Below, in pieces: positions 1 through 64,000 of a DNA stretch of 64,000 bases. The stretch spans positions 608,001 through 672,000 of the forward strand of contig CBDCXM010000008.1 of assembly GCA_965223855.1 (NCBI GenBank), written 5' to 3'. How positions within the stretch are numbered: position 1 is the first letter of the stretch; each line of letters opens with the position of its first letter. The notes under the pieces were generated by a model that was given only the letters and a program-made list of their open reading frames with translations, had not been told where the DNA came from and made no database searches. Origin of the DNA: Candidatus Multivoradales bacterium (lineage in GTDB: Bacteria; Acidobacteriota; Thermoanaerobaculia; Multivoradales; JAHEKO01). The position numbers and the translations under genes were made by a program.

Positions 1-110
1 TGGCCGCGGTCGGCGGACTGCTCGTCCTCTTCCTTCGCAGGCTTCGCCGCGCCGGGGCTGAGGTGCGCACCGCTCAGCCGCCACCCCCACCGCCACCACA
101 GCCCGCCTAG
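1..110 (+). CDS. 3' end of a membrane protein (partial)
   Basis: Frame starting at nt 3 reads AAVGGLLVLFLRRLRRAGAEVRTAQPPPPPPPQPA*: hydrophobic stretch, basic residues, Pro-rich tail. Stop TAG 108-110. Confidence 0.6.
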   Translation, partial: AAVGGLLVLFLRRLRRAGAEVRTAQPPPPPPPQPA

Positions 111-306
111 CCTGAACTTCTCGCGCCGGTGTGCTCTGGAAGGCCGTAGGTTGCTGAAGATACAAGGCTTCCGGTCGCGAGCACCGGAGGCATAGCTGTA
201 GCTACGTCGAGGAGCGCAGTGGCCGGAGAACGCAGTAGATTCATTGACATACGGCCTTCCTGAGTAGTCCGGTGAGCAGTGCAGTGGCGTGAGAGGTTCA
301 GGCTAA
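107..306 (+). mobile_element. Hairpin MITE-like repeat, copy 1 (diverged, about 200 bp)
   Basis: Aligns by eye to 37924-38108 and to the reverse complement of 12782-12966. Imperfect terminal inverted repeats CTAGCCTGAACTTCTCGCGCC / GGCGTGAGAGGTTCAGGCTAA. Confidence 0.85.
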
Positions 307-309
307 CCT

Positions 310-337
310 GGAACCTTCCGGCCGCTCTTCGCGTAGT
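310..337 (+). promoter_or_regulatory. Putative ECF sigma-factor promoter
   Basis: GGAACC (310-315), 16-nt spacer, CGTAGT (332-337), upstream of the GGAGG RBS of the DUF4097 gene. Fits the ECF GGAAC/CGT consensus. Confidence 0.5.
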
Positions 338-367
338 GGGTGACAGAACCTGAACCGGAGGATTCCC

Positions 368-1270
368 ATGCGCACACGTTCGAGTCTCATCGCCCTCGCC
401 GCAGGCCTCGCCCTGCTCGTTCCTTTCGCCGCTTCGGCCGACACGGTCGAGCGCACCTTCCAGGTCTCGGCCGGCGGTCGCCTCGAGATCGACACCGACC
501 TCGGGCGGATCGATGTGCGCGAGGGGAGCCCGGGAACGGTCCGCATCGTCGTCGAGCGTGAGGTTCGCGGCGGTGACGACGACGACTTCGAGCTCGACTT
601 CGAGCAGAGCGGCAACACCGTCCGGGTCACCGGCGAAAAGCCCGACTCCTGGGGCTGGGGCGGTTGGAATCGCTATCGGGTCGCCTACAAGGTCGAGGTG
701 CCGCGCGACTTCGACGTCCAGCTCGAGACCTCCGGCGGCGACGTGTCGGTCGCCTCGCTCGACGGCGATGTCGACTGCCGCACCTCCGGCGGCGACGTCG
801 AGCTCGCGGACGTCGGCGGCCGGGTCGATTGCCGCACCTCGGGCGGCGACATCGAAGTCGGCACGGTGACCGGGGCTGTGATGGCGAAGACCTCCGGCGG
901 CGACATTCACATCGGCCGCTCGGGAGGGTCGGTGATCGCAAAGACCTCCGGCGGTGACGTGACGATCGACGAGGTCTTCGGACAGGTCGAGGCGACGACG
1001 TCGGGCGGCAATGTCCGGGCACGCCTCGCCGACCAGCCGCGCGCCGACTGCAAGCTCACCACCTCGGGCGGGCGCATCGAGCTGGCGGTCGATCCTTCGA
1101 TCTCCGCCGACATCGACGCCAGCACTTCCGGCGGCCGCGTGCACGTCGACTTCCCGGTGAGCGTCTCCGGCAGCCTCAGCAAGACCCGCCTCAACGCCGA
1201 GCTCAACGGCGGAGGCCCGCAGATCTACCTGCGGACCTCCGGCGGAAGCATTCACATCGAAGAGATCTGA
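368..1270 (+). CDS. Secreted DUF4097 family beta-strand repeat protein
   Basis: Signal peptide; tandem 18-aa repeats of type xxxRTSGGDV/I; GGAGG RBS. Confidence 0.85.
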   Translation: MRTRSSLIALAAGLALLVPFAASADTVERTFQVSAGGRLEIDTDLGRIDVREGSPGTVRIVVEREVRGGDDDDFELDFEQSGNTVRVTGEKPDSWGWGGWNRYRVAYKVEVPRDFDVQLETSGGDVSVASLDGDVDCRTSGGDVELADVGGRVDCRTSGGDIEVGTVTGAVMAKTSGGDIHIGRSGGSVIAKTSGGDVTIDEVFGQVEATTSGGNVRARLADQPRADCKLTTSGGRIELAVDPSISADIDASTSGGRVHVDFPVSVSGSLSKTRLNAELNGGGPQIYLRTSGGSIHIEEI

Positions 1271-1340
1271 GGCAGCGCCCGCCCCTCTCACGCGTCGGGC
1301 CGACGGCGAGAGGAGCGGGCCGGGTCGACTGCGTCGTCGC

Positions 1341-2672
1341 TCACGGGCAGGCATCGCTCACGCTCAAGTCAATCGTGTAGCCGGGCATCCCCGGCTGGTC
1401 GGAGCCGATCGCGAGCACGGTCGTCTCCGGACCCGCCTCCGCCATACATCCCTCGACCTCCAGAGCGACCGGCAGCGAACCCGGCTCGAGCGTCCAGGGG
1501 AGCTGGCCCAGAAGGACGCTGTCGAGCGTGTAGCCGACGTCGTCGTCTTCGAGGGCGACCGTCTGCACCTCGAGCCGCCCGGGCCCGGCATTGCCGATCA
1601 GCAGATCGACCGGGCTTCCGCACGGGCTGCCCCCCGCGACCTCGAAGCAGAGCTCGGTGACGGCTGCGCCCGAGTCGGCGGCGGTCACGGTCAACGCACC
1701 GCCGAGCCCGGTGCCCGTAAGCTCCAGCCGCCGGGATTCGTCCGAGTCGATCCGCACGTGGCCGCCGTGAGCGAACGGCACCTCCGGAGCGAAGGTCATG
1801 TTGAAGGTGCACGAGCTGGTGCCACCCGCACCGACCGGGGCGAGCAGCTTCCCTTGCGGCTCTGTCGCCGGATCCGGAATGCAGGTGTTGCCCGAGACGA
1901 AGAAGTCGGCCGGTGGGACCTCACTGAAGACGGTGCCGTCCGCCGACACCGCGATCGGCTCCGAGTCCGGGTCGGCGGTGCAGTTCGCGATCTTGACGGT
2001 CAACGGATCGGACGCGCCTCCCACCGCAACGCTGCCGAAGTCGCGCGCCAGATGAATCGTCTCGACGCCGCCCTCCACGACCGGCTGGCAGCCGGCGCAG
2101 GTGATCTCGAGACACGGCTCGACCGGCGGCGGATCGACCGGCGGCGGTGGCTCGACGCAGAAGATCTCCTCGTCCGGCTCCGCCGGCAGCGGATCGAGCA
2201 CGAAGTCGGGATCGGCGGGAATCTGGCGCCGCGGCACCAGTTCTCCGCTCACCCGGCAAACCAGAGTCTCCTCCTGCAGGCACCACGGTCCGGGAAGGAC
2301 AGCGAACTCCGATTCCGGGAAGGGCAGCTCTCCCGAGGCGAGCCGGCCGATCTGGCGCCAGGCGTACCGGCCCCAGTCCTCCTCGAAGTCCTCGACCCGG
2401 TCTCCCACCGGGATCTCGGGCTTCGCCTCTTCGAGGCAGTTCCCGTCGTCGTGGCAGACGTAGTAGCGCCGGCTCGGGAACCCGGCATCGAGACCGGTGT
2501 GAATCGGGACGAGCGCTCCGTCCCCCGAAACGGCCGTGGCGGCGCAGGTCACGACCCGGTAGCGCTCGACCGCGTTGGGATTGACGAACAGGGAACAGCC
2601 CGCAACGGTGGCGGTCGTCACCGCCGCCAGCATCAGGGTGAGCACCTTGTGACGTGTCGTCGTGTACCTCAT
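1341..2672 (-). CDS. Lipoprotein with two Ig-like (choice-of-anchor D/ASPM-like) domains
   Basis: Lipobox VAGC; Pro-rich linker; DFGSVAVG...VKIAN and SCTFNMTFAP motifs typical of these Ig domains. Overlaps the upstream stop (ATGA). Confidence 0.65.
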   Translation of the reverse strand: MRYTTTRHKVLTLMLAAVTTATVAGCSLFVNPNAVERYRVVTCAATAVSGDGALVPIHTGLDAGFPSRRYYVCHDDGNCLEEAKPEIPVGDRVEDFEEDWGRYAWRQIGRLASGELPFPESEFAVLPGPWCLQEETLVCRVSGELVPRRQIPADPDFVLDPLPAEPDEEIFCVEPPPPVDPPPVEPCLEITCAGCQPVVEGGVETIHLARDFGSVAVGGASDPLTVKIANCTADPDSEPIAVSADGTVFSEVPPADFFVSGNTCIPDPATEPQGKLLAPVGAGGTSSCTFNMTFAPEVPFAHGGHVRIDSDESRRLELTGTGLGGALTVTAADSGAAVTELCFEVAGGSPCGSPVDLLIGNAGPGRLEVQTVALEDDDVGYTLDSVLLGQLPWTLEPGSLPVALEVEGCMAEAGPETTVLAIGSDQPGMPGYTIDLSVSDACP

Positions 2673-3700
2673 GACGCCTCCTCATCGAGAACTACCGAGA
2701 ACCGGCAGACCGCACGGCTCTTCGAGCCGAAGCGGTCCACGACATCGAGCGAGAACCAGTGCTCGGCGCCGAGAGCGAAGAGCTCGGGGCCGACCGACGG
2801 CCCGTGCCCGAGGAACGCGGCCTCGCCCAGCCGGCTGCGCATCCACATCTCGGAGCGCACGTCGGCGCGAGGCCAGGAGTACTTGGCGTCCCCCTCTTCG
2901 GCCGGATCGCCCTCCTCGCCCCACTTCACGTTGCCGTCCGGGTCGCTGGCTCTCGATACGAGGTGGATCAGCAATCCCTCCGGCGTGTTGGCCGCAGCCT
3001 TTGACGCCGGGCAGCCGTCGACAAGCTCTGCCGCAGCAGGACCTATGCTCGGCGGCTGCCACGCGACCGCAGCCATCGGAGGCCGATTGACATAGCTCCC
3101 GGCGAACGAGAGCTCGACCACGAAGCTCTCGCCGTCCTGATCGACGGCGAAGGTCGCCGAAAGAGCGAAGCTGTCGCCGTTCGGGTCGTGCTCGAGAGTC
3201 ATCGGGGTCGGGTTCTTCACCGTCAGGCTCCGCTCCTCGCCGCCGCACTCGCCGCTCGGCTTGCGGTCCGTGTTCCAGCCGAAGTGCAGCTCGGCAGTGC
3301 CGCTCTCGACGGCGATCTCGCCGGAGTCGGAAAGCTCCCCGGCGACCGGCTCCCCGAGCACTGCTCGACCGCAGCGCAGCGGTTCCGAGGAAACCGGCCA
3401 GCCGGCGAACTCGACCGGCAGGTCGATGTCGACGATCCACGCCCGCAGATCGCCGAGTTGGACGCCGCCGTCGGCAGCGACCGAGTAGTCGATGCGAGCA
3501 CCCCCTGGCGCGGCCTGCCCGTCGAGCTTGACGATACCGCTCGTCTCCGCAACGTAGTGGCGGGTCAGCTCCAGGACTTCCGACGGAGCGGGCGGAACGG
3601 GCGGAGGAGGAGTTCCCGGCACACAGCCGGCCAGAGCGACCGCCGCCGGCAGTAGGCCGAGCAATGCGCGAATCGCGATGGAAGGTCGGACTTCACTCAT
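2669..3700 (-). CDS. Hypothetical lipoprotein
   Basis: Lipobox LAGC followed by Pro-rich linker; AAAGGAG RBS; translationally coupled to neighbours. Confidence 0.7.
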   Translation of the reverse strand: MSEVRPSIAIRALLGLLPAAVALAGCVPGTPPPPVPPAPSEVLELTRHYVAETSGIVKLDGQAAPGGARIDYSVAADGGVQLGDLRAWIVDIDLPVEFAGWPVSSEPLRCGRAVLGEPVAGELSDSGEIAVESGTAELHFGWNTDRKPSGECGGEERSLTVKNPTPMTLEHDPNGDSFALSATFAVDQDGESFVVELSFAGSYVNRPPMAAVAWQPPSIGPAAAELVDGCPASKAAANTPEGLLIHLVSRASDPDGNVKWGEEGDPAEEGDAKYSWPRADVRSEMWMRSRLGEAAFLGHGPSVGPELFALGAEHWFSLDVVDRFGSKSRAVCRFSVVLDEEAS

Positions 3701-4170
3701 GACGTCTCCTTTTCAGGGCCACGGGTCACGTCGCTCTCGAGGTCGAGGCAACGTCGGTTGTCATCGGGGGTCGGGTCCTCGGACGCCCGGCGGCGCGTCG
3801 TCTGCGCGACGACCGTCACGCACAGGTCGCCAAGACCGGGGGAGCGCTCGAGTTCGAGCGCCCCTTCGACAGGCCTCTCGAAGCCCGGGCCGGGCGCGTG
3901 CCGGCGGCGGTGGTGAAGACCGAGCGCGGAGCGGGCCGTGACGATGACGGCATCCGCAGGTTCACCGCTGCGATGGATCACCGCGTAGGCGACCCGCACC
4001 GGATCGCCGGGGACCGGGGCCTGCGGGCCTCGAAGCTCGACGACGAGCCCGAGGTCGGTCTCACAGCGTGCTTCGGCGCAGCCGGCAAGGCCGGCGAGGC
4101 ACACCGCGACGAGCACCAGCGAGGTGCGCTCCCGGTGCGCACGGCGGACGATCCGACCGACTCCATTCAC
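3697..4170 (-). CDS. Small hypothetical lipoprotein (possibly DUF11-like Ig fold)
   Basis: LAGC lipobox; DLGLVV...PVPGDPVRVAYAV and DPTPDDN motifs resemble DUF11. Confidence 0.5.
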   Translation of the reverse strand: MNGVGRIVRRAHRERTSLVLVAVCLAGLAGCAEARCETDLGLVVELRGPQAPVPGDPVRVAYAVIHRSGEPADAVIVTARSALGLHHRRRHAPGPGFERPVEGALELERSPGLGDLCVTVVAQTTRRRASEDPTPDDNRRCLDLESDVTRGPEKETS

Positions 4171-4199
4171 ACCGGGAGCGTCCCGCCGACACGCAGCGA

Positions 4200-4232
4200 C
4201 AAGCTTGAGGCGCTCCTGATGGAGCCTTGATG
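4200..4232 (-). promoter_or_regulatory. Three 11-bp-spaced direct repeats (candidate wHTH operator)
   Basis: Minus strand CATCAAGGCTC CATCAGGAGCG CCTCAAGCTTG, between the wHTH-TPR gene and the lipoprotein operon. Confidence 0.5.
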
Positions 4233-4236
4233 GTTC

Positions 4237-6156
4237 TCAGATCCGCAGACCGAACCGTCGTGCGAACGCGGCGCGCCGGATCTCCGCCCGCTCCAGCAGC
4301 GTTCGAGCTTTCTCGGTCGCGAGCACCGACCGCAGCGTCGGGTCGCCCTCGAAACAGGGCGTGCAGACGAAGCCTGCATCGATCGTGCGCTCGAGATTGC
4401 GCAGCGCTGCCCTCTCGTCTCCGGCGGCGGCGAAGAGCTGGGCCTGCTTGTAGCTCACTTCCCCGTCTCCATGACCGACCTCCTCGCGCTGGCGCTCGAG
4501 CTGGACGAGCACCGCCGCCGCAGCCTCCTCGCGTCCCTCGACGAGTTCCAGCAGGGCCTGCGAGTAACGTCCCCACAGGTCGTCCGGCCGCTCACGAAAC
4601 GCCGGCCGGAGCACTTCGACCGCCTCTTCCAGGCGGCCGTCCAGATAGAGCGCCCAACCGCGGTAGAAGCGGTGGTACGAAGAGGTCCCGGCCGGGAGCA
4701 GGTCGAGGAACTCGGAGTAGCGTTCCTGGTAGAGGAGCTCGTTCGGCACCATGCCGGAGTAGTCGAGGTAGAGGAGCGGATTGCGTTCGAGGTCGTTCCG
4801 CATCCGCTCTTCGGCGAGCTCCAGGAAGCCCATGTAGCGAAGGGCGTACCCCGCGCTCGACTCGAGGATCGTCGGCCACCCCTTGCTCTCCAGCTCGAGG
4901 TAGGCCGCGTAACCCTCTTCGACCCGGCCGGACTCGATCATCATGTCGATCTCGAACATCCGGTAGCGCGGCTCCAACTCGGGCGCCAGGGCGAGGGCGC
5001 GCCTGGCGGCCGTCACCGCTTCGTCGAGGAGTGCCTGGTCGCGCCCGCAGGACCAGGCGGCACCGTTGAGTGCCGCCGCGTAGAAAGACCATCCGTCGGC
5101 GTAGTCCGGTTCGAGCTCGGTCGCTTCCCGCGCCCACACGAGCGCCGCCTCGCTGCAGAAGTTCTCCTCGAGCGCATGCCACGCCTGCCTGGCCCGCTGG
5201 AACGCCTCGACGCTGGCGGCATTGCGCGCCTCGCTGAAAGGAGGAAGCCGGTCGATTTCCAGAGCACCGGCGAGCTGCTCGGCGACCTCGGCGCGCTGCC
5301 GGTTGAAGCGGTCGAGTCGTTCGTTCGTCGATGGGAGATCGAGTTCGAAGCGCAGCAGCGGAGCGCGATCGAACTCCCGTTCACGTCGCCAATAGAGCAC
5401 CGTCTCGGCCGCCAGCCGGTCCCCGGCGAGGGCTGCCATCCTCACTTCGACGAGCGCGTCCAGCCTGAGTGCCTCGACCGCCTCCTCGAGGCTCGCCGAC
5501 TCGAGCACAACCGTCTCCACGCGCCCCGGATCGACCCACACCAGCCGAGGCGCGCTGGCAAGGCGATCGCCCAGGTACTCCGCCACCGCCTGAGCGGTGA
5601 GCGGCACGAGCCCGTCTCCCTCCGGTACCGCCGCCAGCAGTCCGGCGCGAATCGCCTCTCCGCTCTTCCGATGCCACGCCGGGTCGCTTCGCTGCTGCGC
5701 AAACCCGACAACGAGCGTGGCCAGCACGAGCGCCGCGAGCGACCAGCGGACGAGACTACGGCTCCACCAGGCGACGGCCCGGGGCTCACGAACCTCGGCG
5801 GGCGGCCCGGATGCCCGATCGACGCTGTCGGGGCGCTTCACGTCCACCTCCGGCTCGAGCTCGCCTACGAAACGGAACCCCCGCCCGTGCACGGTCGCGA
5901 TGTAGCGCTGGCGCTTCGCATCGTCTCCGAGGGCCCGGCGGGCCTCGTAGACGCATCTCGACAGCGCCGCGTCGCCGACGATCTGCCCGTCCCAGACTTC
6001 CCGGTTGAGCTCCTCCTTGGTGACGAGTGCGCCGGGACGGCGCACCAGCCAGACGAGCAGGTCGAGCACGCGGGGCTCCACCGCGATCGGTTCGCCCGCC
6101 CTCGTGAGCGTGAAACCGTCGCTGTCGAGCTCGAAATCGTCCCAGCGAAACACCAC
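4237..6156 (-). CDS. CadC/OmpR-type winged-HTH + TM + TPR transcriptional regulator
   Basis: N-terminal trans_reg_C signature (EPRVLDLL...VTKEEL...IATVHGRGFRF), one TM helix, C-terminal TPRs. Confidence 0.85.
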   Translation of the reverse strand: MVFRWDDFELDSDGFTLTRAGEPIAVEPRVLDLLVWLVRRPGALVTKEELNREVWDGQIVGDAALSRCVYEARRALGDDAKRQRYIATVHGRGFRFVGELEPEVDVKRPDSVDRASGPPAEVREPRAVAWWSRSLVRWSLAALVLATLVVGFAQQRSDPAWHRKSGEAIRAGLLAAVPEGDGLVPLTAQAVAEYLGDRLASAPRLVWVDPGRVETVVLESASLEEAVEALRLDALVEVRMAALAGDRLAAETVLYWRREREFDRAPLLRFELDLPSTNERLDRFNRQRAEVAEQLAGALEIDRLPPFSEARNAASVEAFQRARQAWHALEENFCSEAALVWAREATELEPDYADGWSFYAAALNGAAWSCGRDQALLDEAVTAARRALALAPELEPRYRMFEIDMMIESGRVEEGYAAYLELESKGWPTILESSAGYALRYMGFLELAEERMRNDLERNPLLYLDYSGMVPNELLYQERYSEFLDLLPAGTSSYHRFYRGWALYLDGRLEEAVEVLRPAFRERPDDLWGRYSQALLELVEGREEAAAAVLVQLERQREEVGHGDGEVSYKQAQLFAAAGDERAALRNLERTIDAGFVCTPCFEGDPTLRSVLATEKARTLLERAEIRRAAFARRFGLRI

Positions 6157-6266
6157 GGCGCTACCCCCGGAGTCAGCCTAGCAGCTGGGCGAGCGCGGAG
6201 GTTGTCGCTCACTCCACGGGTCGGATCCGGGACGCGTTCCTCCCGTCGGTCCGGGAACTCGGCGGT

Positions 6267-6767
6267 CTACCGGCCAGGCCCGGGAGCGACGATCTCCTCG
6301 AGATCGGCATCGGCGATGCGCCATCCCTGAGGCGTTTCCACCCACTCGAGTCGGAAGCGGTAGGCGTCGTCGCCGACACCCTGCCAGCCGCCCTGGAATC
6401 GCACCACCAGCAGCTGCACGGCCCGTTCGCCCTGGACCTCGATCTCGGAATCGAGCAGTTGCGGCGCCACGCGATCGGAGCGGCTGCGGTAGAGCACGAT
6501 CCCCCGGATGAGGTCCTGCCGATTGCGGGTCTCGAAGTCGAACTGCCAAGCCCGGAAGCGGAACGGCTCGGCAAAGGAGCGCGCCGCCTCCTCCGCCTTG
6601 AGCGCGCCATGGAGTGGATTCTCGTCCGGCCCCTTCTCTACCCGCTCCATCAGCGCCTCGAGCTCGCGGGCGATCCTCCGCTCGGCGCTCGAAGCCCAGT
6701 TCCACCACAGCAGTGCTCCCGCGACCACGACGAGAGCCAGCAGCAGGTTGCGCAGCAAAGGCGACAC
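6267..6767 (-). CDS. Membrane-anchored hypothetical protein, probable NTF2-like fold
   Basis: N-terminal TM; C-terminal beta strands ending GWRI, typical of NTF2/SnoaL-like domains. Confidence 0.6.
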   Translation of the reverse strand: MSPLLRNLLLALVVVAGALLWWNWASSAERRIARELEALMERVEKGPDENPLHGALKAEEAARSFAEPFRFRAWQFDFETRNRQDLIRGIVLYRSRSDRVAPQLLDSEIEVQGERAVQLLVVRFQGGWQGVGDDAYRFRLEWVETPQGWRIADADLEEIVAPGPGR

Positions 6768-6834
6768 GGCGGCACGTTAGCAGGCTGCCGAGGGGGCGCC
6801 GCCGGGCAACCCGCGAGTGGGGTACCCTTGCCTC

Positions 6835-7143
6835 ATGACCGAGACTCATGACGACCGCCCCTTCGAGGTCGTTTTCGCCACCGCCGACCCCGATCTGTTG
6901 CCGGTCATCGAATCGCTGCTGCGCGCTCACGACATCCCGTTCGACGTCCAGGGACGCAACTCGATGGCACAGCTGCCGGCCGGCGTCCTCGGCGGGCCGT
7001 TCGCCCGCACCGGGCTGGCGGCGCGCTTCCTCGTGCCGGCCGAGCACGCACAGGCGGCGCGGGAACTGCTGGCGGCCGACGACGCGGTTCCGGACCTGGA
7101 ACCCGAAGATGACTCCGACGAGAGCGGCTCCGCCGACGAGTAG
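6835..7143 (+). CDS. DUF2007-like small protein
   Basis: VIESLLRAHDIPF...VPAEHAQAARELL pattern; first gene of a 3-gene operon. Confidence 0.65.
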   Translation: MTETHDDRPFEVVFATADPDLLPVIESLLRAHDIPFDVQGRNSMAQLPAGVLGGPFARTGLAARFLVPAEHAQAARELLAADDAVPDLEPEDDSDESGSADE

Positions 7144-7146
7144 CCG

Positions 7147-7977
7147 GTGAGCACCGTCCGCATCGCTCTCGCGCAGCTCCACGCCAGCGGCGATCGCGAG
7201 GAGACGCTCGGACGCGCCCTCGACGCCATGGACCGTGCCGCCGACGCCGGCGCCCGCCTCATCGCCTTCCCCGAGGTCGCGCTCGACCGCTTCTTTCCTC
7301 AGCATCGGCGGAGCGAGGGCAGCGCCGTCGCCGGCGACCCCATTCCCGGCCCGTTGACCGAGCGCATCTCGAGCAGGGCGAGGCGACTCGGGCTGGTGAC
7401 CGTCTTCAACCTCTACGAGACGGCAGGTGACGGCAGGTTCTACGACAGCTCTCCGGTGTTCGACGCCGACGGCTCGCTGCTCGGGATCACCCGCATGGTC
7501 CACATCACCCAGTACGACTGCTTCTTCGAGCAGGACTACTACGACCCGGGCGACTGCGGCGCCCCGGTGTACGACACCGCCGTCGGCAAGGTCGGCGTGG
7601 CGATCTGCTACGACCGCCACTACCCGGAGTACATGCGTGCCCTCGGCGTCGCCGGAGCCGAGATCGTCGTCATCCCGCAGGCGGGCACGGTCGGCGAGTG
7701 GCCGGAGGGGATGTACGAGGCCGAGGTCCGCACCGCGGCCTTTCAGAACGGCTACTTCACGGCGCTTTGCAACCGGGTCGGTCGCGAGGAGGCCCTGGAG
7801 TTCTCGGGAGAGTCGTTCGTCAGCGACCCGGAGGGCCGCATCCTCGCGCGTGGCGCGACCGGCGAGGACGACCTCGTGCTCGCCGACTGCGACCTCGAAC
7901 TGGCGCGCAACTCGACGGCGAGACGGCTCTTCTGGCGCGATCGGCGGGGCGAGCTCTACGGTGACTGGCTGCGGTGA
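7147..7977 (+). CDS. Carbon-nitrogen hydrolase (nitrilase superfamily)
   Basis: FPE (catalytic Glu), AICYDRHYPE (catalytic Cys), NRVGRE and FSGESF motifs. The Lys position is occupied by Met. Confidence 0.9.
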   Translation: MSTVRIALAQLHASGDREETLGRALDAMDRAADAGARLIAFPEVALDRFFPQHRRSEGSAVAGDPIPGPLTERISSRARRLGLVTVFNLYETAGDGRFYDSSPVFDADGSLLGITRMVHITQYDCFFEQDYYDPGDCGAPVYDTAVGKVGVAICYDRHYPEYMRALGVAGAEIVVIPQAGTVGEWPEGMYEAEVRTAAFQNGYFTALCNRVGREEALEFSGESFVSDPEGRILARGATGEDDLVLADCDLELARNSTARRLFWRDRRGELYGDWLR

Positions 7978-8942
7978 CCGGCTGGCGTAGCGTCTCCCTG
8001 GCGGTGGCGCTGTCTATCGCTGCGACGGCCGCGTTCTCCCACGAGGAGCACGCGCAGGAGGAGAGGTCGCCCTTCATCCGCATCCTCGGCGTCGCTCAGG
8101 ACGGCGGCTTCCCGCACGCCGCCTGCGAGCACCGGGCCTGCCGCCAGGCCCGGGACGGCGAGATCCCCTCGCACCTCGTCTCGAGCCTTGCGCTGGTCCT
8201 TCCGGCAAGCGGCAAGGTCTACCTGTTCGACGCCACCCCCGATCTGCGCCGCCAGCTCGATCTGCTGCGCGACGTTCGCGATCTGCCGACGGACCGCGTC
8301 GATCGCGCGCCCCTAGACGGCGTCTTCCTGACCCACGCCCATATGGGGCACTACACCGGCCTTGCCTTCCTCGGTTTCGAGGCGGTGAGCGCTTCGGCGC
8401 TGCCGGTCTGGGGAACCGAGCGGATGGGTCGGTTTCTCAGCGAACACGGACCGTGGTCGCAGCTGGTCGACTTCGGCAACATCGAGCTGCGACGGATCGA
8501 CGAGAGGACCCCGGTCGAGCTCGGCGAAGGGGTCACCGTCCGCGCCTTCACCGTCCCCCACCGCGACGAGTTCTCCGACACTGTCGCCTTCGTCATCGAG
8601 GGACCCCGTCGCAAGGTTCTCTTCGTGCCGGACACCGACCGCTGGGAGAGCTGGCGGCCGGGCCTCGTCGAGCGACTCGGCGACATCGACGTGGCGCTCC
8701 TCGACAGCACCTTCTACTCGATGGACGAGCTGCCGGGAAGGAACCTCGAAGAGGCGCCGCATCCGTTGACCACCACCTCTATGGACCTCCTCCAGGGACT
8801 GGTCGACGACGGTCGAGTCGAGGTGCGCTTCCTCCACCTCAACCACTCGAACCCCGCACTGCTCGAGGACTCCATCGAACGCCGGGAGGTCGAGTCGCGA
8901 GGCTTCGCGGTCGCGAGCGAGGGCGACGAGATCGGGCTCTAG
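7974..8942 (+). CDS. Secreted MBL-fold hydrolase, PqqB-like
   Basis: Signal peptide; LGVAQDGGFPHxxC, DATPD, THAHMGH, VPHRDE and HLNHSN motifs. Confidence 0.8.
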   Translation: MTGWRSVSLAVALSIAATAAFSHEEHAQEERSPFIRILGVAQDGGFPHAACEHRACRQARDGEIPSHLVSSLALVLPASGKVYLFDATPDLRRQLDLLRDVRDLPTDRVDRAPLDGVFLTHAHMGHYTGLAFLGFEAVSASALPVWGTERMGRFLSEHGPWSQLVDFGNIELRRIDERTPVELGEGVTVRAFTVPHRDEFSDTVAFVIEGPRRKVLFVPDTDRWESWRPGLVERLGDIDVALLDSTFYSMDELPGRNLEEAPHPLTTTSMDLLQGLVDDGRVEVRFLHLNHSNPALLEDSIERREVESRGFAVASEGDEIGL

Positions 8943-10126
8943 TCGTCGATGTAGCCCATGCGGGTGCGCACCTTCGCCACCCCGCGCACCCGGACATCCA
9001 CTTCGCGCCAGCTTCCGTCGCGCTTCGCATTGCTCGGGTAGTAGCCGAGCACGTACTGGTTGCGCAGCTCTTCGAGAATCTCCGCGAAGGCGTCGGGAAG
9101 CTCGTCGGGGTCATCGAGCTCTTCGATCCGTCCGCCGCTCTCGTTGACGGCACGACGCAGCCGCCGGTACTCCTCCTGGTTCTCCTCGTAACCTCTCCAG
9201 GCGGAGTTGAACTCCGGGGGGCCCGACTGCCCATCGTGGCGCAGGTAGATCCAGTAGACGACCGCCTGACTCCGCTGCGCCTTCCAGAGCACATCTTCCA
9301 TGTCGAGCAGGCTGTGCACGTCCGAGCCGTCGGTGAAGAGCACCACCACGCGGCGTCCCTGCCGGCCGTCGAGGAGCTTGAGGCTGGCGTAGAGGTAGTC
9401 GTTGATCGCCGTACCGCCGGTGGGCTCGACCGATGAGAGCGCCGATTCGAGGATCGCCGGGTCCTTCGTGAAGGGGGTCGAGCCGAGCATGCGATCGGAG
9501 AAGAGCAGCAGCTTCGCCTCGTCGAGTTCACTCATCCCCTCGAGAAAGATGCGCGCCCCCGACAGGGCGGAGTCGAATCGCTCCCCCTCCATGCTGGCGC
9601 TGCAATCGAGCAGCAGGACGGCCGTCATCGGCACGTTCTCCGCCTCGAAGGTCACGATGTTCTGTCGCTCCCCTCCGTCGAAGATGCGGAAAGCATCTCG
9701 ATCGAGCCCGGACACCCTCTCGCCCTCCGCCGTCACATTGACGTAGAGCTGGCGCAGCTCGATCTCGAGCGAGTCATCGACCGAGAAGGTGCCTGTCATG
9801 CGGCTCGCCTCGACTCGGACGCCCCCCTCGAGACGGGCTACCACCCGCAGGGTGTGCTCCACGTTGTCGTAACCGACGTCGGCCACCACTTCCCAGGGAG
9901 CCTCGGTATCGACACCGACGCTTCGACCGTCGACGAAAAACTCGACCGCCAGGACCGGCAGCTCGCTCTCGACGTGGGCGGCGATCTCGACCGGCCCGTA
10001 GACCGCCACGCCCGCATCCGGGCTCAGGAACCAGGCGAGATCCTCGGCCGCGACCGGGCCGGTGAGCCCAACCGCTACGGAAGCTACGGCGATCGCCAGC
10101 GCCACCAGAGAGGTTCGAAAGGTCAT
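8939..10126 (-). CDS. Secreted Ig-like + VWA domain protein (Acidobacterial VWFA type)
   Basis: Start re-assigned to ATG 10126 (signal peptide; ATGA overlap with the TPR gene). MIDAS DCSAS, FTDG and LRNQYVLGYYP motifs. Confidence 0.85.
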   Translation of the reverse strand: MTFRTSLVALAIAVASVAVGLTGPVAAEDLAWFLSPDAGVAVYGPVEIAAHVESELPVLAVEFFVDGRSVGVDTEAPWEVVADVGYDNVEHTLRVVARLEGGVRVEASRMTGTFSVDDSLEIELRQLYVNVTAEGERVSGLDRDAFRIFDGGERQNIVTFEAENVPMTAVLLLDCSASMEGERFDSALSGARIFLEGMSELDEAKLLLFSDRMLGSTPFTKDPAILESALSSVEPTGGTAINDYLYASLKLLDGRQGRRVVVLFTDGSDVHSLLDMEDVLWKAQRSQAVVYWIYLRHDGQSGPPEFNSAWRGYEENQEEYRRLRRAVNESGGRIEELDDPDELPDAFAEILEELRNQYVLGYYPSNAKRDGSWREVDVRVRGVAKVRTRMGYIDD

Positions 10127-11211
10127 TGTCCGGTCGCTTCGCCGCCCACGGCTGCCGTGTTCGCCATCAGCAGGACGCTCCTGCCCTTCGCCGCCGCCTC
10201 CCGCAGCCGCGAGCGGGTCTCTTCGAGCGCCTGCTGCGGCCAGCGGGTGTAGAAGTAGCGCTCCGACTCCGACTCGGCCTGCTGCGGCAGCGCGCGGAGC
10301 GCGGTCAGCGCCTCGGTCGGCCTCCTGCGGCGTTCGAGCAGGAACGACTCGAGGATCGCCTGGCGCGAACTGTCCGGGTACTCGCGAGCTGCAGTCTTCG
10401 CAATCTCGAGTCCAGCGTCCCCAGCCAGCCGCCGTGCCCGTTCCTGCAGCGCCAGGCGGCGCATCCAGTCGGGGATCTCCATCGACAGCACCAGCTCGAG
10501 CTCTTCGAGCGCCTCCGCCCTTTCCCCCATCCGGGCGGTGACGAGAGCGAGGCGCAACCTCGGCTCGGGAAGCTCGGGCGCGAGGCGTACCGACTCCCTG
10601 TAGTGGTGCTGCGCCTGCCCCAGCTCGCCCCGACGTTCGTACATCGCCGCCAGACCGAGATGGGCCGCCATCTGACCGGGATACAGATCGAGCGCCTCCG
10701 AGTAGAGCGCGGCCGACCGGCGAACGACCAGAGCCTGCTGCAGATGTCCGCCCAGACTCGCGAGCAGGTCGGACGCAAGGACCTTCGACGTTCCCTCCTG
10801 CGAGTTCTTGGCGTAGAAGTGCGCCAGCTCGGCGGCCATCGTTCGGGAGTGGGTCGCAAGCCGCATCTTGCGCTGCGAGGCGTAATAGCCGCCGGCGTCG
10901 TGGTGGAGCATCATGATCGGCACGAGCACCTCGATCGAGCTGCGGCCGATCGTCTCCCGGATGACGGCCAGCTTGGACTTCCACATCTCCTCGACGTCAC
11001 GGGTCGCCTTCTCGGGGCGCACAAGGCTCGACTCCATCGCCTCCAGCGCCTCGAGAGCCGCATCTCCCTCGCCGGCCGCCCACATCTGCAACACCTGCGG
11101 ATAGGCGCTGCGCACCTTCGCGTCGATCTGCGGTCCGGCGGCCCCCGCCGGCGCCACGAGAAGCGCCCCGGCGACGACGGCTCGGAACAGCGATGGGCGT
11201 AGACGGCTCAT
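10123..11211 (-). CDS. Secreted TPR protein
   Basis: Signal peptide; TPR motifs (AHLGLAAMYERRG, PRLRLALV). Confidence 0.8.
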   Translation of the reverse strand: MSRLRPSLFRAVVAGALLVAPAGAAGPQIDAKVRSAYPQVLQMWAAGEGDAALEALEAMESSLVRPEKATRDVEEMWKSKLAVIRETIGRSSIEVLVPIMMLHHDAGGYYASQRKMRLATHSRTMAAELAHFYAKNSQEGTSKVLASDLLASLGGHLQQALVVRRSAALYSEALDLYPGQMAAHLGLAAMYERRGELGQAQHHYRESVRLAPELPEPRLRLALVTARMGERAEALEELELVLSMEIPDWMRRLALQERARRLAGDAGLEIAKTAAREYPDSSRQAILESFLLERRRRPTEALTALRALPQQAESESERYFYTRWPQQALEETRSRLREAAAKGRSVLLMANTAAVGGEATGQ

Positions 11212-11429
11212 GGGGCGACAAGGCTAACCATGGTGCACCCTGCGCGCAAGCCGATCGGCAAAGGACGCCTTGCGGCGTGCGCAGGAAGGCCCGGTGCGGG
11301 GTACTGGAGGGCGGATGCCCGGTTGCGCCGAGCCTCTCTGGGTTCGATGTGAGCGTCAACTCGACGAAGCCCGGGGCTATTCCCGCTTCGCAGCGATCGG
11401 GCCGTTTCCGGCCGTATACTCGCTCCGCC

Positions 11430-12785
11430 ATGAAGAGCCGACTCCTCTCCGCCGTCGTTGTCGCCCTGCTCGCTTCCACCGCGTCCGCCTCCGCCGGCGG
11501 CGACTGGGTCCGCTATGTCGAGCAGACCTCGGGGCGCATCGACGCCGCGCCGACCGTCGGTATCTCCGACATCGAGGAGAAGGACCTCGCGGCGGCCGAT
11601 CTCGACAAGGACGGCGACGTCGATCTCGTGATCGTGCGCAAGGAGCCCTTCGCCGAGCCGGGTGGCAAGCGCAACGTGCTGCTGATGAACGTCGGTGGCG
11701 TGATGACCGATCTGACCGCCTCGCTGGCCCCGGACCTCCTCGACCTTACCGACGACCGCGACGTCGCCATCGTCGACGTCGATGGAGACACCTGGCTCGA
11801 CGTCATCACTTCGCCCACGTCGTACAAGAACGCCCAGCCTCACCAGCCGCGGGTCTACATGAACCTGGGAGAGTCGGCCGGTGTCTGGCAGGGCCTCGAT
11901 TTCGAGCCCGGCCGGCTGCCGACCTTCTCACCGGCACCCAACTTCTGCGCCATCTCCGTAGGTGACGTCACCGGCGACGACGCACCCGACATCTTCTTCT
12001 CGGACTACCAGAACGACCTCGAGGACCGGCTGCTGATCAATGACGGCAACGGCTTCTTCACCGACGAGACCGCCACCCGGCTCACCCCGAGCATGTCCGA
12101 ATCGGTGTTCGGCACCGACAGCGCGATCATCGACGTCGATGGCGACGACGATCGCGACATCATCAAGAACAACTCCTCCGGCAACTTTCCGCCGCCGGGT
12201 ACACAGCCCGAGGTGAGTGTCTTCTATAACGACGGTACGGGCCACTTCGACTTCGAGCAGGAGGTCTACACGGTCGCTCCCTACATGATCCAGGAGGCCG
12301 ACCTCAACAACGACGGCCGGGTAGACATCTACGTCGTCGATGACGGTCAGGACGCCTACCTGCTCAACCAGGGCAACGACGGCGCCGGCCACGTCATCTG
12401 GAGCACCCGCATCGTCACTAGTAGCCCGAAGACGGCGTTCTTCGGCGGCAACACCGCCGCCGGCGATCTCGACCAGGACGGTTTCGTCGATATCTACGTC
12501 GCCGACGTCGATACCGATATCGAGGGGTGCGACCGCGAGGCGGTGGCGCTGCGCAACCTCGGCAATGTGCCGAACGTCACGCTGACCGATCCGCTCGGTG
12601 GTGCCTCCCGCGACTGGATGCCGACCGGGGTCTACGACATCGCGATCTTCGACATCGACGGTAACGGCCTGGACGACATCTGGGCGGCGACCTGTACCGG
12701 CAACCAGGTCTTCATGGCGACTGCCGTCTTCGCCGACGGCTTCGAGAGCGGCGACACCTCCGCCTGGTCGGCGACGCTTCCCTAG
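11430..12785 (+). CDS. Secreted FG-GAP/VCBS beta-propeller with C-terminal FADGFESGD tail
   Basis: ATG 11430 with signal peptide; repeated DLDxDGDxD Ca-binding motifs; ends VFADGFESGDTSAWSATLP. Confidence 0.85.
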   Translation: MKSRLLSAVVVALLASTASASAGGDWVRYVEQTSGRIDAAPTVGISDIEEKDLAAADLDKDGDVDLVIVRKEPFAEPGGKRNVLLMNVGGVMTDLTASLAPDLLDLTDDRDVAIVDVDGDTWLDVITSPTSYKNAQPHQPRVYMNLGESAGVWQGLDFEPGRLPTFSPAPNFCAISVGDVTGDDAPDIFFSDYQNDLEDRLLINDGNGFFTDETATRLTPSMSESVFGTDSAIIDVDGDDDRDIIKNNSSGNFPPPGTQPEVSVFYNDGTGHFDFEQEVYTVAPYMIQEADLNNDGRVDIYVVDDGQDAYLLNQGNDGAGHVIWSTRIVTSSPKTAFFGGNTAAGDLDQDGFVDIYVADVDTDIEGCDREAVALRNLGNVPNVTLTDPLGGASRDWMPTGVYDIAIFDIDGNGLDDIWAATCTGNQVFMATAVFADGFESGDTSAWSATLP

Positions 12786-12966
12786 CCCGGACTTCTCACG
12801 CCGCTGCAGCCTGGTAGGCCGTATGTCACTGAATCTACTTCGTTTTCCGGTCGCTGCGCTCCTCGACGTAGCTACGGCTATGTCTCCGGTGCTCGCGACC
12901 GGAAGCCTCGCATCTTCAGCAACCTACGACCTACCAGACCACACCGGCGTGAGAAGTCCGGGCTAG
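12782..12966 (-). mobile_element. Hairpin MITE-like repeat, copy 2 (185 bp)
   Basis: Perfect 22-bp terminal inverted repeats CTAGCCCGGACTTCTCACGCCG; 5 differences from copy 3 by manual comparison; both CTAG ends contain stop codons of convergent genes. Confidence 0.9.
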
Positions 12967-13946
12967 CTTCCCCCGAGCACCCGGCGCAGCGACGCCTGAT
13001 CGATGTTGCCACCGCTGAGGTAGACGGCCACCGTTGTGCCCGAGAGGCGCTCGCCGAGGCGCCTCACCCCCGCGACGCCACACGCCCCGCCCCCCTCGAC
13101 CAGGTTGTGGGTCGTCTCGAGCAGCAGCCGGATCGCCGCGGCGATCTCGCCCTCCTCGACGGTGACGAAGTCGGCCAATCCCTCCTGCAGTCGCGGGAAG
13201 GTGCCGTAGACGTCTCCTGTGGCCAGCCCGTCGGCGAGCGTCTCGCCGACCGGTCTCGGCGTCCGTCGCCCGGCGTGCCAGGAGTCGTGGAGCGTCGGTG
13301 CGGCCGCGGCCTGGACGCCGTAGACCGGGACCGTGGGCGCGAGCGCCCCGGTGACCGTCAACGCACCCACCGCCTGAGAGCCGCCACCGGCGGAGAGGAC
13401 GAACGCCTCTACCTCCGGGGCCTCGCGCAGCACCTCCAGAGCGATGGTGGCGGCCCCGGCCAGGACCCCTTCGTGATCGGTCGAGTGCACGAAGGTCGCG
13501 CCCCTCTCATCTCGAATCTCCAGCGCCTTCTCGAGCGACTCGTCATAGGTGGCGCCGCTCACGACGAGCTCGGCTCCCAGCGCCTCCATCGCGCGATTCT
13601 TCTCCGGGTTGTTGCCATGCGGCACGCAGACGACCACCGGCACCCCGGCCCGTGCACACGCCCAGGCGAGTCCCTGGCCGTGGTTGCCGCGGGTGGCCGT
13701 GACGAGCCCTCGAGAGCGCTCGGCGGCGTCGAGGAGCGACAGGGCGACGATGCCGTTGCGGACCTTGAACGAGTTGGTCGGCTGGTGATTCTCGTGCTTG
13801 ACCAGCAAGCGGACGCCGTGCCCGACCGCTTCGTCGAGCAGCGGGTAGTTCCTCAACGGCGTCGGCGGCAGCAGCTCGCGGATCACCCGCTCCGCCGCCT
13901 CTACGGCTTCGAAGTCGAGCGCGAGAGCCGCGGCCGGATCACTCAC
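12963..13946 (-). CDS. PLP-dependent threonine/serine dehydratase family protein
   Basis: KHENHQPTNSFKVR, TRGNHG, GGGS and LSGGN motifs; no ACT domain. Confidence 0.85.
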   Translation of the reverse strand: MSDPAAALALDFEAVEAAERVIRELLPPTPLRNYPLLDEAVGHGVRLLVKHENHQPTNSFKVRNGIVALSLLDAAERSRGLVTATRGNHGQGLAWACARAGVPVVVCVPHGNNPEKNRAMEALGAELVVSGATYDESLEKALEIRDERGATFVHSTDHEGVLAGAATIALEVLREAPEVEAFVLSAGGGSQAVGALTVTGALAPTVPVYGVQAAAAPTLHDSWHAGRRTPRPVGETLADGLATGDVYGTFPRLQEGLADFVTVEEGEIAAAIRLLLETTHNLVEGGGACGVAGVRRLGERLSGTTVAVYLSGGNIDQASLRRVLGGS

Positions 13947-14859
13947 CCGCCGCCGCCTCCCTCTCGCTCACGATCGAATCGTAGAGAAAGGCGACCACGG
14001 CATCCGGCGGCAGGAACGAAGTCCACTCCTCGTCCCACGGTGCGGTCGGCTTGGCGGCGATCACCTCTTCGCGGCTCTTGCCGGCCGCGACGAGCGGGCT
14101 GATGGCGTCGTGAAGCTCCTGCATCAACGCCCTGTAGGCCACCAGGTCCGCCTTCGTCGACAGCGGTCCATGACCGGGAATGATCCGTGTCTCGTCGTCG
14201 ATCATCCCGAGCACCGCGTCGGCGTGGCGGATCATCCCGGCGAGGGTGCCTCCGGTGCCGACGTCGATGAACGGGTACATCCCGGCGAACATCGTGTCGC
14301 CGAGGTGAACGACGTTGTCCTCCACGAAGTGAACGATCGAATCGCCGTCGGTGTGGGCGCTGCCCTCGAGGTGGAGAATGCGGATCGTGCGGCCGTCGAG
14401 GTGGAAGGTCATCGACTCACGGAACGTCAGCGCCGGCTTGGCGACTTCGGGGGCCGCGTCGGTCCGCATGTCGAACGTCTCGATGTACTGCGGCGCCGAC
14501 ATCTTCTCGCGCACGTTCTCGTGGCCGACGATCCACACCCCCGCCTGACCGAGGTTCTCGTTGCCGCCGGTGTGATCGCCGTGCCAGTGCGTGTTGAGGA
14601 CGAAGTCGATCGGCCGGTCGGTCACCGCTGCGACCGCCTCGAGGATCGCCTCCGTCGCCGGCGCGTACTGGTCGTCGATCAGGAACGTCGCCGACGGGCC
14701 GACGGCGAGGCCGATGTTGCCGCCTCTGCCGGCGAGCATGTAGATCCCCTCCGCCACCTCCTCGGTCGTGATCTCCGGCGCCTCCTGGCCGAAGGCCGCC
14801 GTCGCCGGAACTGTCGCCAGAACGAGAGTCGAAACCGCTGCTGCGAAACTTCGCTTCAT
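13939..14859 (-). CDS. Secreted MBL-fold metallo-hydrolase (cyclase-like)
   Basis: Signal peptide; NTHWHGDHTGGN, AHTDGD and IIPGHG motifs. Confidence 0.85.
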   Translation of the reverse strand: MKRSFAAAVSTLVLATVPATAAFGQEAPEITTEEVAEGIYMLAGRGGNIGLAVGPSATFLIDDQYAPATEAILEAVAAVTDRPIDFVLNTHWHGDHTGGNENLGQAGVWIVGHENVREKMSAPQYIETFDMRTDAAPEVAKPALTFRESMTFHLDGRTIRILHLEGSAHTDGDSIVHFVEDNVVHLGDTMFAGMYPFIDVGTGGTLAGMIRHADAVLGMIDDETRIIPGHGPLSTKADLVAYRALMQELHDAISPLVAAGKSREEVIAAKPTAPWDEEWTSFLPPDAVVAFLYDSIVSEREAAAGE

Positions 14860-14963
14860 TGTGCACTCCTCCTGCGCCGATCATAGAGCCTGCCGTCGCC
14901 GCCTGCAGCCCACCCTCCATAAACAGCGATCAGTAAAGAGAATTTCGGCTGCGTCTGGAGCGT

Positions 14964-14992
14964 TTGACAAGCCCCGCCCGATCCTCCAACAT
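14964..14992 (+). promoter_or_regulatory. Putative sigma70-type promoter
   Basis: Perfect TTGACA at 14964-14969, 17-nt spacer, weak -10 CAACAT. Confidence 0.4.
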
Positions 14993-15116
14993 ACCCTCCA
15001 TGCGAAGAATCCACGTTCCCGACAATGTGGCAACCACCGACGGATCAGGGCGGTCCGCGGGGTTGGGCGAGGTGGGGCTCGCCATCAAGGGGTACGCCCA
15101 GAAAGGAGGTGGTCCT

Positions 15117-15161
15117 GTGGAGTTACATCAACCAGGTTTTGTGGAGGTGGCGACCCGTTAG
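15117..15161 (+). CDS. Candidate 14-aa peptide MELHQPGFVEVATR
   Basis: GTG follows the AAAGGAGGT SD by 6 nt; in frame with upstream ATG 15000 (53-aa alternative). Confidence 0.35.
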   Translation: MELHQPGFVEVATR

Positions 15162-15238
15162 CGGGTACCTCCAACGCCTCCGTGGTTCTGGAGCCCCGTG
15201 ATTCGCGGGAAACCCCTCGCCACCGAGACAAACCAAGG

Positions 15239-15270
15239 AAGCCCCGGCCGGAAACGGCCGGGGCTTTTCT
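15239..15270 (+). terminator. Intrinsic terminator
   Basis: AAGCCCCGGCCG-GAAA-CGGCCGGGGCTT followed by TTCT; GNRA loop. Confidence 0.85.
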
Positions 15271-15279
15271 CGTTCCGGG

Positions 15280-15732
15280 CTAACGGTCCAGGAGAGACCG
15301 GATCTCGACCGGACCCTGGACGACGGCATGATCGTAGGCCGTCAGGCCGTCGTGATCGCGAAGCCCCAGACTCGTGCCGTGGTCGAGCAGCAGGCCGATC
15401 GTCCGCACGAAGATCGGATGCACCCGCTCCGCTTCCAGTTCCCCGCACGCGATCACAGCGTGCATGAGGGCGGTCATGCCCGAATCGTCCTGAGCGTCGG
15501 GATCGGCACCGGCAGCCAGCAGGTCTGCAACGACGAGAGCCTGCCCCCAGAAGCTCGCGGCCATGAGGGCAGTCGTTCCGTCCTCGTCACAGGAATCGAC
15601 ACTCGCGCCTTCCGCAAGGAGCCGCCTCACGACCTTCCTGTCGCCAGACGATGCCGCATCGCACAGCTGCGAGCCGGAGGTGAACTGAGGAGTCGGAACC
15701 TCGACCGAGCGGAGACGCCGCTGAGCGGGCAT
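15280..15732 (-). CDS. Ankyrin-repeat protein
   Basis: DEDGTTALMAA, DDSGMTALMHA and DHDGLTAYDHA ankyrin motifs. Confidence 0.85.
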   Translation of the reverse strand: MPAQRRLRSVEVPTPQFTSGSQLCDAASSGDRKVVRRLLAEGASVDSCDEDGTTALMAASFWGQALVVADLLAAGADPDAQDDSGMTALMHAVIACGELEAERVHPIFVRTIGLLLDHGTSLGLRDHDGLTAYDHAVVQGPVEIRSLLDR

Positions 15733-16152
15733 CTACTCGATCCAGCGCAGAGCGCCGCCTGAGTGGCGCCGGTCGCTGCCATGCCTGCCTCGGCGTGGCC
15801 CGGCGGGCCGGCGATCGTTCGGGCGTTGTGGAAGGGAGTTCCAGGTGTCGTCCCAGTCACCCTCGTCGGGAGATTCCCACTCGTCCTCGTCGCTGTCCCA
15901 GTCGTCCTCGTCCGAGTCACCTTCCGAGTCCTCGTCAGGGTCGTCCATCGGATCGTCGTCCCAGTCCTCGTCCTCGAACTCGGACTCGGACTCGGACTCG
16001 GACTCGGACTCGAGAACACTCGACTCTCCGATCGCCGGAGCACGGCCGCGAACGGCGATACCGGGCCAACCGATGCCGGGAAATCCGAAGGCCTCTTCCG
16101 CCTCTCCGGCACCGGTGCAGGTCGGTCGATCGACAACAAGCTTCATCACCAT
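15733..16152 (-). CDS. Small highly acidic, low-complexity protein
   Basis: AAGGAGG RBS 6 nt before ATG 16152; D/E/W-rich tract then Arg-rich tail; its stop abuts the ankyrin start. Confidence 0.6.
   Translation of the reverse strand: MVMKLVVDRPTCTGAGEAEEAFGFPGIGWPGIAVRGRAPAIGESSVLESESESESESEFEDEDWDDDPMDDPDEDSEGDSDEDDWDSDEDEWESPDEGDWDDTWNSLPQRPNDRRPAGPRRGRHGSDRRHSGGALRWIE
15979..16012. repeat. (CTCGGA)5 hexamer tandem repeat encoding SE repeats
   Basis: Five perfect copies plus a partial copy, read directly. Confidence 0.9.
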
Positions 16153-16391
16153 CCGAGGCCTCCTTGTGCCTGGGGACGAAAGACCCGTTGAGGCGCTCAA
16201 CGCGTCTGTCTGAAACGCTGTCGCTGACGAGACGCTATGCCCCCATTCTCGGCCCTGTCAAGCGCTTCCTGGACAGCGGAATCCGGGGGCGAGCGGCCGC
16301 AAAACAAGGTGCAGGAGGCGGGTCGAGACCGCCACTCGCCGGAGAAGAGCGCTCAGGGGTTCCCGACGGAGCCGACCGCCAGCCTGCCGGT

Positions 16392-19300
16392 TCACTCCGA
16401 AGGCGACACGGTGATCTCGTCGCCCGCCGAGAAGGCGGCAAACTCGGGCGCGTACATCGACTGCAGCGTCGCCGGGCCGACCCGGAAGGTACCGCCGAGG
16501 TTCGCCCGCAGACGGTAGCGCAGCGTGTACTCGCCCACCGGCAGCCACTCGAAGAAGAAGTCGGTGCCGCTGTCGCGGACCTGCTCGTACCAGCCGACGC
16601 CCGTGCCCCAGCGGTAGCCGGAACGCACCGCCTCCGGTTCGAGACCCGCCGCCCGCGGATCGCGCAGGTGAACGTATTCTGCCGCGTGGCTCGCACGGAT
16701 CGACAGCTCGACCTCGACCTGGTCTCCCGGCTCGAGAGTGGCCCCCGCCTCGATCGGCTCCAGGCGCCACTCGGTGCCGTCATGCGTGCGTCGCCAGTAA
16801 CGGCGCTCGACACCGAAGAAGTCGCTCGACGCTTCCTCGGGCATCGTCTCGGTCGAGTAGTGCCAGGTCGCCGAGGCGAAAAGCAGCCCGGGGGTGTCCT
16901 TCGTCACCGTCACCCGACCGTGACCGGGAGTGACCGCTTCACCCGCCACCACCCACTGCTGCTTGGCCGTGTCCGGATCGTCGGGAAGGAAATCGAAGCT
17001 CCGGCGCTCGCCGGCCAGCTCGACCGTGGCACGCTCCTCGACTCCGAGCTCCCCCTCGGCGGAGAGGTAGTGAATCAGGGAGTAGAGCACCTCCGCCGTG
17101 GCGCGGGTCGACTTCCAGTGGCTGAGCTTCTTGTTGAGCAACAGCCAGTGAACGAGGCCACGGCGCCGGGGATCGTCGCCGTCGAGTTCGCCGAGGACCC
17201 TCAGTGCGAAGGCGTGGGTCTCGATGGAGTCGTTGTACCAGAGCCAGGCGCGCTCTTCCGGGGCCCAGTAGGTGCCGAGATCCTCGGACTCCTTCGCCGA
17301 GTCCATGACGCTGTCGAACACGAGGCGCGCATCGCCCGATCGACCGGCCCGCTCGAGGGTCAGTGCGAGCTGCCCCTTGATGAGAGGCGAGTGGTTCTTC
17401 CAGTGGCGGAACGAGAGTTCGAGCATCCGCTCGCGATCGGCGGCCGTGAACACACCCCCGGTCCAGCTCTCGTCCGGGTAGCTCGACAGGACGAAGTTGA
17501 GCATCGTCATCAGCTCGTGCCCCCGCTCCTGCTCCTCCAGTTCCGCAATGAAGCGATCGAAGTAGTGCCGCCTGAGATAGCCCCAGGCGGGCTCGACCAG
17601 CTCCCGCGGCACGTCGACCCCGAACTCGAGCGCTCTCGACAGGCCGCCGAGGATGTAGAGGGTCATGTAGGGCGAGGGCGGCCCGCCCGGCCACCAGGGG
17701 AAGCCGCCGATCGCCGTCTGCGACTCGGTCAGCCGCGCCAGCGCCGCGTCCCGTTCTGCGCGGGCCACTTCGGGATCGAGAAGCCGGATGAGCCGCTCGT
17801 CGCCCGCCGCGCCTCCGGCGGCCGCGCCCAGCCACGGTGTCTCGACGAGCGCCATCGAGCGATTCGGATCGTCTCGATCCCACGGCTCGAGCCGGGTGTC
17901 GCGTTCGCTCAACCGGCGGCCGAGCTCGGCAACGAGCGGATGTGCTTCGAACACCTCGCGCACGATCCCGGTCGAAACGAAGCGGTTGAGCGTCTGCTCG
18001 GTGCACTCGTAGGGAAAATCGACCAGATACGGGAGCGCCGAGAGCACCGACTGAAAGAGCTGGCCGTCGAGGGTGACGACGAACTGTTCGTCGACTCGCG
18101 TCGCGTCACCGCCCTCCGCCAGAGCGGCGAACTCGAGCAGTCGCTCGGCGGTGCCGTCGAGCGCCGCGAAGCGCGACTCGATCAGGTGCACCCGCCCGGG
18201 CAGGAGCGGCAGCGGCCGCAGCTCGCCGTCGCTCCAGTCGCCGGCGGTGCCGACGGCGCGCACGGCCACCTCGCCGACGCCGTTGGGGGCCGCCACCGGC
18301 AGTGAGAACGTCTCGGCTTCTCCGGGGCCGAGCGCGAACGGAAGGTCGCTGCGCCGCGGCCCGTCGAGGTCGAACGCCGCCGCCACGCTCTCCTCGGTCT
18401 CGGGATCGAGAAGGTCGAAGTCCAGCCGGCCGGAGAGCGCCGACTCGCCGCTGTTCTGCACGACAACCCGCAGCTCGGCTCGATCGCCCTCCCTGAGGAA
18501 CCGTGGCAAGTACGGCCTTACCAGCAGATCCTTGGTCGTCCTCACCTGGCGCTCGAGCCGGCCGTAGTCGAGCTCCGTCGTCAGAGCGTGCACCCACACG
18601 CTCCACTCGGTCACCGAGTCGGGCACGGTGAACTCGAAGACGACCGAGCCGTCTTCGCCCGTCAGCAGGTGCGGCTCCCAGAAGGCGGTCTCCGAGAAGT
18701 CGGTGCGCAGTTCGGGTGCACCGGCATCGGTAGCTCCATCCTCCTCGATCTGCCCGCGCTCCGCCTCCCCGTCTGCCAGGTAGCCCAGCGCCTCGACGCC
18801 GTCCGACTGAGCCGCTACTTCCATCATCGCAGCGGGTGCTTCCACCGCCATCGGCGTCGGTGGTCCTCCCGCCCGGGCGAGCCGCCGGCCGGGCCCCCCG
18901 ATGCCGTAGTCATCGAACGCCTTCAAGCGATCGTCGCGGTAGTACGGCCGATCGGGAAGCGGCGACCAACCCTTCTCCCAGCGCAGCACCGGGTGCTGCG
19001 AGCCGAGCCCGCTCTGCCAGGCGTCGAGCCTCGCTCCCGTCCTGGCGAACGGAGCCGGCCGCGGCGGGGTGTGCGAGGCGAACAGATCGAGACTGCGGTC
19101 GAACATGTAGGCCAAGAGCTCCGCCGCCGCGGTGCCGAGAGACTCGCCGTCCGCGGTGGCCACCTCGATCCGCCAACGTTCTTCGTCTCCGGGCCGGAGC
19201 CGATCGCGGAAGGTCGAGAAACTCAGGCGGAGATCCTCGTCGCGCGGCGGCACCGCGACATGGGCGGTCATCGACAGCGGCTGGTAGTCGCGAACGGAGC

Positions 19301-22300
19301 GGAGCCGGAACTGCAGGCCGCCGACGTCCTCGGTCCCGACAGGCAGCTCGATCGTCTCGGGGTTCGGTCCCGCCTCGAAGTAGCGCACTTCCGGCTGCCG
19401 GCCGGGCCGGGCGATCTCGAGCGCCAGCCACTGCCCGGGGAAACCGGAGTGCACCAGGATCCTCGCCCGTTCTCCCACCGGCACCGTCCGGCGCTCGCTC
19501 TCGAGCAGCAGGGGGAGCGGCAGCGCGGCGTCGCCCGCGACGACAAACTCGACGCTGCGCTCGAAAGTCGAGCCGAAGGCGTCGTCGGTCGCGTAGTGGA
19601 GGCGGTAGGCACCGGCAACGAGGTCCGCCAGGGAGAGGACGGTAGCCCCGTCCTCGCCATGCTCGACGACGCCCGAAGAGTGCTCCGCTCCGTCGTCCCA
19701 CGAGCTGAGCATCCGCCCCGGCTGGAGTCCCGAATCCCAACGGGGTCGGAGCTCATCTCCCTCGGTCCTGTAGTCGCCCTGCCCGGCGACCGGCATGTCG
19801 GTGGGCAGACGGGTGTCGTCGGGCTGGTCCAGAGCGACGAGCCGCCAACGCGCCGACCCCGCTCGCGCCACCCCGTCGAGGTCGGAACGCAGGATCCGGT
19901 AACTCATCGAACCGCCGGCGCCCCCACTCACCGTCGCGAATGCCCGCTCGGCAGTGAGGGTCGCCTCGACCGTGGTGAAGCCGAGGGTGAACGTCCGCTC
20001 GGCGGATCGGGTCTCGCCGCCGGCATCGGTGGCGTCGACCGACAGCCGGTAGCGGAAGCGGAGCCCTTCGCCCGCCTTGCGCTCGTCCGCCTCCGGCAGG
20101 AAGGTGACGGTGAACGCGCCGTCGGCATCGAGCGCTGCGACTCCGCCGGCCACCGTCTCGCGCTGGCCGACCGGCTGCGGACGCCACCAGCCCCACCAGT
20201 CCGGGTAGCGCGGCTCGCGGGTCACCGTCCAGCGGATCTCGCCGTCCACCAGTGGAGCGCCAAAGTAGTAGCGCGCTTCGCCGGCGAAGGTCGCCGTCCG
20301 GTTGAGCCGCAGCTCGGCCTCAGGCTCCTCGACGGTCACCTCGAAGGTGGGCCGCTTGTACTCCTCCACCTTCACCGGCGCCGAACCGTTCGGGGTCGCA
20401 CGCAACTGCCAGTCGCCGAGAAGCCTCCCCTGAGGCAGTTCGAAGCTGCCGGAGGCGCTGCCGAAGGAGTTGGCCTCGACGGTCGTGCTCGCCACAACCT
20501 CCCAGTTGGCATCCACCAGCTCGACGGTGATCTGGGAGCCCGGCAGCACGGTCTGGCGCTCCTCGGCCTCGACTCGCCGATAGGCGACCGCTTTCCACAG
20601 CACCTGCTGCCCCGGTCGGTAGACGCTGCGATCGGTGAAGAGGAGCACCTGCTCGGTGTCGCGAAGCCGCGGGGAGTACTCCGCGCGCAGCGAGACCTGC
20701 TGGAAGGCCAGCTCCTCACCGTGGCGGGCCACCAGCATGGCTGCGGCCCCTCGACTGGCCTTATGGACGAAGCGGGCGGCGCCCTCGTGGTCCGTCTCGC
20801 GGGCCGTCTGACGCCGGTGCCCGCGCCGGTAGTCGAGGCCCCAAAGCTCGACCTCGGCCCCCTCGACTGGATCGCCGCTCGCGCCGTCGCGCACCTCCGC
20901 CACGGTCAGCCCGGCGCGGCTCACGGAGTCGAGGACGATCGCGCTGCGGATCCAGTGGACCGCCTCGACCCGGTTGCGCCGGCGCGAGAAGGAGCGATCG
21001 GCCGAGGCCGCCACGAGCCACAGCCCGGGACGCGAAGAGGGAGGGACGACGTAGGTCTGATGCATCTCGAGGTCGGGCGTGGCCGGCAGATCGACCTCCC
21101 ACTCGAAGTCCGGCTTCGCACCGATGAGCCGGTCCTCGACCTCACGGCGCCCCGGGAGGAGCGAACGGTCGAGCCCCTCGGTAAGCGCCTCTTCGAGGTC
21201 GACCCACCAGGCCCGGAAGAACAGGCGGTCGAGATTGCGATGACGCACCAGGATCGAGCGCCGCTCGGGACCATCGACCAACATCGACTGGAGCGAGAAC
21301 GAAGGCGCCTCGAGCGCCGCGACAAGGTGGCGGCAATAACGTCCGCCGAAGCTGTCGGGATGGACGGCGGCCCCTTCCGCAGCGAGATCGCGGGCTCGCG
21401 CAAGGGCATCGTCTGCGCCGGAGTCGCGCGTCCATTCGGCCAGCAACGCCCGGCCCGTCGACCACCATTCGACGTCGCGACCGAGCCGCCCGAGGGCTCC
21501 CTCGAGGTCCGCCCGCAGCGCCTGCCGCTCCTCGGCCGAACTGAAGTGTGCCGCGAGCGCCTGCAGACGCGCCATCCGGGCATCGAGAGCGGCTTCCCCG
21601 CGGCCGCCCTCGAGGTGCCAGCGCTCCAGGTCGCCATAGAGCGCTGCAAGTCGAGCGAGCGGATGATCGTCGGTTGCGGCTCGGCCGGCGATCAACGCCT
21701 CGAGGTCGAGCCGATGGATCTGGTTCGAGTCGCTCGCGGACCAGTGAGCAGAGTTGGCCAGGAAGCCCGCCCACAGATGGGTTACCGAATCGCGCAGCGT
21801 GCCGCGAATGCGCTTCGGGAGATCGTTGGGCTCGAGGGTCCCCGCAAGGTCGGAGGTCGGCTCCAGCCCCCACGACTCCCGGTCCACCCACAGACTGAGG
21901 AAGGCATCGTCGATTTCGGCCGCCAGCTGCGCGCTCGTCCAGCGGGTGAAGTCGAGATCCCGGCGCTCACCACTGCGCTCCCGCTGACCGATCTCCCAGC
22001 CGTAGCGGCCGAGGTAGAGAACGAGCGTCTGCGCCCGCAGGAGTGCGCGAGCCCGGCTCGCTGCACCGACCTGGCCGGCCGTGCCGGTCGGCTCTGGCCA
22101 CGCGGCCGACTCCACCAACCGCACCGCTCCCTCGAACTCGCCGAGCGACGCGGTGAGCTGAGCCTCGCGCACCAGGGCGCGCGCCCAGTCGTCCTCGAGG
22201 CCGGCGGCAGCCGCAGCCTCGCGCAGCCGGCCGAGCTCCTCGACGGCAGCCTGGTGTTTCTGCTCCTCCACCAGGCGATCGACCGTCTGCCAGCGCTCCT

Positions 22301-22439
22301 CCAGGCTCATCGATCCCGACGGCTCCGGCGCCGCCGCGTGGCCGCTGCCGCAGCCCGCCGCCAACGCGGCCATGAGGGCGACGAAGCCCGTCGCCAGGAT
22401 GAAACTCCTCTGTCGGTTCTGCCGCATCGTCGCCTCCAC
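16392..22439 (-). CDS. Alpha-2-macroglobulin family lipoprotein (MG2 domain)
   Basis: LAAGC lipobox; FTDRSVYRPGQ, VEEYKRPTFEV, RTDFSETAFW and thioester motif YECTEQ; C-terminal SMYAPEF. Confidence 0.92.
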   Translation of the reverse strand: MEATMRQNRQRSFILATGFVALMAALAAGCGSGHAAAPEPSGSMSLEERWQTVDRLVEEQKHQAAVEELGRLREAAAAAGLEDDWARALVREAQLTASLGEFEGAVRLVESAAWPEPTGTAGQVGAASRARALLRAQTLVLYLGRYGWEIGQRERSGERRDLDFTRWTSAQLAAEIDDAFLSLWVDRESWGLEPTSDLAGTLEPNDLPKRIRGTLRDSVTHLWAGFLANSAHWSASDSNQIHRLDLEALIAGRAATDDHPLARLAALYGDLERWHLEGGRGEAALDARMARLQALAAHFSSAEERQALRADLEGALGRLGRDVEWWSTGRALLAEWTRDSGADDALARARDLAAEGAAVHPDSFGGRYCRHLVAALEAPSFSLQSMLVDGPERRSILVRHRNLDRLFFRAWWVDLEEALTEGLDRSLLPGRREVEDRLIGAKPDFEWEVDLPATPDLEMHQTYVVPPSSRPGLWLVAASADRSFSRRRNRVEAVHWIRSAIVLDSVSRAGLTVAEVRDGASGDPVEGAEVELWGLDYRRGHRRQTARETDHEGAARFVHKASRGAAAMLVARHGEELAFQQVSLRAEYSPRLRDTEQVLLFTDRSVYRPGQQVLWKAVAYRRVEAEERQTVLPGSQITVELVDANWEVVASTTVEANSFGSASGSFELPQGRLLGDWQLRATPNGSAPVKVEEYKRPTFEVTVEEPEAELRLNRTATFAGEARYYFGAPLVDGEIRWTVTREPRYPDWWGWWRPQPVGQRETVAGGVAALDADGAFTVTFLPEADERKAGEGLRFRYRLSVDATDAGGETRSAERTFTLGFTTVEATLTAERAFATVSGGAGGSMSYRILRSDLDGVARAGSARWRLVALDQPDDTRLPTDMPVAGQGDYRTEGDELRPRWDSGLQPGRMLSSWDDGAEHSSGVVEHGEDGATVLSLADLVAGAYRLHYATDDAFGSTFERSVEFVVAGDAALPLPLLLESERRTVPVGERARILVHSGFPGQWLALEIARPGRQPEVRYFEAGPNPETIELPVGTEDVGGLQFRLRSVRDYQPLSMTAHVAVPPRDEDLRLSFSTFRDRLRPGDEERWRIEVATADGESLGTAAAELLAYMFDRSLDLFASHTPPRPAPFARTGARLDAWQSGLGSQHPVLRWEKGWSPLPDRPYYRDDRLKAFDDYGIGGPGRRLARAGGPPTPMAVEAPAAMMEVAAQSDGVEALGYLADGEAERGQIEEDGATDAGAPELRTDFSETAFWEPHLLTGEDGSVVFEFTVPDSVTEWSVWVHALTTELDYGRLERQVRTTKDLLVRPYLPRFLREGDRAELRVVVQNSGESALSGRLDFDLLDPETEESVAAAFDLDGPRRSDLPFALGPGEAETFSLPVAAPNGVGEVAVRAVGTAGDWSDGELRPLPLLPGRVHLIESRFAALDGTAERLLEFAALAEGGDATRVDEQFVVTLDGQLFQSVLSALPYLVDFPYECTEQTLNRFVSTGIVREVFEAHPLVAELGRRLSERDTRLEPWDRDDPNRSMALVETPWLGAAAGGAAGDERLIRLLDPEVARAERDAALARLTESQTAIGGFPWWPGGPPSPYMTLYILGGLSRALEFGVDVPRELVEPAWGYLRRHYFDRFIAELEEQERGHELMTMLNFVLSSYPDESWTGGVFTAADRERMLELSFRHWKNHSPLIKGQLALTLERAGRSGDARLVFDSVMDSAKESEDLGTYWAPEERAWLWYNDSIETHAFALRVLGELDGDDPRRRGLVHWLLLNKKLSHWKSTRATAEVLYSLIHYLSAEGELGVEERATVELAGERRSFDFLPDDPDTAKQQWVVAGEAVTPGHGRVTVTKDTPGLLFASATWHYSTETMPEEASSDFFGVERRYWRRTHDGTEWRLEPIEAGATLEPGDQVEVELSIRASHAAEYVHLRDPRAAGLEPEAVRSGYRWGTGVGWYEQVRDSGTDFFFEWLPVGEYTLRYRLRANLGGTFRVGPATLQSMYAPEFAAFSAGDEITVSPSE

Positions 22440-22491
22440 CGAGTTAGACCCACCAGAGTGACGAAACGAAACCGCCGGGCCCGAGTCGTCG

Positions 22492-23241
22492 TCACTCCTC
22501 GCGATGCACCGCGTAGGCGGTCGCCTGGTCGCGCGGTCGAACGACGATCTCGTCGATGTTGACGTGCGACGGCCGGGTCGCCGCCCAGGCGATGCAGTCC
22601 GCGATGTCGTCGGGTGTCAGGGGGGTCATGCCCTGATAGACCGCCGCCGCCCGCGCTTCGTCACCCCGAAACCGGATGCGCGAGAACTCCGTCTCGACCA
22701 TGCCGGGGCAGATCTCCGTCACCCGGATCGGCCGACCGAGGAGTTCGAGCCGCAACGTCTTCGTCAGGGCACGCAACGCATGTTTCGAAGCGGTGTATCC
22801 ACCGCCCCCGGCGTAGGCCTCGAAACCGGCGATCGACCCGACATTGACGACGTGTCCGTCGCCCGACGCCTCGATCGCCCCCACCAGCGCCCGGGTGACC
22901 CGCACCACGCCGACGACGTTGGTGTCGTACATCGCCGCCCAGTCGTCCACCGGGGTGTCGACCACCGGGTCGAGGCCGACTCCGAAGCCGGCGTTATTGA
23001 CCAGCAGATCGACCCTGTCGAGCCCGGCGGCGAAGCGTTCGACACTCGCCTCGTCCGTGACGTCGAGCCGGCGCGCCTCGGCACCGATCTCACCGGCCAG
23101 CCGCTCGAGTCGTTCGACCCGACGGGCTCCCACGACGACAGCGAACCCCTCGGCCGCAAGCCTTCGTGCGGTCGCCTCGCCGATCCCGGCGCTGGCTCCC
23201 GTCACCACGGCGGTTCGTGCGCTTCGCATCTTCCGGATCAT
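22492..23241 (-). CDS. SDR oxidoreductase (YdfG/serine 3-dehydrogenase-like)
   Basis: TGASAGIG, NNAG, YTASK, PGMVETEFS and HVNI motifs; start at 23241 or 23229. Confidence 0.88.
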   Translation of the reverse strand: MIRKMRSARTAVVTGASAGIGEATARRLAAEGFAVVVGARRVERLERLAGEIGAEARRLDVTDEASVERFAAGLDRVDLLVNNAGFGVGLDPVVDTPVDDWAAMYDTNVVGVVRVTRALVGAIEASGDGHVVNVGSIAGFEAYAGGGGYTASKHALRALTKTLRLELLGRPIRVTEICPGMVETEFSRIRFRGDEARAAAVYQGMTPLTPDDIADCIAWAATRPSHVNIDEIVVRPRDQATAYAVHREE

Positions 23242-23320
23242 AGCGCCGTCATCCGCTACGGGCTCGTCCGGGAGGGGCAGGCTAAGATGCGCGCTCCATG
23301 AACCTCTGGAGGGAACTCTC

Positions 23321-24004
23321 ATGACCCGCACCGCTCTCTACCGGACCGCGATGATCGCGATCGCTCTGGTCGCCCTTTCGTCGACCGCGGCGCTCTTCGC
23401 GCAGGATCTCCACCCGTCCCGCCGTGCCAGCCCTATGGGCATCGCCCGCACCGACGTCGGCGACGCCTACGTCAGCATCACCTACAGCCGCCCCTACGAG
23501 CGAGGCCGTGACGTCATCTTCGGCAGTGAGGAGGACGGCGCCCTCGTCCCCTACGGCAAGCACTGGCGGACCGGCGCCAACGAGGCGACCCAGTTGACCG
23601 CCACCGCGGACATCACCGTCGGCGGCGAGACCCTGCCGGCCGGCACCTACTCGGTTTACACGATCCCCGGCGCCGAGAGCTGGACGCTCTCCTTCAGCTC
23701 GACGCTCGGCGGAACCGGCACGATGCGCCGCAATGCCGAGAGCGGCGAGCTCGAAGACGCCTATTCGCCCGACAACGACGTGCTGAGCATCGAGGTGGCC
23801 CCGACGGAGCTCGCGGAGGAGGACAAGGTCGACCAGTTCACCATCGCGTTCGAGGAGGTCGACGAAGCGACCCATCTCGTCCTGAGCTGGATCACGACTC
23901 AGATCCGCGTCCCCGTCGGCAACTCCCTGACGCACGTCCTGACGCAGCTGTTCAGGTGTCCTCGGCGTCGTCCTTCGTCTCCAGGCGGAGGGCGGCGCCG
24001 TTGA
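23321..24004 (+). CDS. DUF2911 domain secreted protein
   Basis: ASP, YSRP, LVPYGKHWRTGANEAT and PAGTYS motifs. The C-terminus runs into msrB; the true stop is possibly TGA 23928-23930. Confidence 0.85.
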   Translation: MTRTALYRTAMIAIALVALSSTAALFAQDLHPSRRASPMGIARTDVGDAYVSITYSRPYERGRDVIFGSEEDGALVPYGKHWRTGANEATQLTATADITVGGETLPAGTYSVYTIPGAESWTLSFSSTLGGTGTMRRNAESGELEDAYSPDNDVLSIEVAPTELAEEDKVDQFTIAFEEVDEATHLVLSWITTQIRVPVGNSLTHVLTQLFRCPRRRPSSPGGGRRR

Positions 24005-24428
24005 TGCAGTAGCGCTGCCCGGTCGGCTGCGGCCCGTCGGGAAAGACGTGCCCGAGATGCCCGCCGCAACGGCGGCAGTGCACCTCGGTGCGTCGCATGA
24101 AGAGGCTCCGGTCCTCCTCGGTCTCGACGTTCTCCTCCGAGACCGGCTCATAGAAGCTCGGCCAGCCGGTTCCCGAGTCGAACTTCGTCTCAGAGGCGAA
24201 AAGATCCGTGCCGCAACCGGCGCACTGGTAGAGACCGGCCTCCTTGCTATCCCAGTAGCGGCCGGTGAAGGCCCGCTCGGTCCCCTTGCGGCGCAGTACC
24301 CGGAACTCCTCGTCGTCGAGCACCTGACGCCACTCCTCCTCGGAACGATCGTCGCGCTCGACCACCTTCATCTCTCCGTCCGCCACCGAGAAGACCTCGA
24401 TCGCGTCGCTCGCCTGCCGTTCGCTCAT
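23952..24428 (-). CDS. msrB: Peptide-methionine (R)-S-oxide reductase
   Basis: GTERAFTG, CxxC pairs, KFDSGTGWPSF, HLGHVFPDGP and RYCIN motifs. Confidence 0.95.
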   Translation of the reverse strand: MSERQASDAIEVFSVADGEMKVVERDDRSEEEWRQVLDDEEFRVLRRKGTERAFTGRYWDSKEAGLYQCAGCGTDLFASETKFDSGTGWPSFYEPVSEENVETEEDRSLFMRRTEVHCRRCGGHLGHVFPDGPQPTGQRYCINGAALRLETKDDAEDT

Positions 24429-24516
24429 CCGACGCCCCTCCAATAGAAAACCGCCGACGCTCGAAGCGCCGGCGGTGAGACTTCCTTCTCGTGCCCGTGG
24501 GGGCTTCTCGTGCCCG

Positions 24517-24834
24517 TTACGGGTTGACGATCTTGTTGTGCGGCTTGCGAGGCGGATCGTCCCGGGGACGGACCTCCACAGGCTCGTTGTCCGCCCACTC
24601 CGGGGCGAGTTCGGCGTTGATCGCCGCCCATTCCGGATCCTCGTCTTCGGTCTCGAAGATCGCGTCGATCGGGCAGGCAGGCTTGCACAGCGAGCAGTCG
24701 ATGCAGAGGTCAGGGTCGATGACCATGAACTCTTCACCCTTGTACTCGCCGGGGTAGATGCAGTCGACCGGACAGACCTCTACGCAGTCCGCGTACCGCT
24801 CCCCGAGGCAGGCTTCACCAATCACATATGCCAT
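24517..24834 (-). CDS. 7Fe (3Fe-4S/4Fe-4S) ferredoxin, FdxA type
   Basis: MAYVIGEAC...[10 protein letters not shown]...[21 protein letters not shown]. Confidence 0.9.
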
Positions 24835-24968
24835 CGCATGTCTCCCTAGGTCGTAGGTGTCCGCGCCCGCCCGACCGCTGCCGGCGCCTCGACAGCGCGC
24901 AGTGTACTGAGCAGATCGAAAAGGGAGCAAACTGGTGCGGTTTCGCTGGCCGGAATCACGGCCACCAG

Positions 24969-25009
24969 GTTTCGAGCCCCCTCCCTCCAGCAGGAAGGGG
25001 GCTCGAAAC
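24969..25009. terminator. Inverted repeat / probable terminator of the 25026-26732 gene
   Basis: GTTTCGAGCCCCCT...AGGGGGCTCGAAAC, 14-bp arms. Confidence 0.6.
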
Positions 25010-25025
25010 GAGATCCACGCCGGGC

Positions 25026-26732
25026 CTACTGCTCCCGGAAGCGGAAGCGGTAGACGACGTTGGCGTTGCCTCCCGTGACGTACATCCGGCCGCGCCGATC
25101 GACCGCCACGTCGTTGAAGATCCAGCTCGGCGGGGTTCCCGGGATCCCCGGTGCCCCCACTTCGAGGTCTTCCACGAGGACGGTCGCCGTCCCGGTGTCG
25201 AGATCCACCGAGGTCAGCGTTCGTGCCGCTCCCTCCACGGCAACCAGGGTCCGCTCGTCGAGAACCGCGATGCCCTCGGGCCCTCTCAGTCCCGAAGCGA
25301 CGGCCACCGGCGGGACATAGGCACCCTCTCGCCCCAGCTCCCAGACGACGCCGCTCCCCCAGTCCGCGGTCCAAAGGCCGTCGTCCGAGGCAGCGATCCC
25401 GAGCGGCAGGAAGACCGAGGTACCGTTGGCCGCGAGCAGGACCTCTCTCGTGCCGTCCGGCCGACGGCGGACGATCCGCGGCGGAACCTGCCCCGGTACG
25501 CCAGCCTCCGCGACGATGAGATCGTCGCCGAAACGCACGGCATTCAACGGCACGGCGAAGTCCGCATGGGTCTCCAATACGGCACCGCTCTTCGGATCGA
25601 TCCGCTCGACAGTGTTCGAGAACCAGCTCGTGGTCCAGATCGACTCGCCGTCCCACGACGCGGTGAGATGCGTCGCCGGCGTGCGCACCGTGCCGGTCCG
25701 CCGGCCAGTGGAGGCCCGATAGGTGCGCAGACCGAACACGTCGGCCACGGCGAGGATCTCTCGACCGCGCTCGTCCCTCGTAACGGCGATCCCGCCCGGG
25801 GCGATCGCACCGCCCCGGATGACCCGCGCTGAACTTCCGTTCGGCCTCACCCGGCGAATCGAGCCGTTCCAGGTACTCGAGACGAACAGCCGATCGGCGG
25901 CGTCGAAGGCGAGATTGTCGACTCCGGGCGCCAGCCGAGCGACAGGCTGCTTCTCTCCGGTCTCAACATCGACGCGCCACACTCTCCCCGTCGTCTGCTC
26001 GGCCACATGCAGCGCACCGGAGGCGTCGAACTTCGCCGCCACCGGGAAATCCAGCCCTGCCACCACCTCCTCGATCGAAGAGAATCCCAGATCGACATCG
26101 AGGCGGATGACCCTTCCAAGTCGTGGCTGGGGCACGTAGAGCAGTCCGTCGGGGCCGAAGTCCATCGCGTTGAGATCGCGGCTCGGATCTCCGGCGTCGG
26201 GAATCACGGCCTCGGGATCCGCCTCCAGATCCGGGTCGAGCTCGAAGAGCCCGTTGCCGAAGATGAACTGTCCGGCGAAGAGCCGCCCCTCGTCGGAGAC
26301 GGTGACGGGATTCATCCCGGGCGCCACGAACTGTCGGCCGGCCGCCTGGCCGTCGAGGAGGGCACCGACCTCCCCTCCGAGCAGCTCGGTGAAGTAGAGC
26401 CGGCCGTCGAAGCCGAAGGCGAGATCGTCCGGACCGTTGACGCCCACCTCGGGACCCCAACGGTCGAGGAAGCGGCCGGTACCCGGATGGAGCCTCACGA
26501 TCTCGCGACCAACGACGCTCGCCGCGTAGAGGCGACCGTCCTCACCGAACTGGATGCCGTTGGCGCCATGGAGCCCAGCCCCGGTGATCAGAATCCTCCC
26601 GGCCACCAGGTCGGAAGAGGGGGCACCCGCGGCCGCCACCGGCCGAGCAGAGGGTATCGAGGCGAGCGTCACCGCTGCGCACAGAAGAAAGAGCCAGTTC
26701 CCTGCTGCGTCCTTGATTCGAGTCCGTTTCAT
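25026..26732 (-). CDS. Secreted double beta-propeller (SMP-30/gluconolactonase/NHL-like)
   Basis: Signal peptide; repeated GANGI, GPDDLAF, LDFPVAA and GPEGIA blade motifs; AAAGGAG RBS 6 nt before ATG 26732. Confidence 0.8.
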
Positions 26733-26805
26733 CGACATCTCCTTTCGCAGAAGGCGGCGATCGACGCCGCCGGGCCACGGAAGCCAACGTAGGGACTCGG
26801 TCGGA

Positions 26806-26855
26806 CGACATTCAAGCGGTACCACGCGACATAGTGCCGATGTCGTGTCATGTCG
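26806..26855. promoter_or_regulatory. Phased CGACAT/ATGTCG boxes in a divergent promoter
   Basis: CGACAT at 26806 and 26827; ATGTCG at 26840 and 26850. Confidence 0.45.
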
Positions 26856-26925
26856 TCTCCGTTTCGGGAGCGCGCAAGGGCCAAAAGGCGGAGCTAGACT
26901 AGAGAGAGTCCGAGAGATCCGCAGA

Positions 26926-28647
26926 ATGGTCGATAACCTCGACAAGCAGACAGAGGACCGTGAAGTCGGCGAGCCGCCTCGCAACGCCGATCGTCTCGAC
27001 TCATGGAGCGAGATCGCGGCCTACCTCGACCGGCGGGTCAGGACCGTGCAGCGCTGGGAGCAGCACGAGGGGTTGCCGGTGCATCGCCACCAGCACCGCG
27101 CGCGGGCGACCGTCTACGCTTTCCGATCGGAGATCGACGCCTGGCTCGAAGCAAGGCAACCGCCGGCGCGCCCCCGGGAGGCCGCTGCGCAAAGAGCGAA
27201 GTGGCTCGTCCTTTCCGCGGTGCTTCTGATCGCCGTCTTCTGGTTTGCGAGCCGCCGCATCTCGGACACCCCAATAGTCGAGGAGTCCGCCCAGGAGCTC
27301 GGGCCGCTCATCGTCCTGCCGGTGGCCAACGCCTCCGACGACCCCGCTCTGGACGCCGTCTGCGAAGCACTCACCGACGAGGTCAACCATCAGTTGGCGA
27401 TCCTCGACACCGACCGCCTCGCGGTCCTCTCTCGAACCTCGGCCCTATCGTTCGCCGGCTCCGGCCTGACGATCCGACAGATCGCAGAAGCCTCAGGATC
27501 AGGGCTGGCTCTCGAGTCGAGCCTGCGGCGGGAGAAAGAGGGCCTGCGTGCGATCTTCCAGCTGATCGACGTAAGTTCCGACTCCCATCGGATGTCGATC
27601 GCCGCCGTCGCGACGCCCGACGATGATGCACCTTTCGTCCGCACTCTGGCGCTCGCTGCGGCGAAGGCGGTAGCGGAGGAACTCGGCATTCCCGTCCCGG
27701 GCTACGCACAACCGCCCATCTCCACCGACGCCTTCGATGCCTTCGCCAGGGGGCGCCGACTGTTCGACACCCAGCAGGCTGCCAACCTCGAGCTCGCGAA
27801 GGTCGAGTTCGAGCGGGCCGCCGAGCTGCAGCCGGACTGGGCCGAACCTCTGGCATGGAAGGCGATGACTCTCGTCTCCGGCAGCGGGGGCCTCGCTGAT
27901 CCCGAGCAGATCAGGGAGTCCGCCCGTCGAGCCCTCGAGCTCGACCCGCACTCTCCCCTTCCCAATGTGGCACTGGCGCTCGCCGCCTACTACCACGACT
28001 TCGACTGGAACGAAGCCTACCGACGGTTCGAACTCGCCGAGCCGAGCGCCCGGAACTTTCCGCTCTACTACGTGTCGCGAGCCACATTCTCGAGCGCCAT
28101 GGCCCGGCACGAAGAGGCGGTCGAGCTTGCGGAGCACGCCTTCGGGCTCGACCCGAAGTCGAGCCTCGTGGCCGCCTACCTCGGAATGGTCTACAACAAC
28201 GCCAGGCTCTGGGAGGAAGCCGACTGGGCCTTCTCCCAGGCGTCGGGCCTCTCGACGGAGGCTCCCGAGCTCGTCTTTCAGCTCTGGTCGTTCGAGAATC
28301 GAGGGAATCTGGAGGCCGCGGTCGCATGGCGCGAAGCGAACGGCTGGGAGCAAGAGGCACGCGTCCTCGGAGACGCGTTCCGCGACGAGGGTCCGGTCGG
28401 CTACTGGCGCGCCTACCTGGAGCTGTTGGAAGACCCGTTCCGAGCCCCGAACGCCCGCCGTGCGGTTGCCTTCACCCAACTCGGAGACTTCGACACCGCC
28501 TTCACCATCCTCGAGGGCGCCCTCGAGAACCGTAACCCGACCATCAGTTTCCTCGACGCCTATCCCCTCCTCGAGCCGCTGAGAGCCGACCCGAGGTACG
28601 ACGAGCTACGAGACCGTCTGGAACTCCCCTGGTCACCGCCGGACTGA
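26926..28647 (+). CDS. HTH + TM + TolB-like + TPR putative regulator
   Basis: RLDSWSEIAAYLDRRVRTVQRWE HTH, a TM helix, VLPVAN...VLSRTS TolB-like segment, TPRs, and LRADPRY ending. Confidence 0.8.
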   Translation: MVDNLDKQTEDREVGEPPRNADRLDSWSEIAAYLDRRVRTVQRWEQHEGLPVHRHQHRARATVYAFRSEIDAWLEARQPPARPREAAAQRAKWLVLSAVLLIAVFWFASRRISDTPIVEESAQELGPLIVLPVANASDDPALDAVCEALTDEVNHQLAILDTDRLAVLSRTSALSFAGSGLTIRQIAEASGSGLALESSLRREKEGLRAIFQLIDVSSDSHRMSIAAVATPDDDAPFVRTLALAAAKAVAEELGIPVPGYAQPPISTDAFDAFARGRRLFDTQQAANLELAKVEFERAAELQPDWAEPLAWKAMTLVSGSGGLADPEQIRESARRALELDPHSPLPNVALALAAYYHDFDWNEAYRRFELAEPSARNFPLYYVSRATFSSAMARHEEAVELAEHAFGLDPKSSLVAAYLGMVYNNARLWEEADWAFSQASGLSTEAPELVFQLWSFENRGNLEAAVAWREANGWEQEARVLGDAFRDEGPVGYWRAYLELLEDPFRAPNARRAVAFTQLGDFDTAFTILEGALENRNPTISFLDAYPLLEPLRADPRYDELRDRLELPWSPPD

Positions 28648-28690
28648 CGCTAGCCGGTGGTAGGGTCTCGACCACGTCGCGGCCGAACGA

Positions 28691-29485
28691 ATGAGAACCT
28701 ACCTCGACCTGATCCAGCGCATCCTCGACGAAGGGGTCGAGCAGGACGACCGCACCGGCACCGGCACTCTGGCCGTCTTCGGCCACCAGTCGCGCTACGA
28801 CCTGGCCGACGGGTTCCCGCTGCTGACGACCAAGAAACTGCACCTGCGCTCGATTCTCCATGAGCTGCTCTGGTTCCTGTCGGGCGACACCAACATCGGC
28901 TACCTCAAGGAGAACAAGGTCCGGATCTGGGACGAATGGGCGGACGAAAACGGCGATCTCGGCCCCGTCTACGGCAGCCAGTGGCGGTCGTGGCAGGGCG
29001 CGGACGGCCGGACGCACGACCAGATCCGCCAGGTCGTCGATGCGATCCGCGAAGACCCGGCCTCGCGCCGCCACATCGTCTCGGCCTGGAACGTCGGCGA
29101 GCTCGAACGGATGGCGCTGCCGCCGTGCCACACCCTCTTCCAGTTCCAGGTCGCCGGCGGCCGGTTGTCGTGCCAGCTCTACCAGCGCAGCGCCGACGTC
29201 TTCCTCGGCGTGCCGTTCAACATCGCCTCGTACGCCCTGCTGACCCTGATGATGGCGCAGGTGTGCGACCTCGAACCGGGCGACTTCGTCCACACTCTCG
29301 GCGACGCCCATCTCTACAGCAACCACCTCGATCAGGCTCACGAGCAGCTCGCCAGGGAGCCGCGACCGCTTCCGACCATGCGGCTCGACCCTGGCGTGCG
29401 ATCCCTGTTCGATTTCCGCTACGAGCACTTCACCCTCGAGGGGTACGACCCGCACCCGCACATCAGGGCGGAAGTGTCCGTTTGA
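28691..29485 (+). CDS. thyA: Thymidylate synthase
   Basis: [22 protein letters not shown] and [18 protein letters not shown] motifs. Confidence 0.97.
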
Positions 29486-29994
29486 AGGTCACGCTGATCG
29501 TCGCGGTGGCGCACGGCGGCGTCATGGGCCGCGACGGCTCCCTGCCGTGGCACCTGCCGGCGGACCTGGCCCGCTTCCGACGGCTGACGATGGGCCACCA
29601 CCTGCTCGTCGGCCGCCTGACCTGGGAGTCGATCGGCAAGCCGCTGCCGGGCCGCCGGATGATCGTGCTCTCGAGATCGGATCTCGAACTGCCGGAGGGA
29701 GTCGTGCGAGTCGGCTCGATCGAGGAAGCCGTGGAGTTGGCCCGGGCCGCAGGGGAGGAGGAGCTGTTCGTCGCCGGCGGCGCCCAGGTCTACGCGCTGG
29801 CGCTGCCGCTCGCCGACACTCTTCACTGGACCGCCGTCGAGGCCGACGTCGACGGCGACGTCGTCTTCCCCGAGTGGGATCGCAGCGCCTGGGAGCTGGT
29901 GAGTCGCGAGGAGGGGACGACCGACGAGCGCAACGCGCTCCCTCACGCCTTCCTCGAGTACCGGCGCCGGGAGGGCGAACTCCAGGCGGGTTGA
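29482..29994 (+). CDS. folA: Dihydrofolate reductase
   Basis: TTG start overlapping the thyA stop; [30 protein letters not shown] and GDVVFP motifs. Confidence 0.95.
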
Positions 29995-30001
29995 GGACTC
30001 T

Positions 30002-30970
30002 CTAGGCTCTCGCCACCGCGCGCCGGGTCGCGGCGCCTCGCAACCCCCAGGAGAGCGTGTGCATGCTGTCGGCAGCGAGGCTCTCGTAGCCGAGGGTCCG
30101 CACGGCGCGCATCGGAATCCGGTCGCCGTCGCGCCACTCGATCGACAGATCGACCGGGTTGCGGTCGGCCAGCGCGTCGATGGCGGCCGCCGGCTGGGCG
30201 AGCGAGCGCTCGCCCGCGATCCGGTGCGACCACTCCGCCAGCACCCATTCGCGCACCTCGTCGAAGGCTCTGAGCGGTACCGGCCCGCTTGCGACCAGCA
30301 CCCTCAGCCGATCGCGCTTGAGCATCTCCTCGAGAGAGGCGCGCAGCGCGTCTCCCAGGGTCGCGCTCCAGGCGGCCCGGCGACCGACGCGCACGGTGTT
30401 GCGCAATTCGGCGACGACCGCCGCAGCAGCCTGCGCCTTGACGGTCATGCCGCACAGCCGCCCCCAGTGCACCACCTCGGCGGCGGCGACGGCCCGTGCC
30501 AGCTCGACGCCGACCGGTTGCCGGCCGTAGATCTCAGCCACGTGGCGACTCGAGCGCGAGGTCATGCCGCGATCGAGGACGGTGACGCCGGCAGAGCTGC
30601 GGATCCAGGCGAAGAAGGGTCCGCTGTTCCACGACATCGGCACCACTCTCCTGGTCGGCATCATCGCCTGGATGCCGGCGAGGTCGCGCTCGCGAGCGCT
30701 GATCTGCATCGCCACCGGACGGCAACGGCGCTGGCCGTCCCCGGCTTCCAGGCCGTTCTCCAGGCCGCCGCGATCGGCGAGTCCCGTGAGTCTGAGAGCC
30801 GGCTGAGTGGCGTCGACGTAGACCCTTCCCGGCTCGAAGACATCCTCGTAGACACGATGCTCCGAGTACTGCGCCGTCGATGGAATGCGCACCATCTGAG
30901 GTGACGTACCGACCTTGGCTCCCAAACCGACCTCCCCCTGTGACCGCTCGCCCGTGAGCGGGGTTACCAT
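30002..30970 (-). CDS. Hypothetical protein
   Basis: 322-aa ORF filling the gap between folA and the amidohydrolase; no recognised motif. Confidence 0.4.
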
Positions 30971-31113
30971 CTCTTGAGTACAGGCTCGGGCGGAGGCGAT
31001 TTGTTACCGCAGGCCGGGGACGCGGACATGTCCGGGATCGTCAGACGCACCAACCGACCGCGGCTTCGGCCACGACCTTGCGGGGAGAGCGGCAGGGGAG
31101 GCAGACTGCGACG

Positions 31114-32553
31114 GTGACGATCGGCAAGCTGGAGGCAACCATCCCGAAGTTCACCCTCGGCCCGATCGCCCTCGCAGCGTCGCTTGCGATCGCGTCCTGC
31201 ACCGGCGGGGACGACCGGCCCGACCGCGCCTGCCCCGGCGGCCTCGCCCTGGTCGGAGTTTCGGTGATCGACGGGTACGGGGGTGCGCCTGCGCCCGGGC
31301 AGACGGTGGTGGTCTGCAACGGCAGGATCGCAGCGCTCGGCCCCGAGGGAGAGGTCGACGTCCCTCGCGGCGCCAACCGGGCCGAGCTTCGAGGGCGGTT
31401 CGTGCTGCCGGGCTTCGTCGACACCCATGCCCACGTGACGGTGCTGGAGCCGACCGGTGACGGGCTCGCCTACCGTCCGGACGCCTCGGCTCAGGCGCTA
31501 AAGGTCCTGCTCGCCTTCGGCGTCACGACGGTTCGGAACCCCGCCGCGCCGACCGACGAGGGGGTCTCCCTACGCGAGGCCGTCGCCGCAGGCGAGATCC
31601 TCGGCCCGCGGATCCTCACCGCCGGAGCGGCTCTCGACCGATCGCAGAGCCTCTACGGCCCGTTCGTCGCCACCCCGACTCCGGAGGAGGCGCGGGCGGA
31701 GGTCGCCGGGCAGGCGGCTGCGGGCGTCGACATGGTCAAGCTCTACGCGGCCCTCGAGCCCGACGTCGTCGCGGCCGCCGTCGAGGCGGCGGACGAGCAC
31801 GGGCTTCCCGTCGTCGGGCACCTGCAACGCACGAGCTGGTCCGAGGCGGTGCGTCTCGGCGTCACCCGCCTCACCCACGCCGCCTCGTGGTCGGTGGACG
31901 CCCTCCCCCCTGCCGTGCGCCTGAGCTACCGCGGAACGATGAAAGACCGGATCCGGTGGCTCGAGTCGATCGATCTCGAAGGGGAAGAGGTCGGCGAGCT
32001 GCTCGCGCGTCTCGTCGAGCATGACGTCACCCTCGACCCGACGCTGGTCGTCCTCCACTCGAAGTTCTTCGGCGACCAGGCGCGCTATCGCGAGCATCCG
32101 GAGGCGCACCTGGCGCCCGAAGTCCTTCGAGCCACCTGGGCCGAGCACAACTTCGTCACCGACTGGACCGACGAGGACTTCGGGAGCGCGAGAGCCGCCT
32201 GGCCGCGGGTGCTGGAGCTCGTACGGCGCTACCACGAGGCCGGCATCCCACTGTCCGTGGGGAGCGACTTCAGCAATCCGTGGATCGTGCCCGGGGTGAG
32301 CTTCCACGAGGAGCTGGGCCTGCTGGTGGAGGCCGGTATCGCGCCTCTCGACGTCCTGCGGATGGCGACCCTCAACGGCGCGCGCGCCCTCGGCCTCGAG
32401 GACGAGATCGGCACGGTCGAGGTCGGCAAGCGGGCGGACCTGGTCGTCCTCGCCCGCGATCCGTCGCGTCAGATCTGGAACAGCCGCGCTCTGGAGCTCG
32501 TCGTCGCCGGTGGACGGGTCCTGAGCCCGAGCACGCTGCTCGACGAGATCTAG
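31114..32553 (+). CDS. Amidohydrolase family lipoprotein
   Basis: IASC lipobox; [18 protein letters not shown] and [12 protein letters not shown] motifs. Confidence 0.88.
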
Positions 32554-32775
32554 GCGCTCCATAGGGAAAAGGGCCGGAAAGCTCCTCGACACTCGTTGGG
32601 GATAGTGGCCCGAAGAACCCCGCTGAGCGACGTGCGGTTACGCACCGCGTTCGGCTTCCCAGCCCAAGAGGCCTTGTTGTCCTGCGGACGGATCCGCGCA
32701 AAACCCAAGGAGGTTGTGGACGCCTCTCGGGTAGTACAGGCGCGTCGGCCGAAGTTTTGTTACACCGAGCCGGAA

Positions 32776-34647
32776 TCAGGCCTGAAACTGCAGCTCGTAG
32801 AGACGCTTGTACGTCCCACCCTGGCGCATCAGCTCTTCGTGATCGCCGATCTGAGTGATCCGCCCGGCCTCCATGACGACGATCCGGTCGGCCGACTTGA
32901 CCGTCGACAGGCGATGGGCGATGACCAGCGCGGTGCGACCGCGCATCAGGTTATACAGCGCCTTCTGCACCAGCGCTTCCGACTCGCTGTCGAGGTGGGA
33001 GGTCGCTTCGTCGAGGATCAGGATCGGCGCGTTCTTGAGCAGCGCTCGGGCGATCGCCAGCCGCTGGCGCTGGCCGCCGGAGAGGCGTGACCCCTCCTCG
33101 CCGATCCGGGTGTCGTAGCCGGCCGGCAGCTCCATGATGAAGTCGTCGGCGTAGGCCGCCGCCGCGGCTTCGCGAACGCTCTCGAGCGACAGGTCCGAGC
33201 GCCCGTAGGCGATGTTGTTGCGCACCGTCTCGTCGAAGAGCACGGTCTCCTGGGTGACGATGCCGATCTGCCTCCGCAGGCTCTCGAGCGTCACCTCGCG
33301 GACATCGTGGCCGTCGAGGGTGATCGTCCCTTCGTCGGGATCGTAGAAGCGCGGCAGCAGGTTGATGAGCGTCGACTTGCCGGCCCCGGAAGGCCCGACG
33401 ACCGCCACCACCTCGCCGCGGCCGATCTCGAGATCGACGCCGCGCAACACATGCTCGTCGCCGTAGCCGAACGACACGCCGTCGAAACGGACACGATCGC
33501 GGAACTCCTCGAGGTCGCGAGCGCCCTTGCGGTCGGCAACCTCGTTGGGCACCGCGAGGATCTTCGCCACCCGCTGGGCCGCCGCCCGCGCCTCCTGGAG
33601 GATGAGGTTGACCTTGTTGAGCTTGCGGATCGGGTCGTAGAGCATCATCAGCGCGGTCAGGAACGACACCAGCACGGACGCGGTCAGCTGCCCCGATCGC
33701 ACCGCCCGACCCGCGTAGATCAGGAATGCCGCCGCGCCGACGGCGGCGAGCGACTCGACCACCGGCCCGGAGACGTAGGTCAGGATCTGGGACCGCAGCT
33801 TGACCTGCAGGTGTCGCTGCGTCGCCTCCGAGAAGCGGCGGTGCTCGAAGTCCTCCATACCGAACGCCTTCACCACCCGGTGACCGCGCGTCGCCTCGGA
33901 GAGGAGCTGGGTGAGGTCGGCCATCCGCTCCTGAGAGCGGTGGCTCGTCTTCCACATCCCCTTGCCGAAGCGGGCGATCGGGTAGATGAAGATCGGCGTC
34001 ACCACCAGGCAGACGAGCGCCAGCTTGAGATGGATGTTGAGCAGCACGACGATCAGCACGATCAGTGTCGGCGTCTGCTGGAAGAGGTCGAGCAGCCGGC
34101 TGGTCACCGCGTTCTGCATCACCGTGACGTCGTTGACGACCCGGCTCACCAGCTCACCGGAGGTGTGTTGCTCGTGAAAGCGCGTCGATTGATCGACGAC
34201 CCGCCGGAACAGGTCGTTGCGCATGTCGGTCGTCATGCCGAGCCCGATGTGCTGAAACGAGTAGCCTGAAAGGAAGCTCGACAGGCTCCGGAGCAGCAGC
34301 ACGACCACCATCAGCAGCGGCACGAGGTAGACGACGTTCTCCTCGGTGATGCCGAGCCGCCGCTTGAGGCTGTCGTAACCGCCCTGCAGTCCCGCACGCA
34401 GGTCGAATCTCTCCTTGAGACGAGCGAAGAAACCCTCGACTTCGACATCCTCCGCGGCCTCCGCCACCGCCTCGAGCGCCTCCGGACGCTGATCGGTCAT
34501 CAGCACCTCGCCGAAGATCGGCTCGACGAGCGCCACCATCGCTCCTGAGGAGAGGGCGAACGTCATGACCGACACGACGGCGATCGCCACCCAGCCGCCG
34601 TAGCGGCGGCCGTAACGCCAGAGGAACGGAATCGTGCGTGAACTCAT
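32776..34647 (-). CDS. ABC transporter permease/ATPase, MsbA-like
   Basis: TM domain; GPSGAGKST, LSGGQRQR, ILDEATS and IAHRLST motifs. Confidence 0.9.
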   Translation of the reverse strand: MSSRTIPFLWRYGRRYGGWVAIAVVSVMTFALSSGAMVALVEPIFGEVLMTDQRPEALEAVAEAAEDVEVEGFFARLKERFDLRAGLQGGYDSLKRRLGITEENVVYLVPLLMVVVLLLRSLSSFLSGYSFQHIGLGMTTDMRNDLFRRVVDQSTRFHEQHTSGELVSRVVNDVTVMQNAVTSRLLDLFQQTPTLIVLIVVLLNIHLKLALVCLVVTPIFIYPIARFGKGMWKTSHRSQERMADLTQLLSEATRGHRVVKAFGMEDFEHRRFSEATQRHLQVKLRSQILTYVSGPVVESLAAVGAAAFLIYAGRAVRSGQLTASVLVSFLTALMMLYDPIRKLNKVNLILQEARAAAQRVAKILAVPNEVADRKGARDLEEFRDRVRFDGVSFGYGDEHVLRGVDLEIGRGEVVAVVGPSGAGKSTLINLLPRFYDPDEGTITLDGHDVREVTLESLRRQIGIVTQETVLFDETVRNNIAYGRSDLSLESVREAAAAAYADDFIMELPAGYDTRIGEEGSRLSGGQRQRLAIARALLKNAPILILDEATSHLDSESEALVQKALYNLMRGRTALVIAHRLSTVKSADRIVVMEAGRITQIGDHEELMRQGGTYKRLYELQFQA

Positions 34648-36033
34648 CGTCCGCGCTCGAAGGCCGGCGACAGCTTGCTGGCGATCCGGTTCTCGATCCA
34701 GTCGGCGTCGAGCCACTCCACCGGGTCGACGGCGACCCCATGGAGGAACATCCCGAAGTGCAGGTGGTCACCGCCCGCCAGCCCGGTGACGCCGGTACGA
34801 CCGACCGTCCGGCCGCGCTCGATCGCCTCGCCTTCCGACACGTCGATCGAAGACAGATGGCCGTAGAGGGACAGCAGCCCGTAGCCGTGGTCGATCACCA
34901 CCACGTTGCCGTAGATGCCCAGGAAGCGCGCCGCCACCACCGTGCCGGCGTTGGCGGCCGGAACTTCCGCCCGGCGCACCGAAGCGAGGTCGTAGCCGAG
35001 GTGGACCTGCCGATCCACTTCCTCCCCGCCGTAGCGATAGGTACGGCGATCGCCGAAGCGCGCCATCACCTGGCCGTTCGGCATCGGCAGAAAGGCTCCC
35101 CGCCAGGCGAATCGCTCCTCGCTCCTGCCGGCGAGGGCACCGATCTCGGCCCGGTTCTCGACCCGCAGATCGCGGTTGATCGCCAGATAGCGATCGAGGA
35201 GCGATCCGGTGGCCGTCAGGCTCGGGCGTCTGCGACTCGATCTCGCTCGCCACCCGCTCGATGAAGCTGTCGGGCACGTTGATGTCGTCGTGCGTCACCT
35301 CGCGCGGCCTCAGGCGGTCGACGAAAGCGCGTTCGGTGCGGTAGCCGACGTCGTCCTCCACCACGAGCCGGATCGGGCTGTCGAGCGGCAGGTCGAACGG
35401 CACGGCAAACAGCGCGAACGTCTCGCCGGCGGTACCGCCCGGCAGCGGGTACCCCGGGAAGAAGGCGTCGCCGGCCGAAACTCCGTGACGGCGCGCCTCA
35501 TCACCGACCCGGTAGACGACCGCCTCGGCTCCCCCCTGGGTCGGATAGTGCTGACTCGACAGGAGCGCCACCGAAGGCGGCCGCAGCCGCACCGGCAGCT
35601 CGATCTCGGCCGAGACCGGGGCCGGCGAGCGCAGCCAGGTGCCGGCTCTCCAGGCGGTCGTTCGCACCGTCGCCGGGCCCTGCGCCAGCCCCTCCGTCAC
35701 GGTCGAGCCGATCTCCACGTCGATCGCGGCGGCTGCCTCGCGCGGCCCCCAGAACGCCCACGGCGCCCGGGTCTCGTAGTTCTCGTCGGCGAGCAGCCGC
35801 GACCTTTCACCCTGGACGAGTTCGACGGTCATCCGCGCCACTCCCCTGCCCGGCTCGGTCGCGACCGACGTCACCCTGGTGAGCGGTCCGATGCCCGGCA
35901 GATCGCTCGTCACCTCGACCTCCGGAAGGCCGCCGGTCCGCAGCGTCACGAGCGCCAGAAGCGCCAGAGCCACGAGGACCAGCACCGGCACGATGCCGCG
36001 GACGCGCCGCTTGCGCTCGCCGAGTTCCCTCAC
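34644..36033 (-). pseudogene. M23 family peptidase with a +1 frameshift near 35225 (real or assembly error)
   Basis: The N-terminal frame switches to one reading LLDRYLAINRDLR...HLGYD...YGHL...GDHLHF (M23 motifs). Removing one base of GGG 35224-35226 restores a single ORF. Confidence 0.8.
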
Positions 36034-36040
36034 CGCGCTC

Positions 36041-36580
36041 TCAGTCGCCGCCGTCGTTGAGGCCGCGCATCACTTCGCGTTGCGACGAATAGCGCGCCCG
36101 TGCCCGGATGTAGACCTGATGGTCGAGGCCCAGCTCGCTCGCGATCCCTCGTACCTGCTCCTCCTCGACGACGGAGATCGAATCGTCGGCCGCCGACACC
36201 GCGAACAGGCAGTCGAGCAGAGAGAGTTTCTGTTCCTCGCTGGCGATCTCGCGGAACTCGCGGGTGACGAGGAAGTTCTCGGTACCGCCGAAGAGCCGGT
36301 TCTGGCTCTTGGCGATCTCGACCACCAACAGCGCCTGGTCCTCCGGCAGGTCGCCGTGCTCGGCCACGAGCGCCTCCATCGACCGCGACTCCTCGTCCGA
36401 GATGTGCTGATCGGCGTGGGCGACCCGGCCGAGAATGTAGGCGAAGGCGGCGATGTAGCGGGCGCGCTCGGGTTCTAGCGCCTCGAGGCGCGCCGCGATC
36501 TTGCGCACCGACTCGGTGTCGGCCTCGGACTCCGAGGGGGTGGGCTGCGAGGCGGAGAACAGTCGTTCGAGAATGGACAT
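36041..36580 (-). CDS. TerB/DjlA-like protein
   Basis: VAHADQHISDEE and LFAVSAADDSISVVEE...IASELGL motifs. Confidence 0.8.
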   Translation of the reverse strand: MSILERLFSASQPTPSESEADTESVRKIAARLEALEPERARYIAAFAYILGRVAHADQHISDEESRSMEALVAEHGDLPEDQALLVVEIAKSQNRLFGGTENFLVTREFREIASEEQKLSLLDCLFAVSAADDSISVVEEEQVRGIASELGLDHQVYIRARARYSSQREVMRGLNDGGD

Positions 36581-36646
36581 AGGCGCGCGGGCGCGGTGGC
36601 CTCGCGGCATCCTAACCCGACTGCCGAGCGCCGGTACAATCGCGCG

Positions 36647-37927
36647 ATGAACGCTCGTTCCAATGCCACCGGGCCGCTTCTGGCCTCGCTTCTCGTCGTC
36701 GCCTGCAGCGCCCCCGAGTCCACGCCCCCCAACCTTGCCGGGTCGCCTGACCTCGCCGGCCCGTGGCGTGCGGTCCTCGCTTCGCCGGGAGGCGAACTGC
36801 CGTTCACCCTCGAGATCTCCGGGGAAGGCGGCACCCTCGAAGCCTCGATCGCCAACGGCGACGAGCACGCCCCCACCACCGGCGTCGAGGTCGAAGGGAA
36901 CCGGGTGACGATCGGCTTCGACTGGTACGACTCGCGGATCGTCGCCACGCTCGAGGGAGACGACGGTATGCGGGGCGAGTGGACGCGAGCCTCGGCCGGA
37001 GGCACGGTTTCCCGCCTCCCTTTCTCGGCCACGAGAGGAGTGGCGCCCCGCTTCCGGGCTGTCACCGAGGACCGGCCGGCCGTCGCGACCACCGACATCG
37101 GCGGAGTGTGGAGGGTCGAGTTCACCGACGAGGACGGCACCGAACCGGCACAGGGGGAGTTCGTCCAGGACGGTACCCGCGTGACCGGGACCTTTCTCAC
37201 CCCGACGGGCGACTACCGCTTCCTCGAGGGAAGCTACGAGGAGGGGTTGCTTCGCCTGTCGACCTTCGACGGCGCACACGCCTTCCTCTTCTCCGCGCGA
37301 GTCGACGAGGACAGCACCCTGACGGGCGACTTCTGGTCGCGCGACAGTTACCACGCGACCTGGACCGCATCCCGGGCCGAAGAAGGCGAGGTCATCCTGC
37401 CGGACGCCTGGAACCTCGCCGGACTCACCAACGATGAAGGCAGTTTCTCGTTCTCCTTCGCGGACAGCGACGGCAACACCCTCTCGAGCGACGACCCGCG
37501 GTTCGACGGCAAGGTCGTGCTCGTCAACATCTTCGGTACCTGGTGCCCGAACTGCAACGACAAGGCGCCGCTGCTGGCGGAATGGCACGACCGGTGGGCC
37601 GACCGCGGTCTCGAGATCGTCGGGCTCGCCTACGAGTTCTCCGGCGACCCGGAGCGCGATCGCCTCTACGTCTCGAAGTTCGCCGAGCGCCACGGGATCG
37701 CCTTCCCGCTGCTGCTCGCGGGCATCAGCGACAAGGCGAAGGCCGCCGAGACGCTCCCGGACCTGAACGCCGTCATCGCCTTCCCGACGACCGTCTTCAT
37801 CGGTCGCGACGGCAGGGTTCGCAAGATCCACTCCGGCTTCTCGGGACCGGGGACCGGCTCGCACTACGACGAGCTGGTGGCGGAGCTGGAGGGTCTGATC
37901 GAGACCCTGCTCGACGAGCCGGCCTAG
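36647..37927 (+). CDS. TlpA-like thiol-disulfide oxidoreductase lipoprotein
   Basis: VVAC lipobox; N-terminal beta domains; GTWCPNC and AFPT motifs. Confidence 0.88.
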   Translation: MNARSNATGPLLASLLVVACSAPESTPPNLAGSPDLAGPWRAVLASPGGELPFTLEISGEGGTLEASIANGDEHAPTTGVEVEGNRVTIGFDWYDSRIVATLEGDDGMRGEWTRASAGGTVSRLPFSATRGVAPRFRAVTEDRPAVATTDIGGVWRVEFTDEDGTEPAQGEFVQDGTRVTGTFLTPTGDYRFLEGSYEEGLLRLSTFDGAHAFLFSARVDEDSTLTGDFWSRDSYHATWTASRAEEGEVILPDAWNLAGLTNDEGSFSFSFADSDGNTLSSDDPRFDGKVVLVNIFGTWCPNCNDKAPLLAEWHDRWADRGLEIVGLAYEFSGDPERDRLYVSKFAERHGIAFPLLLAGISDKAKAAETLPDLNAVIAFPTTVFIGRDGRVRKIHSGFSGPGTGSHYDELVAELEGLIETLLDEPA

Positions 37928-38108
37928 CCCGGACTTCTCACGCCGGTGTGGTCTGGTAGGTCGTAGGTTGCTGAAGATACAAGGCTTCCGGTCGCGAGCA
38001 CCGCAGGCATAGCCGTAGCTACGTCGAGGAGCGCAGCGACCGGAAAACGAAGTAGGTTCAGTGACATACGGCCTACCAGGCTGCAGCGGCGTGAGAAGTC
38101 CGGGCTAG
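37924..38108 (+). mobile_element. Hairpin MITE-like repeat, copy 3 (185 bp)
   Basis: Same terminal inverted repeats as copy 2, opposite internal orientation; CTAG ends are the stops of the TlpA and YbaK genes. Confidence 0.9.
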
Positions 38109-38596
38109 CCCGCCCGGGAAGAGAGGTCGGCCCACGGGGCGCCGCTCGCCTCCGAGAGTTCGGCCGGCGTCGTCTCGAAGATGCTGTGCGGGCCTCCCGC
38201 GGCGGCCCAGATCCGGTCGAAGCGCTCGAGGCCACGGTCGAGCCAGGTCACGACAGGACCCTCGTGACCGAGCGGCGGAACGCCGCCGATCGCAAAGCCG
38301 GTCGCCTGGCGCACGAAATCCGGGTCGGCGCGACCAACGGGCTCGCCGGCCAGCGCCGCCAGCCTGTCGAGATCGACCCGGTCGGCGCCGCTCAGGACGA
38401 CCAGCAGGGCCCGCCCCGTCTCCCTGCCACGGAAGATCAGTGACTTCGCGATCTGCGCCGTCGAGCAGCCGACGGCGTCTGCCGCCTCCTGCGCCGTGCG
38501 TGTGGAGCCGGGCAGGCTCTCCACCCTGCGGTCGAGACCGAGGAAATCGAGCGCTGCCTGCACCCGCTCCGGTCCGCTGAGGCGAGCCGGCGTCAC
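38105..38596 (-). CDS. YbaK/EbsC family aminoacyl-tRNA deacylase
   Basis: STRTAQEAA, QIAKSL, TGFAIGGVPPLGH and WAAAG motifs. Confidence 0.9.
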   Translation of the reverse strand: MTPARLSGPERVQAALDFLGLDRRVESLPGSTRTAQEAADAVGCSTAQIAKSLIFRGRETGRALLVVLSGADRVDLDRLAALAGEPVGRADPDFVRQATGFAIGGVPPLGHEGPVVTWLDRGLERFDRIWAAAGGPHSIFETTPAELSEASGAPWADLSSRAG

Positions 38597-38862
38597 GAAG
38601 CGAAGCGCCGCGCCGCGCGGGCGCGTGCTTTCGCCGCCTCCTCCTCGCGGTTCCTCGGCGCAGCCGTCGTGACCAGCGAGTCGAGCAGCTGGCTCGCCAC
38701 CGCCGTCACGTCCTCGACCGCACGGTGGAACGCCTCCTCATTGGCCTTCGACGGCTTCGTGAAACCGCTGATCTTGCGCACGAACTGAAGCGCGGACGCT
38801 TCGATCTCGTCGGCGGTCGCCGGTGGTTCGAAGTTGTAGAGCCTGCGGATGTTGCGGCACAT
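38593..38862 (-). CDS. DUF2277 family protein
   Basis: MCRNIRRLYNFEPPAT...ALQFVRKISG signature. Confidence 0.88.
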   Translation of the reverse strand: MCRNIRRLYNFEPPATADEIEASALQFVRKISGFTKPSKANEEAFHRAVEDVTAVASQLLDSLVTTAAPRNREEEAAKARARAARRFAS

Positions 38863-38909
38863 GGAGTCCTCCGGGGCGGAACGGGTGGGTGAACGGGCTC
38901 GACGGCGGC

Positions 38910-39293
38910 TCAGCCGTCGGTGCTCGGCACGCACTGCGCCGGCGGCCCGCCACCGCACACGCAGGTCAGACCGGGCGGGCAGTAGCACTGCGCCGGCACG
39001 AAGTCGCAACCAGGCTGGTCACACGACTCCCTCGTGCCGTCGCCCTGAACGAAGCCGACCTCGCAGTCGTTGGCAGGATCGACGCACGAGTAGTTGTCGC
39101 CCTCCAACTGCAGAGTGCAGTCGGGCGAGTCGAGACAAGCGAGCTCGGAGCGAGTCGCGCACGCCCCCTGGGGTGAGGCGGCCTGCTGACCGCCAGGCTC
39201 CGTGACGGGATCGCTGCTCGGGCTCGACGGCGAACCGGAGCAGGCGGGCAGAACGGCGAGCACCAGGGCCGTCAGGAAGAGCTGTCGCATCAT
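38910..39293 (-). CDS. Small Cys-rich lipoprotein
   Basis: LPAC lipobox; 12 further Cys, ending CYCPPGLTCVCGGGPPAQC. Confidence 0.7.
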   Translation of the reverse strand: MMRQLFLTALVLAVLPACSGSPSSPSSDPVTEPGGQQAASPQGACATRSELACLDSPDCTLQLEGDNYSCVDPANDCEVGFVQGDGTRESCDQPGCDFVPAQCYCPPGLTCVCGGGPPAQCVPSTDG

Positions 39294-39349
39294 GGGTACT
39301 ACTCTACCGCCGCCGGCCCGCATGACCGATCCGCTCCATCGGCACCGGC

Positions 39350-40075
39350 CTACCCCGAAGGCTCTCCTTCGGAATCGTCCGCGCTCGACAGGCGGTGGTA
39401 GACACGCTGGTACACGAACGGCAGCCGTGACTTCGGCACCCGGATCTCCGTCTTGACGAACAGCGTGAGCCCGCGGTTGCCCGGCTCGAAGATCTCGATG
39501 ATCTTGCCTCCGGGTGCCCCGGTCGTCTCGACCACCAGACGGTCGCTGCTGCGCCAGCTCGCTTCGACCTCGACCGGTATTTCTGTGCCGGCCAGAGCGA
39601 AGCTCGCCGGTTGGCGTTTGCCGTCCACCGTCCAGCGGCGCTCGACCTCGTTCCAGTCGGTCATGGCCACCGTGTCGCCCTCTACGTGGATGGCCAGCAC
39701 CTCGGCACCCTCATGGATGCTGAGAGCCTTCTGCCTGAGTTCCTCGTAGATCGCGCGCCGATCGCGCCGGTTGCCGCCACCGAAGCTCCAGGTGCGAACC
39801 GTGCGGCCGTTCTCACGACGAACCTCGGGCTGCTCGGGCTCTTCCCCGAAGGTGTCGCGTCGCGGCAGCATCGCCCGGGGATCCTCGCTCGCCCTCGTGT
39901 CGAGTTGCCAGACCCCTGCCAGCGTCGAGAGGCCGTCCTTGTCGGCCGGGGCCGGACCGGCCGACACCAGTGCCAGCGCCAAGGCCAGAAGGAGGGCCAG
40001 CACGGGGGCCGATACCCGGGCAGCGGCCCATGCCGGTGCCTCTCGGGCGACCCAGCGGGTCGTCGTCGTCCTCAT
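39350..40075 (-). CDS. Secreted hypothetical protein (lipocalin-like beta barrel?)
   Basis: Signal peptide; LAGVWQLD...SED motif and C-terminal RVY; coupled to the VWA gene. Confidence 0.6.
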   Translation of the reverse strand: MRTTTTRWVAREAPAWAAARVSAPVLALLLALALALVSAGPAPADKDGLSTLAGVWQLDTRASEDPRAMLPRRDTFGEEPEQPEVRRENGRTVRTWSFGGGNRRDRRAIYEELRQKALSIHEGAEVLAIHVEGDTVAMTDWNEVERRWTVDGKRQPASFALAGTEIPVEVEASWRSSDRLVVETTGAPGGKIIEIFEPGNRGLTLFVKTEIRVPKSRLPFVYQRVYHRLSSADDSEGEPSG

Positions 40076-43032
40076 GGATACCTCCCTCGCGCAGCCCGCA
40101 CCCGCAACCCGGGTTCGGAAACCTCGACGGCGATCTTTCGCCAGTCGCCCTCGGCGTCCTGCTCTCCGTAGTAGCCGAGCACGTACTGACTGCGCAGCTC
40201 TTCCGCGATCTCGGCATAGACGTCGCCGAGGTCCTCGCCGACGCGGGTGAAGTAGACCCGACCGCCGACGTCGTCCACGAGCTCCTGCAGCCGTCGCAGG
40301 AAACCTCTCACGTTGAGCCCCCGGCCTTCGGTGCGGACGATCTCGTTGTTCGACAGGATGACGTAGATCGGAACCCCGACTACGCGCGCGAAGCGCCGCG
40401 CGACGCGGTAGGAGAAGTCCGGATCCTCGTCGGCGCCGTCGCTGTAGACCACCAGCGCCTTCTTGCCCGGCGTTCCCTGGAGCTGCACCAGCGAGTAGAC
40501 GATCCCCTTCCAGATCGAGGTGAAGCCCTCAGGGCGCATCGCCTCGACCCCGCGCAGCAACTTCGGGACGTCTCCGGTGGTCGCCGCCAGCAGGTCGGGC
40601 TCTCTACCAAAGCCGACGACGAAACCGCGGTCGCGCTCGCTCAGCAACTGCTCGAGAAAGTCCATCGCCGCGAGCTGCACCGTCGGCAGCTTGACGAACA
40701 TCGACGCCGAGGTATCGACCGACAGGCCGACCGTCAAAGGGATCGAACCGGCGCTGGTGAAGACGGCGATCGGCTGCTCCTCGCCGTCCTCCCGAACCTC
40801 GAACGCCTCCTTCGGCAGGTCGGCGACCGGCCGGCCGTCGGCACCGGTGACGACGGCCAACACCTCCACCAGTGTGACCTGAAGGCGCTCTCCGGTGGCG
40901 GCGCTGTTGACGAACAGGACGTCCTCCGCCGACGAGCCGTCGACGAGGGTGACGATCGCGCGCACGAAGCCCCGCGCCCCCGGCTCGAGCGGCACCCGCT
41001 GGCGGAACGGCGGCGCGAACAGGGTGCCGATCGGGCGGTCGACCCACAGGAACTCGACGCGCGCGATCCGTGCGGCCAGCGGCCGGTCGATGGTCGCCTC
41101 CACCCACAGCTCTCCCTGAGCGCGCACACCACCGTTAGGGGACTTCGTCGCTTCCGGTGCGTTGAGCGCGATCGCCAGCTCCCGGTTGCCGGAGTTGATC
41201 CGCAGCGCATCGCGCCCGATCTCGGTCCCTTCGGCGTCGCGAGCCACCACTTCGACCCGGCGCGCCCGCGGCAGCTCGCCCAGATCGAGCGATGCCTCGT
41301 AGGGTGCCGCGCGGCGCACCGCTTCGCGGCGACCGTCGAGCAGGAACTCGACCTCGGCGGTCCGTGGATCGGCGACGGCGACCGCGAACGGTGTGCGGCC
41401 GACGAGCAAGGCGTCCTGCGGCGCCAGCAGACGCACCGGAGCGGCCGACGGAAGATCGACCAGCATCGACCCGTCGGCGGCGCGGTGGGACTCGACCGCG
41501 GAAGTGAAACCGGCGAAGGTGCCGCCCCATCGATCGGTCGCCAGTTCGTCGAGCACCACCAATACAGGCGTGGTCGCCGGATCGATCCCCGCCTCGGCGG
41601 GCAGATCGAGTGTAATCCTGCCGGAGCCCAGGTCGGCCGCCTCGACCGTCCGCTGATCGACGATCTCCGTCCCCCCATCGCGCGCCACGGCGACGGTCAG
41701 CCGGACCGGCGCGCTGACCGGAGTCCCGCCGCCGGCGCTCGCGAGCTCGATCGCCAGCTGCGGCGGGGTACCCGCAGCGACCAACGCGGCCACCTGAAGC
41801 TCACCGTCGAGCGTCTCGCCCGAAGCGGCAAGGTAGCGCGCACGTGCGGCACCGAGCGCCGCCGGTGCACCGGCACCGATCCACGCCGGCGCCGCCACCG
41901 CACGCTCGAGCCCCTGCGCCCGCACCTCGATCGGCAACGCCTCTCCCAGCTCGGGCAGGCGAACCGCGAGGACGCTCCTCCACTCGAGCTCGGTGAGCCT
42001 GCGGTCGAGAATCAGCGGATCTCGTACCACCGAGCCGCCGGTCGCCTCGGCGAGCGGCGCCAGACCGCTCGTCGGGTCGAGTTGCCATGCGGTCTCGTCC
42101 GGCTCGGCTTCCTCATCGTCGGCGCCTCGCCGCAACAGGCCCAGGACATCGGTCCCGATCACTGTCCTGGGCACCTCACGCCCATCGGGGGTCGTCACCG
42201 TCTCGGGCGGCTTCTGCGGCAACGAGCCGGCCAGGAGCGCGTCGGAGCCGGCCGCGGGTGCGAACGGCAGGACCGTCCACCCGGTCATCGCAAGCGCCTG
42301 ACCGACCTCCGCCAGCGTCGGCTCGACGACGAACTCGGGCACCGTCACCGAGGTGCGGCCCGCCCGTTCGAGCGCTACACGGTAGAACTCCCCCGCCGCG
42401 GCATCGTGACCCGAACCGGCCAGCAACAGCAGGCGGGGCCCCGCCCGCCGCTCGGCGGTCGCCCACAGCAGCAGCCCTTCGCGCTGCACTCGCAGCACCT
42501 CGCGCTCGATCCGCAGACTCTCCTCGAGTGCCGCCGCGATCTCGGCCTCGGAGAGCCGCGAGTCGAGCTGCTCGACGAATTCCCGGCGTACCGCCGTCTG
42601 CGCGTCGGCGCTCGACTCGCGCAGTCGCAGCCATGACAGCGCCTCGGCCAGCACCGCCGGCTCGGTCGTCGGCGGTAGAGACGCCCGTACCGACTCACCG
42701 CCCAGCAGAACCTCCACCGGCCCGAGCGCGATCAGCTCTTCGGCGCGTTCACTGAGCAGGATCGCCGCGTTGGCGAGCGCCAGCGGGTCGGACAGCAGCT
42801 GGTCGAAGTAGAGAACGACCTGCCAGTCGGCGGGCGGCAGAGCGCGGAAGTCGAGCTTCTCGCCGCCCGCCACGACCTCGACATCGTCGAGTTGATCCGC
42901 AGGCACGGCTACCGTGATCGGCAGCTCGTCGGCCGGCTGACCGCCGACGACGGACGCCAGAGCGACGACCCCGCACAGAATCCAACCCGCGACTCTCATC
43001 GCTCTACCAACGGCCTTTCCCTCCTGCTTCAT
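40072..43032 (-). CDS. Large secreted protein with Ig-like domains and C-terminal VWA
   Basis: Signal peptide; DTSASM MIDAS, YSDG and ELRSQYVLGYY motifs; start uncertain (43032 or about 42999). Confidence 0.82.
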   Translation of the reverse strand: MKQEGKAVGRAMRVAGWILCGVVALASVVGGQPADELPITVAVPADQLDDVEVVAGGEKLDFRALPPADWQVVLYFDQLLSDPLALANAAILLSERAEELIALGPVEVLLGGESVRASLPPTTEPAVLAEALSWLRLRESSADAQTAVRREFVEQLDSRLSEAEIAAALEESLRIEREVLRVQREGLLLWATAERRAGPRLLLLAGSGHDAAAGEFYRVALERAGRTSVTVPEFVVEPTLAEVGQALAMTGWTVLPFAPAAGSDALLAGSLPQKPPETVTTPDGREVPRTVIGTDVLGLLRRGADDEEAEPDETAWQLDPTSGLAPLAEATGGSVVRDPLILDRRLTELEWRSVLAVRLPELGEALPIEVRAQGLERAVAAPAWIGAGAPAALGAARARYLAASGETLDGELQVAALVAAGTPPQLAIELASAGGGTPVSAPVRLTVAVARDGGTEIVDQRTVEAADLGSGRITLDLPAEAGIDPATTPVLVVLDELATDRWGGTFAGFTSAVESHRAADGSMLVDLPSAAPVRLLAPQDALLVGRTPFAVAVADPRTAEVEFLLDGRREAVRRAAPYEASLDLGELPRARRVEVVARDAEGTEIGRDALRINSGNRELAIALNAPEATKSPNGGVRAQGELWVEATIDRPLAARIARVEFLWVDRPIGTLFAPPFRQRVPLEPGARGFVRAIVTLVDGSSAEDVLFVNSAATGERLQVTLVEVLAVVTGADGRPVADLPKEAFEVREDGEEQPIAVFTSAGSIPLTVGLSVDTSASMFVKLPTVQLAAMDFLEQLLSERDRGFVVGFGREPDLLAATTGDVPKLLRGVEAMRPEGFTSIWKGIVYSLVQLQGTPGKKALVVYSDGADEDPDFSYRVARRFARVVGVPIYVILSNNEIVRTEGRGLNVRGFLRRLQELVDDVGGRVYFTRVGEDLGDVYAEIAEELRSQYVLGYYGEQDAEGDWRKIAVEVSEPGLRVRAARGRYP

Positions 43033-43182
43033 TCCCCGGCTTCCGTCTCGCCGCCGGGATCTCCCACCGGCGGCACGCTCCGAGCGTACACGGCCGGCCC
43101 GGCTCCGGAGGCTCCCCTTGCCGGGTGGCAACCCCGGGTCGATTCGCACCGCCCCGCCGAGGATCGCCGAAGGCCGCGGACG

Positions 43183-46100
43183 CTACGGCACGACGTTCGA
43201 CCAGTTCATCAGGTCGCCGCTCTCGAAGCCGTCCATGAAGATCAGCTTCCCCGGCGAGAGATCGAGCGACAGGTCGTCCACGAACACCTCGAAGGTCGCG
43301 CCCGAAGGCTGGCTGAGCGAAACCTCGCAGAGCGCCGACCGCGCACCGCTCGGCACGTCCTCCGTCTTCGAGAAGGCGAACCAGACACCCGGGGTGCTGA
43401 GCTGATCGGTCACCGACTGGCCCGGCGTCGGAGTCCCGGAGCAATCGAGAGAGGTGTAGTAGTCGCACGTCCTCGTCAGCTCCACGGTCGTCCCGGTCGT
43501 GTCGAGCAGGGCGGAACCCCGGTAGGAAACCACCGAACCGCGCACTACGGAGGCGCACTGGCCGAGAGCCAGGGGCGCCGTACCTCCACCGCCGGTGAAC
43601 CGCGCCGAACCGGAGATCGACGCACCGTCGACGTCTACCGCCGGGTCGTGGTCAATGGAGGTGATTCCCTCGGTCACGGCCGTCCAGCCTTCGAGGTCGC
43701 AGTCGAAGTGGCCGTTGACGAAGCGGTCCGGCTCATCGACCCTGAAGTAGAGAGCGAAGTCGTCGCCTCCGGCGCCGTCACCGTCGCCGTCGAGTGCGTT
43801 GAGCGAGGTGTCGGCAAGGCCGCCACTGCAGGCGAGGAACAGGTGCGGCGCATTCTCGAGCGTCTCCTCGAGCAGCACGGCAGCGGTCAGAGTTCCACCG
43901 TCGTAGGTCACCTCGACGAGCGCCTGATCCACGTCGTCACCGCCCACTCCCGAGCAGTCCACGGTCGACAGGTCGAGATCCTTGCCGGCCGCCACCACCT
44001 GCCAGTTGGCAGGATTGGTCACCGAGTTGGGATCGGCGGTGCCCGACTCGAACATCGGCTCGTCGAAGGTGGCGAGCAGGGCGTCGATCGTGGTGTATGC
44101 CGTTTCGCAGAACTCGAGCTCACCGTCGCCGGTGCCGTTGATCGTGTCGACCAGGACGATCTGAGGCGGCGTCGCATCGAACACGTCGAGGGTATCGCTC
44201 GCCGTCCCGCTGTTGCCGGACGAAGAGGTGAGATCACCGGTCGTGTTCAAGTAGGTGCCGACGACGCTGCTGGTCACGTCGACCACCAGCGTGCACGAAG
44301 ACGCGGCGCCGACCGTCCCGCCGCTGTAGTCGATGACTCCCGTTCCGGCCGCGGCCGTCAGCGTGCCGCCGGTACAGCTGTTGGTGGCATTGGGCGGCGT
44401 CGCGACCACGACTCCCGCCGGCAGGTTGTCGACGAACGCCAGATCCGTGGCGTCGATCGCGCTGGCGCTGTTGTCGATCGTGAAGGTCAGTGCCGACACC
44501 TCGTCGGTCCCGATCGCGTTCGGTACGAACTCCTTGGCGAAGGTCGGCGGAGGTTCGATGGTGAGATCCGCGGTAGCGGGGTCGGCCACCTCGAGGCCAC
44601 CCTGCGTCAGATTGGTGGTGACGTTGGGATAGGTCCCCGGTGCGACGCCGGCCGGCACCTGGACTTCGACGTCGAACGAACAGGTGCCACCCATCGGCGG
44701 TAGCTCGCCACCCGAGAAGAGAAGCAGCGAGGTACCGGTGAGGGTCGATGCGGCACCGCAGGGCAGCACCGGAAGGCTGGTGGCCACGAGTCCCGGAATC
44801 ACGGCACTCAGGTCGTCCTGAAAGGCCAGACCGGTCGCCGCATCGTCGCCCGGGTTGGTGAGCGTGAAGGTCAGGACGGCGGTGCCGGTTGCGGCGGTCG
44901 GTCCGTCGAAGGACTTGGAGAAGGTCAGCAGCGCGAGGACCGCCAGGGTGTCGCTGCCGGGATCGCCGGTGACGCCGAAGCCGCCGATCGTGCCGGTGAC
45001 GGCACTCGTGACGTTCGGATACTCACCGGCGTCGGCGCCCGCCGGAACGTCGAGCGAGACCCGGATCGTGCAGGATCCTCCGGCCGCCAGGGCGGCTCCG
45101 GTAGCCGTGATCAGTCCCGTGCCGGTACCGCTTACCGAGGCTCCGCAGTCGTTGAAGTCGAGGCTCGAGAAGGTCAGTCCGGGCAACGTCGCCGCGAGAT
45201 CGTCCGTGAAGGCGATCGCAGAGGCGGCGTTCGACGGGTCGAGGTTGGTGAGCACGAACTCGAGCGTCACCGAGTCCCCCGGTGCGACCGGGTCGTCCGT
45301 GAACGCCTTGCTCAACTGCAGCAGGTTCGAGTCGATCGTCAGGACGTCGGTGGCGGCGTCGATGATCACCGTCCCGCCACTCTGAGTGGCAGTGAGAAGG
45401 CTGGTCGTATTGGCGTAGTCACCGTCGGCGGCTCCGACCGGGACGAGGATCGGGTACTCGATCGTGCACGTCTGACCGGCCGCGAGACTGCCGTTGGTGT
45501 AGAAGATCGTCGTGGAAGTGCCGGCTTCGGTGCCATTGCAGGTGTTGACCGTCGGCGCTGAGGTGGTCAGGTCCGGAGTTCCCGGGAGCACGTCGCTCAG
45601 TGCGTCGGAAAAACCGATCGCCGTCGCGGCGTCGGTCGGGTGCACGTTCTCGATCGTGAAGCGCAGCGTGACGGTCTGACCCGGCAGAACCGGGTTGTCG
45701 AGAAACTCCTTGGCGAACGTCAACCCGGCTACAGCCAGGTCTGCGGTCGCCGGCGCCGAGGTAGCCGCAACGCCATCGACGTCGGCACTCACTCCGCTGG
45801 TCGTGTTGGTGTAGCCACCCGGTGCCGCGCCGGCCGGCACGTCCAGGGTGACACTGAAGGCGCAGCTCGCCCCTGGCGCCAGGGTGCCGCCGGCGAAGGT
45901 CAGGAGCGTGTCGCCGGCGCTGCCGGTCAGGGTGGAGCCGGCACCGCAAGGCGGATCGGGAGTTCCGGGCAGATTCGCGGTCAGCCCTGCAAGGAAGGTC
46001 AGGTCGTCGGTGAAGGCGATGTTCGTGGCGTCGGTCGTCGCGTCCTCGGGATGGGTGAGCGTGAACTCCAGGGTCACGGTACCTCCCGGCGGAACCGGAT

Positions 46101-47847
46101 CGTCGGTGAACGCCTTGGTCAGATCGGGTGCCGCCACAACCACCAGGTCGTCGCTGGCCGGGGACCCGGCAGTCGAGGCGCCGTCGACGGTCGCCGTCAC
46201 CGCGCTGGTGGTGTTCGGGTAGACCCCGGACGCCGCGTTCGCCACCACGTCGAGCGTGATCGAGAAGGTACAGGAGTCACCGGCAGATCCGGCAGGGGCG
46301 AGCGAGCCGCCCGCCAGGGTGAACTGCGCCGGTATGCTGCTACTCGGCGGGGGTGGGTTGATGAGCGGCGTGAAGGTGCAGGTGGAGCCGTCGCCGCAGC
46401 AGTCGTCTCCCGGAGTGACGGACGCCGTGGGGAGGATGACGTCGAAAATGTCCTCGAAGGCGACGTCCGTAGCAGCGGAGGTCGCACTCGTGTTCGTGAT
46501 CGTGAACTCGAGTTCCGTCGTGTCGCCCGGCTGAACCGGGTCGTCGAGGAAGGTCTTCGTGATCACCGGGGTCGCCTGGACGAAGAGCAGGTCGCTCGCC
46601 GCATTGCCCACCACACCCTCGCCACCGATCGTCGCCGTGATCGTGCTGCTGGTGTTGAGATAGCTTCCCGGGGTAGCGGTCGGCGGGACGACGACTTCGA
46701 CCTCTACCGTGCAGGAGGCCTCCGGCGACAGCGTCGCGCCCGACAGCGACAGCACCGCCGTTCCTGCGCCAGAAACCGGAGTGCTGCAATTCTCCGACAG
46801 CACTGTCCCGAAAACGGCCCCCGGCAACGGCGGCGCGAGGGTCGTCAGGTCGTCCGAGAAGGCGATGCCGGTCGCCGTCGCAAGGCGATCGAAGTTCGTC
46901 ACCGTGAACTCCAGGGCAGCGGTGCTGCCGGGCGCCGCCGGGTCGTCGGTGAACTCCTTCTGAAGGGCGATCTGCGAGACGGAGACGTCGAGGGTGTCGC
47001 TCGCCTTGCCGGCCGAGATCTGGCCGGTGCCTCCCGGGCTGACCAGAAGCTCCGAGGTGACGTTGTCCAGCTCACCGCCGGCGGTGGCGACGACATCGAC
47101 GACGGCCGTACAGGTGGTGCCGGCAGCGACCGGTCCGGTGCCCGACAACGCCACCGACGTGGCGCCAGGCGCAGCCGTCAGGACACTGGCCGCGCAATCG
47201 GTCGAAGCCGCTGCCGGATCCGCGACGACGAGGCCTGCCGGGAAGACGTCGGTGAAGCTGGGGAAGAACAGGCTGCTGGAGCCCGCCGAGTTGTCAATCG
47301 TGAACGTCAGTGTGCTGCGGGCCCCAAGCGGCACGGCCGCGGGCGCGAAGCTCTTCGAGAAGCCGGGGCGGTTGGTATCGACGGTCAGGTCCACCGGCAG
47401 GCTCATGGTCGATCCCACCGAGGAAGTAAGAGTCACCGCGGGGTTGGTGTGAGCCCCCGGGGTGCTCGCAGTGACGTCGACGGTGACCGTACAGGAGGCG
47501 CCCGCTCCGACCTCCGCATCGCTGAGAGCGATGGTCGAGCCACCGTCGGGAGCCGTCAGGGAGCCACCGGTGTCGAGAGTGCAGTCGGTCGATGCGTTGG
47601 CAGGATCGGCGATCGTGATCGCCACCGGAAGGACATCGACAAAGGCCATGTCGACGACGGGCGCACCGGTGAAGTTCTGGATCGTGAAGGTCGCCGTGCT
47701 GACGCTGCCGGGACCGATCGTGCTGGGCCCGAAGACCTTCGAGAAGGCGACCACTTCGCCGGCCGTCGCGGCGGAGGGCAGGAGCGCAGCCGGCAGGAGC
47801 GCCAGCGACAGAAAGAAGAGCTTCTTGCGGCGGGACTCAGTCGTCAT
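43183..47847 (-). CDS. Large secreted repeat protein (9 DUF11-like Ig repeats) with C-terminal IFMDGFESGD tail
   Basis: Signal peptide; nine approximately 130-aa repeats KxFxxxPxxPG...FTxxN...FxDxL...C...SCT...YxNxT. Confidence 0.88.
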   Translation of the reverse strand: MTTESRRKKLFFLSLALLPAALLPSAATAGEVVAFSKVFGPSTIGPGSVSTATFTIQNFTGAPVVDMAFVDVLPVAITIADPANASTDCTLDTGGSLTAPDGGSTIALSDAEVGAGASCTVTVDVTASTPGAHTNPAVTLTSSVGSTMSLPVDLTVDTNRPGFSKSFAPAAVPLGARSTLTFTIDNSAGSSSLFFPSFTDVFPAGLVVADPAAASTDCAASVLTAAPGATSVALSGTGPVAAGTTCTAVVDVVATAGGELDNVTSELLVSPGGTGQISAGKASDTLDVSVSQIALQKEFTDDPAAPGSTAALEFTVTNFDRLATATGIAFSDDLTTLAPPLPGAVFGTVLSENCSTPVSGAGTAVLSLSGATLSPEASCTVEVEVVVPPTATPGSYLNTSSTITATIGGEGVVGNAASDLLFVQATPVITKTFLDDPVQPGDTTELEFTITNTSATSAATDVAFEDIFDVILPTASVTPGDDCCGDGSTCTFTPLINPPPPSSSIPAQFTLAGGSLAPAGSAGDSCTFSITLDVVANAASGVYPNTTSAVTATVDGASTAGSPASDDLVVVAAPDLTKAFTDDPVPPGGTVTLEFTLTHPEDATTDATNIAFTDDLTFLAGLTANLPGTPDPPCGAGSTLTGSAGDTLLTFAGGTLAPGASCAFSVTLDVPAGAAPGGYTNTTSGVSADVDGVAATSAPATADLAVAGLTFAKEFLDNPVLPGQTVTLRFTIENVHPTDAATAIGFSDALSDVLPGTPDLTTSAPTVNTCNGTEAGTSTTIFYTNGSLAAGQTCTIEYPILVPVGAADGDYANTTSLLTATQSGGTVIIDAATDVLTIDSNLLQLSKAFTDDPVAPGDSVTLEFVLTNLDPSNAASAIAFTDDLAATLPGLTFSSLDFNDCGASVSGTGTGLITATGAALAAGGSCTIRVSLDVPAGADAGEYPNVTSAVTGTIGGFGVTGDPGSDTLAVLALLTFSKSFDGPTAATGTAVLTFTLTNPGDDAATGLAFQDDLSAVIPGLVATSLPVLPCGAASTLTGTSLLLFSGGELPPMGGTCSFDVEVQVPAGVAPGTYPNVTTNLTQGGLEVADPATADLTIEPPPTFAKEFVPNAIGTDEVSALTFTIDNSASAIDATDLAFVDNLPAGVVVATPPNATNSCTGGTLTAAAGTGVIDYSGGTVGAASSCTLVVDVTSSVVGTYLNTTGDLTSSSGNSGTASDTLDVFDATPPQIVLVDTINGTGDGELEFCETAYTTIDALLATFDEPMFESGTADPNSVTNPANWQVVAAGKDLDLSTVDCSGVGGDDVDQALVEVTYDGGTLTAAVLLEETLENAPHLFLACSGGLADTSLNALDGDGDGAGGDDFALYFRVDEPDRFVNGHFDCDLEGWTAVTEGITSIDHDPAVDVDGASISGSARFTGGGGTAPLALGQCASVVRGSVVSYRGSALLDTTGTTVELTRTCDYYTSLDCSGTPTPGQSVTDQLSTPGVWFAFSKTEDVPSGARSALCEVSLSQPSGATFEVFVDDLSLDLSPGKLIFMDGFESGDLMNWSNVVP

Positions 47848-47939
47848 CGCGGGTCTCCCAGGCGGGTGCGCCAGAGGCTGAAAAACATCCGGTTTTTGCC
47901 AACATACCATTGGCTTCGAAGAGCGCACGCGCCGAAGTC

Positions 47940-49385
47940 CTAGGGCCGGCAGGGTTCGTCGGTGCGAATCGCGGCTCTACGGTCGCGCAGCGCCGCGAGT
48001 GAGGCCTCCTCGGCCGACCCGCCCGCCCGGTCGAGAAGATCGTCCAGCCAGGCGGCCGCGTCGGCGCAGCGATCCGCTTCGCGCAGCGCATCGCTGACGA
48101 GAACGCCGTGCTCCACGGTCGGGAGCGCGGTAAAGGCACGCCCCGCCAACTCCACGGCCCTCGATCCGTCGCGGTGGTCGAGGGAGGGGACGAGCGCCAG
48201 GAATCTCGCATGAGCCGCCGTCACCCGTACCGACTGCGGCACGAGGGCCGATGCCTCCTCGAGACGCTCCAGCGCGCCGTCGTAATCACCCAGCGCCAGG
48301 CGGGTATCGACCCACGCCAGCCACGCCTCTTCGTCGTCGGGACGCTCCTCGAGGAATCTCTCGAAATGCCCGCTGGCTTCCTCCGCCTCCCCCTGTCCCA
48401 TGAGAAGGCTCGCCAGATTGAAGCGGGCCGTGAGGTTGTCCGGTTCCAGCCGTAGCGCTTCCTCCAGCTGAGCGGCTGCGCCGCGGGGGTCGCCGACAGC
48501 AGAAAGGGCCGCCCCCAGGTTGACCCTGGCACGTACACTCGCGGGATCGGCGACGACCGCCTCGAGGAACAGGTCGGCGGCCTCCTCGAAGCTGCCGGCG
48601 GCGAAAGCGCGCCGCCCCTCGAGCAGCGCGACGCGCTCTCCCACCCGAAGACCCGCCAGAGCGTCGATCCGCGGATCGGGCGGGGCGAGACCGACCGCAC
48701 CGCGCAACGCGAGATGCCGGCGGGCGGCTTCGAGGTCTCCAAGCGCCCGGTACGCGAGTCCGAGCGGGTGGTGCAGGCGGGTGGCCGCCGGCACGGCCTC
48801 GAGCGCGGACGAGAGCCGCTCGACAGCCGTCCGATAATCGCCCTGCGCCAGTGCGAGCTCTCCGGCTCGCGCCTCGAGCACCGGGTCGTTGCCGGCCTCC
48901 GTCGCCTGGTCGAGGAACGCCAGCGCCTCGTCGTAGCGCCCGAGTTCACGCGCTGCGTCCGAGGCCCTGACGAGGGCGGCCAGGTTGTCGGGCTCGAGCT
49001 CGAGTACCGGCCGCAGCTGCCCCAGGGCCGTCTCGATCTCTCCGGCCGACTCTGCGACGACCGCGCGGTAGTACGGCCAGGCCGCGTCCTCGGGTGCGAG
49101 TCGCTCGGCCTGTTCGTAGCAGGTCGCGGCCTCCGCCAGCAGGTCGTAGGCGTGGTACGCCATCCCGAGCTCGCCCCACGCCTCGGCGCGGGCGCTGGGC
49201 TCGAGGGCGGCTTCGTCGATCCGCTCACCGGCCAGCTCTCCCAGCCTCGCCAGCTGCTCGGCCACCGCCGGCTCCAGCCTCGACAGGTCGGGAGCCGGAG
49301 TCTCCGGCGCGACCTCGGCCGCCACGACCGGTATCGCCAGCGCCAGCAGCACCGGGGCGAGAGTCGGCGGTCTCACCGCGGCCAC
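47940..49385 (-). CDS. Secreted TPR protein
   Basis: Signal peptide; multiple TPRs; coupled to the CRTAC1-like gene. Confidence 0.85.
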   Translation of the reverse strand: MAAVRPPTLAPVLLALAIPVVAAEVAPETPAPDLSRLEPAVAEQLARLGELAGERIDEAALEPSARAEAWGELGMAYHAYDLLAEAATCYEQAERLAPEDAAWPYYRAVVAESAGEIETALGQLRPVLELEPDNLAALVRASDAARELGRYDEALAFLDQATEAGNDPVLEARAGELALAQGDYRTAVERLSSALEAVPAATRLHHPLGLAYRALGDLEAARRHLALRGAVGLAPPDPRIDALAGLRVGERVALLEGRRAFAAGSFEEAADLFLEAVVADPASVRARVNLGAALSAVGDPRGAAAQLEEALRLEPDNLTARFNLASLLMGQGEAEEASGHFERFLEERPDDEEAWLAWVDTRLALGDYDGALERLEEASALVPQSVRVTAAHARFLALVPSLDHRDGSRAVELAGRAFTALPTVEHGVLVSDALREADRCADAAAWLDDLLDRAGGSAEEASLAALRDRRAAIRTDEPCRP

Positions 49386-51112
49386 CTCAGGTATCGCCGA
49401 GGCGGGATCGGCCGCAGCCTCCGGCTCCGGGACCCGTCCCGGATCACGACCGACGCGTCGAGTCCCTCGAGCGGCAGGAGAACCCGTGGATCGCTCGCCG
49501 ACGCGAAGCTCCCCGCCGTGCGGGAACGTCGCAGTTCCTGCCTGAGTGGTGATTCGATCTCGACCGTCTGTCCTGCGGGACGCACGAACTCATGGCCCGA
49601 CCAGCCGGCGCCGTCGGTCGGCTCGCTCGCATAGAGCTCCGCCTGGCCCCCGTTGTTGGTGACGACGAGGTCGAGGTCTCCATCGTCATCGAGATCGCCG
49701 ACGGCGAGACCTCGACTCACTTCGAACCCGGCGATCCAGTCGCCGGACGTCTCCGACTCGAAGCGACCGGCATCGCTCAGGAAGAGCTGGTTGGGTTGAC
49801 GCAGCGGATGCTCGACCCCGTCGGCTACCTGATCGAGCTCGAGGCGCACCGCTCCGTTGACGGCGGCCAGGTCGAGCCAGCCGTCGCCATCGACATCCAG
49901 CCAGGCGGCGCCGAAACCGGTCGAAGGAAGCGTCGGCACCGCCAGAGCGCTGTCGGTCGTACGGTCGTCGAAGAGACCGTCCTGCTGGACGTAGAGGGTG
50001 TGCGTCTCGCCGTCGAGGTGGGTCAGGAGCACGTCCTCGTCTCCGTCGCGATCGAAGTCGGCGACGGCCACTCCCATGCTCGCCTCGGGCTCGCCTCGCC
50101 GGTTGACCGCTACTCCGGCCAGCAGCGCCTCGTCCCGCCAGCCTCCCGATTCATAGATCCATAGTCGATTGGGCGCACCGTCGTTGGCTACCAGGAGACC
50201 CCATCGCCAGGGCGAATCGAGCTCGACGATCGCCGCGCCGAGCCCCGGGCCCGGCTCATCGACGAAGCCGGAGGCCGGCTCGAACGTCCCGTCTCCGCGG
50301 TTGCGCAACAGCCGGTCGGCGACCGGCTCGAAGCCCGAGGGGCCGCAGTAGTCCGGCATGCTGTTGGTCGCGTAGCAGCTTGGCGGATCGGCCACCGGAT
50401 AGTCGACGTAGTTGACGATGAGGAGGTCCTGCCGGCCGTCGCCGTCGTAATCGAGCAAGACCCCGCTCGTCGTCCAGCGCGGAGTCGTTTCCCCGAGCGC
50501 GATGCTGGCATCGTCGAACCTGCCGTCACCGCGGTTGATCAGCAGCCGATTGGGCCCGTAGTTGCCGACGAAGAGATCGAAGTCGCCGTCGTCGTCGACG
50601 TCGCCCACCGAGACCGACATCCCGTAGCCGCCGGCCGGCAACGCAGCCGCCTCCGAGACGTCTTTCCACAGTGGTGCGCCCTCCGGTCCGACCCCGTCAT
50701 TGCGCAGCAGCCTGTCCGAAGGGGGAGGAGTATCTCCCGGCTCCCAGGGAGTGCCCTGAACGAAGTAGAGGTCGAGGTCGCCGTCGCCGTCGTAGTCGAA
50801 GAGCCCCGCTCCGGCGCCGGTCATCTCCGGGAAGAGCAGTGCCCCGGTGCTGCCGTTCGCGTGAACTGGGGCCGCAGTGCCGAGCCATGGCAGCCGGCGA
50901 AGCCCATCGGCTGTTGCCGTCTCGGCAATCTGCGCTCCAGCTAGCAGGCAGAGCCCTAGGAGGACCGACCTCCTCCCTGCTCCCCCTACTTGCGACCGAC
51001 GACGACCGGATCGGTGCCGAGACGAGCGAGCTCCAGCTACCAGCTTCACTTCGAGGCACGAACACTGCACGAGGCCTAGCGCCCGAGCCAGGATATCCAT
51101 GGCCGCAGTCAC
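49373..51112 (-). CDS. CRTAC1-family FG-GAP protein with truncated ASPIC/UnbV-like end
   Basis: FDYDGDGDLDL repeats; EASMGV, SRGLAVGDLDDDGDLD and GSFASASDPR motifs; start uncertain. Confidence 0.85.
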   Translation of the reverse strand: MTAAMDILARALGLVQCSCLEVKLVAGARSSRHRSGRRRSQVGGAGRRSVLLGLCLLAGAQIAETATADGLRRLPWLGTAAPVHANGSTGALLFPEMTGAGAGLFDYDGDGDLDLYFVQGTPWEPGDTPPPSDRLLRNDGVGPEGAPLWKDVSEAAALPAGGYGMSVSVGDVDDDGDFDLFVGNYGPNRLLINRGDGRFDDASIALGETTPRWTTSGVLLDYDGDGRQDLLIVNYVDYPVADPPSCYATNSMPDYCGPSGFEPVADRLLRNRGDGTFEPASGFVDEPGPGLGAAIVELDSPWRWGLLVANDGAPNRLWIYESGGWRDEALLAGVAVNRRGEPEASMGVAVADFDRDGDEDVLLTHLDGETHTLYVQQDGLFDDRTTDSALAVPTLPSTGFGAAWLDVDGDGWLDLAAVNGAVRLELDQVADGVEHPLRQPNQLFLSDAGRFESETSGDWIAGFEVSRGLAVGDLDDDGDLDLVVTNNGGQAELYASEPTDGAGWSGHEFVRPAGQTVEIESPLRQELRRSRTAGSFASASDPRVLLPLEGLDASVVIRDGSRSRRLRPIPPRRYLRWPR

Positions 51113-51621
51113 GGTCAGAACTCTACCCCTTCCAGGTTAGGTACTTCCGCGCGCCGAGAAGAAGGCGAAGCTCGTCGTCGCGCCCATGAGCCGGAAGGGC
51201 GAACTCATCTGGGACGAGTAGCAGGTAGGAGACCGGCTGGCTGAAGCCAGCTGTGGTCCCTGGAGCGTCAACCGGGACCTTGGCCGTCGCAAACCATGCC
51301 GGGACGGGCGTAGAGGACAACCGCTCGACGACCAGAACCGCTCGCCGAAGACTCAGAGCGAGTCGGTCGGTTCTTGCGAAACGGCCTGGCAAGCGGCTCG
51401 GCGAAAAGTTGCGCTTTGAGCCCCGGTGATCGAATCGAACGCGAAGATAGGAGCAGAACGATGGACTGGTCGCCTCGAAGCTCCGCCGAGACTTGACCCA
51501 GGCGTGTCCGGGAAAATGGGAAGCGGCATCTAGCGCGGTCTCAGGCGACAATTCCATTGTGACTCGCCCTCGTCCAAGGGCTAGCAACTCCGGTGCTGCA
51601 CTCGCTACTCCGGATCTCAGC

Positions 51622-51939
51622 TCACTGAGACCACACGGAAACAAGAGGATTAAAGCGGTAACCGCGACCGCGCACCGTGACGATGAATGCGTTTCGCTCC
51701 GCACCACGGAGCGCTCGTCGGGCAGCCCAGATGGCGTTGGGTACGGTGCTTTCCGCGAGGTGCGCGCCGTCCCAGACACTCTCGATCAGATCTTCTCTAC
51801 TCACCAGTCGGTGCCGATGTTCGAGCAGAAACTCCACCACGTCGAAAGCCCGAGCTTCGAGGGGCTGCGTGTGGCCGAAGACCGTCAGTTCCCTATCAAC
51901 TGTATCGACCGTTCGCCCGTTGAAGACATAGAGCGTCAT
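51622..51939 (-). CDS. Stand-alone winged-HTH (trans_reg_C) protein
   Basis: LEARAFDVVEFLL...VSREDLIESVW...TVRGRGYRF; only 105 aa. Confidence 0.75.
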   Translation of the reverse strand: MTLYVFNGRTVDTVDRELTVFGHTQPLEARAFDVVEFLLEHRHRLVSREDLIESVWDGAHLAESTVPNAIWAARRALRGAERNAFIVTVRGRGYRFNPLVSVWSQ

Positions 51940-52476
51940 CGGCCGCCCTCCGCAGGAGGCGGAAGATCATCGTGTCGTTGTCGACGGAGCTCCTCTGCAA
52001 GAAGCAGCCGTCGGAGGCCCGAAGCGGACCTCCGACGGCCGTTCACAAACTGGCGCTGGAGGTTTGTGGGACTTGTAGACGCGCCAGCCTGACTCAGATA
52101 GGTGAAGCCGAGAGGCACCATGAGTTCCGTTCCGTACGCCTCGTCTGTTGCAAGGCCGCTGTCTGGCTCGACGAAGTGACGGCCAGCATCGAGCTCGTGC
52201 GATATCGGGGCATCGTCTAGTACGCGGAGTTGCATCGACGGCGGAGCCATCTGCCAAGCGGTTCAGAACCTGTGCTACCCGGGCATGACCACGTTCTCCG
52301 TCCGAGGTTTCTTGGACCAAGCCGAGATCTGGTGAGGCACCGTGCTTCATCGACGTGCTTCCCAGATGAAATCGGCCGCCGGAGACCCGTCAGGTATCTC
52401 CGGCGGCCTGCGGTGAGCGGAGTGCTTGAGTACTGGGCCGATCATCGTGCTCGCCGCTCAGCGCGCTAGGAGGAAC

Positions 52477-55467
52477 CTATCTCCAGTTCACCCGGACGCC
52501 GAAGCGGTAGATGCGCGGCGACAGGGTCTCCGTGAGATTGTCCGCAGTCGAGGCGTCGAGACGACGGCGACGCTGCAGGACAGTGGTCTCGTCGAGCACG
52601 TTGAAGACATCGATCGAGGCCGAGAAACCGACGTTACCGGTCGACGCGAACTCCTTCTCGAGTCGCAGGTCGAACGTGGTGATGTCGGGGGCGCGGAACG
52701 AATCCAGGGCGGTAGTGACCTGCACGTCCTTGGCGAACGCGTCCGCCGGGCGCACGTTGTCGTAGTACGGCAGCGGAGTGCCCTCACGACTGTACAGGTT
52801 ACCGGCGATGTTGAAGCCCCACGGCTGGTCCGGAGCAACCTGGTACATACCGTTCAGGTTGAACTGGAAGCCGCTCTCGAGGAAGACGTCCTGCTTGGCG
52901 CCAGAACCGGCAGCCTGGACAGCGAAGAGACCACCCTCGTTGTCGAAGCCACCCTCTTCGTCAGTGGGATCGTAGTTGGCGATGTAGCTCGAGCCAAGGC
53001 TGTAGGTGCCCTCACCGGAGGTGAAGTAACCACGCAGCATCCACTGGTTGGAGAGGCGCTTGGTGAAGTTGACGCTGATCCCCTCGTACTCCACCGAACG
53101 GTCGGTGTTCTCGAGAAGTTGGCCGCCCGTGCGGGAACCCGCGGGAAGCGAGTAGTACGGGGCGCTGTACGGCGTGCCGTCCGGCAGGATGCCTTCCAGC
53201 GTGCCAGCAAGCTCGTAGTCGGCCGCCGTGGAAGGACGGGGACCGTTGCCGAGGTCGATCATCTGGCGAGTGCCGAGAATGTCATCGGTCTCACGCAGGG
53301 TGACCGTCGCACCGGCGACGAACTCAGGCGCGAAGGCGTGCTCGACGCCAACGATGAGCTCGTTGATCATCGACGGATCCAGACCCGGGTCCGTGACGTT
53401 CACGCTCTCGATGGAGGTCGGGTCCGAAGGATCGAAACCAACGTTGCCGTCGAACGTCAGAGGAGACTCGTTGAAGTCGTCCCAGATACCGTTGCCGTTG
53501 ACGTCATCGAAGATGAACGTGGCGTAGGCACGGCCGGCGGGGTTGGTGCGGTTGATGTTGGCCGTCGACAGCTGCTCCGGGAACTGCGAGAAGCTACCGC
53601 GGAGAAGCGTCTTGCGCTCCTCACCGAGGGCGTAGGTCACACCAACGCGCGGGGTGATGGTCGACCACTCGAACGGAGCGGCCGCACCCGGGTACGAGAA
53701 CGCCGGAAGAACGTCCGGAACCTCGACGGCTGCAGGAACCGAGGCCGCCTCGTTGCGACCGTCCTGGAGGTCGTAGCGCAGACCGACGTTGATCGTCAGG
53801 TTGCCCGTGGAGATCGTGTCCTGAATCCACGCCGACTGGTAGGACGTGGTTACCGGTGGGCCGTCGATACCGCGGAAGTGCACGGTCTGAGGAACACCGA
53901 AGAAGTTCTCGTTGATGTGGAAAAGGTCGCGGCCCGGCCACAGGAAGTCGGAGCGCTGGTCGAAGTCACGCTGACGAGCACCGAACTTGATCTCGTGGCC
54001 GGCGTTGCCGGTGTTGAAGAAGTAGGAGCCGTCGATCTTGACTTCCTCGGACGGACGACTGGAGCTACCGGAGAGATAGCTGTTGCCCCAACCCTCGGCA
54101 GCCCAGGTGGTCTCGGGAGCCGCGGTGATCGAACCTGCGGCGATGACCGCCTTGGACGTCAGTGAGAAGCCGCCGTCGACCTTCGACAGCGTGCCGCCGA
54201 TGAAGAAGTTGGAGTTCACGACGTGCGTGTCCTCGAACTTGATGATGGCGGACGGACCACGCTGATCCCACGTCGTGGGCTGCGGGCGCGTCGGGCCGGC
54301 GTTACGGCCGAACTTCTTCTTGTCGCCGTTGTTCCAGGAGCCGGTGAACGAGTTCGAGCTGCCGAGCTGACCGTTGATCTTCAGCGCGGTGTTCTCGAGG
54401 ATCGTGTCATCAGCCTGGACGGCGTCGGGCGAAGCAGCACCAGTGCGGTTCTTGATGTCGTTCGAACCGAACGAACCCCAGAACCACAGCTTGTCCTTGA
54501 CGGCGGGGCCACCGGCCTCGAAACCGTACTCCTGGACCTGGTTGATGGTGTTGCCGATGAAGCGCGTCTGCGGCGCGCCCTGCGGCGAACCGTCGGGCAG
54601 GTTCTGCGTGTTGCCAACGTTACCCCCGCCAAGAATGCCGCTCGAGGCGTTGAAGTCCGGCACGTTCTGCTCCAGGGCACCGTTGAAGAAGTTGTCATCG
54701 GTGCGGAGGAACCGGGCGCTGCCACGGAACTCGTTGGTGCCGCGCTTCGTCACGAGGTTCACGGAGACGCCGGCGTTCGACTTGGTGACGTCGGTGCCGC
54801 CGGTGGTGAACTGCATCTCGGTGAACTGGTCGAAGTCGTAGTACGTCGCCGAAGCGCCGACTGCGGCCATGTCAGTGGTCTCGACACCGTCGATGAGGAA
54901 AGCGTTCTCATCGTCGCCAACGCCGGGGCCGGTGAAGGTGGACTGCTGCCCACTCTCGTTACCGCCGACGTTGATGCGATCGACCATGACGCCGGGGGTC
55001 TGAGAAAGCACCGACCACGGGTCGCGGGCCGTCGGGATCTTCTCGAGCTCGACCTGACTGATCGTTGTACCGGTGGTGAGCTTACGCTCGTCGAGGAGCG
55101 GGCTCTCCGAGGTGACGGTGATCGTCTCCTCGACGGCCGGGGACATCGACAGTTCGATGGTCGTGTTGAGACCGACACGAATGTTGACGTTGGGATACTC
55201 GATGGTCGAGAAACCCTCGAGCTCCGAAGTGAGCTGGACGTTGCCGGGGTCGATCGCCAGGAAGCGAGTCTGACCGTTTCCGTCGGTGACCTGGACACGC
55301 GGCGCGCCTGCGCCAGTCATCGTCACCGTAACGCCCGGCAGGGGAGCACCCTCGTTGTCCACGGCGCGGACGTAGAGGTTACCCGTAGCCGTCTGCGCGG
55401 ACACCATACCGACGGTGCCGAGCAGCAGGGCGAGGCAGAGGAAGAGTTGACTGATAACTCTCTTCAT
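52477..55467 (-). CDS. Oar-type TonB-dependent receptor with carboxypeptidase-regulatory N-domain
   Basis: Signal peptide; LPGVTVT, IPTARDPW, NLVTKRGTN and GLRYD motifs; C-terminal PRIYRFGVRVNW; AAGAAAGGAG RBS. Confidence 0.92.
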   Translation of the reverse strand: MKRVISQLFLCLALLLGTVGMVSAQTATGNLYVRAVDNEGAPLPGVTVTMTGAGAPRVQVTDGNGQTRFLAIDPGNVQLTSELEGFSTIEYPNVNIRVGLNTTIELSMSPAVEETITVTSESPLLDERKLTTGTTISQVELEKIPTARDPWSVLSQTPGVMVDRINVGGNESGQQSTFTGPGVGDDENAFLIDGVETTDMAAVGASATYYDFDQFTEMQFTTGGTDVTKSNAGVSVNLVTKRGTNEFRGSARFLRTDDNFFNGALEQNVPDFNASSGILGGGNVGNTQNLPDGSPQGAPQTRFIGNTINQVQEYGFEAGGPAVKDKLWFWGSFGSNDIKNRTGAASPDAVQADDTILENTALKINGQLGSSNSFTGSWNNGDKKKFGRNAGPTRPQPTTWDQRGPSAIIKFEDTHVVNSNFFIGGTLSKVDGGFSLTSKAVIAAGSITAAPETTWAAEGWGNSYLSGSSSRPSEEVKIDGSYFFNTGNAGHEIKFGARQRDFDQRSDFLWPGRDLFHINENFFGVPQTVHFRGIDGPPVTTSYQSAWIQDTISTGNLTINVGLRYDLQDGRNEAASVPAAVEVPDVLPAFSYPGAAAPFEWSTITPRVGVTYALGEERKTLLRGSFSQFPEQLSTANINRTNPAGRAYATFIFDDVNGNGIWDDFNESPLTFDGNVGFDPSDPTSIESVNVTDPGLDPSMINELIVGVEHAFAPEFVAGATVTLRETDDILGTRQMIDLGNGPRPSTAADYELAGTLEGILPDGTPYSAPYYSLPAGSRTGGQLLENTDRSVEYEGISVNFTKRLSNQWMLRGYFTSGEGTYSLGSSYIANYDPTDEEGGFDNEGGLFAVQAAGSGAKQDVFLESGFQFNLNGMYQVAPDQPWGFNIAGNLYSREGTPLPYYDNVRPADAFAKDVQVTTALDSFRAPDITTFDLRLEKEFASTGNVGFSASIDVFNVLDETTVLQRRRRLDASTADNLTETLSPRIYRFGVRVNWR

Positions 55468-55752
55468 CTGGATCTCCTTTCTTGGTTCGACGGCCGCCGC
55501 CAGTGGCGGAACGTCGCCAGGCCTAGCTGGTGCAAACTGAGGGCCTCATGCCAGGTCAGGCTGCGCTCATCGCCGATCTATGTACTTGATATGAAGACCA
55601 CTTAGCCGACTTTCCTCAGATTTCTCAAGATCGAGGAGCCGGTCTCGGCTCGCTCTCCCAGGCCGCTCTTGGGTCGGATGTGCATCGAATCGGTTCAAGC
55701 AGGTGAACGCCCGCTTCAACGATCTCGTGCTTCTTCACGTTCTCGTGGCCTC

Positions 55753-55819
55753 GACTTCGCACTCTTCGCCGACGGGCTTCGAAAGCGGCAATACCAGCGC
55801 CTGATCCTCAACCGATCCT
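55753..55819 (+). pseudogene. Decayed remnant of an FADGFESG-tailed gene
   Basis: gac ttc gca ctc ttc gcc gac gg(g)c ttc gaa agc ggc aat acc agc gcc tga tcc tca acc = DFALFADG/FESGNTSA*SST. Confidence 0.6.
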
Positions 55820-56151
55820 CGTCACTTGCTTTCTTCCCGGCCAGCCAACGACCGCGACGGAGGGGGCGTCGGCCGGTCACGATGCCGAGAGGCTGTGCGA
55901 TGGCCGTGGTGCATACTCCGGAGCAGCCGGCACCACCGTACTCCGAGAGGCGTCCGCCAGCTTCGCAGGCCGTCGCGGTAGAGATCAGGGCGAGCCCGAA
56001 GTACGTCGGGTCCTACAGTCCGAAGAACGACTCCGTCCCCCGATAGTGGAGGCGCTCCTCTTCACCCGTTACCGTGGTGAGAGGCTGAGTCACCCGGCCG
56101 CAGCGATCTACGCACCGGCCAGAGGGCAGAGCCCCGGAAGCGCGAGCTTCC

Positions 56152-58290
56152 TCACCGTCGCCCCGACTTGTGCGCCACGAAGACGACCTGATCAGTGCCG
56201 AGATAGCCCAGCTCCAGCGACCAGAAGAGGTGCGCCTCGACCTTGTGGAACCCTGCCGCCCTCACCTGGTCGAGCAGCTCCCAGCCGAACTCCCGATAGA
56301 CCCCGGTGGTCCGCCCGCCGATGCGCTTGCGGTTCTCCTGCCGATCGGTCCAGAAGGAGCCGGTGAAGACCATCGTCCCGCCCGGAGCGAGGCGCGCGAA
56401 GCAGGCATCGATCGCCGCACCGCAATCGGGTGCGCGGTCGAGCATGTCGATCACCACGAGAACCTCGGTCGGCTCCGCCGCCGACCGGAAGCGCCCGTCC
56501 TCGTCTCCCGGCTCCGGCTGCCAGGAGGTGACGCTCGTGAAGCGATCGCGAAGCGCGTGGCCGACCTCGTCCTCGAGCTCCCAGACCGCCATCGTGTCGT
56601 CCTTCCCGGGAGCGACCACCGACAGCAGCACCTGCAGCAACCCCCGGGCCTTGCAGTTGAGCGCGCACCGCTGGCACACGAGCCGCTCGCGCCAGTTCGG
56701 CCGACCCGCCTCGACGTCACCGCCGAACTCGAAATCGACGTGCATCGGCGTCCGGCTCGCGCAGAACACGCAGACCGCATCGACCAGAAACGGCACCCGC
56801 CCTTCGGCGAGCCCGACCTCGATCTCGCGGCGACGAAGGTACTCGCCCCGTCGCTCGGCCCGCCACGCCCGGAACGGCTCCAGCCGAGCGAAGGGCACCG
56901 TCTCGAGCAACGCCAGCGGGTCACACTCCGGCGCCTCCTCCGCCACGCGCTCGGCCACTCGCTGCTCGAGCAGGTCGCAGCATCGACCGGCGGCCGCGAC
57001 GGCTTCGGCACCGCTCGGGGCCGCCTTCAGGCGGACGATCGGAATCCCGGAGCCGGAAGCCCACTCGGGCGGTCGTCGGTCCATTCCGACCAGACAGCCG
57101 GCCGCAGCCACGCTGTCGCCACCGGAGGGGATCTCCATCACGCCGTCGCTTCCGCCCAGGGCCGCCAGGAGTGCAGCGTCGGCCTCGCGATCCAGGCCGA
57201 GGGCGGCACTCGGATAGCGCTGCCGCACCAGCGGCAGCACGTCGCCGAGAAACCCGGAGAGCACATCGTGCTGCGTCGCAGCGGCGTCCGTGGAGTCGGC
57301 TCCGCCGAAGCGGAAGTAGAGGAGGTTCCCTTCGTCCCCGGCCTTGTCGGAACTTCGGGCCGCGACCGAGTGGCTCTCGAAGCCCTCCCAACCGCGGTGG
57401 CTCTCCCCCAGCGAGCGCCCCTCGAACCGGCCTCTCGCGACGACCCTCATGTCGAAGGTGTCGACCCCGAGCTCCTCCAGCTTCGTCGACAGCCGGTGCT
57501 CTCTGAGGATCGCCGTCGCCTTGTCTTCGAACCGCCGCAAGGTCGCCTCCGAAAGCTCGAAGGCCGAATGCCACTGCTCGCCGACAGCGATGTCGGGCGA
57601 CGCTCCCGCCGCGGCAGGTCTGACGAGCCACCTCTCGAGCCGCGACGCCAGCGCTCGACTGAGCGGCGCATCGGCCGCCCAGGGCGAGCGCCAGTCGCCG
57701 CTGAAGAAGCGTCGCCTCTCGATGCCGTCGCCGAACCGGCCCAGTCTCGGCAGCAGACTCGCCGGGCAGATCAGATAGCTGGTGCGCAACCACCCCCGGT
57801 AGCGCCTCCCCAGCAGCTCCAACTCCTCGCCGAAGGAGTCGTACCAACCGACGACCGCCCGGCGTTCCCGAACGAGATCGATCGTCCTGGCGTCGATCAG
57901 GTCGAGATAGCCGTCGCCGTTGGCTCGGAAGGCATCCGTTGTCAGCAGGACGACGTCGTGGAGTCGGCCGGTGGCAGCGAGATGATCGATCCCCTCGTCG
58001 AAGGCCGAGAACTCCCAGGCCGCGTTGCTGCCGGCGATACGGGTGTCGTCGAAGCCCGACGGCCCCGAGGTCGCCCGTTCGGGGAGAGAGACCTCGGAAA
58101 GGGGTGCATCCTCGGACACCTCCGAGGCCGCGTTGTCCACCACCACCCCGGAGATTCGCTCCTGCCCGAATCGTTCCAGATGCTCGCGCAGCACTCGCCA
58201 CGCGCGCGGATACTTCTCCCGGTCGTAGCGGGCCATGACGACCGACAAGCCCGTCGATCGCTCACCTCCGGGTCGCTCCTGGTCAGACAC
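56152..58290 (-). CDS. Multidomain glycan-modification protein (GT-like N-terminus, SAM methyltransferase-like C-terminus)
   Basis: VVVDN...WEFSAFDEG N-domain; CVFC...NWRERLVCQRC; LAPGGTMVFT...YREFGWELL methyltransferase-like end; overlaps the upstream GT gene. Confidence 0.65.
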   Translation of the reverse strand: MSDQERPGGERSTGLSVVMARYDREKYPRAWRVLREHLERFGQERISGVVVDNAASEVSEDAPLSEVSLPERATSGPSGFDDTRIAGSNAAWEFSAFDEGIDHLAATGRLHDVVLLTTDAFRANGDGYLDLIDARTIDLVRERRAVVGWYDSFGEELELLGRRYRGWLRTSYLICPASLLPRLGRFGDGIERRRFFSGDWRSPWAADAPLSRALASRLERWLVRPAAAGASPDIAVGEQWHSAFELSEATLRRFEDKATAILREHRLSTKLEELGVDTFDMRVVARGRFEGRSLGESHRGWEGFESHSVAARSSDKAGDEGNLLYFRFGGADSTDAAATQHDVLSGFLGDVLPLVRQRYPSAALGLDREADAALLAALGGSDGVMEIPSGGDSVAAAGCLVGMDRRPPEWASGSGIPIVRLKAAPSGAEAVAAAGRCCDLLEQRVAERVAEEAPECDPLALLETVPFARLEPFRAWRAERRGEYLRRREIEVGLAEGRVPFLVDAVCVFCASRTPMHVDFEFGGDVEAGRPNWRERLVCQRCALNCKARGLLQVLLSVVAPGKDDTMAVWELEDEVGHALRDRFTSVTSWQPEPGDEDGRFRSAAEPTEVLVVIDMLDRAPDCGAAIDACFARLAPGGTMVFTGSFWTDRQENRKRIGGRTTGVYREFGWELLDQVRAAGFHKVEAHLFWSLELGYLGTDQVVFVAHKSGRR

Positions 58291-61200
58291 GCGTCGCGTT
58301 GCGCTCCACGCTCTCGACCGACAGCCCGCACGACTCGAGCATCCCCGCGATCTCGCGCTTCGCCACCTCGCGCGAGAAGTGCCGGCGTGTGTTCGCGACT
58401 CCGCCGCCCGAAAGGCGGTACCAGAGCCACGGGTTGCGGTGCGCTCGAACGACCTGCTCGGCGAACCCCGCGACCGAATCGGCGATGAGGACGTCCCGAC
58501 CGTGTGTCAGGGCCATCCCTTCCGCTGCCGGTGTGGTCGCCACGCACGGCACGCCGTGGGCGAGACTCTGATTGACCTTCCCCTTCACCCCCGCACCGTA
58601 ACGCAGCGGTGCAACGGAGAGTCGACAACCGGAGAGAAACGGGCCGAGATCCTCGACGAAGCCGTGCACCTCGACATTCGCGCTCTCGAGTCGCTCGACC
58701 TCGGCGGTCGGCTTGCTGCCGATCACATGCAGCTTGAAACCGGGGAGCTTGTCGAGCACCCCGGGAAGCACCTGCTCGACGAACCAGCAGACCGCGTCGA
58801 CATTGGGAGGGTGCTCGAAGCCGCCGATGAAGAAGGCGTCCCTGCGGCCGAGGAAACCGCGGGTTCGACCGGGCACGTCGTGGATGTTGGAGATCAGCCG
58901 CACCGAGGCTTCCGGAGCCCGCTCGACGAGGATCTGCCGTTCGACCTCGCTCACGACGACGGTCGCGGCTGCATTCTCGATCAGCTCGAGCTCTTGCCGC
59001 TCCAACTCCTCGGCCCGGCGTGTTCTGTCGGCGTCCTCCTCGAGCCGTGCCCGGCGCTGCTCTCTCAGAAACTGGAGGTCGACGGTGTCGAAGATCACCG
59101 GCTTGCCCTGGAAGACCTCCGACACCACAGGGAAGACGTCGTCGGCGACGTGGAAGCGGCACAGCATCGCCGCGTCGAAACGATGGGCCTGCCTCTCGAT
59201 GAAGTCCTGGAGCGATTCGACCCACGGCCGCGACACGACCTCGATGCCCCGGCGCCGCAGCGCCGCGGCGTACGGCTCGTTCGCCAGCAGATTCTCAGGC
59301 ACCAGGGTGATCCCGACTCCGAGCTCTCCGAGCAGGTCGAGGAGGTGCATCATTCTGAGCGACCCCGAGTCCTGATCAGGAGTCGGCAGCCGGTGGTCGA
59401 TGACCAGCAGTCGGAGTCCGTGACCGGGAGTGCCGCTACCGGAAGCGAGCCTGCTCTCGGAGACTCTTCGGCCGACAAGATCCGCGGTCGTCGGTTCGTC
59501 GCAGACAGCGACGCATCGCGGGTGCAGATAGGCCCGGCCTCCCCGCTCTTCGAGGAGCTTCACGAGGGGCGCGAGGGCGTCGCGATCGAAGAGCTGCGAA
59601 TCGCGGTCGAGCACCCCCAGCAGCGACGACTTCGGCGCGGCGAGGATCCCGGGCGGCGGCACCGCGACCGGTCGCACGAAGCTCGATTCGAGGCCGTAGC
59701 CGTTCTGCTCGTCGATCAGCACTCCGCGGGCCGTACCCTCGCTCGCGACCCCCTCGCTCGCGAGAAGCTCCCCCTCCGCGTCGCGCAGGCACGGTGCGAC
59801 AAACGATCCGGGGGGAAGAGCATCGACCGTCGTCGCCAGCTCTCCGGCATCGTCGGCACTGATCGACAGACCCTGCTGAAGGACCACCGCCCGCGAGGCG
59901 CGACTGCGGCGGAGACTCTGCCGGATGCCCCGCGTCGCGGAGCTCGAAGACCGGTAGTGCCACAGCGGGTGCTTTCTGAGCGCCTCTCCTAGACCGCGGG
60001 AGACGCCACAGTCGACGACGTGGAACTCGAACCGATTCGAGCTGGCGAGCGCGACGAGACTGCGCAGGCTCGCGAGCGCCCGCTCGCCACCGTCGCGCAG
60101 CACGAGGACCCAGGCGACGTCGGCCCCCCCGACCGGGTTGCCAGCCGATTCGACGCCCGAGCCGATCGCCTCGAGCTCCGCAGCGAAGTGACGCTGCTCG
60201 GCGTCGACGCCGCCGAACCAGCGGCCGAGCGTTCGGGTGATGCGCTGGTAGCCCCTCCAAGGAAGACTCTCGGTCAGCCCCCGGACCTGCAGGACCGATC
60301 GCTCGATGGAGCTCAGTCGCCGGCCGTGATCGGCGTATCCCTGCGCTACCCACTCGGTGCCTTCGGCCAGTACCACCAACTGACGGCGCTGCGACTCGAG
60401 CGCCTGTTCGCCCTCGGCGACCCGGTCGCTCAGCGACTCCGCTTCCGCACGCAGCCTCTCGCTCGCCGACTCGAGTCGCTCGAGGTCCGAGGCGAGCCGG
60501 ATCGCGCTGTCACCCTGCCAGCGCAACCGCGCGTCGATCCCGGCAGCCTCAGCGGCCGCCTCGTCGAGCGCGTCGCGCGTCCGCCGCAATCCGCGCTCCG
60601 CCTCCTTGCGAGCGGCCGCCGTAGCCTCGTCGAGCCGGCGCCGATCGAGCGCAGCCTCGTCCAGACGCCGGTCGAGCCATCCCGTCACCTCCACCAGGTC
60701 GTCGGCCCGCGAAGAGAGCGTCCGGGTAGCCGCCTCGATCCGCTCCAGATCCTTCAGCCGCTCGAGGAACTGCCGGTCGCGCTCGTCGGTCTCACGCTGG
60801 AAGCGCTCCGCCTTGCGGATGCGCTCCTCGATCTCGGCTCGCAGCTGTGCGACCACTTCGCGCTGCCGCTGCGCCTCCCGCTCGAGCTCCTCGGCGCGCT
60901 TCGAGCGCTCTTCCATGCTCTGACGCAGATCGCTCAGTCGGCGACGACCCTGCTTGACCTCCTCGTCGAGCTCGAGCGCCCAGCGGGTGCGCTCGTCGAA
61001 CTCCTCCTGGAGCGTGCCGAGACGCGACGACTTCTCGTCCACCTCTTCTGCCAGCGCCTGCGCCCAGCGTGTCCGGTCCTCGAGCTCCTCCTGCAGCTCG
61101 TGGACGCGGTGGGTCCGCTCCCGGAGCCGGTTGGCCCGACCGACGACGTACTCCCCTCGCAGCGCCTGTCGCACCCGCTCCTCGCGGTGACCGCAGAAGG

Positions 61201-61852
61201 CGAAGAAGTAGTCGCAGGTCTCGCGCAGGTCGGACTCGTCGCCGAGGGCGAGGGGTTGCGCTACACCCGCGCCGGTAGTGAGCGGCTCGAAGAGCGCCCC
61301 CTCGGTCGTCATCTGCCCGAGCATCTCGACGTGGGGAAAAGCCCCCGACAGAAGCTCCAGGAACTCGTCGTAGTAGAACTCCCGGACGTGAAACGGATTG
61401 ACCGCCTCCGGCCGCTCGTCCCGGTAGGTGCGTCGGTTCGGCGTCGAGACGAGAAACAACCCGTCGTCCGCGAGCAGGCGGCTCGCCGCCGAGATCAGCG
61501 CCTCGGGCCGCTCGACATGCTCCACCAGCTCGAAGGCGGCGACGATGTCCGCCGATCGGTCCGGAAGGCACGGCTTGCGCGCATCCGCGACCACGAAGTG
61601 CGCTCCACGCCCGGCGAACCGGCGGCGGGCGTAGGAGACCGCCTCCGGCGCCACATCGAGCGACGTGACCCTGGCCGCCCCCGCCTCGAGGAGACGCCGA
61701 CTGCCGTATCCCGTGCCACAGCCGAGATCGACGACGAAGCGCCCCTCCACGAGCCGTGAGGCGATCGCATAGCGGGCCTCGTGCTCGAACTCGACCTGGC
61801 GGTCGCTCCTTCCGGGTACGACCCGCTCGCCGGTGAACTCGAGGTCACTCAC
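58283..61852 (-). CDS. Methyltransferase-coiled coil-GT2-like-GT4 fusion
   Basis: FTGERVVP, VVDLGCGTGYG, long heptad region, PTPDQDSGSLR, FIGGFEHPPNVDA and APLRYGAGVKGK motifs. Confidence 0.88.
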   Translation of the reverse strand: MSDLEFTGERVVPGRSDRQVEFEHEARYAIASRLVEGRFVVDLGCGTGYGSRRLLEAGAARVTSLDVAPEAVSYARRRFAGRGAHFVVADARKPCLPDRSADIVAAFELVEHVERPEALISAASRLLADDGLFLVSTPNRRTYRDERPEAVNPFHVREFYYDEFLELLSGAFPHVEMLGQMTTEGALFEPLTTGAGVAQPLALGDESDLRETCDYFFAFCGHREERVRQALRGEYVVGRANRLRERTHRVHELQEELEDRTRWAQALAEEVDEKSSRLGTLQEEFDERTRWALELDEEVKQGRRRLSDLRQSMEERSKRAEELEREAQRQREVVAQLRAEIEERIRKAERFQRETDERDRQFLERLKDLERIEAATRTLSSRADDLVEVTGWLDRRLDEAALDRRRLDEATAAARKEAERGLRRTRDALDEAAAEAAGIDARLRWQGDSAIRLASDLERLESASERLRAEAESLSDRVAEGEQALESQRRQLVVLAEGTEWVAQGYADHGRRLSSIERSVLQVRGLTESLPWRGYQRITRTLGRWFGGVDAEQRHFAAELEAIGSGVESAGNPVGGADVAWVLVLRDGGERALASLRSLVALASSNRFEFHVVDCGVSRGLGEALRKHPLWHYRSSSSATRGIRQSLRRSRASRAVVLQQGLSISADDAGELATTVDALPPGSFVAPCLRDAEGELLASEGVASEGTARGVLIDEQNGYGLESSFVRPVAVPPPGILAAPKSSLLGVLDRDSQLFDRDALAPLVKLLEERGGRAYLHPRCVAVCDEPTTADLVGRRVSESRLASGSGTPGHGLRLLVIDHRLPTPDQDSGSLRMMHLLDLLGELGVGITLVPENLLANEPYAAALRRRGIEVVSRPWVESLQDFIERQAHRFDAAMLCRFHVADDVFPVVSEVFQGKPVIFDTVDLQFLREQRRARLEEDADRTRRAEELERQELELIENAAATVVVSEVERQILVERAPEASVRLISNIHDVPGRTRGFLGRRDAFFIGGFEHPPNVDAVCWFVEQVLPGVLDKLPGFKLHVIGSKPTAEVERLESANVEVHGFVEDLGPFLSGCRLSVAPLRYGAGVKGKVNQSLAHGVPCVATTPAAEGMALTHGRDVLIADSVAGFAEQVVRAHRNPWLWYRLSGGGVANTRRHFSREVAKREIAGMLESCGLSVESVERNATRV

Positions 61853-62415
61853 GACACGGGACTCCGGATCGGCCGGGAGATTCGGTCGCTCGCACTACCG
61901 AGACGTTCGTCAACATGCACTCCTACGGTTCGATCGGGCCCGTTCGCCAGTGTAGCAATACCCGCATGGACGTGGCCCGGATCACCCAATCATCCCAGCC
62001 GAACCCGCCATCCTTGGAGTCAGTTTCCAGTTCGCTGAGTCCGGTTCAGGTGGCAACGGTGCCGGCCGGTGACAGGCAGCCGCTGTCGAATCAGCAACGG
62101 CTGCGCCACTTGACGACCAGATCACGGCGGGGCGCCGGAGAGCCAGCACCAACCTCGAGATTCCGGCAGGGCCTCGATGCGCTTCAGTTGGGGGCAGGCG
62201 ACCTGTCATGAGGAGATCGCGGATTCCCGGCAGCTTCTTCTCAGACCGGGAGGAGCCGACCCAGTTGAATCAGAGAGAGCTGATACCCGAAGTGCCTGGT
62301 CTTCGCGATCCCTACGGTGCCTCCGCATGAAGCGAAGGCTTCGAACCATTGATGCGCGATGAAGCGACGATGGGCGCACCGACCGCGCGACCCGTTTTCT
62401 GGAACGGCTGGAGTA

Positions 62416-64000
62416 GTGGCGAAACCGATCAGGCACCTCCGAGGGCTGGCGAGACGCCATCCCCGTCGTGTGCTCTTCGTCGCGTTCCTCGTTCACTGGT
62501 TGGCCCGACTGCCCTTCCTGCTCCAGCGCAAACTGCCGGTCGTCCAGGGAGACGAGTTCAACTACCTGTGGAAGGCGCTGAATCTCGTCCTCTACGGCAG
62601 CTACTTCGCTCCAACTCCGGACCTCGATGCCCCCAACCACGGAGCGCCACTGGTAAGCCTGCTCTTCTCCCTTGGGCATCTCGTCCCCGACCCCGAGCTC
62701 GGCTACCGCATCACTCTGGCGATCAGCGCTCTCGCCACCTCGGCGATCGTCTTTCCTGCCTTCAGGATCGCTCGCACAGTGTTTCGAAGACACCACCTCC
62801 TCATTGCCTTGATGGCTTCGGTCAGTGGCGTGGCTTGGACTCATTCGTTCGCCGCAAAGTCAGAGGGACCCTACCTGCTGCTCGTGATGGAAGTATTCGC
62901 AGCCTATTGCGTCTACTGGCAACGACCTGGAGTCTCGACCGCACTCCGCCTGAGCATGCTGGCGACGTTGCTCCCACTGCTTCGCTATCAGGGGTTGGGG
63001 ATCCTCGGTGCTCTTGCGATCGCGGGCGCGCTGAGCACCACCTCCGGTCGGTTGCGACTTGCATCCGCAAGAGATCTGGCGAGGAGTTGCATCCTCTGGG
63101 CTCCAGGGGTCTCCGCCTACCTCTGCTGGTTGACGTACCTCGGTCGACATCGCTACGCCTCTCTCGAGTCCCCTGGCCATCTGCCACAAACCGTCGCGAA
63201 CTACCTCCTCCAAGTACTCGACTCGGGCGTTCCACTACTGCATGCGTGCGAAGTCGCGATGGGCAAGCTGATGGCACAAACCGCCTACGTCAACCTGGCT
63301 ACGGGCAACCTAACAGTACTTGCAGCAGTGGTCTGGCTATTCTCGCCTTCACCTGAGAGCGGCCCTGCGGAATCCACGGTTCGGAGCGCAAGCTCTCTTC
63401 GTCCCGTTCCAGCTCTCCTCCTCTTCTGTGCGGCCACGATAGTGACAAGCACGGTCTACATCTACGTGGTGTGGGCGACAGGAGCGACGGCCGCTCGCTA
63501 CGACATGTACGGACGATACGTCGATCCAGTCGTACCGCTGGCGAGCCTCCTCGCGTTGGGCTACCTAGTCAACCTGAGGACCTTCCGTCCTACTCGACCC
63601 GCTGCCCTGGTCCTGGCGCTCACACTCTTCACCGCCTACTTGGTGCTTCCCACGTCGATCGAGACTCCTCACTTCCTGAACCCTGGAGCCCTCTGGTACT
63701 CCACCCTCGGTTTTTCCGGCCCGCTCGTTCCCAGTCTCGTCGGGCTGGCGATGGGCCTTCTCATCTGGCGTCTCTCCCCGATTCGACGACGCATCGCCAT
63801 AACCCTGGTCAACTGCACCATCGCCCTCCTGAGCGGCCATGCAGCCACCATGGCGCTGTCCTCCGAGGAGGCGAGACTCGAAGAGGTGGCAAGGCCCTTG
63901 AGAGCCCTCAGGCCCAAGGCTGCTCGCATCTTCATCACCGAGGACAACTCTCCCCAGGTCCGCTATATCGCCCGGTTCCTCCTGCCACGAAGAATCGGCG
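62416..64000 (+). CDS. Polytopic membrane GT-C (ArnT/PMT-like) glycosyltransferase, partial; absent from the ORF track
   Basis: Frame open from 62353 to the window end (start ATG 62359 or GTG 62416). PVVQGDEFNY, KSEGPY, LRYQG and YGRYVDPVVPL motifs; many TM segments. Confidence 0.72.
   Translation, partial: MAKPIRHLRGLARRHPRRVLFVAFLVHWLARLPFLLQRKLPVVQGDEFNYLWKALNLVLYGSYFAPTPDLDAPNHGAPLVSLLFSLGHLVPDPELGYRITLAISALATSAIVFPAFRIARTVFRRHHLLIALMASVSGVAWTHSFAAKSEGPYLLLVMEVFAAYCVYWQRPGVSTALRLSMLATLLPLLRYQGLGILGALAIAGALSTTSGRLRLASARDLARSCILWAPGVSAYLCWLTYLGRHRYASLESPGHLPQTVANYLLQVLDSGVPLLHACEVAMGKLMAQTAYVNLATGNLTVLAAVVWLFSPSPESGPAESTVRSASSLRPVPALLLFCAATIVTSTVYIYVVWATGATAARYDMYGRYVDPVVPLASLLALGYLVNLRTFRPTRPAALVLALTLFTAYLVLPTSIETPHFLNPGALWYSTLGFSGPLVPSLVGLAMGLLIWRLSPIRRRIAITLVNCTIALLSGHAATMALSSEEARLEEVARPLRALRPKAARIFITEDNSPQVRYIARFLLPRRIG

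What the first reader, a model, noticed from the sequence alone, without database searches (positions are those of the whole stretch)
12782..12966. Dispersed 185-bp element that sits on the shared CTAG double-stop of convergent genes
Seen: three copies (107-306, 12782-12966, 37924-38108). Copies 2 and 3 are in opposite orientations and have perfect 22-bp terminal inverted repeats beginning CTAG. Five of the six ends are stop codons of adjacent genes; in copies 2 and 3 both ends are the TAG stops of convergent genes. At 8939-8942 two convergent genes share one uninterrupted CTAG, which looks like an empty target. Inference: a non-autonomous element inserts into overlapping TAG stops and duplicates CTAG, so both proteins stay intact (a safe-harbour strategy), and it may provide a bidirectional terminator. 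No transposase is in the window. The CC(C/T)G(G/A)A inner ends recall IS1380-type ends from memory; not verified.
Basis: partly seen in the sequence, partly recalled or inferred. Interest (0 to 1): 0.8.

Follow-up and report, generated by a model that had tools for sequence, protein, structure and literature searches.

The report
IS1380-type hairpin MITE at CTAG
The 185-base repeat is a small gene-less jumping element of the IS1380 insertion-sequence family that inserts into the rare four-letter site CTAG, which is why it so often sits exactly on TAG stop codons without damaging the neighbouring genes; it is a neat but fairly ordinary piece of selfish DNA.

Summary
The window has three copies (107-306, 12782-12966, 37924-38108). 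Copies 2 and 3 have perfect 22-bp ends starting CTAG, and five of the six ends are stops of long ORFs. The CTAG at 8939-8942 is shared by two convergent ORFs.

Genome-wide there are 28 full copies (21 of about 185 nt, 7 of about 200 nt) plus dozens of solo or shortened ends.

The ends (CCYGnnnTTCTCAC) match the terminal inverted repeats of IS1380-family insertion sequences in genomes of the same order. Ten of 11 such ISs are flanked by identical 4-bp duplications: CTAG x6, CTAA x2, TTAG x1, TTAA x1. So this is an IS1380-family MITE that duplicates a 4-bp YTAR target, not an IS630 or IS5 element. A congener (G003) has the orthologous junction empty, with a single CTAG.

No IS1380 transposase is in this 92%-complete assembly.

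The stop-codon link is real but mostly follows from the target. Compared with CTAG sites outside gene interiors, "at least one end is a stop" is not significantly enriched (11/25 vs 318/1090, p=0.12). "Both ends are stops" is enriched (4/25 vs 20/1090, p=0.0015). There is no evidence of terminator function.

The whole-length hairpin is kept by compensatory changes and folds better on one strand; this is unexplained.

This scan's earlier notes describe the same kind of element in at least 21 other genomes.

The parts
12782..12966 (+). MITE copy 2 (185 nt): CTAG duplication at 12782-12785 and 12963-12966, 18-bp inverted repeats inside it, and a whole-length hairpin. The better-folding strand is the - strand.
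37924..38108 (-). MITE copy 3 (185 nt), 97.3% identical to copy 2 in the opposite orientation; CTAG at both ends.
107..306 (-). MITE copy 1, the 200-nt variant with a 15-nt insert; left flank CTAG, right flank CTAA.
8939..8942 (.). Unoccupied CTAG shared as the stop by convergent ORFs 7974..8942 (+) and 8939..10984 (-); a potential target site.
11193..12785 (+). FG-GAP repeat protein gene whose TAG stop is the left CTAG of copy 2; it ends in a conserved tail ...FADGFESGDTSAWS...
12963..13946 (-). Threonine dehydratase-like gene whose TAG stop is the right CTAG of copy 2.
36596..37927 (+). Redoxin/ResA-like gene whose TAG stop is the left CTAG of copy 3.
38105..38596 (-). YbaK-like (aminoacyl-tRNA editing domain) gene whose TAG stop is the right CTAG of copy 3.
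3..110 (+). 3' end of a gene (428 open codons on the contig) whose TAG stop is the left CTAG of copy 1.

Best explanation
[quoted passage not shown] It has no gene. Its terminal 14-18 bp (CCYGnnnTTCTCAC...) are the binding ends of a clade of IS1380-family transposases found in related Acidobacteriota. These enzymes insert into the 4-bp palindromic target YTAR (mostly CTAG) and duplicate it, so every copy is bracketed CTAG...CTAG.

CTAG reads TAG on both strands and is very rare in this 68% G+C genome. About a fifth of all CTAGs are gene stops. An insertion into a stop-codon CTAG rebuilds TAG on each side and leaves both neighbouring proteins unchanged. Such insertions survive, whereas insertions inside genes are lost. 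The stop-codon association is therefore mainly target choice plus purifying selection, strongest at junctions of convergent genes.

Shown: the copies, their ends, the match to IS1380-family ends, the 4-bp duplications, one orthologous empty site, and the absence of a transposase in this assembly.

Inferred: mobilisation in trans by an IS1380-family transposase that is unassembled, lost or visiting, and selection as the cause of the site distribution.
For: (1) Copies. There are 28 full copies at 73-100% identity to copy 2. Three of them (copies 2, 3 and C9:1899942) are 97-100% alike, which suggests recent activity.

(2) Ends. In 20 loci fetched around NF033539 (IS1380) hits in the same order, 11 hold a 1.63-1.76 kb IS bounded by CCYGnnn(T/A)(T/A)YTCA(C/T)-type ends. 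One example, CCCGGATTTCTCAC, differs from the MITE's CCCGGACTTCTCAC by 1 nt. The 20 nt at the left end of one G041 MITE copy are identical to the left end of the IS in L068.

(3) Target duplication. Ten of those 11 ISs have identical 4-bp flanks (CTAG x6, CTAA x2, TTAG, TTAA). MITE copies in other genera show CTAG/CTAG in 13 of 15 and TTAA/TTAA in 1 of 15. In G000, 8 of 25 copies have CTAG/CTAG and the rest differ by point changes.

(4) Empty site. In G003 the orthologous junction reads GGAGG-CTAG-CGCCCGC, against GACGG-CTAG[MITE]CTAG-CGCTGG in G000. The left gene's TAG lies in that CTAG in both.

(5) Patchy spread typical of mobile DNA. The element is found in 7 of 44 other genomes of the family and 0 of 4 of the genus.

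(6) Stops.
- 15 of 50 ends of full copies are strict gene stops, and 16 of 44 examined solo ends are.
- The per-side background for all CTAGs is 352 of 3304.
- Three clear, plus 2 borderline, of 22 ends of the full-length ISs are also stops of ORFs of at least 369 codons.

(7) Background of the 1616 CTAGs outside elements: 20 shared stops, 298 single stops, 526 inside genes, 772 other.
Against: - No IS1380-family transposase is in this genome: 0 candidates in a 92% complete assembly. None is in G046 either, which is 99% complete and has at least 13 copies. The two IS1380-family genes of the congener G002 have different ends. So the driver is not identified.
- Similarity to the ISs is limited to the terminal 20-22 nt; the 150-nt core has no known source.
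- In G000 the outermost base of the flank varies more than the other three (for example TTAG/CTAG pairs). Taken alone, that would also fit a 2-bp TA duplication.
- Gene calls behind the statistics are my own GC3-based heuristic (3539 stops, 3010 genes, 81% coding), not a proper gene finder.
- The double-stop enrichment (4/25 vs 20/1090) is not explained by target choice alone.
Confidence: 0.85

Rival explanations
1. The element is more than a tolerated parasite. It prefers, or is kept at, the shared stops of convergent genes because its long hairpin acts as a two-way transcription stop, insulator or mRNA 3'-end stabiliser.
For: - Both ends are stops in 4 of 25 copies, against 20 of 1090 non-interior CTAGs (odds ratio 10, p=0.0015). 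Occupancy of shared-stop CTAGs is 4 of 24, against about 2% for other classes.
- The hairpin is very stable (-114 and -138 kcal/mol).
- It is kept by double changes in 36 of 60 pairs.
- It folds better on one fixed strand in 28 of 28 local copies and 14 of 15 foreign copies, as expected if a single strand (RNA or ssDNA) is under selection.
Against: - 14 of 25 copies touch no stop. Copies also lie between divergent and tandem genes.
- There is no T tract and no terminator-like hit.
- The better-folding strand is not tied to the direction of the gene that reads into it.
- Junctions of convergent genes are simply the least harmful places for any insertion, so selection alone can give the enrichment.
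- No RNA data were available.
Confidence: 0.12
2. An IS630/Tc1-mariner-type MITE that inserts into the TA of CTAG and duplicates only TA, with its own terminal G and C rebuilding TAG.
For: Pairs such as TTAG/CTAG, ATAG/CTAG and TTAG/CTAT in G000 fit a variable outer base. That IS630 chooses CTAG is recalled from memory, not taken from any call.
Against: - No DDE_3 (PF13358) match in G000 or G046. The DDE_3 loci in G006 and G039 carry no such ends.
- Elements with the same ends have TTAA/TTAA, CTAA/CTAA and TTAG/TTAG flanks. A fixed terminal G...C with a TA duplication cannot give these.
Confidence: 0.02
3. A REPIN-like palindromic repeat moved by a REP-associated tyrosine (Y1/HUH) transposase acting on single-stranded hairpins.
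For: - 16 weak Y1_Tnp (PF01797) matches in G000, and at least one in each of the 5 element-bearing genomes tested.
- The whole-length hairpin has a strand bias.
Against: - Only 1 of 16 Y1 genes has a copy within 2.5 kb, and none is flanked by the element.
- The element carries a 4-bp duplication and inverted-repeat ends identical to those of DDE-type IS1380 elements.
- Orientation against GC skew is 19:9, p=0.087.
Confidence: 0.02

Closest known systems
IS1380 family insertion sequences (NCBIfam NF033539), here the clade with CCCGGATTTCTCAC-type ends found in same-order Acidobacteriota genomes (G096, G134, G061, G155, G087, G058 and others)
   Same: The terminal 14-20 nt; a 4-bp duplication of a YTAR target (CTAG, CTAA, TTAG, TTAA); frequent placement on stop codons.
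   Different: The element is 185-200 nt against about 1.7 kb, has no transposase gene, and has a core that is a whole-length hairpin unrelated to the IS interior. No such IS is in this genome.
piggyBac transposons of eukaryotes. IS1380 transposases are used as their outgroup in PMC10813416 (passages read).
   Same: A 4-bp palindromic target that is duplicated; TTAA is one of the YTAR sites used here.
   Different: This is a bacterial element with CTAG preferred. Precise excision, the piggyBac hallmark (recalled from memory), was not tested.
Bacterial MITEs such as Correia/NEMIS of Neisseria and RUP of pneumococcus (review PMC2229807, passages read)
   Same: Short, gene-less, bounded by inverted repeats, mostly intergenic, and RNA stem-loops formed by pairing of the two ends.
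   Different: A different transposase family and target. Here the duplicated target itself is a stop codon on both strands.
IS5 (IS5 family), said from memory to duplicate a 4-bp YTAR target
   Same: The target class and duplication length.
   Different: No DDE_Tnp_1 (PF01609) match in G000 or G046. The ends match IS1380-family elements, not the DDE_Tnp_1 loci examined.

Membership tests
MITE of the IS1380 family | Terminal inverted repeats the same as those of IS1380-family insertion sequences | tested here: met
   11 of 20 fetched IS1380 loci carry ends of the type CCYGnnn(T/A)(T/A)YTCA(C/T). The best differs by 1 of 14 nt from the MITE. There is a 20-nt identity between a G041 MITE end and the L068 IS end.
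MITE of the IS1380 family | Target-site duplication of the family's length (4 bp here) | tested here: met
   10 of 11 ISs have identical 4-bp flanks. Among MITE copies, 8 of 25 in G000 are CTAG/CTAG, and 14 of 15 foreign copies have identical flanks.
MITE of the IS1380 family | Short, with no transposase gene | tested here: met
   185-200 nt. The only open frame (47 codons in copy 2, read by eye) loses its ATG in G046 and some G041 copies.
MITE of the IS1380 family | An empty site in a relative with one copy of the target | tested here: met
   The orthologous junction on G003:C3 has a single CTAG and no element. This is one site only, at about 70% flank identity.
MITE of the IS1380 family | Cognate transposase available in the same cell | tested here: not met
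   NF033539 gives 0 candidates in G000 (92% complete) and 0 in G046. ISs are often unassembled in such genomes.
MITE of the IS1380 family | Transposition by that transposase | not testable with these tools
   Needs a transposition assay.
IS630/Tc1-mariner MITE | 2-bp TA duplication and an IS630-type (DDE_3) partner | tested here: not met
   TTAA/TTAA, CTAA/CTAA and TTAG/TTAG flanks on elements with the same ends. No PF13358 match in G000 or G046.
REP/REPIN with RAYT | A Y1 transposase gene flanked by the repeats, and no target duplication | tested here: not met
   1 of 16 Y1 loci has a copy within 2.5 kb and none is flanked. A 4-bp duplication is present.
Intrinsic (rho-independent) terminator | A G+C-rich hairpin followed by a T run | tested here: not met
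   0 terminator-like sites in 12500-13300. The flanks after the hairpin are coding sequence of the opposing gene.

The most novel reading that the evidence does not exclude
The conserved 150-nt core is not filler. The whole-length hairpin is under selection on one specific strand, shown by wobble pairs falling almost only on that strand across four genera and by compensatory changes in 36 of 60 pairs. This would mean the element works as a single-stranded molecule. Either it is an RNA structure that ends or stabilises the transcripts of both convergent neighbours, making it a mobile two-way insulator that hosts retain at shared stop codons. Or it is a folded single-stranded DNA form that this piggyBac-related transposase clade needs for moving short elements.
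Probability: 0.12. Interest if true: 0.6.

Novelty: new member of a known kind. Interest (0 to 1): 0.33.

Why it matters
This is a clean example of how a transposon's target choice can make it nearly harmless. In a G+C-rich genome CTAG is rare (1652 sites in 4.5 Mb) and often is a stop codon. A 4-bp duplication of a palindrome that reads TAG on both strands restores the stops of both neighbours.

It ties a widespread hairpin repeat of uncultured Acidobacteriota to the IS1380 (piggyBac-related) family and fixes that clade's target as YTAR.

For annotation, it explains many short 'hypothetical' ORFs and contig breaks at gene ends. It also marks places where a gene's stop codon lies in the duplicated target at an element's edge.

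It is not a new kind of system. I found no paper describing IS1380-derived MITEs or a CTAG target for IS1380 in three full-text searches, but this scan's own earlier notes list the same kind in at least 21 other genomes.

Tried and rejected
- Rfam at gathering thresholds over the whole window: 0 matches.
- Sequencing runs: 4 holders from one study, and no RNA holder listed. Laying their contigs on window 1-20000 showed contigs stopping at 12755 and 12937, the edges of copy 2. No joint across the element appeared among the 15 listed (76 more were not shown). So there is no empty-site or expression evidence from reads.
- Exact 20-nt end pattern in 185,579 species genomes: 2 hits in unrelated Acidobacteria. 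By my rough estimate about 4 are expected by chance, so I disregarded them.
- Paralogous empty sites: the flanks of the 28 copies match elsewhere only through a conserved gene tail.
- Longer elements with these ends: none in G000 or G046. All paired ends lie 2-199 nt apart and the rest are solo.
- Solo ends: 58 solo hits were found. I examined 44 and dropped 14 (5 were ends of full copies; 9 I judged weak by eye). The 44 do not cluster into other families.
- Transposase families DDE_3, DDE_Tnp_1 and Y1_Tnp were searched and rejected as partners.
- The IS1380 gene in G006 has a MITE-type end 38 nt upstream of its ORF, but pointing away from the gene; I took this as a neighbouring insertion.
- The IS1380-family genes of G002 have other ends.
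- Replication-strand bias of the better-folding strand: 19:9, p=0.087, not significant.
- The orthologous sites of copies 2 and 3 and of C8:134111 in the four congeners are rearranged, so they give no strict empty sites. Stop codons of the orthologues vary between TAG and TGA.
- A 22-nt stretch after the G002 orthologue of the threonine dehydratase gene looks like a collapsed copy; this is suggestive only.
- Supplementary files of papers were not seen.

Full report
**What is there.**
The window is G000:C8:608001-672000, part of a 4.52-Mb, 68% G+C, 9-contig assembly that is 92% complete. Its nearest named relative for one flanking protein is a Thermoanaerobaculia (Acidobacteriota) MAG at 70% amino-acid identity, so the taxon is an inference.

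- Copy 2 (12782-12966) is 185 nt with perfect 22-bp inverted ends that begin CTAG.
- Copy 3 (37924-38108) is 97.3% identical in the opposite orientation.
- Copy 1 (107-306) is a 200-nt variant.

Five of the six ends are the TAG stops of long ORFs. The CTAG at 8939-8942 is shared by two convergent ORFs of 322 and 681 codons.

**Genome-wide picture.**
BLAST gives 57 HSPs that merge into 35 loci. I aligned 28 full-length copies: 21 of about 185 nt and 7 of 197-201 nt carrying a 15-nt insert. They are 73-100% identical to copy 2.

A 15-nt end motif with up to 2 mismatches occurs 103 times. These fall into 23 pairs (one a 2-nt artefact), all 199 nt apart or less, and 58 solo hits. I examined 44 of the 58 solo hits and dropped 14: 5 are ends of full copies whose other end failed the pattern, and 9 I judged weak by eye. 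The 44 share only the terminal 20-30 nt or are truncated or collapsed copies, such as a 27-nt and a 47-nt mini-version.

**Which transposon family.**
The genome has no DDE_3 (IS630), no DDE_Tnp_1 (IS4/IS5) and no IS1380-family transposase. It has 16 weak Y1_Tnp matches, but these are not linked to the element.

In the same taxonomic order, NF033539 (IS1380) matches 53 of 151 genomes, 36 of them above the curated cut-off. Of the 20 loci fetched, 11 contain a 1.63-1.76 kb element bounded by ends of the same type as the MITE's. For example, CCCGGATTTCTCAC compares with the MITE's CCCGGACTTCTCAC. Ten of these 11 have identical 4-bp flanks: CTAG x6, CTAA x2, TTAG x1, TTAA x1. One has TTAG/CTAG.

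Similarity between MITE and IS stops after 20-22 nt.

MITE copies fetched from four other genera (G006, G034, G041, G046) have the same architecture. Thirteen of 15 have CTAG/CTAG flanks and one has TTAA/TTAA. The variable triplet inside the end changes on both arms together.

These flanks exclude a TA-only duplication with fixed terminal G and C. I had first favoured that model because of the TTAG/CTAG pairs in G000.

**Empty site.**
For the copy at C8:102118-102302, both flanks lie on one contig of the congener G003, 158 nt closer together than in G000.
- The G003 junction reads GGAGG-CTAG-CGCCCGC, against GACGG-CTAG[185 nt]CTAG-CGCTGG in G000.
- In G003 the left gene (at least 715 open codons) stops on the TAG of that CTAG. 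The right gene stops on a TGA that begins 11 nt after the first base of the CTAG.
- So the target there was a stop-codon CTAG. Whether it was a shared double stop before insertion cannot be told.

The other orthologous sites examined are rearranged, and the orthologues stop on TAG or TGA. At C8:134111 the G000 gene runs 7 codons beyond the stop of its G001 orthologue and ends on the TTAG at the element's edge.

**Stop-codon association.**
I used a strict criterion of my own: at least 80 open codons, GC3 of at least 0.78, and GC3>GC1>GC2. This gives 3539 gene stops, of which 1016 are TAG.

| Set scored | Result |
|---|---|
| Ends of the 25 copies whose two ends both pass the pattern | 15 of 50 are gene stops |
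| Those 25 copies, at least one end a stop | 11 of 25 |
| Those 25 copies, both ends stops | 4 of 25 |
| Examined solo ends | 16 of 44 are gene stops |
| All CTAG sites, per side | 352 of 3304 are gene stops |

The 1616 CTAGs outside elements divide into 20 shared stops, 298 single stops, 526 inside genes and 772 other. Fisher tests:

| Comparison | Element copies | Background | p |
|---|---|---|---|
| At least one stop, vs all CTAGs | 11/25 | 318/1616 | 0.009 |
| At least one stop, vs CTAGs not inside genes | 11/25 | 318/1090 | 0.12 |
| Both ends stops, vs CTAGs not inside genes | 4/25 | 20/1090 | 0.0015 |

It is met for single stops and not for double stops.

The autonomous ISs behave alike. 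Three clear and 2 borderline of their 22 ends are stops of ORFs of at least 369 codons.

The simplest reading is target choice plus loss of harmful insertions, with junctions of convergent genes the least harmful places.

**The hairpin.**
The whole element folds end to end: -114 kcal/mol on the + strand and -137.7 on the - strand for copy 2, with z = -13 and -17.
- Among 36 copies (21 local, 15 foreign), 36 of 60 predicted pairs show changes on both sides.
- The same strand folds better in 28 of 28 local copies (by 9-38 kcal/mol) and in 14 of 15 foreign copies.
- On that strand there are 218 G.U cells against 38 A.C cells. This count leans on a structure predicted from that strand.
- The bias is not tied to the direction of the neighbouring gene, nor significantly to the GC-skew strand (19:9, p=0.087).
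- No promoter-like or terminator-like consensus is found at copy 2.

I cannot explain why a cut-and-paste-type MITE keeps a strand-biased, whole-length hairpin. This is the one feature that leaves room for a function.

**Distribution.**
At E of 1e-8 or better the element is found in 7 of 44 other genomes of the family and in 0 of 4 of the genus. Many of these genomes are fragmented MAGs, so absence is not shown.

**Known or new.**
IS1380 transposases are used as the outgroup of piggyBac in PMC10813416 (passages read). MITE reviews (PMC2229807, passages read) describe hairpin-forming MITEs of other families.

My three full-text searches returned the following:
- 'IS1380' + 'miniature inverted-repeat': 8 papers. 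I read passages of four and saw only the listing of the other four; none that I saw describes an IS1380 MITE.
- 'IS1380' + 'CTAG' + 'target site': 0 papers.
- 'IS1380 family' + 'target site duplication': 12 papers held, 8 listed, all about resistance plasmids or gut IS surveys by title.

So I found no description in print. Subscription papers, ISfinder and supplements were not searchable.

After I had reached the IS1380 reading, the scan's own notes showed 24 earlier findings of IS1380-type CTAG MITEs in at least 21 other genomes. One is a 185-bp hairpin family. One note favours a TA duplication, which my flank data contradict.

**Verdict.**
It overstates the specificity for shared stops, and the terminator idea is unsupported. 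This is a new member of a known kind.

Noticed in passing
window 12727-12782, and more than 60 other gene ends in G000: A roughly 55-nt conserved 3' coding tail (...FADGFESGDTSAWS...) ends the FG-GAP protein left of copy 2 and dozens of other genes, here and in many related genomes (80-98% DNA identity). No Pfam or NCBIfam model covers it. It looks like an undescribed C-terminal sorting or anchor signal. Three MITE copies abut such tails.
   Followed up: partly
window 37924-38596: The YbaK-like gene together with copy 3 is missing between the orthologous flanking genes in the congeners G001 and G002. There the redoxin gene is followed within 2-33 nt by the next convergent gene.
   Followed up: partly
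G000:C8:134111-134310 (outside the window): The gene left of this copy runs 7 codons past the TAG used by its G001 orthologue and stops on the TTAG at the element's edge. So here the stop in use lies in the duplicated target.
   Followed up: partly
all 28 copies; window 12782-12966 as the example: One fixed strand of the element folds 9-38 kcal/mol better than its complement in every local copy and in 14 of 15 copies from other genera. Unexplained.
   Followed up: partly
G000:C9:2694796-2694823, C9:1950529-1950575; G046:C5:3826828-3826880: Collapsed mini-versions (27, 47 and 53 nt) made of the two ends only, and about 40 solo ends. These are likely deletion products of the long palindrome.
   Followed up: partly
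G000, 16 loci (for example C9:452747-453064): Sixteen weak matches to the Y1/IS200-type transposase domain in ORFs of 246-840 codons, unlinked to the MITE.
   Followed up: partly
L004 2040-2065 (G002:C45): Directly after the TAG of the G002 orthologue of the threonine dehydratase gene lies a 22-nt stretch resembling a left end joined to a right end of the element. This may be a relic at the site that holds copy 2 in G000.
   Followed up: no
G000 contig C9: Cumulative GC skew has its minimum near 0.78 Mb and its maximum near 3.0 Mb. Contig C8, which holds the window, has negative skew throughout. The contigs therefore look like pieces of one chromosome.
   Followed up: no

What the first reader, a model, noticed from the sequence alone, without database searches (positions are those of the whole stretch)
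14964..15270. Stand-alone small transcript with 16-nt complementarity to the 16S rRNA 3' tail
Seen: TTGACA upstream, a strong terminator downstream, and no long ORF between. AGAAAGGAGGTGGTCC (15100-15115) pairs with the canonical 16S 3' end GGAUCACCUCCUUUCU over 16 nt with one G-U, far longer than a normal SD. It precedes GTG and a 14-codon ORF (MELHQPGFVEVATR). Inference: a ribosome-capturing or titrating RNA, or a tightly controlled micro-peptide mRNA. I recognise no family for it.
Basis: partly seen in the sequence, partly recalled or inferred. Interest (0 to 1): 0.72.

Follow-up and report, generated by a model that had tools for sequence, protein, structure and literature searches.

The report
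Conserved small RNA with ribosome-grabbing mini-gene
This is a real, stand-alone small RNA gene whose 14-codon mini-gene sits behind the strongest ribosome-binding site in the genome, and it belongs to a little-studied family found in several bacterial phyla whose function is still unknown.

Summary
Window 15100-15115 pairs over 16 nt (one G-U) with this genome's own 16S 3' tail. Apart from the antisense of the rDNA, it is the only such site in 4.52 Mb.

The element is a single-copy, roughly 270-nt gene with its own promoter (14964-14992) and terminator (15239-15275). A model of its core finds one copy in 27 of 41 related genomes. Its structure covaries: a 5' pseudoknot domain, and a long-range helix that pairs the ORF's 3' half with a strand next to the terminator.

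The 14-codon ORF (15117-15161) keeps its start, frame and stop (E-V-A-x-x-stop in 23 of 24 relatives). Its N-terminal codons show no amino-acid-level selection. So translation, not the peptide, seems to be what is selected.

It passes no Rfam threshold. It is a remote relative of Ms_IGR-5 (Actinobacteria) and resembles CC2171 (Alphaproteobacteria) in design. Both are sRNAs of unknown function. The same SD, ORF register and helix recur in 73 of 80 loci from several phyla.

The mechanism is inferred, not shown: a translation-coupled RNA switch that reports on or buffers ribosome or termination capacity. No RNA data exist for this genome.

The parts
14964..14992 (+). Promoter: -35 TTGACA (14964-14969), a 17-nt spacer, and a -10-like CAACAT (14987-14992). 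The predicted transcription start is near 15000.
   Evidence: Sequence. Exact TTGACA lies 133-153 nt upstream of GGAGG in 21 of 24 homologs, with CAnnAT 17-18 nt downstream. The start site is inferred, not mapped.
15011..15030 (+). 5' hairpin CCACGTT...AATGTGG. It is kept only in the closest relatives.
   Evidence: MFE fold and upstream sequences of the homologs. This stretch varies outside the genus.
15032..15101 (+). 5' domain. P1 is 15032-15037 with 15059-15064. P1a is 15042-15044 with 15054-15056. P2 is 15066-15071 with 15078-15083. A pseudoknot pairs loop 15046-15052 with 15095-15101, directly 5' of the SD.
   Evidence: Alignment A1, RNAalifold and pair counts. P1 has 5 of 6 pairs changed on both sides and P1a has 3 of 3. 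The pseudoknot has 2 covarying pairs and is 91.3% paired. This domain is missing from the actinobacterial and most other lineages.
15100..15115 (+). Extended Shine-Dalgarno AGAAAGGAGGTGGTCC. It is complementary to the whole free 16S 3' tail (16 nt, one G-U).
   Evidence: unique in the genome. It is conserved, with only pairing-preserving A<->G changes.
15117..15161 (+). Micro-ORF: GTG start 7 nt after GGAGG, 14 sense codons (MELHQPGFVEVATR), and a TAG stop in a hairpin loop.
   Evidence: all 24 homologs start with GTG, 23 of 24 end E-V-A-x-x-stop, and lengths are 13, 14 or 15 aa; the start is in frame in 67 of 73 cross-phylum loci; no codon periodicity in codons 2-7.
15143..15152 (+). In-ORF SD-like GGAGGTGGCG (codons E-V-A). 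It is invariant, and its GAGGTG ends 6 nt before the last sense codon.
   Evidence: Invariant in 23 of 23 rows of A1. The register to the stop is fixed in 71 of 80 pattern loci. The spacing argument is inference.
15135..15153 (+). 5' strands of the long-range helix: GGTTT (15135-15139) and GGTGGCGA (15146-15153), inside the ORF.
   Evidence: helices 5 and 6 are 93.9% and 97.8% paired, and the pair 134/210 reads UA 8, AU 7, GC 3. The same helix covaries in Actinobacteria.
15153..15166 (+). Stop-codon hairpin ACCCG-TTAG-CGGGT.
   Evidence: Sequence and alignments. The stop varies (TAG, TAA, TGA) at the same place. The pairs were not counted because MAFFT aligns the loop inconsistently.
15167..15216 (+). 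Variable inner domain with CCTCC motifs (15167-15172, 15176-15181), a small hairpin, and the conserved GGGAAACCCC.
   Evidence: The small CCC/GGG hairpin is 92.6% paired. Its role is unknown.
15217..15234 (+). 3' strands of the long-range helix: TCGCCACC (15217-15224) and AAACC (15230-15234).
15239..15275 (+). Intrinsic terminator: a 12-bp GC-rich stem (15239-15266) and a U-rich tail. It may also end the convergent ankyrin gene (15280-15732, minus strand).
   Evidence: the scan scored the hairpin on the minus strand; helix 8 has 6 of 10 pairs changed on both sides and is 95.2% paired. One search gives the flanking gene.

Best explanation
What it is: a stand-alone, single-copy gene for a structured RNA of about 270 nt (about 15000-15275, plus strand) that is also a tiny mRNA.

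Shown or strongly supported by comparison:
- It has its own promoter and terminator.
- A covarying 5' pseudoknot domain ends exactly at the SD.
- The SD pairs with the entire free 3' tail of this genome's 16S rRNA.
- A 14-codon ORF keeps its start, reading frame and stop position under selection.
- A long-range helix locks the ORF's last codons (GGUUU..GGUGGCG) to a strand next to the terminator.
- It is a remote, 5'-extended relative of the sRNA family Rfam calls Ms_IGR-5. The same SD / E-V-A-x-x-stop ORF / helix design occurs in several phyla.

Inferred mechanism:
1. 30S subunits are captured by the extreme SD.
2. The ribosome translates the short frame and must melt the long-range helix to do so.
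3. When the stop codon reaches the A site, the in-ORF GGAGGUG lies 6 nt upstream of the P-site codon. That is the spacing at which the ribosome's anti-SD can re-pair, so the terminating ribosome is probably held for a time.
4. The RNA therefore toggles between a closed (untranslated) and an open (ribosome-occupied) form.
5. Its conformation, lifetime or partner binding then reports on, or buffers, the supply of free ribosomes or of termination capacity.

The peptide itself is probably a by-product.
For: - Uniqueness of the SD in the genome. Own 16S tail.
- Conservation: 27 of 41 related genomes have exactly one hit to model R1, and 19 of the 30 high-quality genomes do. BLAST gave 26 of 41.
- Promoter kept in 21 of 24. 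Neighbouring genes are shared only within subclades.
- Structure: 93.1% of cells paired and 23 of 48 pairs changed on both sides. 0 of 500 shuffles reach this, and slid controls give 36-55%.
- Translation, within the order: GTG start in 24 of 24, E-V-A-x-x-stop in 23 of 24, and length changes only by whole codons.
- Translation, across phyla: 73 of 80 pattern loci have a stop 4-6 codons after GAG, and 71 have it at exactly 5. A canonical start is in frame in 67 of 73, against 4 and 0 for the other two frames. The SD-to-GAG distance takes every value modulo 3.
- Selection on pairing with the very 3' end of 16S, at positions outside my search pattern: G in 70 of 72, purine in 72 of 72 and 72 of 72.
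- The peptide is not the target: codon positions 1, 2 and 3 of codons 2-7 vary equally (entropy 1.05, 1.08, 1.18). The E-V-A codons never vary at synonymous sites and are base-paired.
- Kinship with Ms_IGR-5: RF02471 scores 20.2 bits over its full length, E 0.006. Model R1 was built only from this order. Its best genome-wide hit is the Ms_IGR-5 locus in 3 of 3 actinobacterial genomes, with E 3e-4, 0.014 and 0.15.
- Ribosome footprints on Ms_IGR-5 homologs in M. abscessus and M. smegmatis are reported in PMC4974804 (passage read).
Against: - No transcript, ribosome-occupancy or phenotype data exist for this genome. No RNA run holds the sequence.
- The holding of the terminating ribosome, the two-state switch and any downstream effect are all inference.
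- One homolog (L007 / G012) has the stop out of frame. One planctomycete locus (L067) carries a similar-sized ORF in another frame.
- The element was not found in 14 of 41 related genomes, three of them 100% complete, so it is dispensable.
- The reciprocal hits to Ms_IGR-5 are weak in E-value. R1 failed on the Leptospira and Blastocatellia genomes.
- The cross-phylum ORF statistics come from loci selected with a pattern that already required GAGGTGGC. Many of those loci are related Actinobacteria, so the counts are not independent.
- In the MFE fold of the window copy the SD is paired with a downstream CCUCC, so access could be limited.
Confidence: 0.55

Rival explanations
1. It is an ordinary micro-protein gene. 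The 14-residue peptide (consensus M-[ED]-x-x-[KQ]-x-G-[LF]-[MV]-E-V-A-[ST]-[PSR]) is the functional product, and the RNA structure only tunes its expression.
For: Start, frame and stop are conserved. E-V-A is invariant, and G and L/F recur in the order. The very strong SD fits high expression.
Against: Codons 2-7 show no third-position excess of variation. Across phyla the peptide varies from 12 to 19 residues, and everything N-terminal to the last few residues before E-V-A differs between lineages. The invariant E-V-A codons are also invariant at synonymous sites and sit in a covarying helix, so RNA-level selection explains them. L067 uses another frame.
Confidence: 0.17
2. It is a non-translated 30S-binding RNA. 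The SD either acts as a STAB-SD-type protective cap for a base-pairing sRNA, or the RNA is a pure decoy that sequesters 30S subunits or the 16S tail.
For: The 16-nt complementarity is far beyond what initiation needs. In Actinobacteria and Alphaproteobacteria the SD lies about 10 nt from the -10 box, near the 5' end as in STAB-SD. The STAB-SD precedent is described in PMC4113751 (passages read).
Against: In-frame start codons and a fixed stop register have no reason to be kept without translation. In this subtype the SD lies about 100 nt from the predicted start, behind a structured domain. No RNase J, the exonuclease blocked by STAB-SD, was found in this 92%-complete genome: best hit 18.7 bits against a cut-off of 400. 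No convincing antisense target was found in the genome: best a 16-nt match, E 0.24.
Confidence: 0.13
3. It is a cis-acting leader (a leader-peptide attenuator) that controls read-through into a downstream gene.
For: The design, a short ORF plus helix plus terminator, resembles attenuators. In three Bryobacterales loci the element sits just upstream of rpmE. In Seohaeicola it sits upstream of a 139-aa RF-1-domain (ArfB-like) gene.
Against: In the window both flanking genes are on the other strand. Neighbours differ between subclades. In Actinomycetes the downstream gene is convergent. No conserved antiterminator pairing was seen. rpmE in the Bryobacterales loci is followed by opposite-strand genes.
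Confidence: 0.07
4. It is a chance SD-like string in an intergenic spacer, with a terminator that belongs to the convergent ankyrin gene and no function of its own.
For: The hairpin can also terminate the minus-strand gene. No expression data exist.
Against: It is the only such site in the genome. One copy occurs in 27 of 41 relatives at 59-155 bits. The structure covaries, the promoter is conserved, and the design recurs across phyla.
Confidence: 0.01

Closest known systems
Ms_IGR-5 sRNA (Rfam RF02471, Actinobacteria)
   Same: Extended SD AAGGAGGUGGUCC. A 12-14-codon ORF ending E-V-A-x-x-stop. A helix between GGUGGCnn and a distal strand next to the terminator. Stand-alone gene. The Rfam model aligns over its full length, and my order-only model finds the Ms_IGR-5 locus as its best hit in three actinobacterial genomes. 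Function unknown. Transcripts are reported in Streptomyces (PMC8079986 and PMC8780764, passages) and ribosome footprints in mycobacteria (PMC4974804, passage).
   Different: It scores 20.2 bits against a gathering score of 45. It carries an extra covarying 5' pseudoknot domain of about 100 nt. The start is always GTG directly after the SD. The helix strand is CGCCACC rather than CAGUCACC. It lies outside Actinobacteria. I found no paper describing the micro-ORF or the 16S complementarity of Ms_IGR-5.
CC2171 sRNA (Rfam RF01867, Alphaproteobacteria)
   Same: It begins GAAAGGAGGUGAUCC, with a start codon 7 nt after GGAGG, a short ORF and a terminator. It is a stand-alone gene. It is the best sub-threshold Rfam hit here (31.7 bits, E 2e-5). 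It is expressed in Methylorubrum and was first described in Caulobacter, with no known function (bioRxiv 10.1101/2022.01.24.477521, passages).
   Different: Gathering score is 75. The seven strongest class hits other than the Seohaeicola locus (two of them over gathering) have ORFs of 22-30 codons (MSH.., MSS..) without E-V-A-x-x-stop. Only the Seohaeicola locus is intermediate. Kinship beyond shared design is not shown.
STAB-SD 5' mRNA stabiliser (Bacillus thuringiensis cry3A)
   Same: An SD-like sequence with long complementarity to the 16S 3' end that binds 30S (PMC4113751, passages).
   Different: [quoted passage not shown] Here a start codon and frame are conserved, and no RNase J was found in the genome.
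Regulatory micro-ORFs in which ribosome position at a stop matters (RF2 frameshift site with its internal SD; TnaC-type leaders) - recalled, not from a call
   Same: A short frame, an SD-like element a few nucleotides before the decisive codon, and a stop-codon identity that matters. TAG is used in 57 of 73 loci and 19 of 23 in the order, against about 30% of long ORFs in this genome.
   Different: There is no frameshift site, no downstream gene in cis, and no known ligand. The parallel is an analogy only.

Membership tests
Ms_IGR-5 (RF02471) | Score at or above Rfam's gathering threshold (45 bits) | tested here: not met
   20.2 bits, E 0.006, aligned over model positions 1-184. 0 hits at gathering. 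Actinobacterial loci score 85-176 bits.
Ms_IGR-5 (RF02471) | Extended SD AAGGAGGUGRUCC near the 5' part of the RNA | tested here: met
   Window 15100-15115. The same motif appears in the model consensus and in the member loci.
Ms_IGR-5 (RF02471) | Short ORF ending GAG GUG GCN + 2 codons + stop. This feature was derived here from member loci; it is not part of Rfam's definition. | tested here: met
   Window ORF 15117-15161. The three loci that pass RF02471 at gathering (L044, L045, L103) all show it, as do the other Actinomycetota-labelled pattern loci apart from those lying inside long ORFs.
Ms_IGR-5 (RF02471) | Helix between the ORF's GGUGGCnn and a distal strand just 5' of the terminator | tested here: met
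   for this order. for Actinobacteria (TGTC/GRCA, TGCT/AGCA, TGCC/GGCA, TACG/CGTA).
Ms_IGR-5 (RF02471) | Reciprocal detection by a model built without actinobacterial sequences | tested here: inconclusive
   R1's best genome-wide hit is the Ms_IGR-5 locus in 3 of 3 actinobacterial genomes, but with E of 3e-4, 0.014 and 0.15.
CC2171 (RF01867) | Score at or above gathering (75 bits) | tested here: not met
   31.7 bits.
CC2171 (RF01867) | ORF of 22-30 codons beginning MSH/MSS/MSN, as seen in the seven strongest class hits other than the Seohaeicola locus | tested here: not met
   The window ORF has 14 codons and ends E-V-A-T-R.
STAB-SD stabiliser | An SD-like sequence that binds 30S but does not direct translation initiation | tested here: not met
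   A start codon 7 nt downstream and the frame are conserved. Translation itself could not be tested.
STAB-SD stabiliser | Protection against the 5'-3' exonuclease RNase J | tested here: not met
   No RNase J (TIGR00649) found in the own genome: 18.7 bits against a cut-off of 400, assembly 92% complete.
Leader-peptide transcription attenuator | A co-oriented regulated gene directly downstream | tested here: not met
   The downstream gene (ankyrin) is on the minus strand. Neighbours vary.
tmRNA | tRNA-like domain and tag frame recognised by ARAGORN or Rfam | tested here: not met
   ARAGORN found 0 genes in 14800-15450. Rfam gave none.

The most novel reading that the evidence does not exclude
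The element and its relatives (Ms_IGR-5, perhaps CC2171) may be one ancient, cross-phylum class of 'ribosome-probe' RNAs. A built-in test frame is initiated through pairing with the entire 16S 3' tail. It ends at a stop that is mostly RF1-read: TAG or TAA in 67 of 73 loci, although TGA closes about two thirds of long ORFs in this genome. There an in-frame SD re-captures the ribosome. Occupancy of this frame would open the long-range helix and set the RNA's activity or lifetime. That would give the cell a direct read-out of free-ribosome or RF1 termination capacity, a counterpart to RF2's autoregulatory frameshift that has never been found for RF1.
Probability: 0.15. Interest if true: 0.9.

Novelty: new variant of a known kind. 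Interest (0 to 1): 0.74.

Why it matters
Two 'orphan' sRNA families have sat in Rfam for years without a function, Ms_IGR-5 and possibly CC2171. This element shows that the design reaches well beyond Actinobacteria.

It also shows what is conserved:
- pairing with the whole 16S tail;
- a translated frame of fixed register whose peptide is free to vary;
- a helix that translation must open.

That turns a vague 'sRNA of unknown function' into a testable hypothesis about sensing or buffering of translation capacity. Genetically tractable carriers are available (M. smegmatis, Streptomyces). It also gives a concrete reason to re-read existing Ribo-seq data at these loci.

Tried and rejected
- **Rfam at gathering.** No hits on the whole window. 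The many sub-threshold hits other than CC2171 and Ms_IGR-5 (Spot 42, ncS037, F6 and others) rest on the terminator hairpin alone and were set aside.
- **Minus-strand RNA.** I considered an RNA that would mimic the 16S tail. The minus strand folds less well (z -3.1 against -4.3). The conserved promoter and U-tail are on the plus strand.
- **Gene context as a clue.** No neighbour is shared beyond subclades. Actinomycetes share deep synteny: a class IV aminotransferase upstream and, downstream and convergent, a protein that I recognised by eye as FABP/nitrobindin-like (recalled, not Pfam-tested). This gives no functional hint.
- **A link from rpmE to prfA in Bryobacterales.** Looked for and not found.
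- **Expression.** No RNA holder is listed for the window stretch.
- **Trans targets.** A short-word BLAST of the RNA against its own genome gave only chance-level matches. The best was 16 nt with E 0.24.
- **Intramolecular anti-SD.** I considered the distal strand pairing with the first SD, and the CCUCC motifs pairing with the SDs. Neither shows covariation, because the SDs never vary. RNAalifold's SD-sequestering pairs have no change on both sides. The competing pseudoknot has two.
- **Literature.** I found no paper on the micro-ORF, the 16S complementarity, or a function for Ms_IGR-5 or CC2171. I saw passages only of 10.1101/2022.01.24.477521, PMC8079986, PMC8780764, PMC4974804, PMC4633059, PMC9094748 and PMC4113751. 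PMC13009471 was seen only in the search listing.
- **Unpublished genome.** G005 (locus L017) is unpublished. It is one row in the alignments and in the counts.
- **Row dropped.** L024 (G031) was left out of A1 and A2 (23 of 24 rows) because its 3' half aligned poorly.
Full report
**1. The observation**

The sequence is as described.
- TTGACA is at 14964-14969.
- AGAAAGGAGGTGGTCC is at 15100-15115.
- GTG is at 15117-15119, 7 nt after GGAGG.
- A 14-codon frame (MELHQPGFVEVATR) ends with TAG at 15159-15161.
- A 12-bp GC-rich hairpin at 15239-15266 is followed by CTTTTCTCGTT.

The genome's single detected 16S gene ends ...CTGGATCACCTCCTTTCT. So the 16-nt complementarity with one G-U holds for this organism's own rRNA, not merely a textbook one.

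I scanned all of the roughly 18,800 GGAGG sites on both strands of the 4.52-Mb assembly (68% GC). Only two pair contiguously over all 16 positions: the antisense of the 16S gene itself and this site. It is the longest anti-16S match in the genome.

**2. A conserved, stand-alone gene**

- The stretch is single-copy in its genome.
- BLAST found it in 26 of 41 genomes of the same order. A few of those matches cover only the terminator.
- Covariance model R1 was built on the core of 23 homologs. It finds exactly one hit in 27 of 41 genomes (59-155 bits) and in 19 of the 30 high-quality ones.
- It finds none in 14 genomes, three of which are 100% complete. The gene is common but dispensable.
- An exact TTGACA lies 133-153 nt upstream of GGAGG in 21 of 24 homologs, followed 17-18 nt later by CAnnAT. 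Two more have TTGACG or TTGACT. This puts the start near window 15000 and the RNA at about 270 nt.
- The flanking genes in the window are an MBL-fold hydrolase and an ankyrin-repeat protein, both on the other strand.
- Neighbours are shared only within subclades.

This is therefore not a leader of a fixed downstream gene.

**3. RNA structure**

I aligned 23 of the 24 homologs (A1). L024 was left out because its 3' half aligned poorly. RNAalifold predicted 55 pairs, 22 of them with compensatory changes.

I then wrote my own structure of 48 pairs in 8 helices and counted it.
- 93.1% of cells are paired.
- 23 pairs have changes on both sides.
- 0 of 500 shuffles reach any of the five measures.
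- Slid controls give 36-55% paired.

The anatomy, 5' to 3', is:
- a variable 5' hairpin;
- a 5' domain (P1, P1a, P2) whose P1a loop forms a pseudoknot with ACGCCCAG, directly 5' of the SD. Two of its pairs covary: GAGCG/CGCUC and UAGGCG/CGCCUA;
- the SD and the ORF;
- a long-range helix that pairs GGUUU and GGUGGCGN inside the ORF with NCGCCACC...AAACC, 60-80 nt downstream. Its closing pair reads UA 8, AU 7, GC 3;
- the stop codon in the loop of a small hairpin;
- a variable inner domain;
- the terminator.

The plus strand folds better than shuffles (z -4.3).

**4. The micro-ORF is kept as a reading frame, but not as a peptide**

Within the order:
- All 24 homologs start with GTG. Spacing is 7 nt, and 10 nt in one case.
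- 23 of 24 end E-V-A-x-x-stop (TAG 19, TAA 3, TGA 1).
- Lengths are 14 aa (20 homologs), 15 aa (2) and 13 aa (1), so length changes are whole codons.
- L007 is the exception. Its stop is out of frame.

Evidence that the peptide is not what is selected:
- Codons 2-7 vary equally at positions 1, 2 and 3 (entropy 1.05, 1.08, 1.18). This is unlike a peptide under purifying selection.
- The E-V-A codons never change, even at synonymous sites, and lie in the covarying helix.

**5. The SD is selected for pairing with the whole 16S tail**

In the 24 homologs the 16-mer varies almost only by A<->G, at three positions that face a U of the rRNA. The few other changes are at its two end positions.

In 72 loci from other lineages I looked at the positions 5' of the part fixed by my search pattern.
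- The base facing the penultimate C of 16S is G in 70 of 72.
- The next two positions are purines in 72 of 72 each.
- The base facing the 3'-terminal U is a purine in 59 of 72.

**6. Relatives elsewhere**

Rfam gives nothing at gathering. Below threshold, two sRNA families align over their full length: CC2171 (31.7 bits, gathering 75) and Ms_IGR-5 (20.2 bits, gathering 45). The consensus of each begins with the same SD.

I scanned 185,579 species' genomes with a pattern (AGGAGGTGRTCC, 15-45 nt, GAGGTGGC).
- In 73 of the 80, a stop follows GAG by 4-6 codons. In 71 it follows by exactly 5.
- The other 7 are six hits inside long ORFs, plus one planctomycete locus (L067) with a similar-sized ORF in another frame.
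- A canonical start 3-14 nt after GGAGG is in frame and open in 67 of 73. The other two frames give 4 and 0. Meanwhile the SD-to-GAG distance runs from 25 to 45 nt and takes every value modulo 3.
- The peptides are 12-19 residues, ending ...(R)T(R)EVA-x-x.
- The carriers are mostly Actinomycetota. Loci are also labelled Acidimicrobiia, Rubrobacteraceae, Solirubrobacterales, several Acidobacteriota lineages, Leptospira, Seohaeicola and Syntrophobacter.

Rfam at gathering was run on 12 of the 80 pattern loci. Only the three loci from Mycobacterium, Micromonospora and Streptomyces passed Ms_IGR-5 (85-176 bits). The other nine passed nothing.

Reciprocally, R1 contains no actinobacterial sequence and was not built from the pattern. 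Its best genome-wide hit is exactly the Ms_IGR-5 locus in all three actinobacterial genomes tried (E 3e-4, 0.014, 0.15). It failed on the Leptospira and Blastocatellia genomes.

The long-range helix also covaries within Actinobacteria.

In the window's own phylum, 27 of 401 sampled genomes match the exact pattern. By my count of the table, the reversed control pattern matches 13.

I conclude that the element is a remote, 5'-extended relative of Ms_IGR-5.

CC2171 is less clear.
- Its model's best hits in the Seohaeicola and Syntrophobacter genomes are the pattern loci.
- Of 61 alphaproteobacterial genomes, 8 have a match at E up to 1e-5 and 2 are over gathering.
- Seven of those eight matches, all but the Seohaeicola locus, carry the same SD and start spacing but ORFs of 22-30 codons without E-V-A.
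- That is the same design, but homology is not shown.

**7. What is known about these families**

I read passages only.
- Ms_IGR-5 is confirmed by RNA-seq in S. lividans (PMC8079986).
- It is matched by an sRNA transcription unit in S. avermitilis (PMC8780764).
- Its homologs carry 'significant ribosomal reads' in M. abscessus and M. smegmatis (PMC4974804).

Six full-text searches found nothing on a function, the micro-ORF or the 16S complementarity. Supplements were closed.

**8. How it most likely works**

Shown by comparison:
- Selection acts on pairing with the 16S tail.
- Selection acts on initiation in one frame.
- Selection acts on the exact distance from GGAGGUGGC to the stop.
- Selection acts on a helix that a translating ribosome must open.

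Inferred:
- With the stop in the A site, GAGGUG ends 6 nt before the P-site codon. That is normal SD spacing, so the anti-SD can re-pair and hold the terminating ribosome.
- The RNA then alternates between a closed form and a ribosome-opened form.
- That state sets its lifetime or its interactions.

The stop is TAG in 57, TAA in 10 and TGA in 6 of the 73 loci, and TAG in 19 of 23 in the order. In this genome, 829 long ORFs end with TGA 550, TAG 247 and TAA 32. The flanks of the stop differ between lineages (G-UAG-G here, C-UAG-C in Actinobacteria). One structural motif therefore does not explain the bias. A link to RF1 is possible but untested, and related loci are not independent.

**9. Rivals**

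- **A functional micro-peptide.** argue against it.
- **A non-translated 30S decoy or STAB-SD-type cap** (PMC4113751). The conserved frame argues against it. So do the SD's distance from the 5' end in this subtype and the lack of RNase J in this 92%-complete genome.
- **A cis leader.** Gene context argues against it. Still, three Bryobacterales loci sit just upstream of rpmE, and the Seohaeicola locus sits upstream of an ArfB-like gene.
- **Chance.** This is excluded.

**10. Limits**

- There are no expression data for this genome.
- The cross-phylum counts come from a pattern-selected set rich in Actinobacteria.
- E-values from R1 are rough.
- G005 (L017), an unpublished genome, is one row in the order-level counts.

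**Verdict**

The element is a new, 5'-extended variant of a catalogued but unexplained sRNA family. The newly recognised conserved features make its function testable.

Noticed in passing
L084:854-1120, L096:4123-4368, L069:249-509 (Bryobacterales-labelled loci): In three loci the element's terminator is followed within about 100 nt by rpmE (ribosomal protein L31). L084 was confirmed with Pfam; the other two were judged by their N-terminal sequence. In the two loci I checked (L084, L096), rpmE is followed by opposite-strand genes.
   Followed up: partly
L082:4081-4500 (minus strand; Seohaeicola): The element lies directly upstream of a 139-aa RF-1-domain protein with a GGQ motif, which looks like the ribosome-rescue factor ArfB. 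This is one genome only.
   Followed up: partly
window 15159-15161 and homologs: There is a strong bias to TAG at the micro-ORF stop: 19 of 23 in the order and 57 of 73 across phyla. TGA closes about 66% of long ORFs in this genome.
   Followed up: partly
window 15112 (the G of GGTGGTCC): The G-U wobble variant (GGUGGUCC) is preferred over the perfect GGUGAUCC, in 20 of 24 in the order and 59 of 72 across phyla. This suggests a second, intramolecular partner or selection against a perfect duplex.
   Followed up: no
L007 (G012), about 1600-1640: In this one homolog the stop lies out of frame, so the micro-ORF runs on for more than 60 codons. It could be a sequencing error, a decaying copy, or tolerance of read-through.
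   Followed up: no
L067:5824-5990 (Planctomycetota-labelled MAG): This locus has the same SD, GGAGGTGGCG and a distal GUCACC strand. However, its ATG opens a 14-codon ORF in a different frame from E-V-A.
   Followed up: no
L070, L115: Among the 80 pattern loci, the only two seen to carry the window's 5' pseudoknot domain are MAGs labelled Fibrobacteraceae by their depositors. Loci labelled Acidobacteriota carry the short form without that domain. The window's own phylum could not be named.
   Followed up: no
window 16392-22439 (minus strand): the ORF listing shows a 2015-aa open frame close to the element. It was not examined.
   Followed up: no
window 15239-15266: The terminator hairpin is nearly symmetric and lies 14 nt from the stop of the convergent ankyrin gene (15280-15732). 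It may terminate both strands.
   Followed up: no
L044, L087, L103 and 10 other Actinomycetes loci: Ms_IGR-5 shows deep synteny. It sits between a class IV aminotransferase (same strand, upstream) and a convergent protein that I recognised by eye as FABP/nitrobindin-like (recalled, not Pfam-tested).
   Followed up: partly
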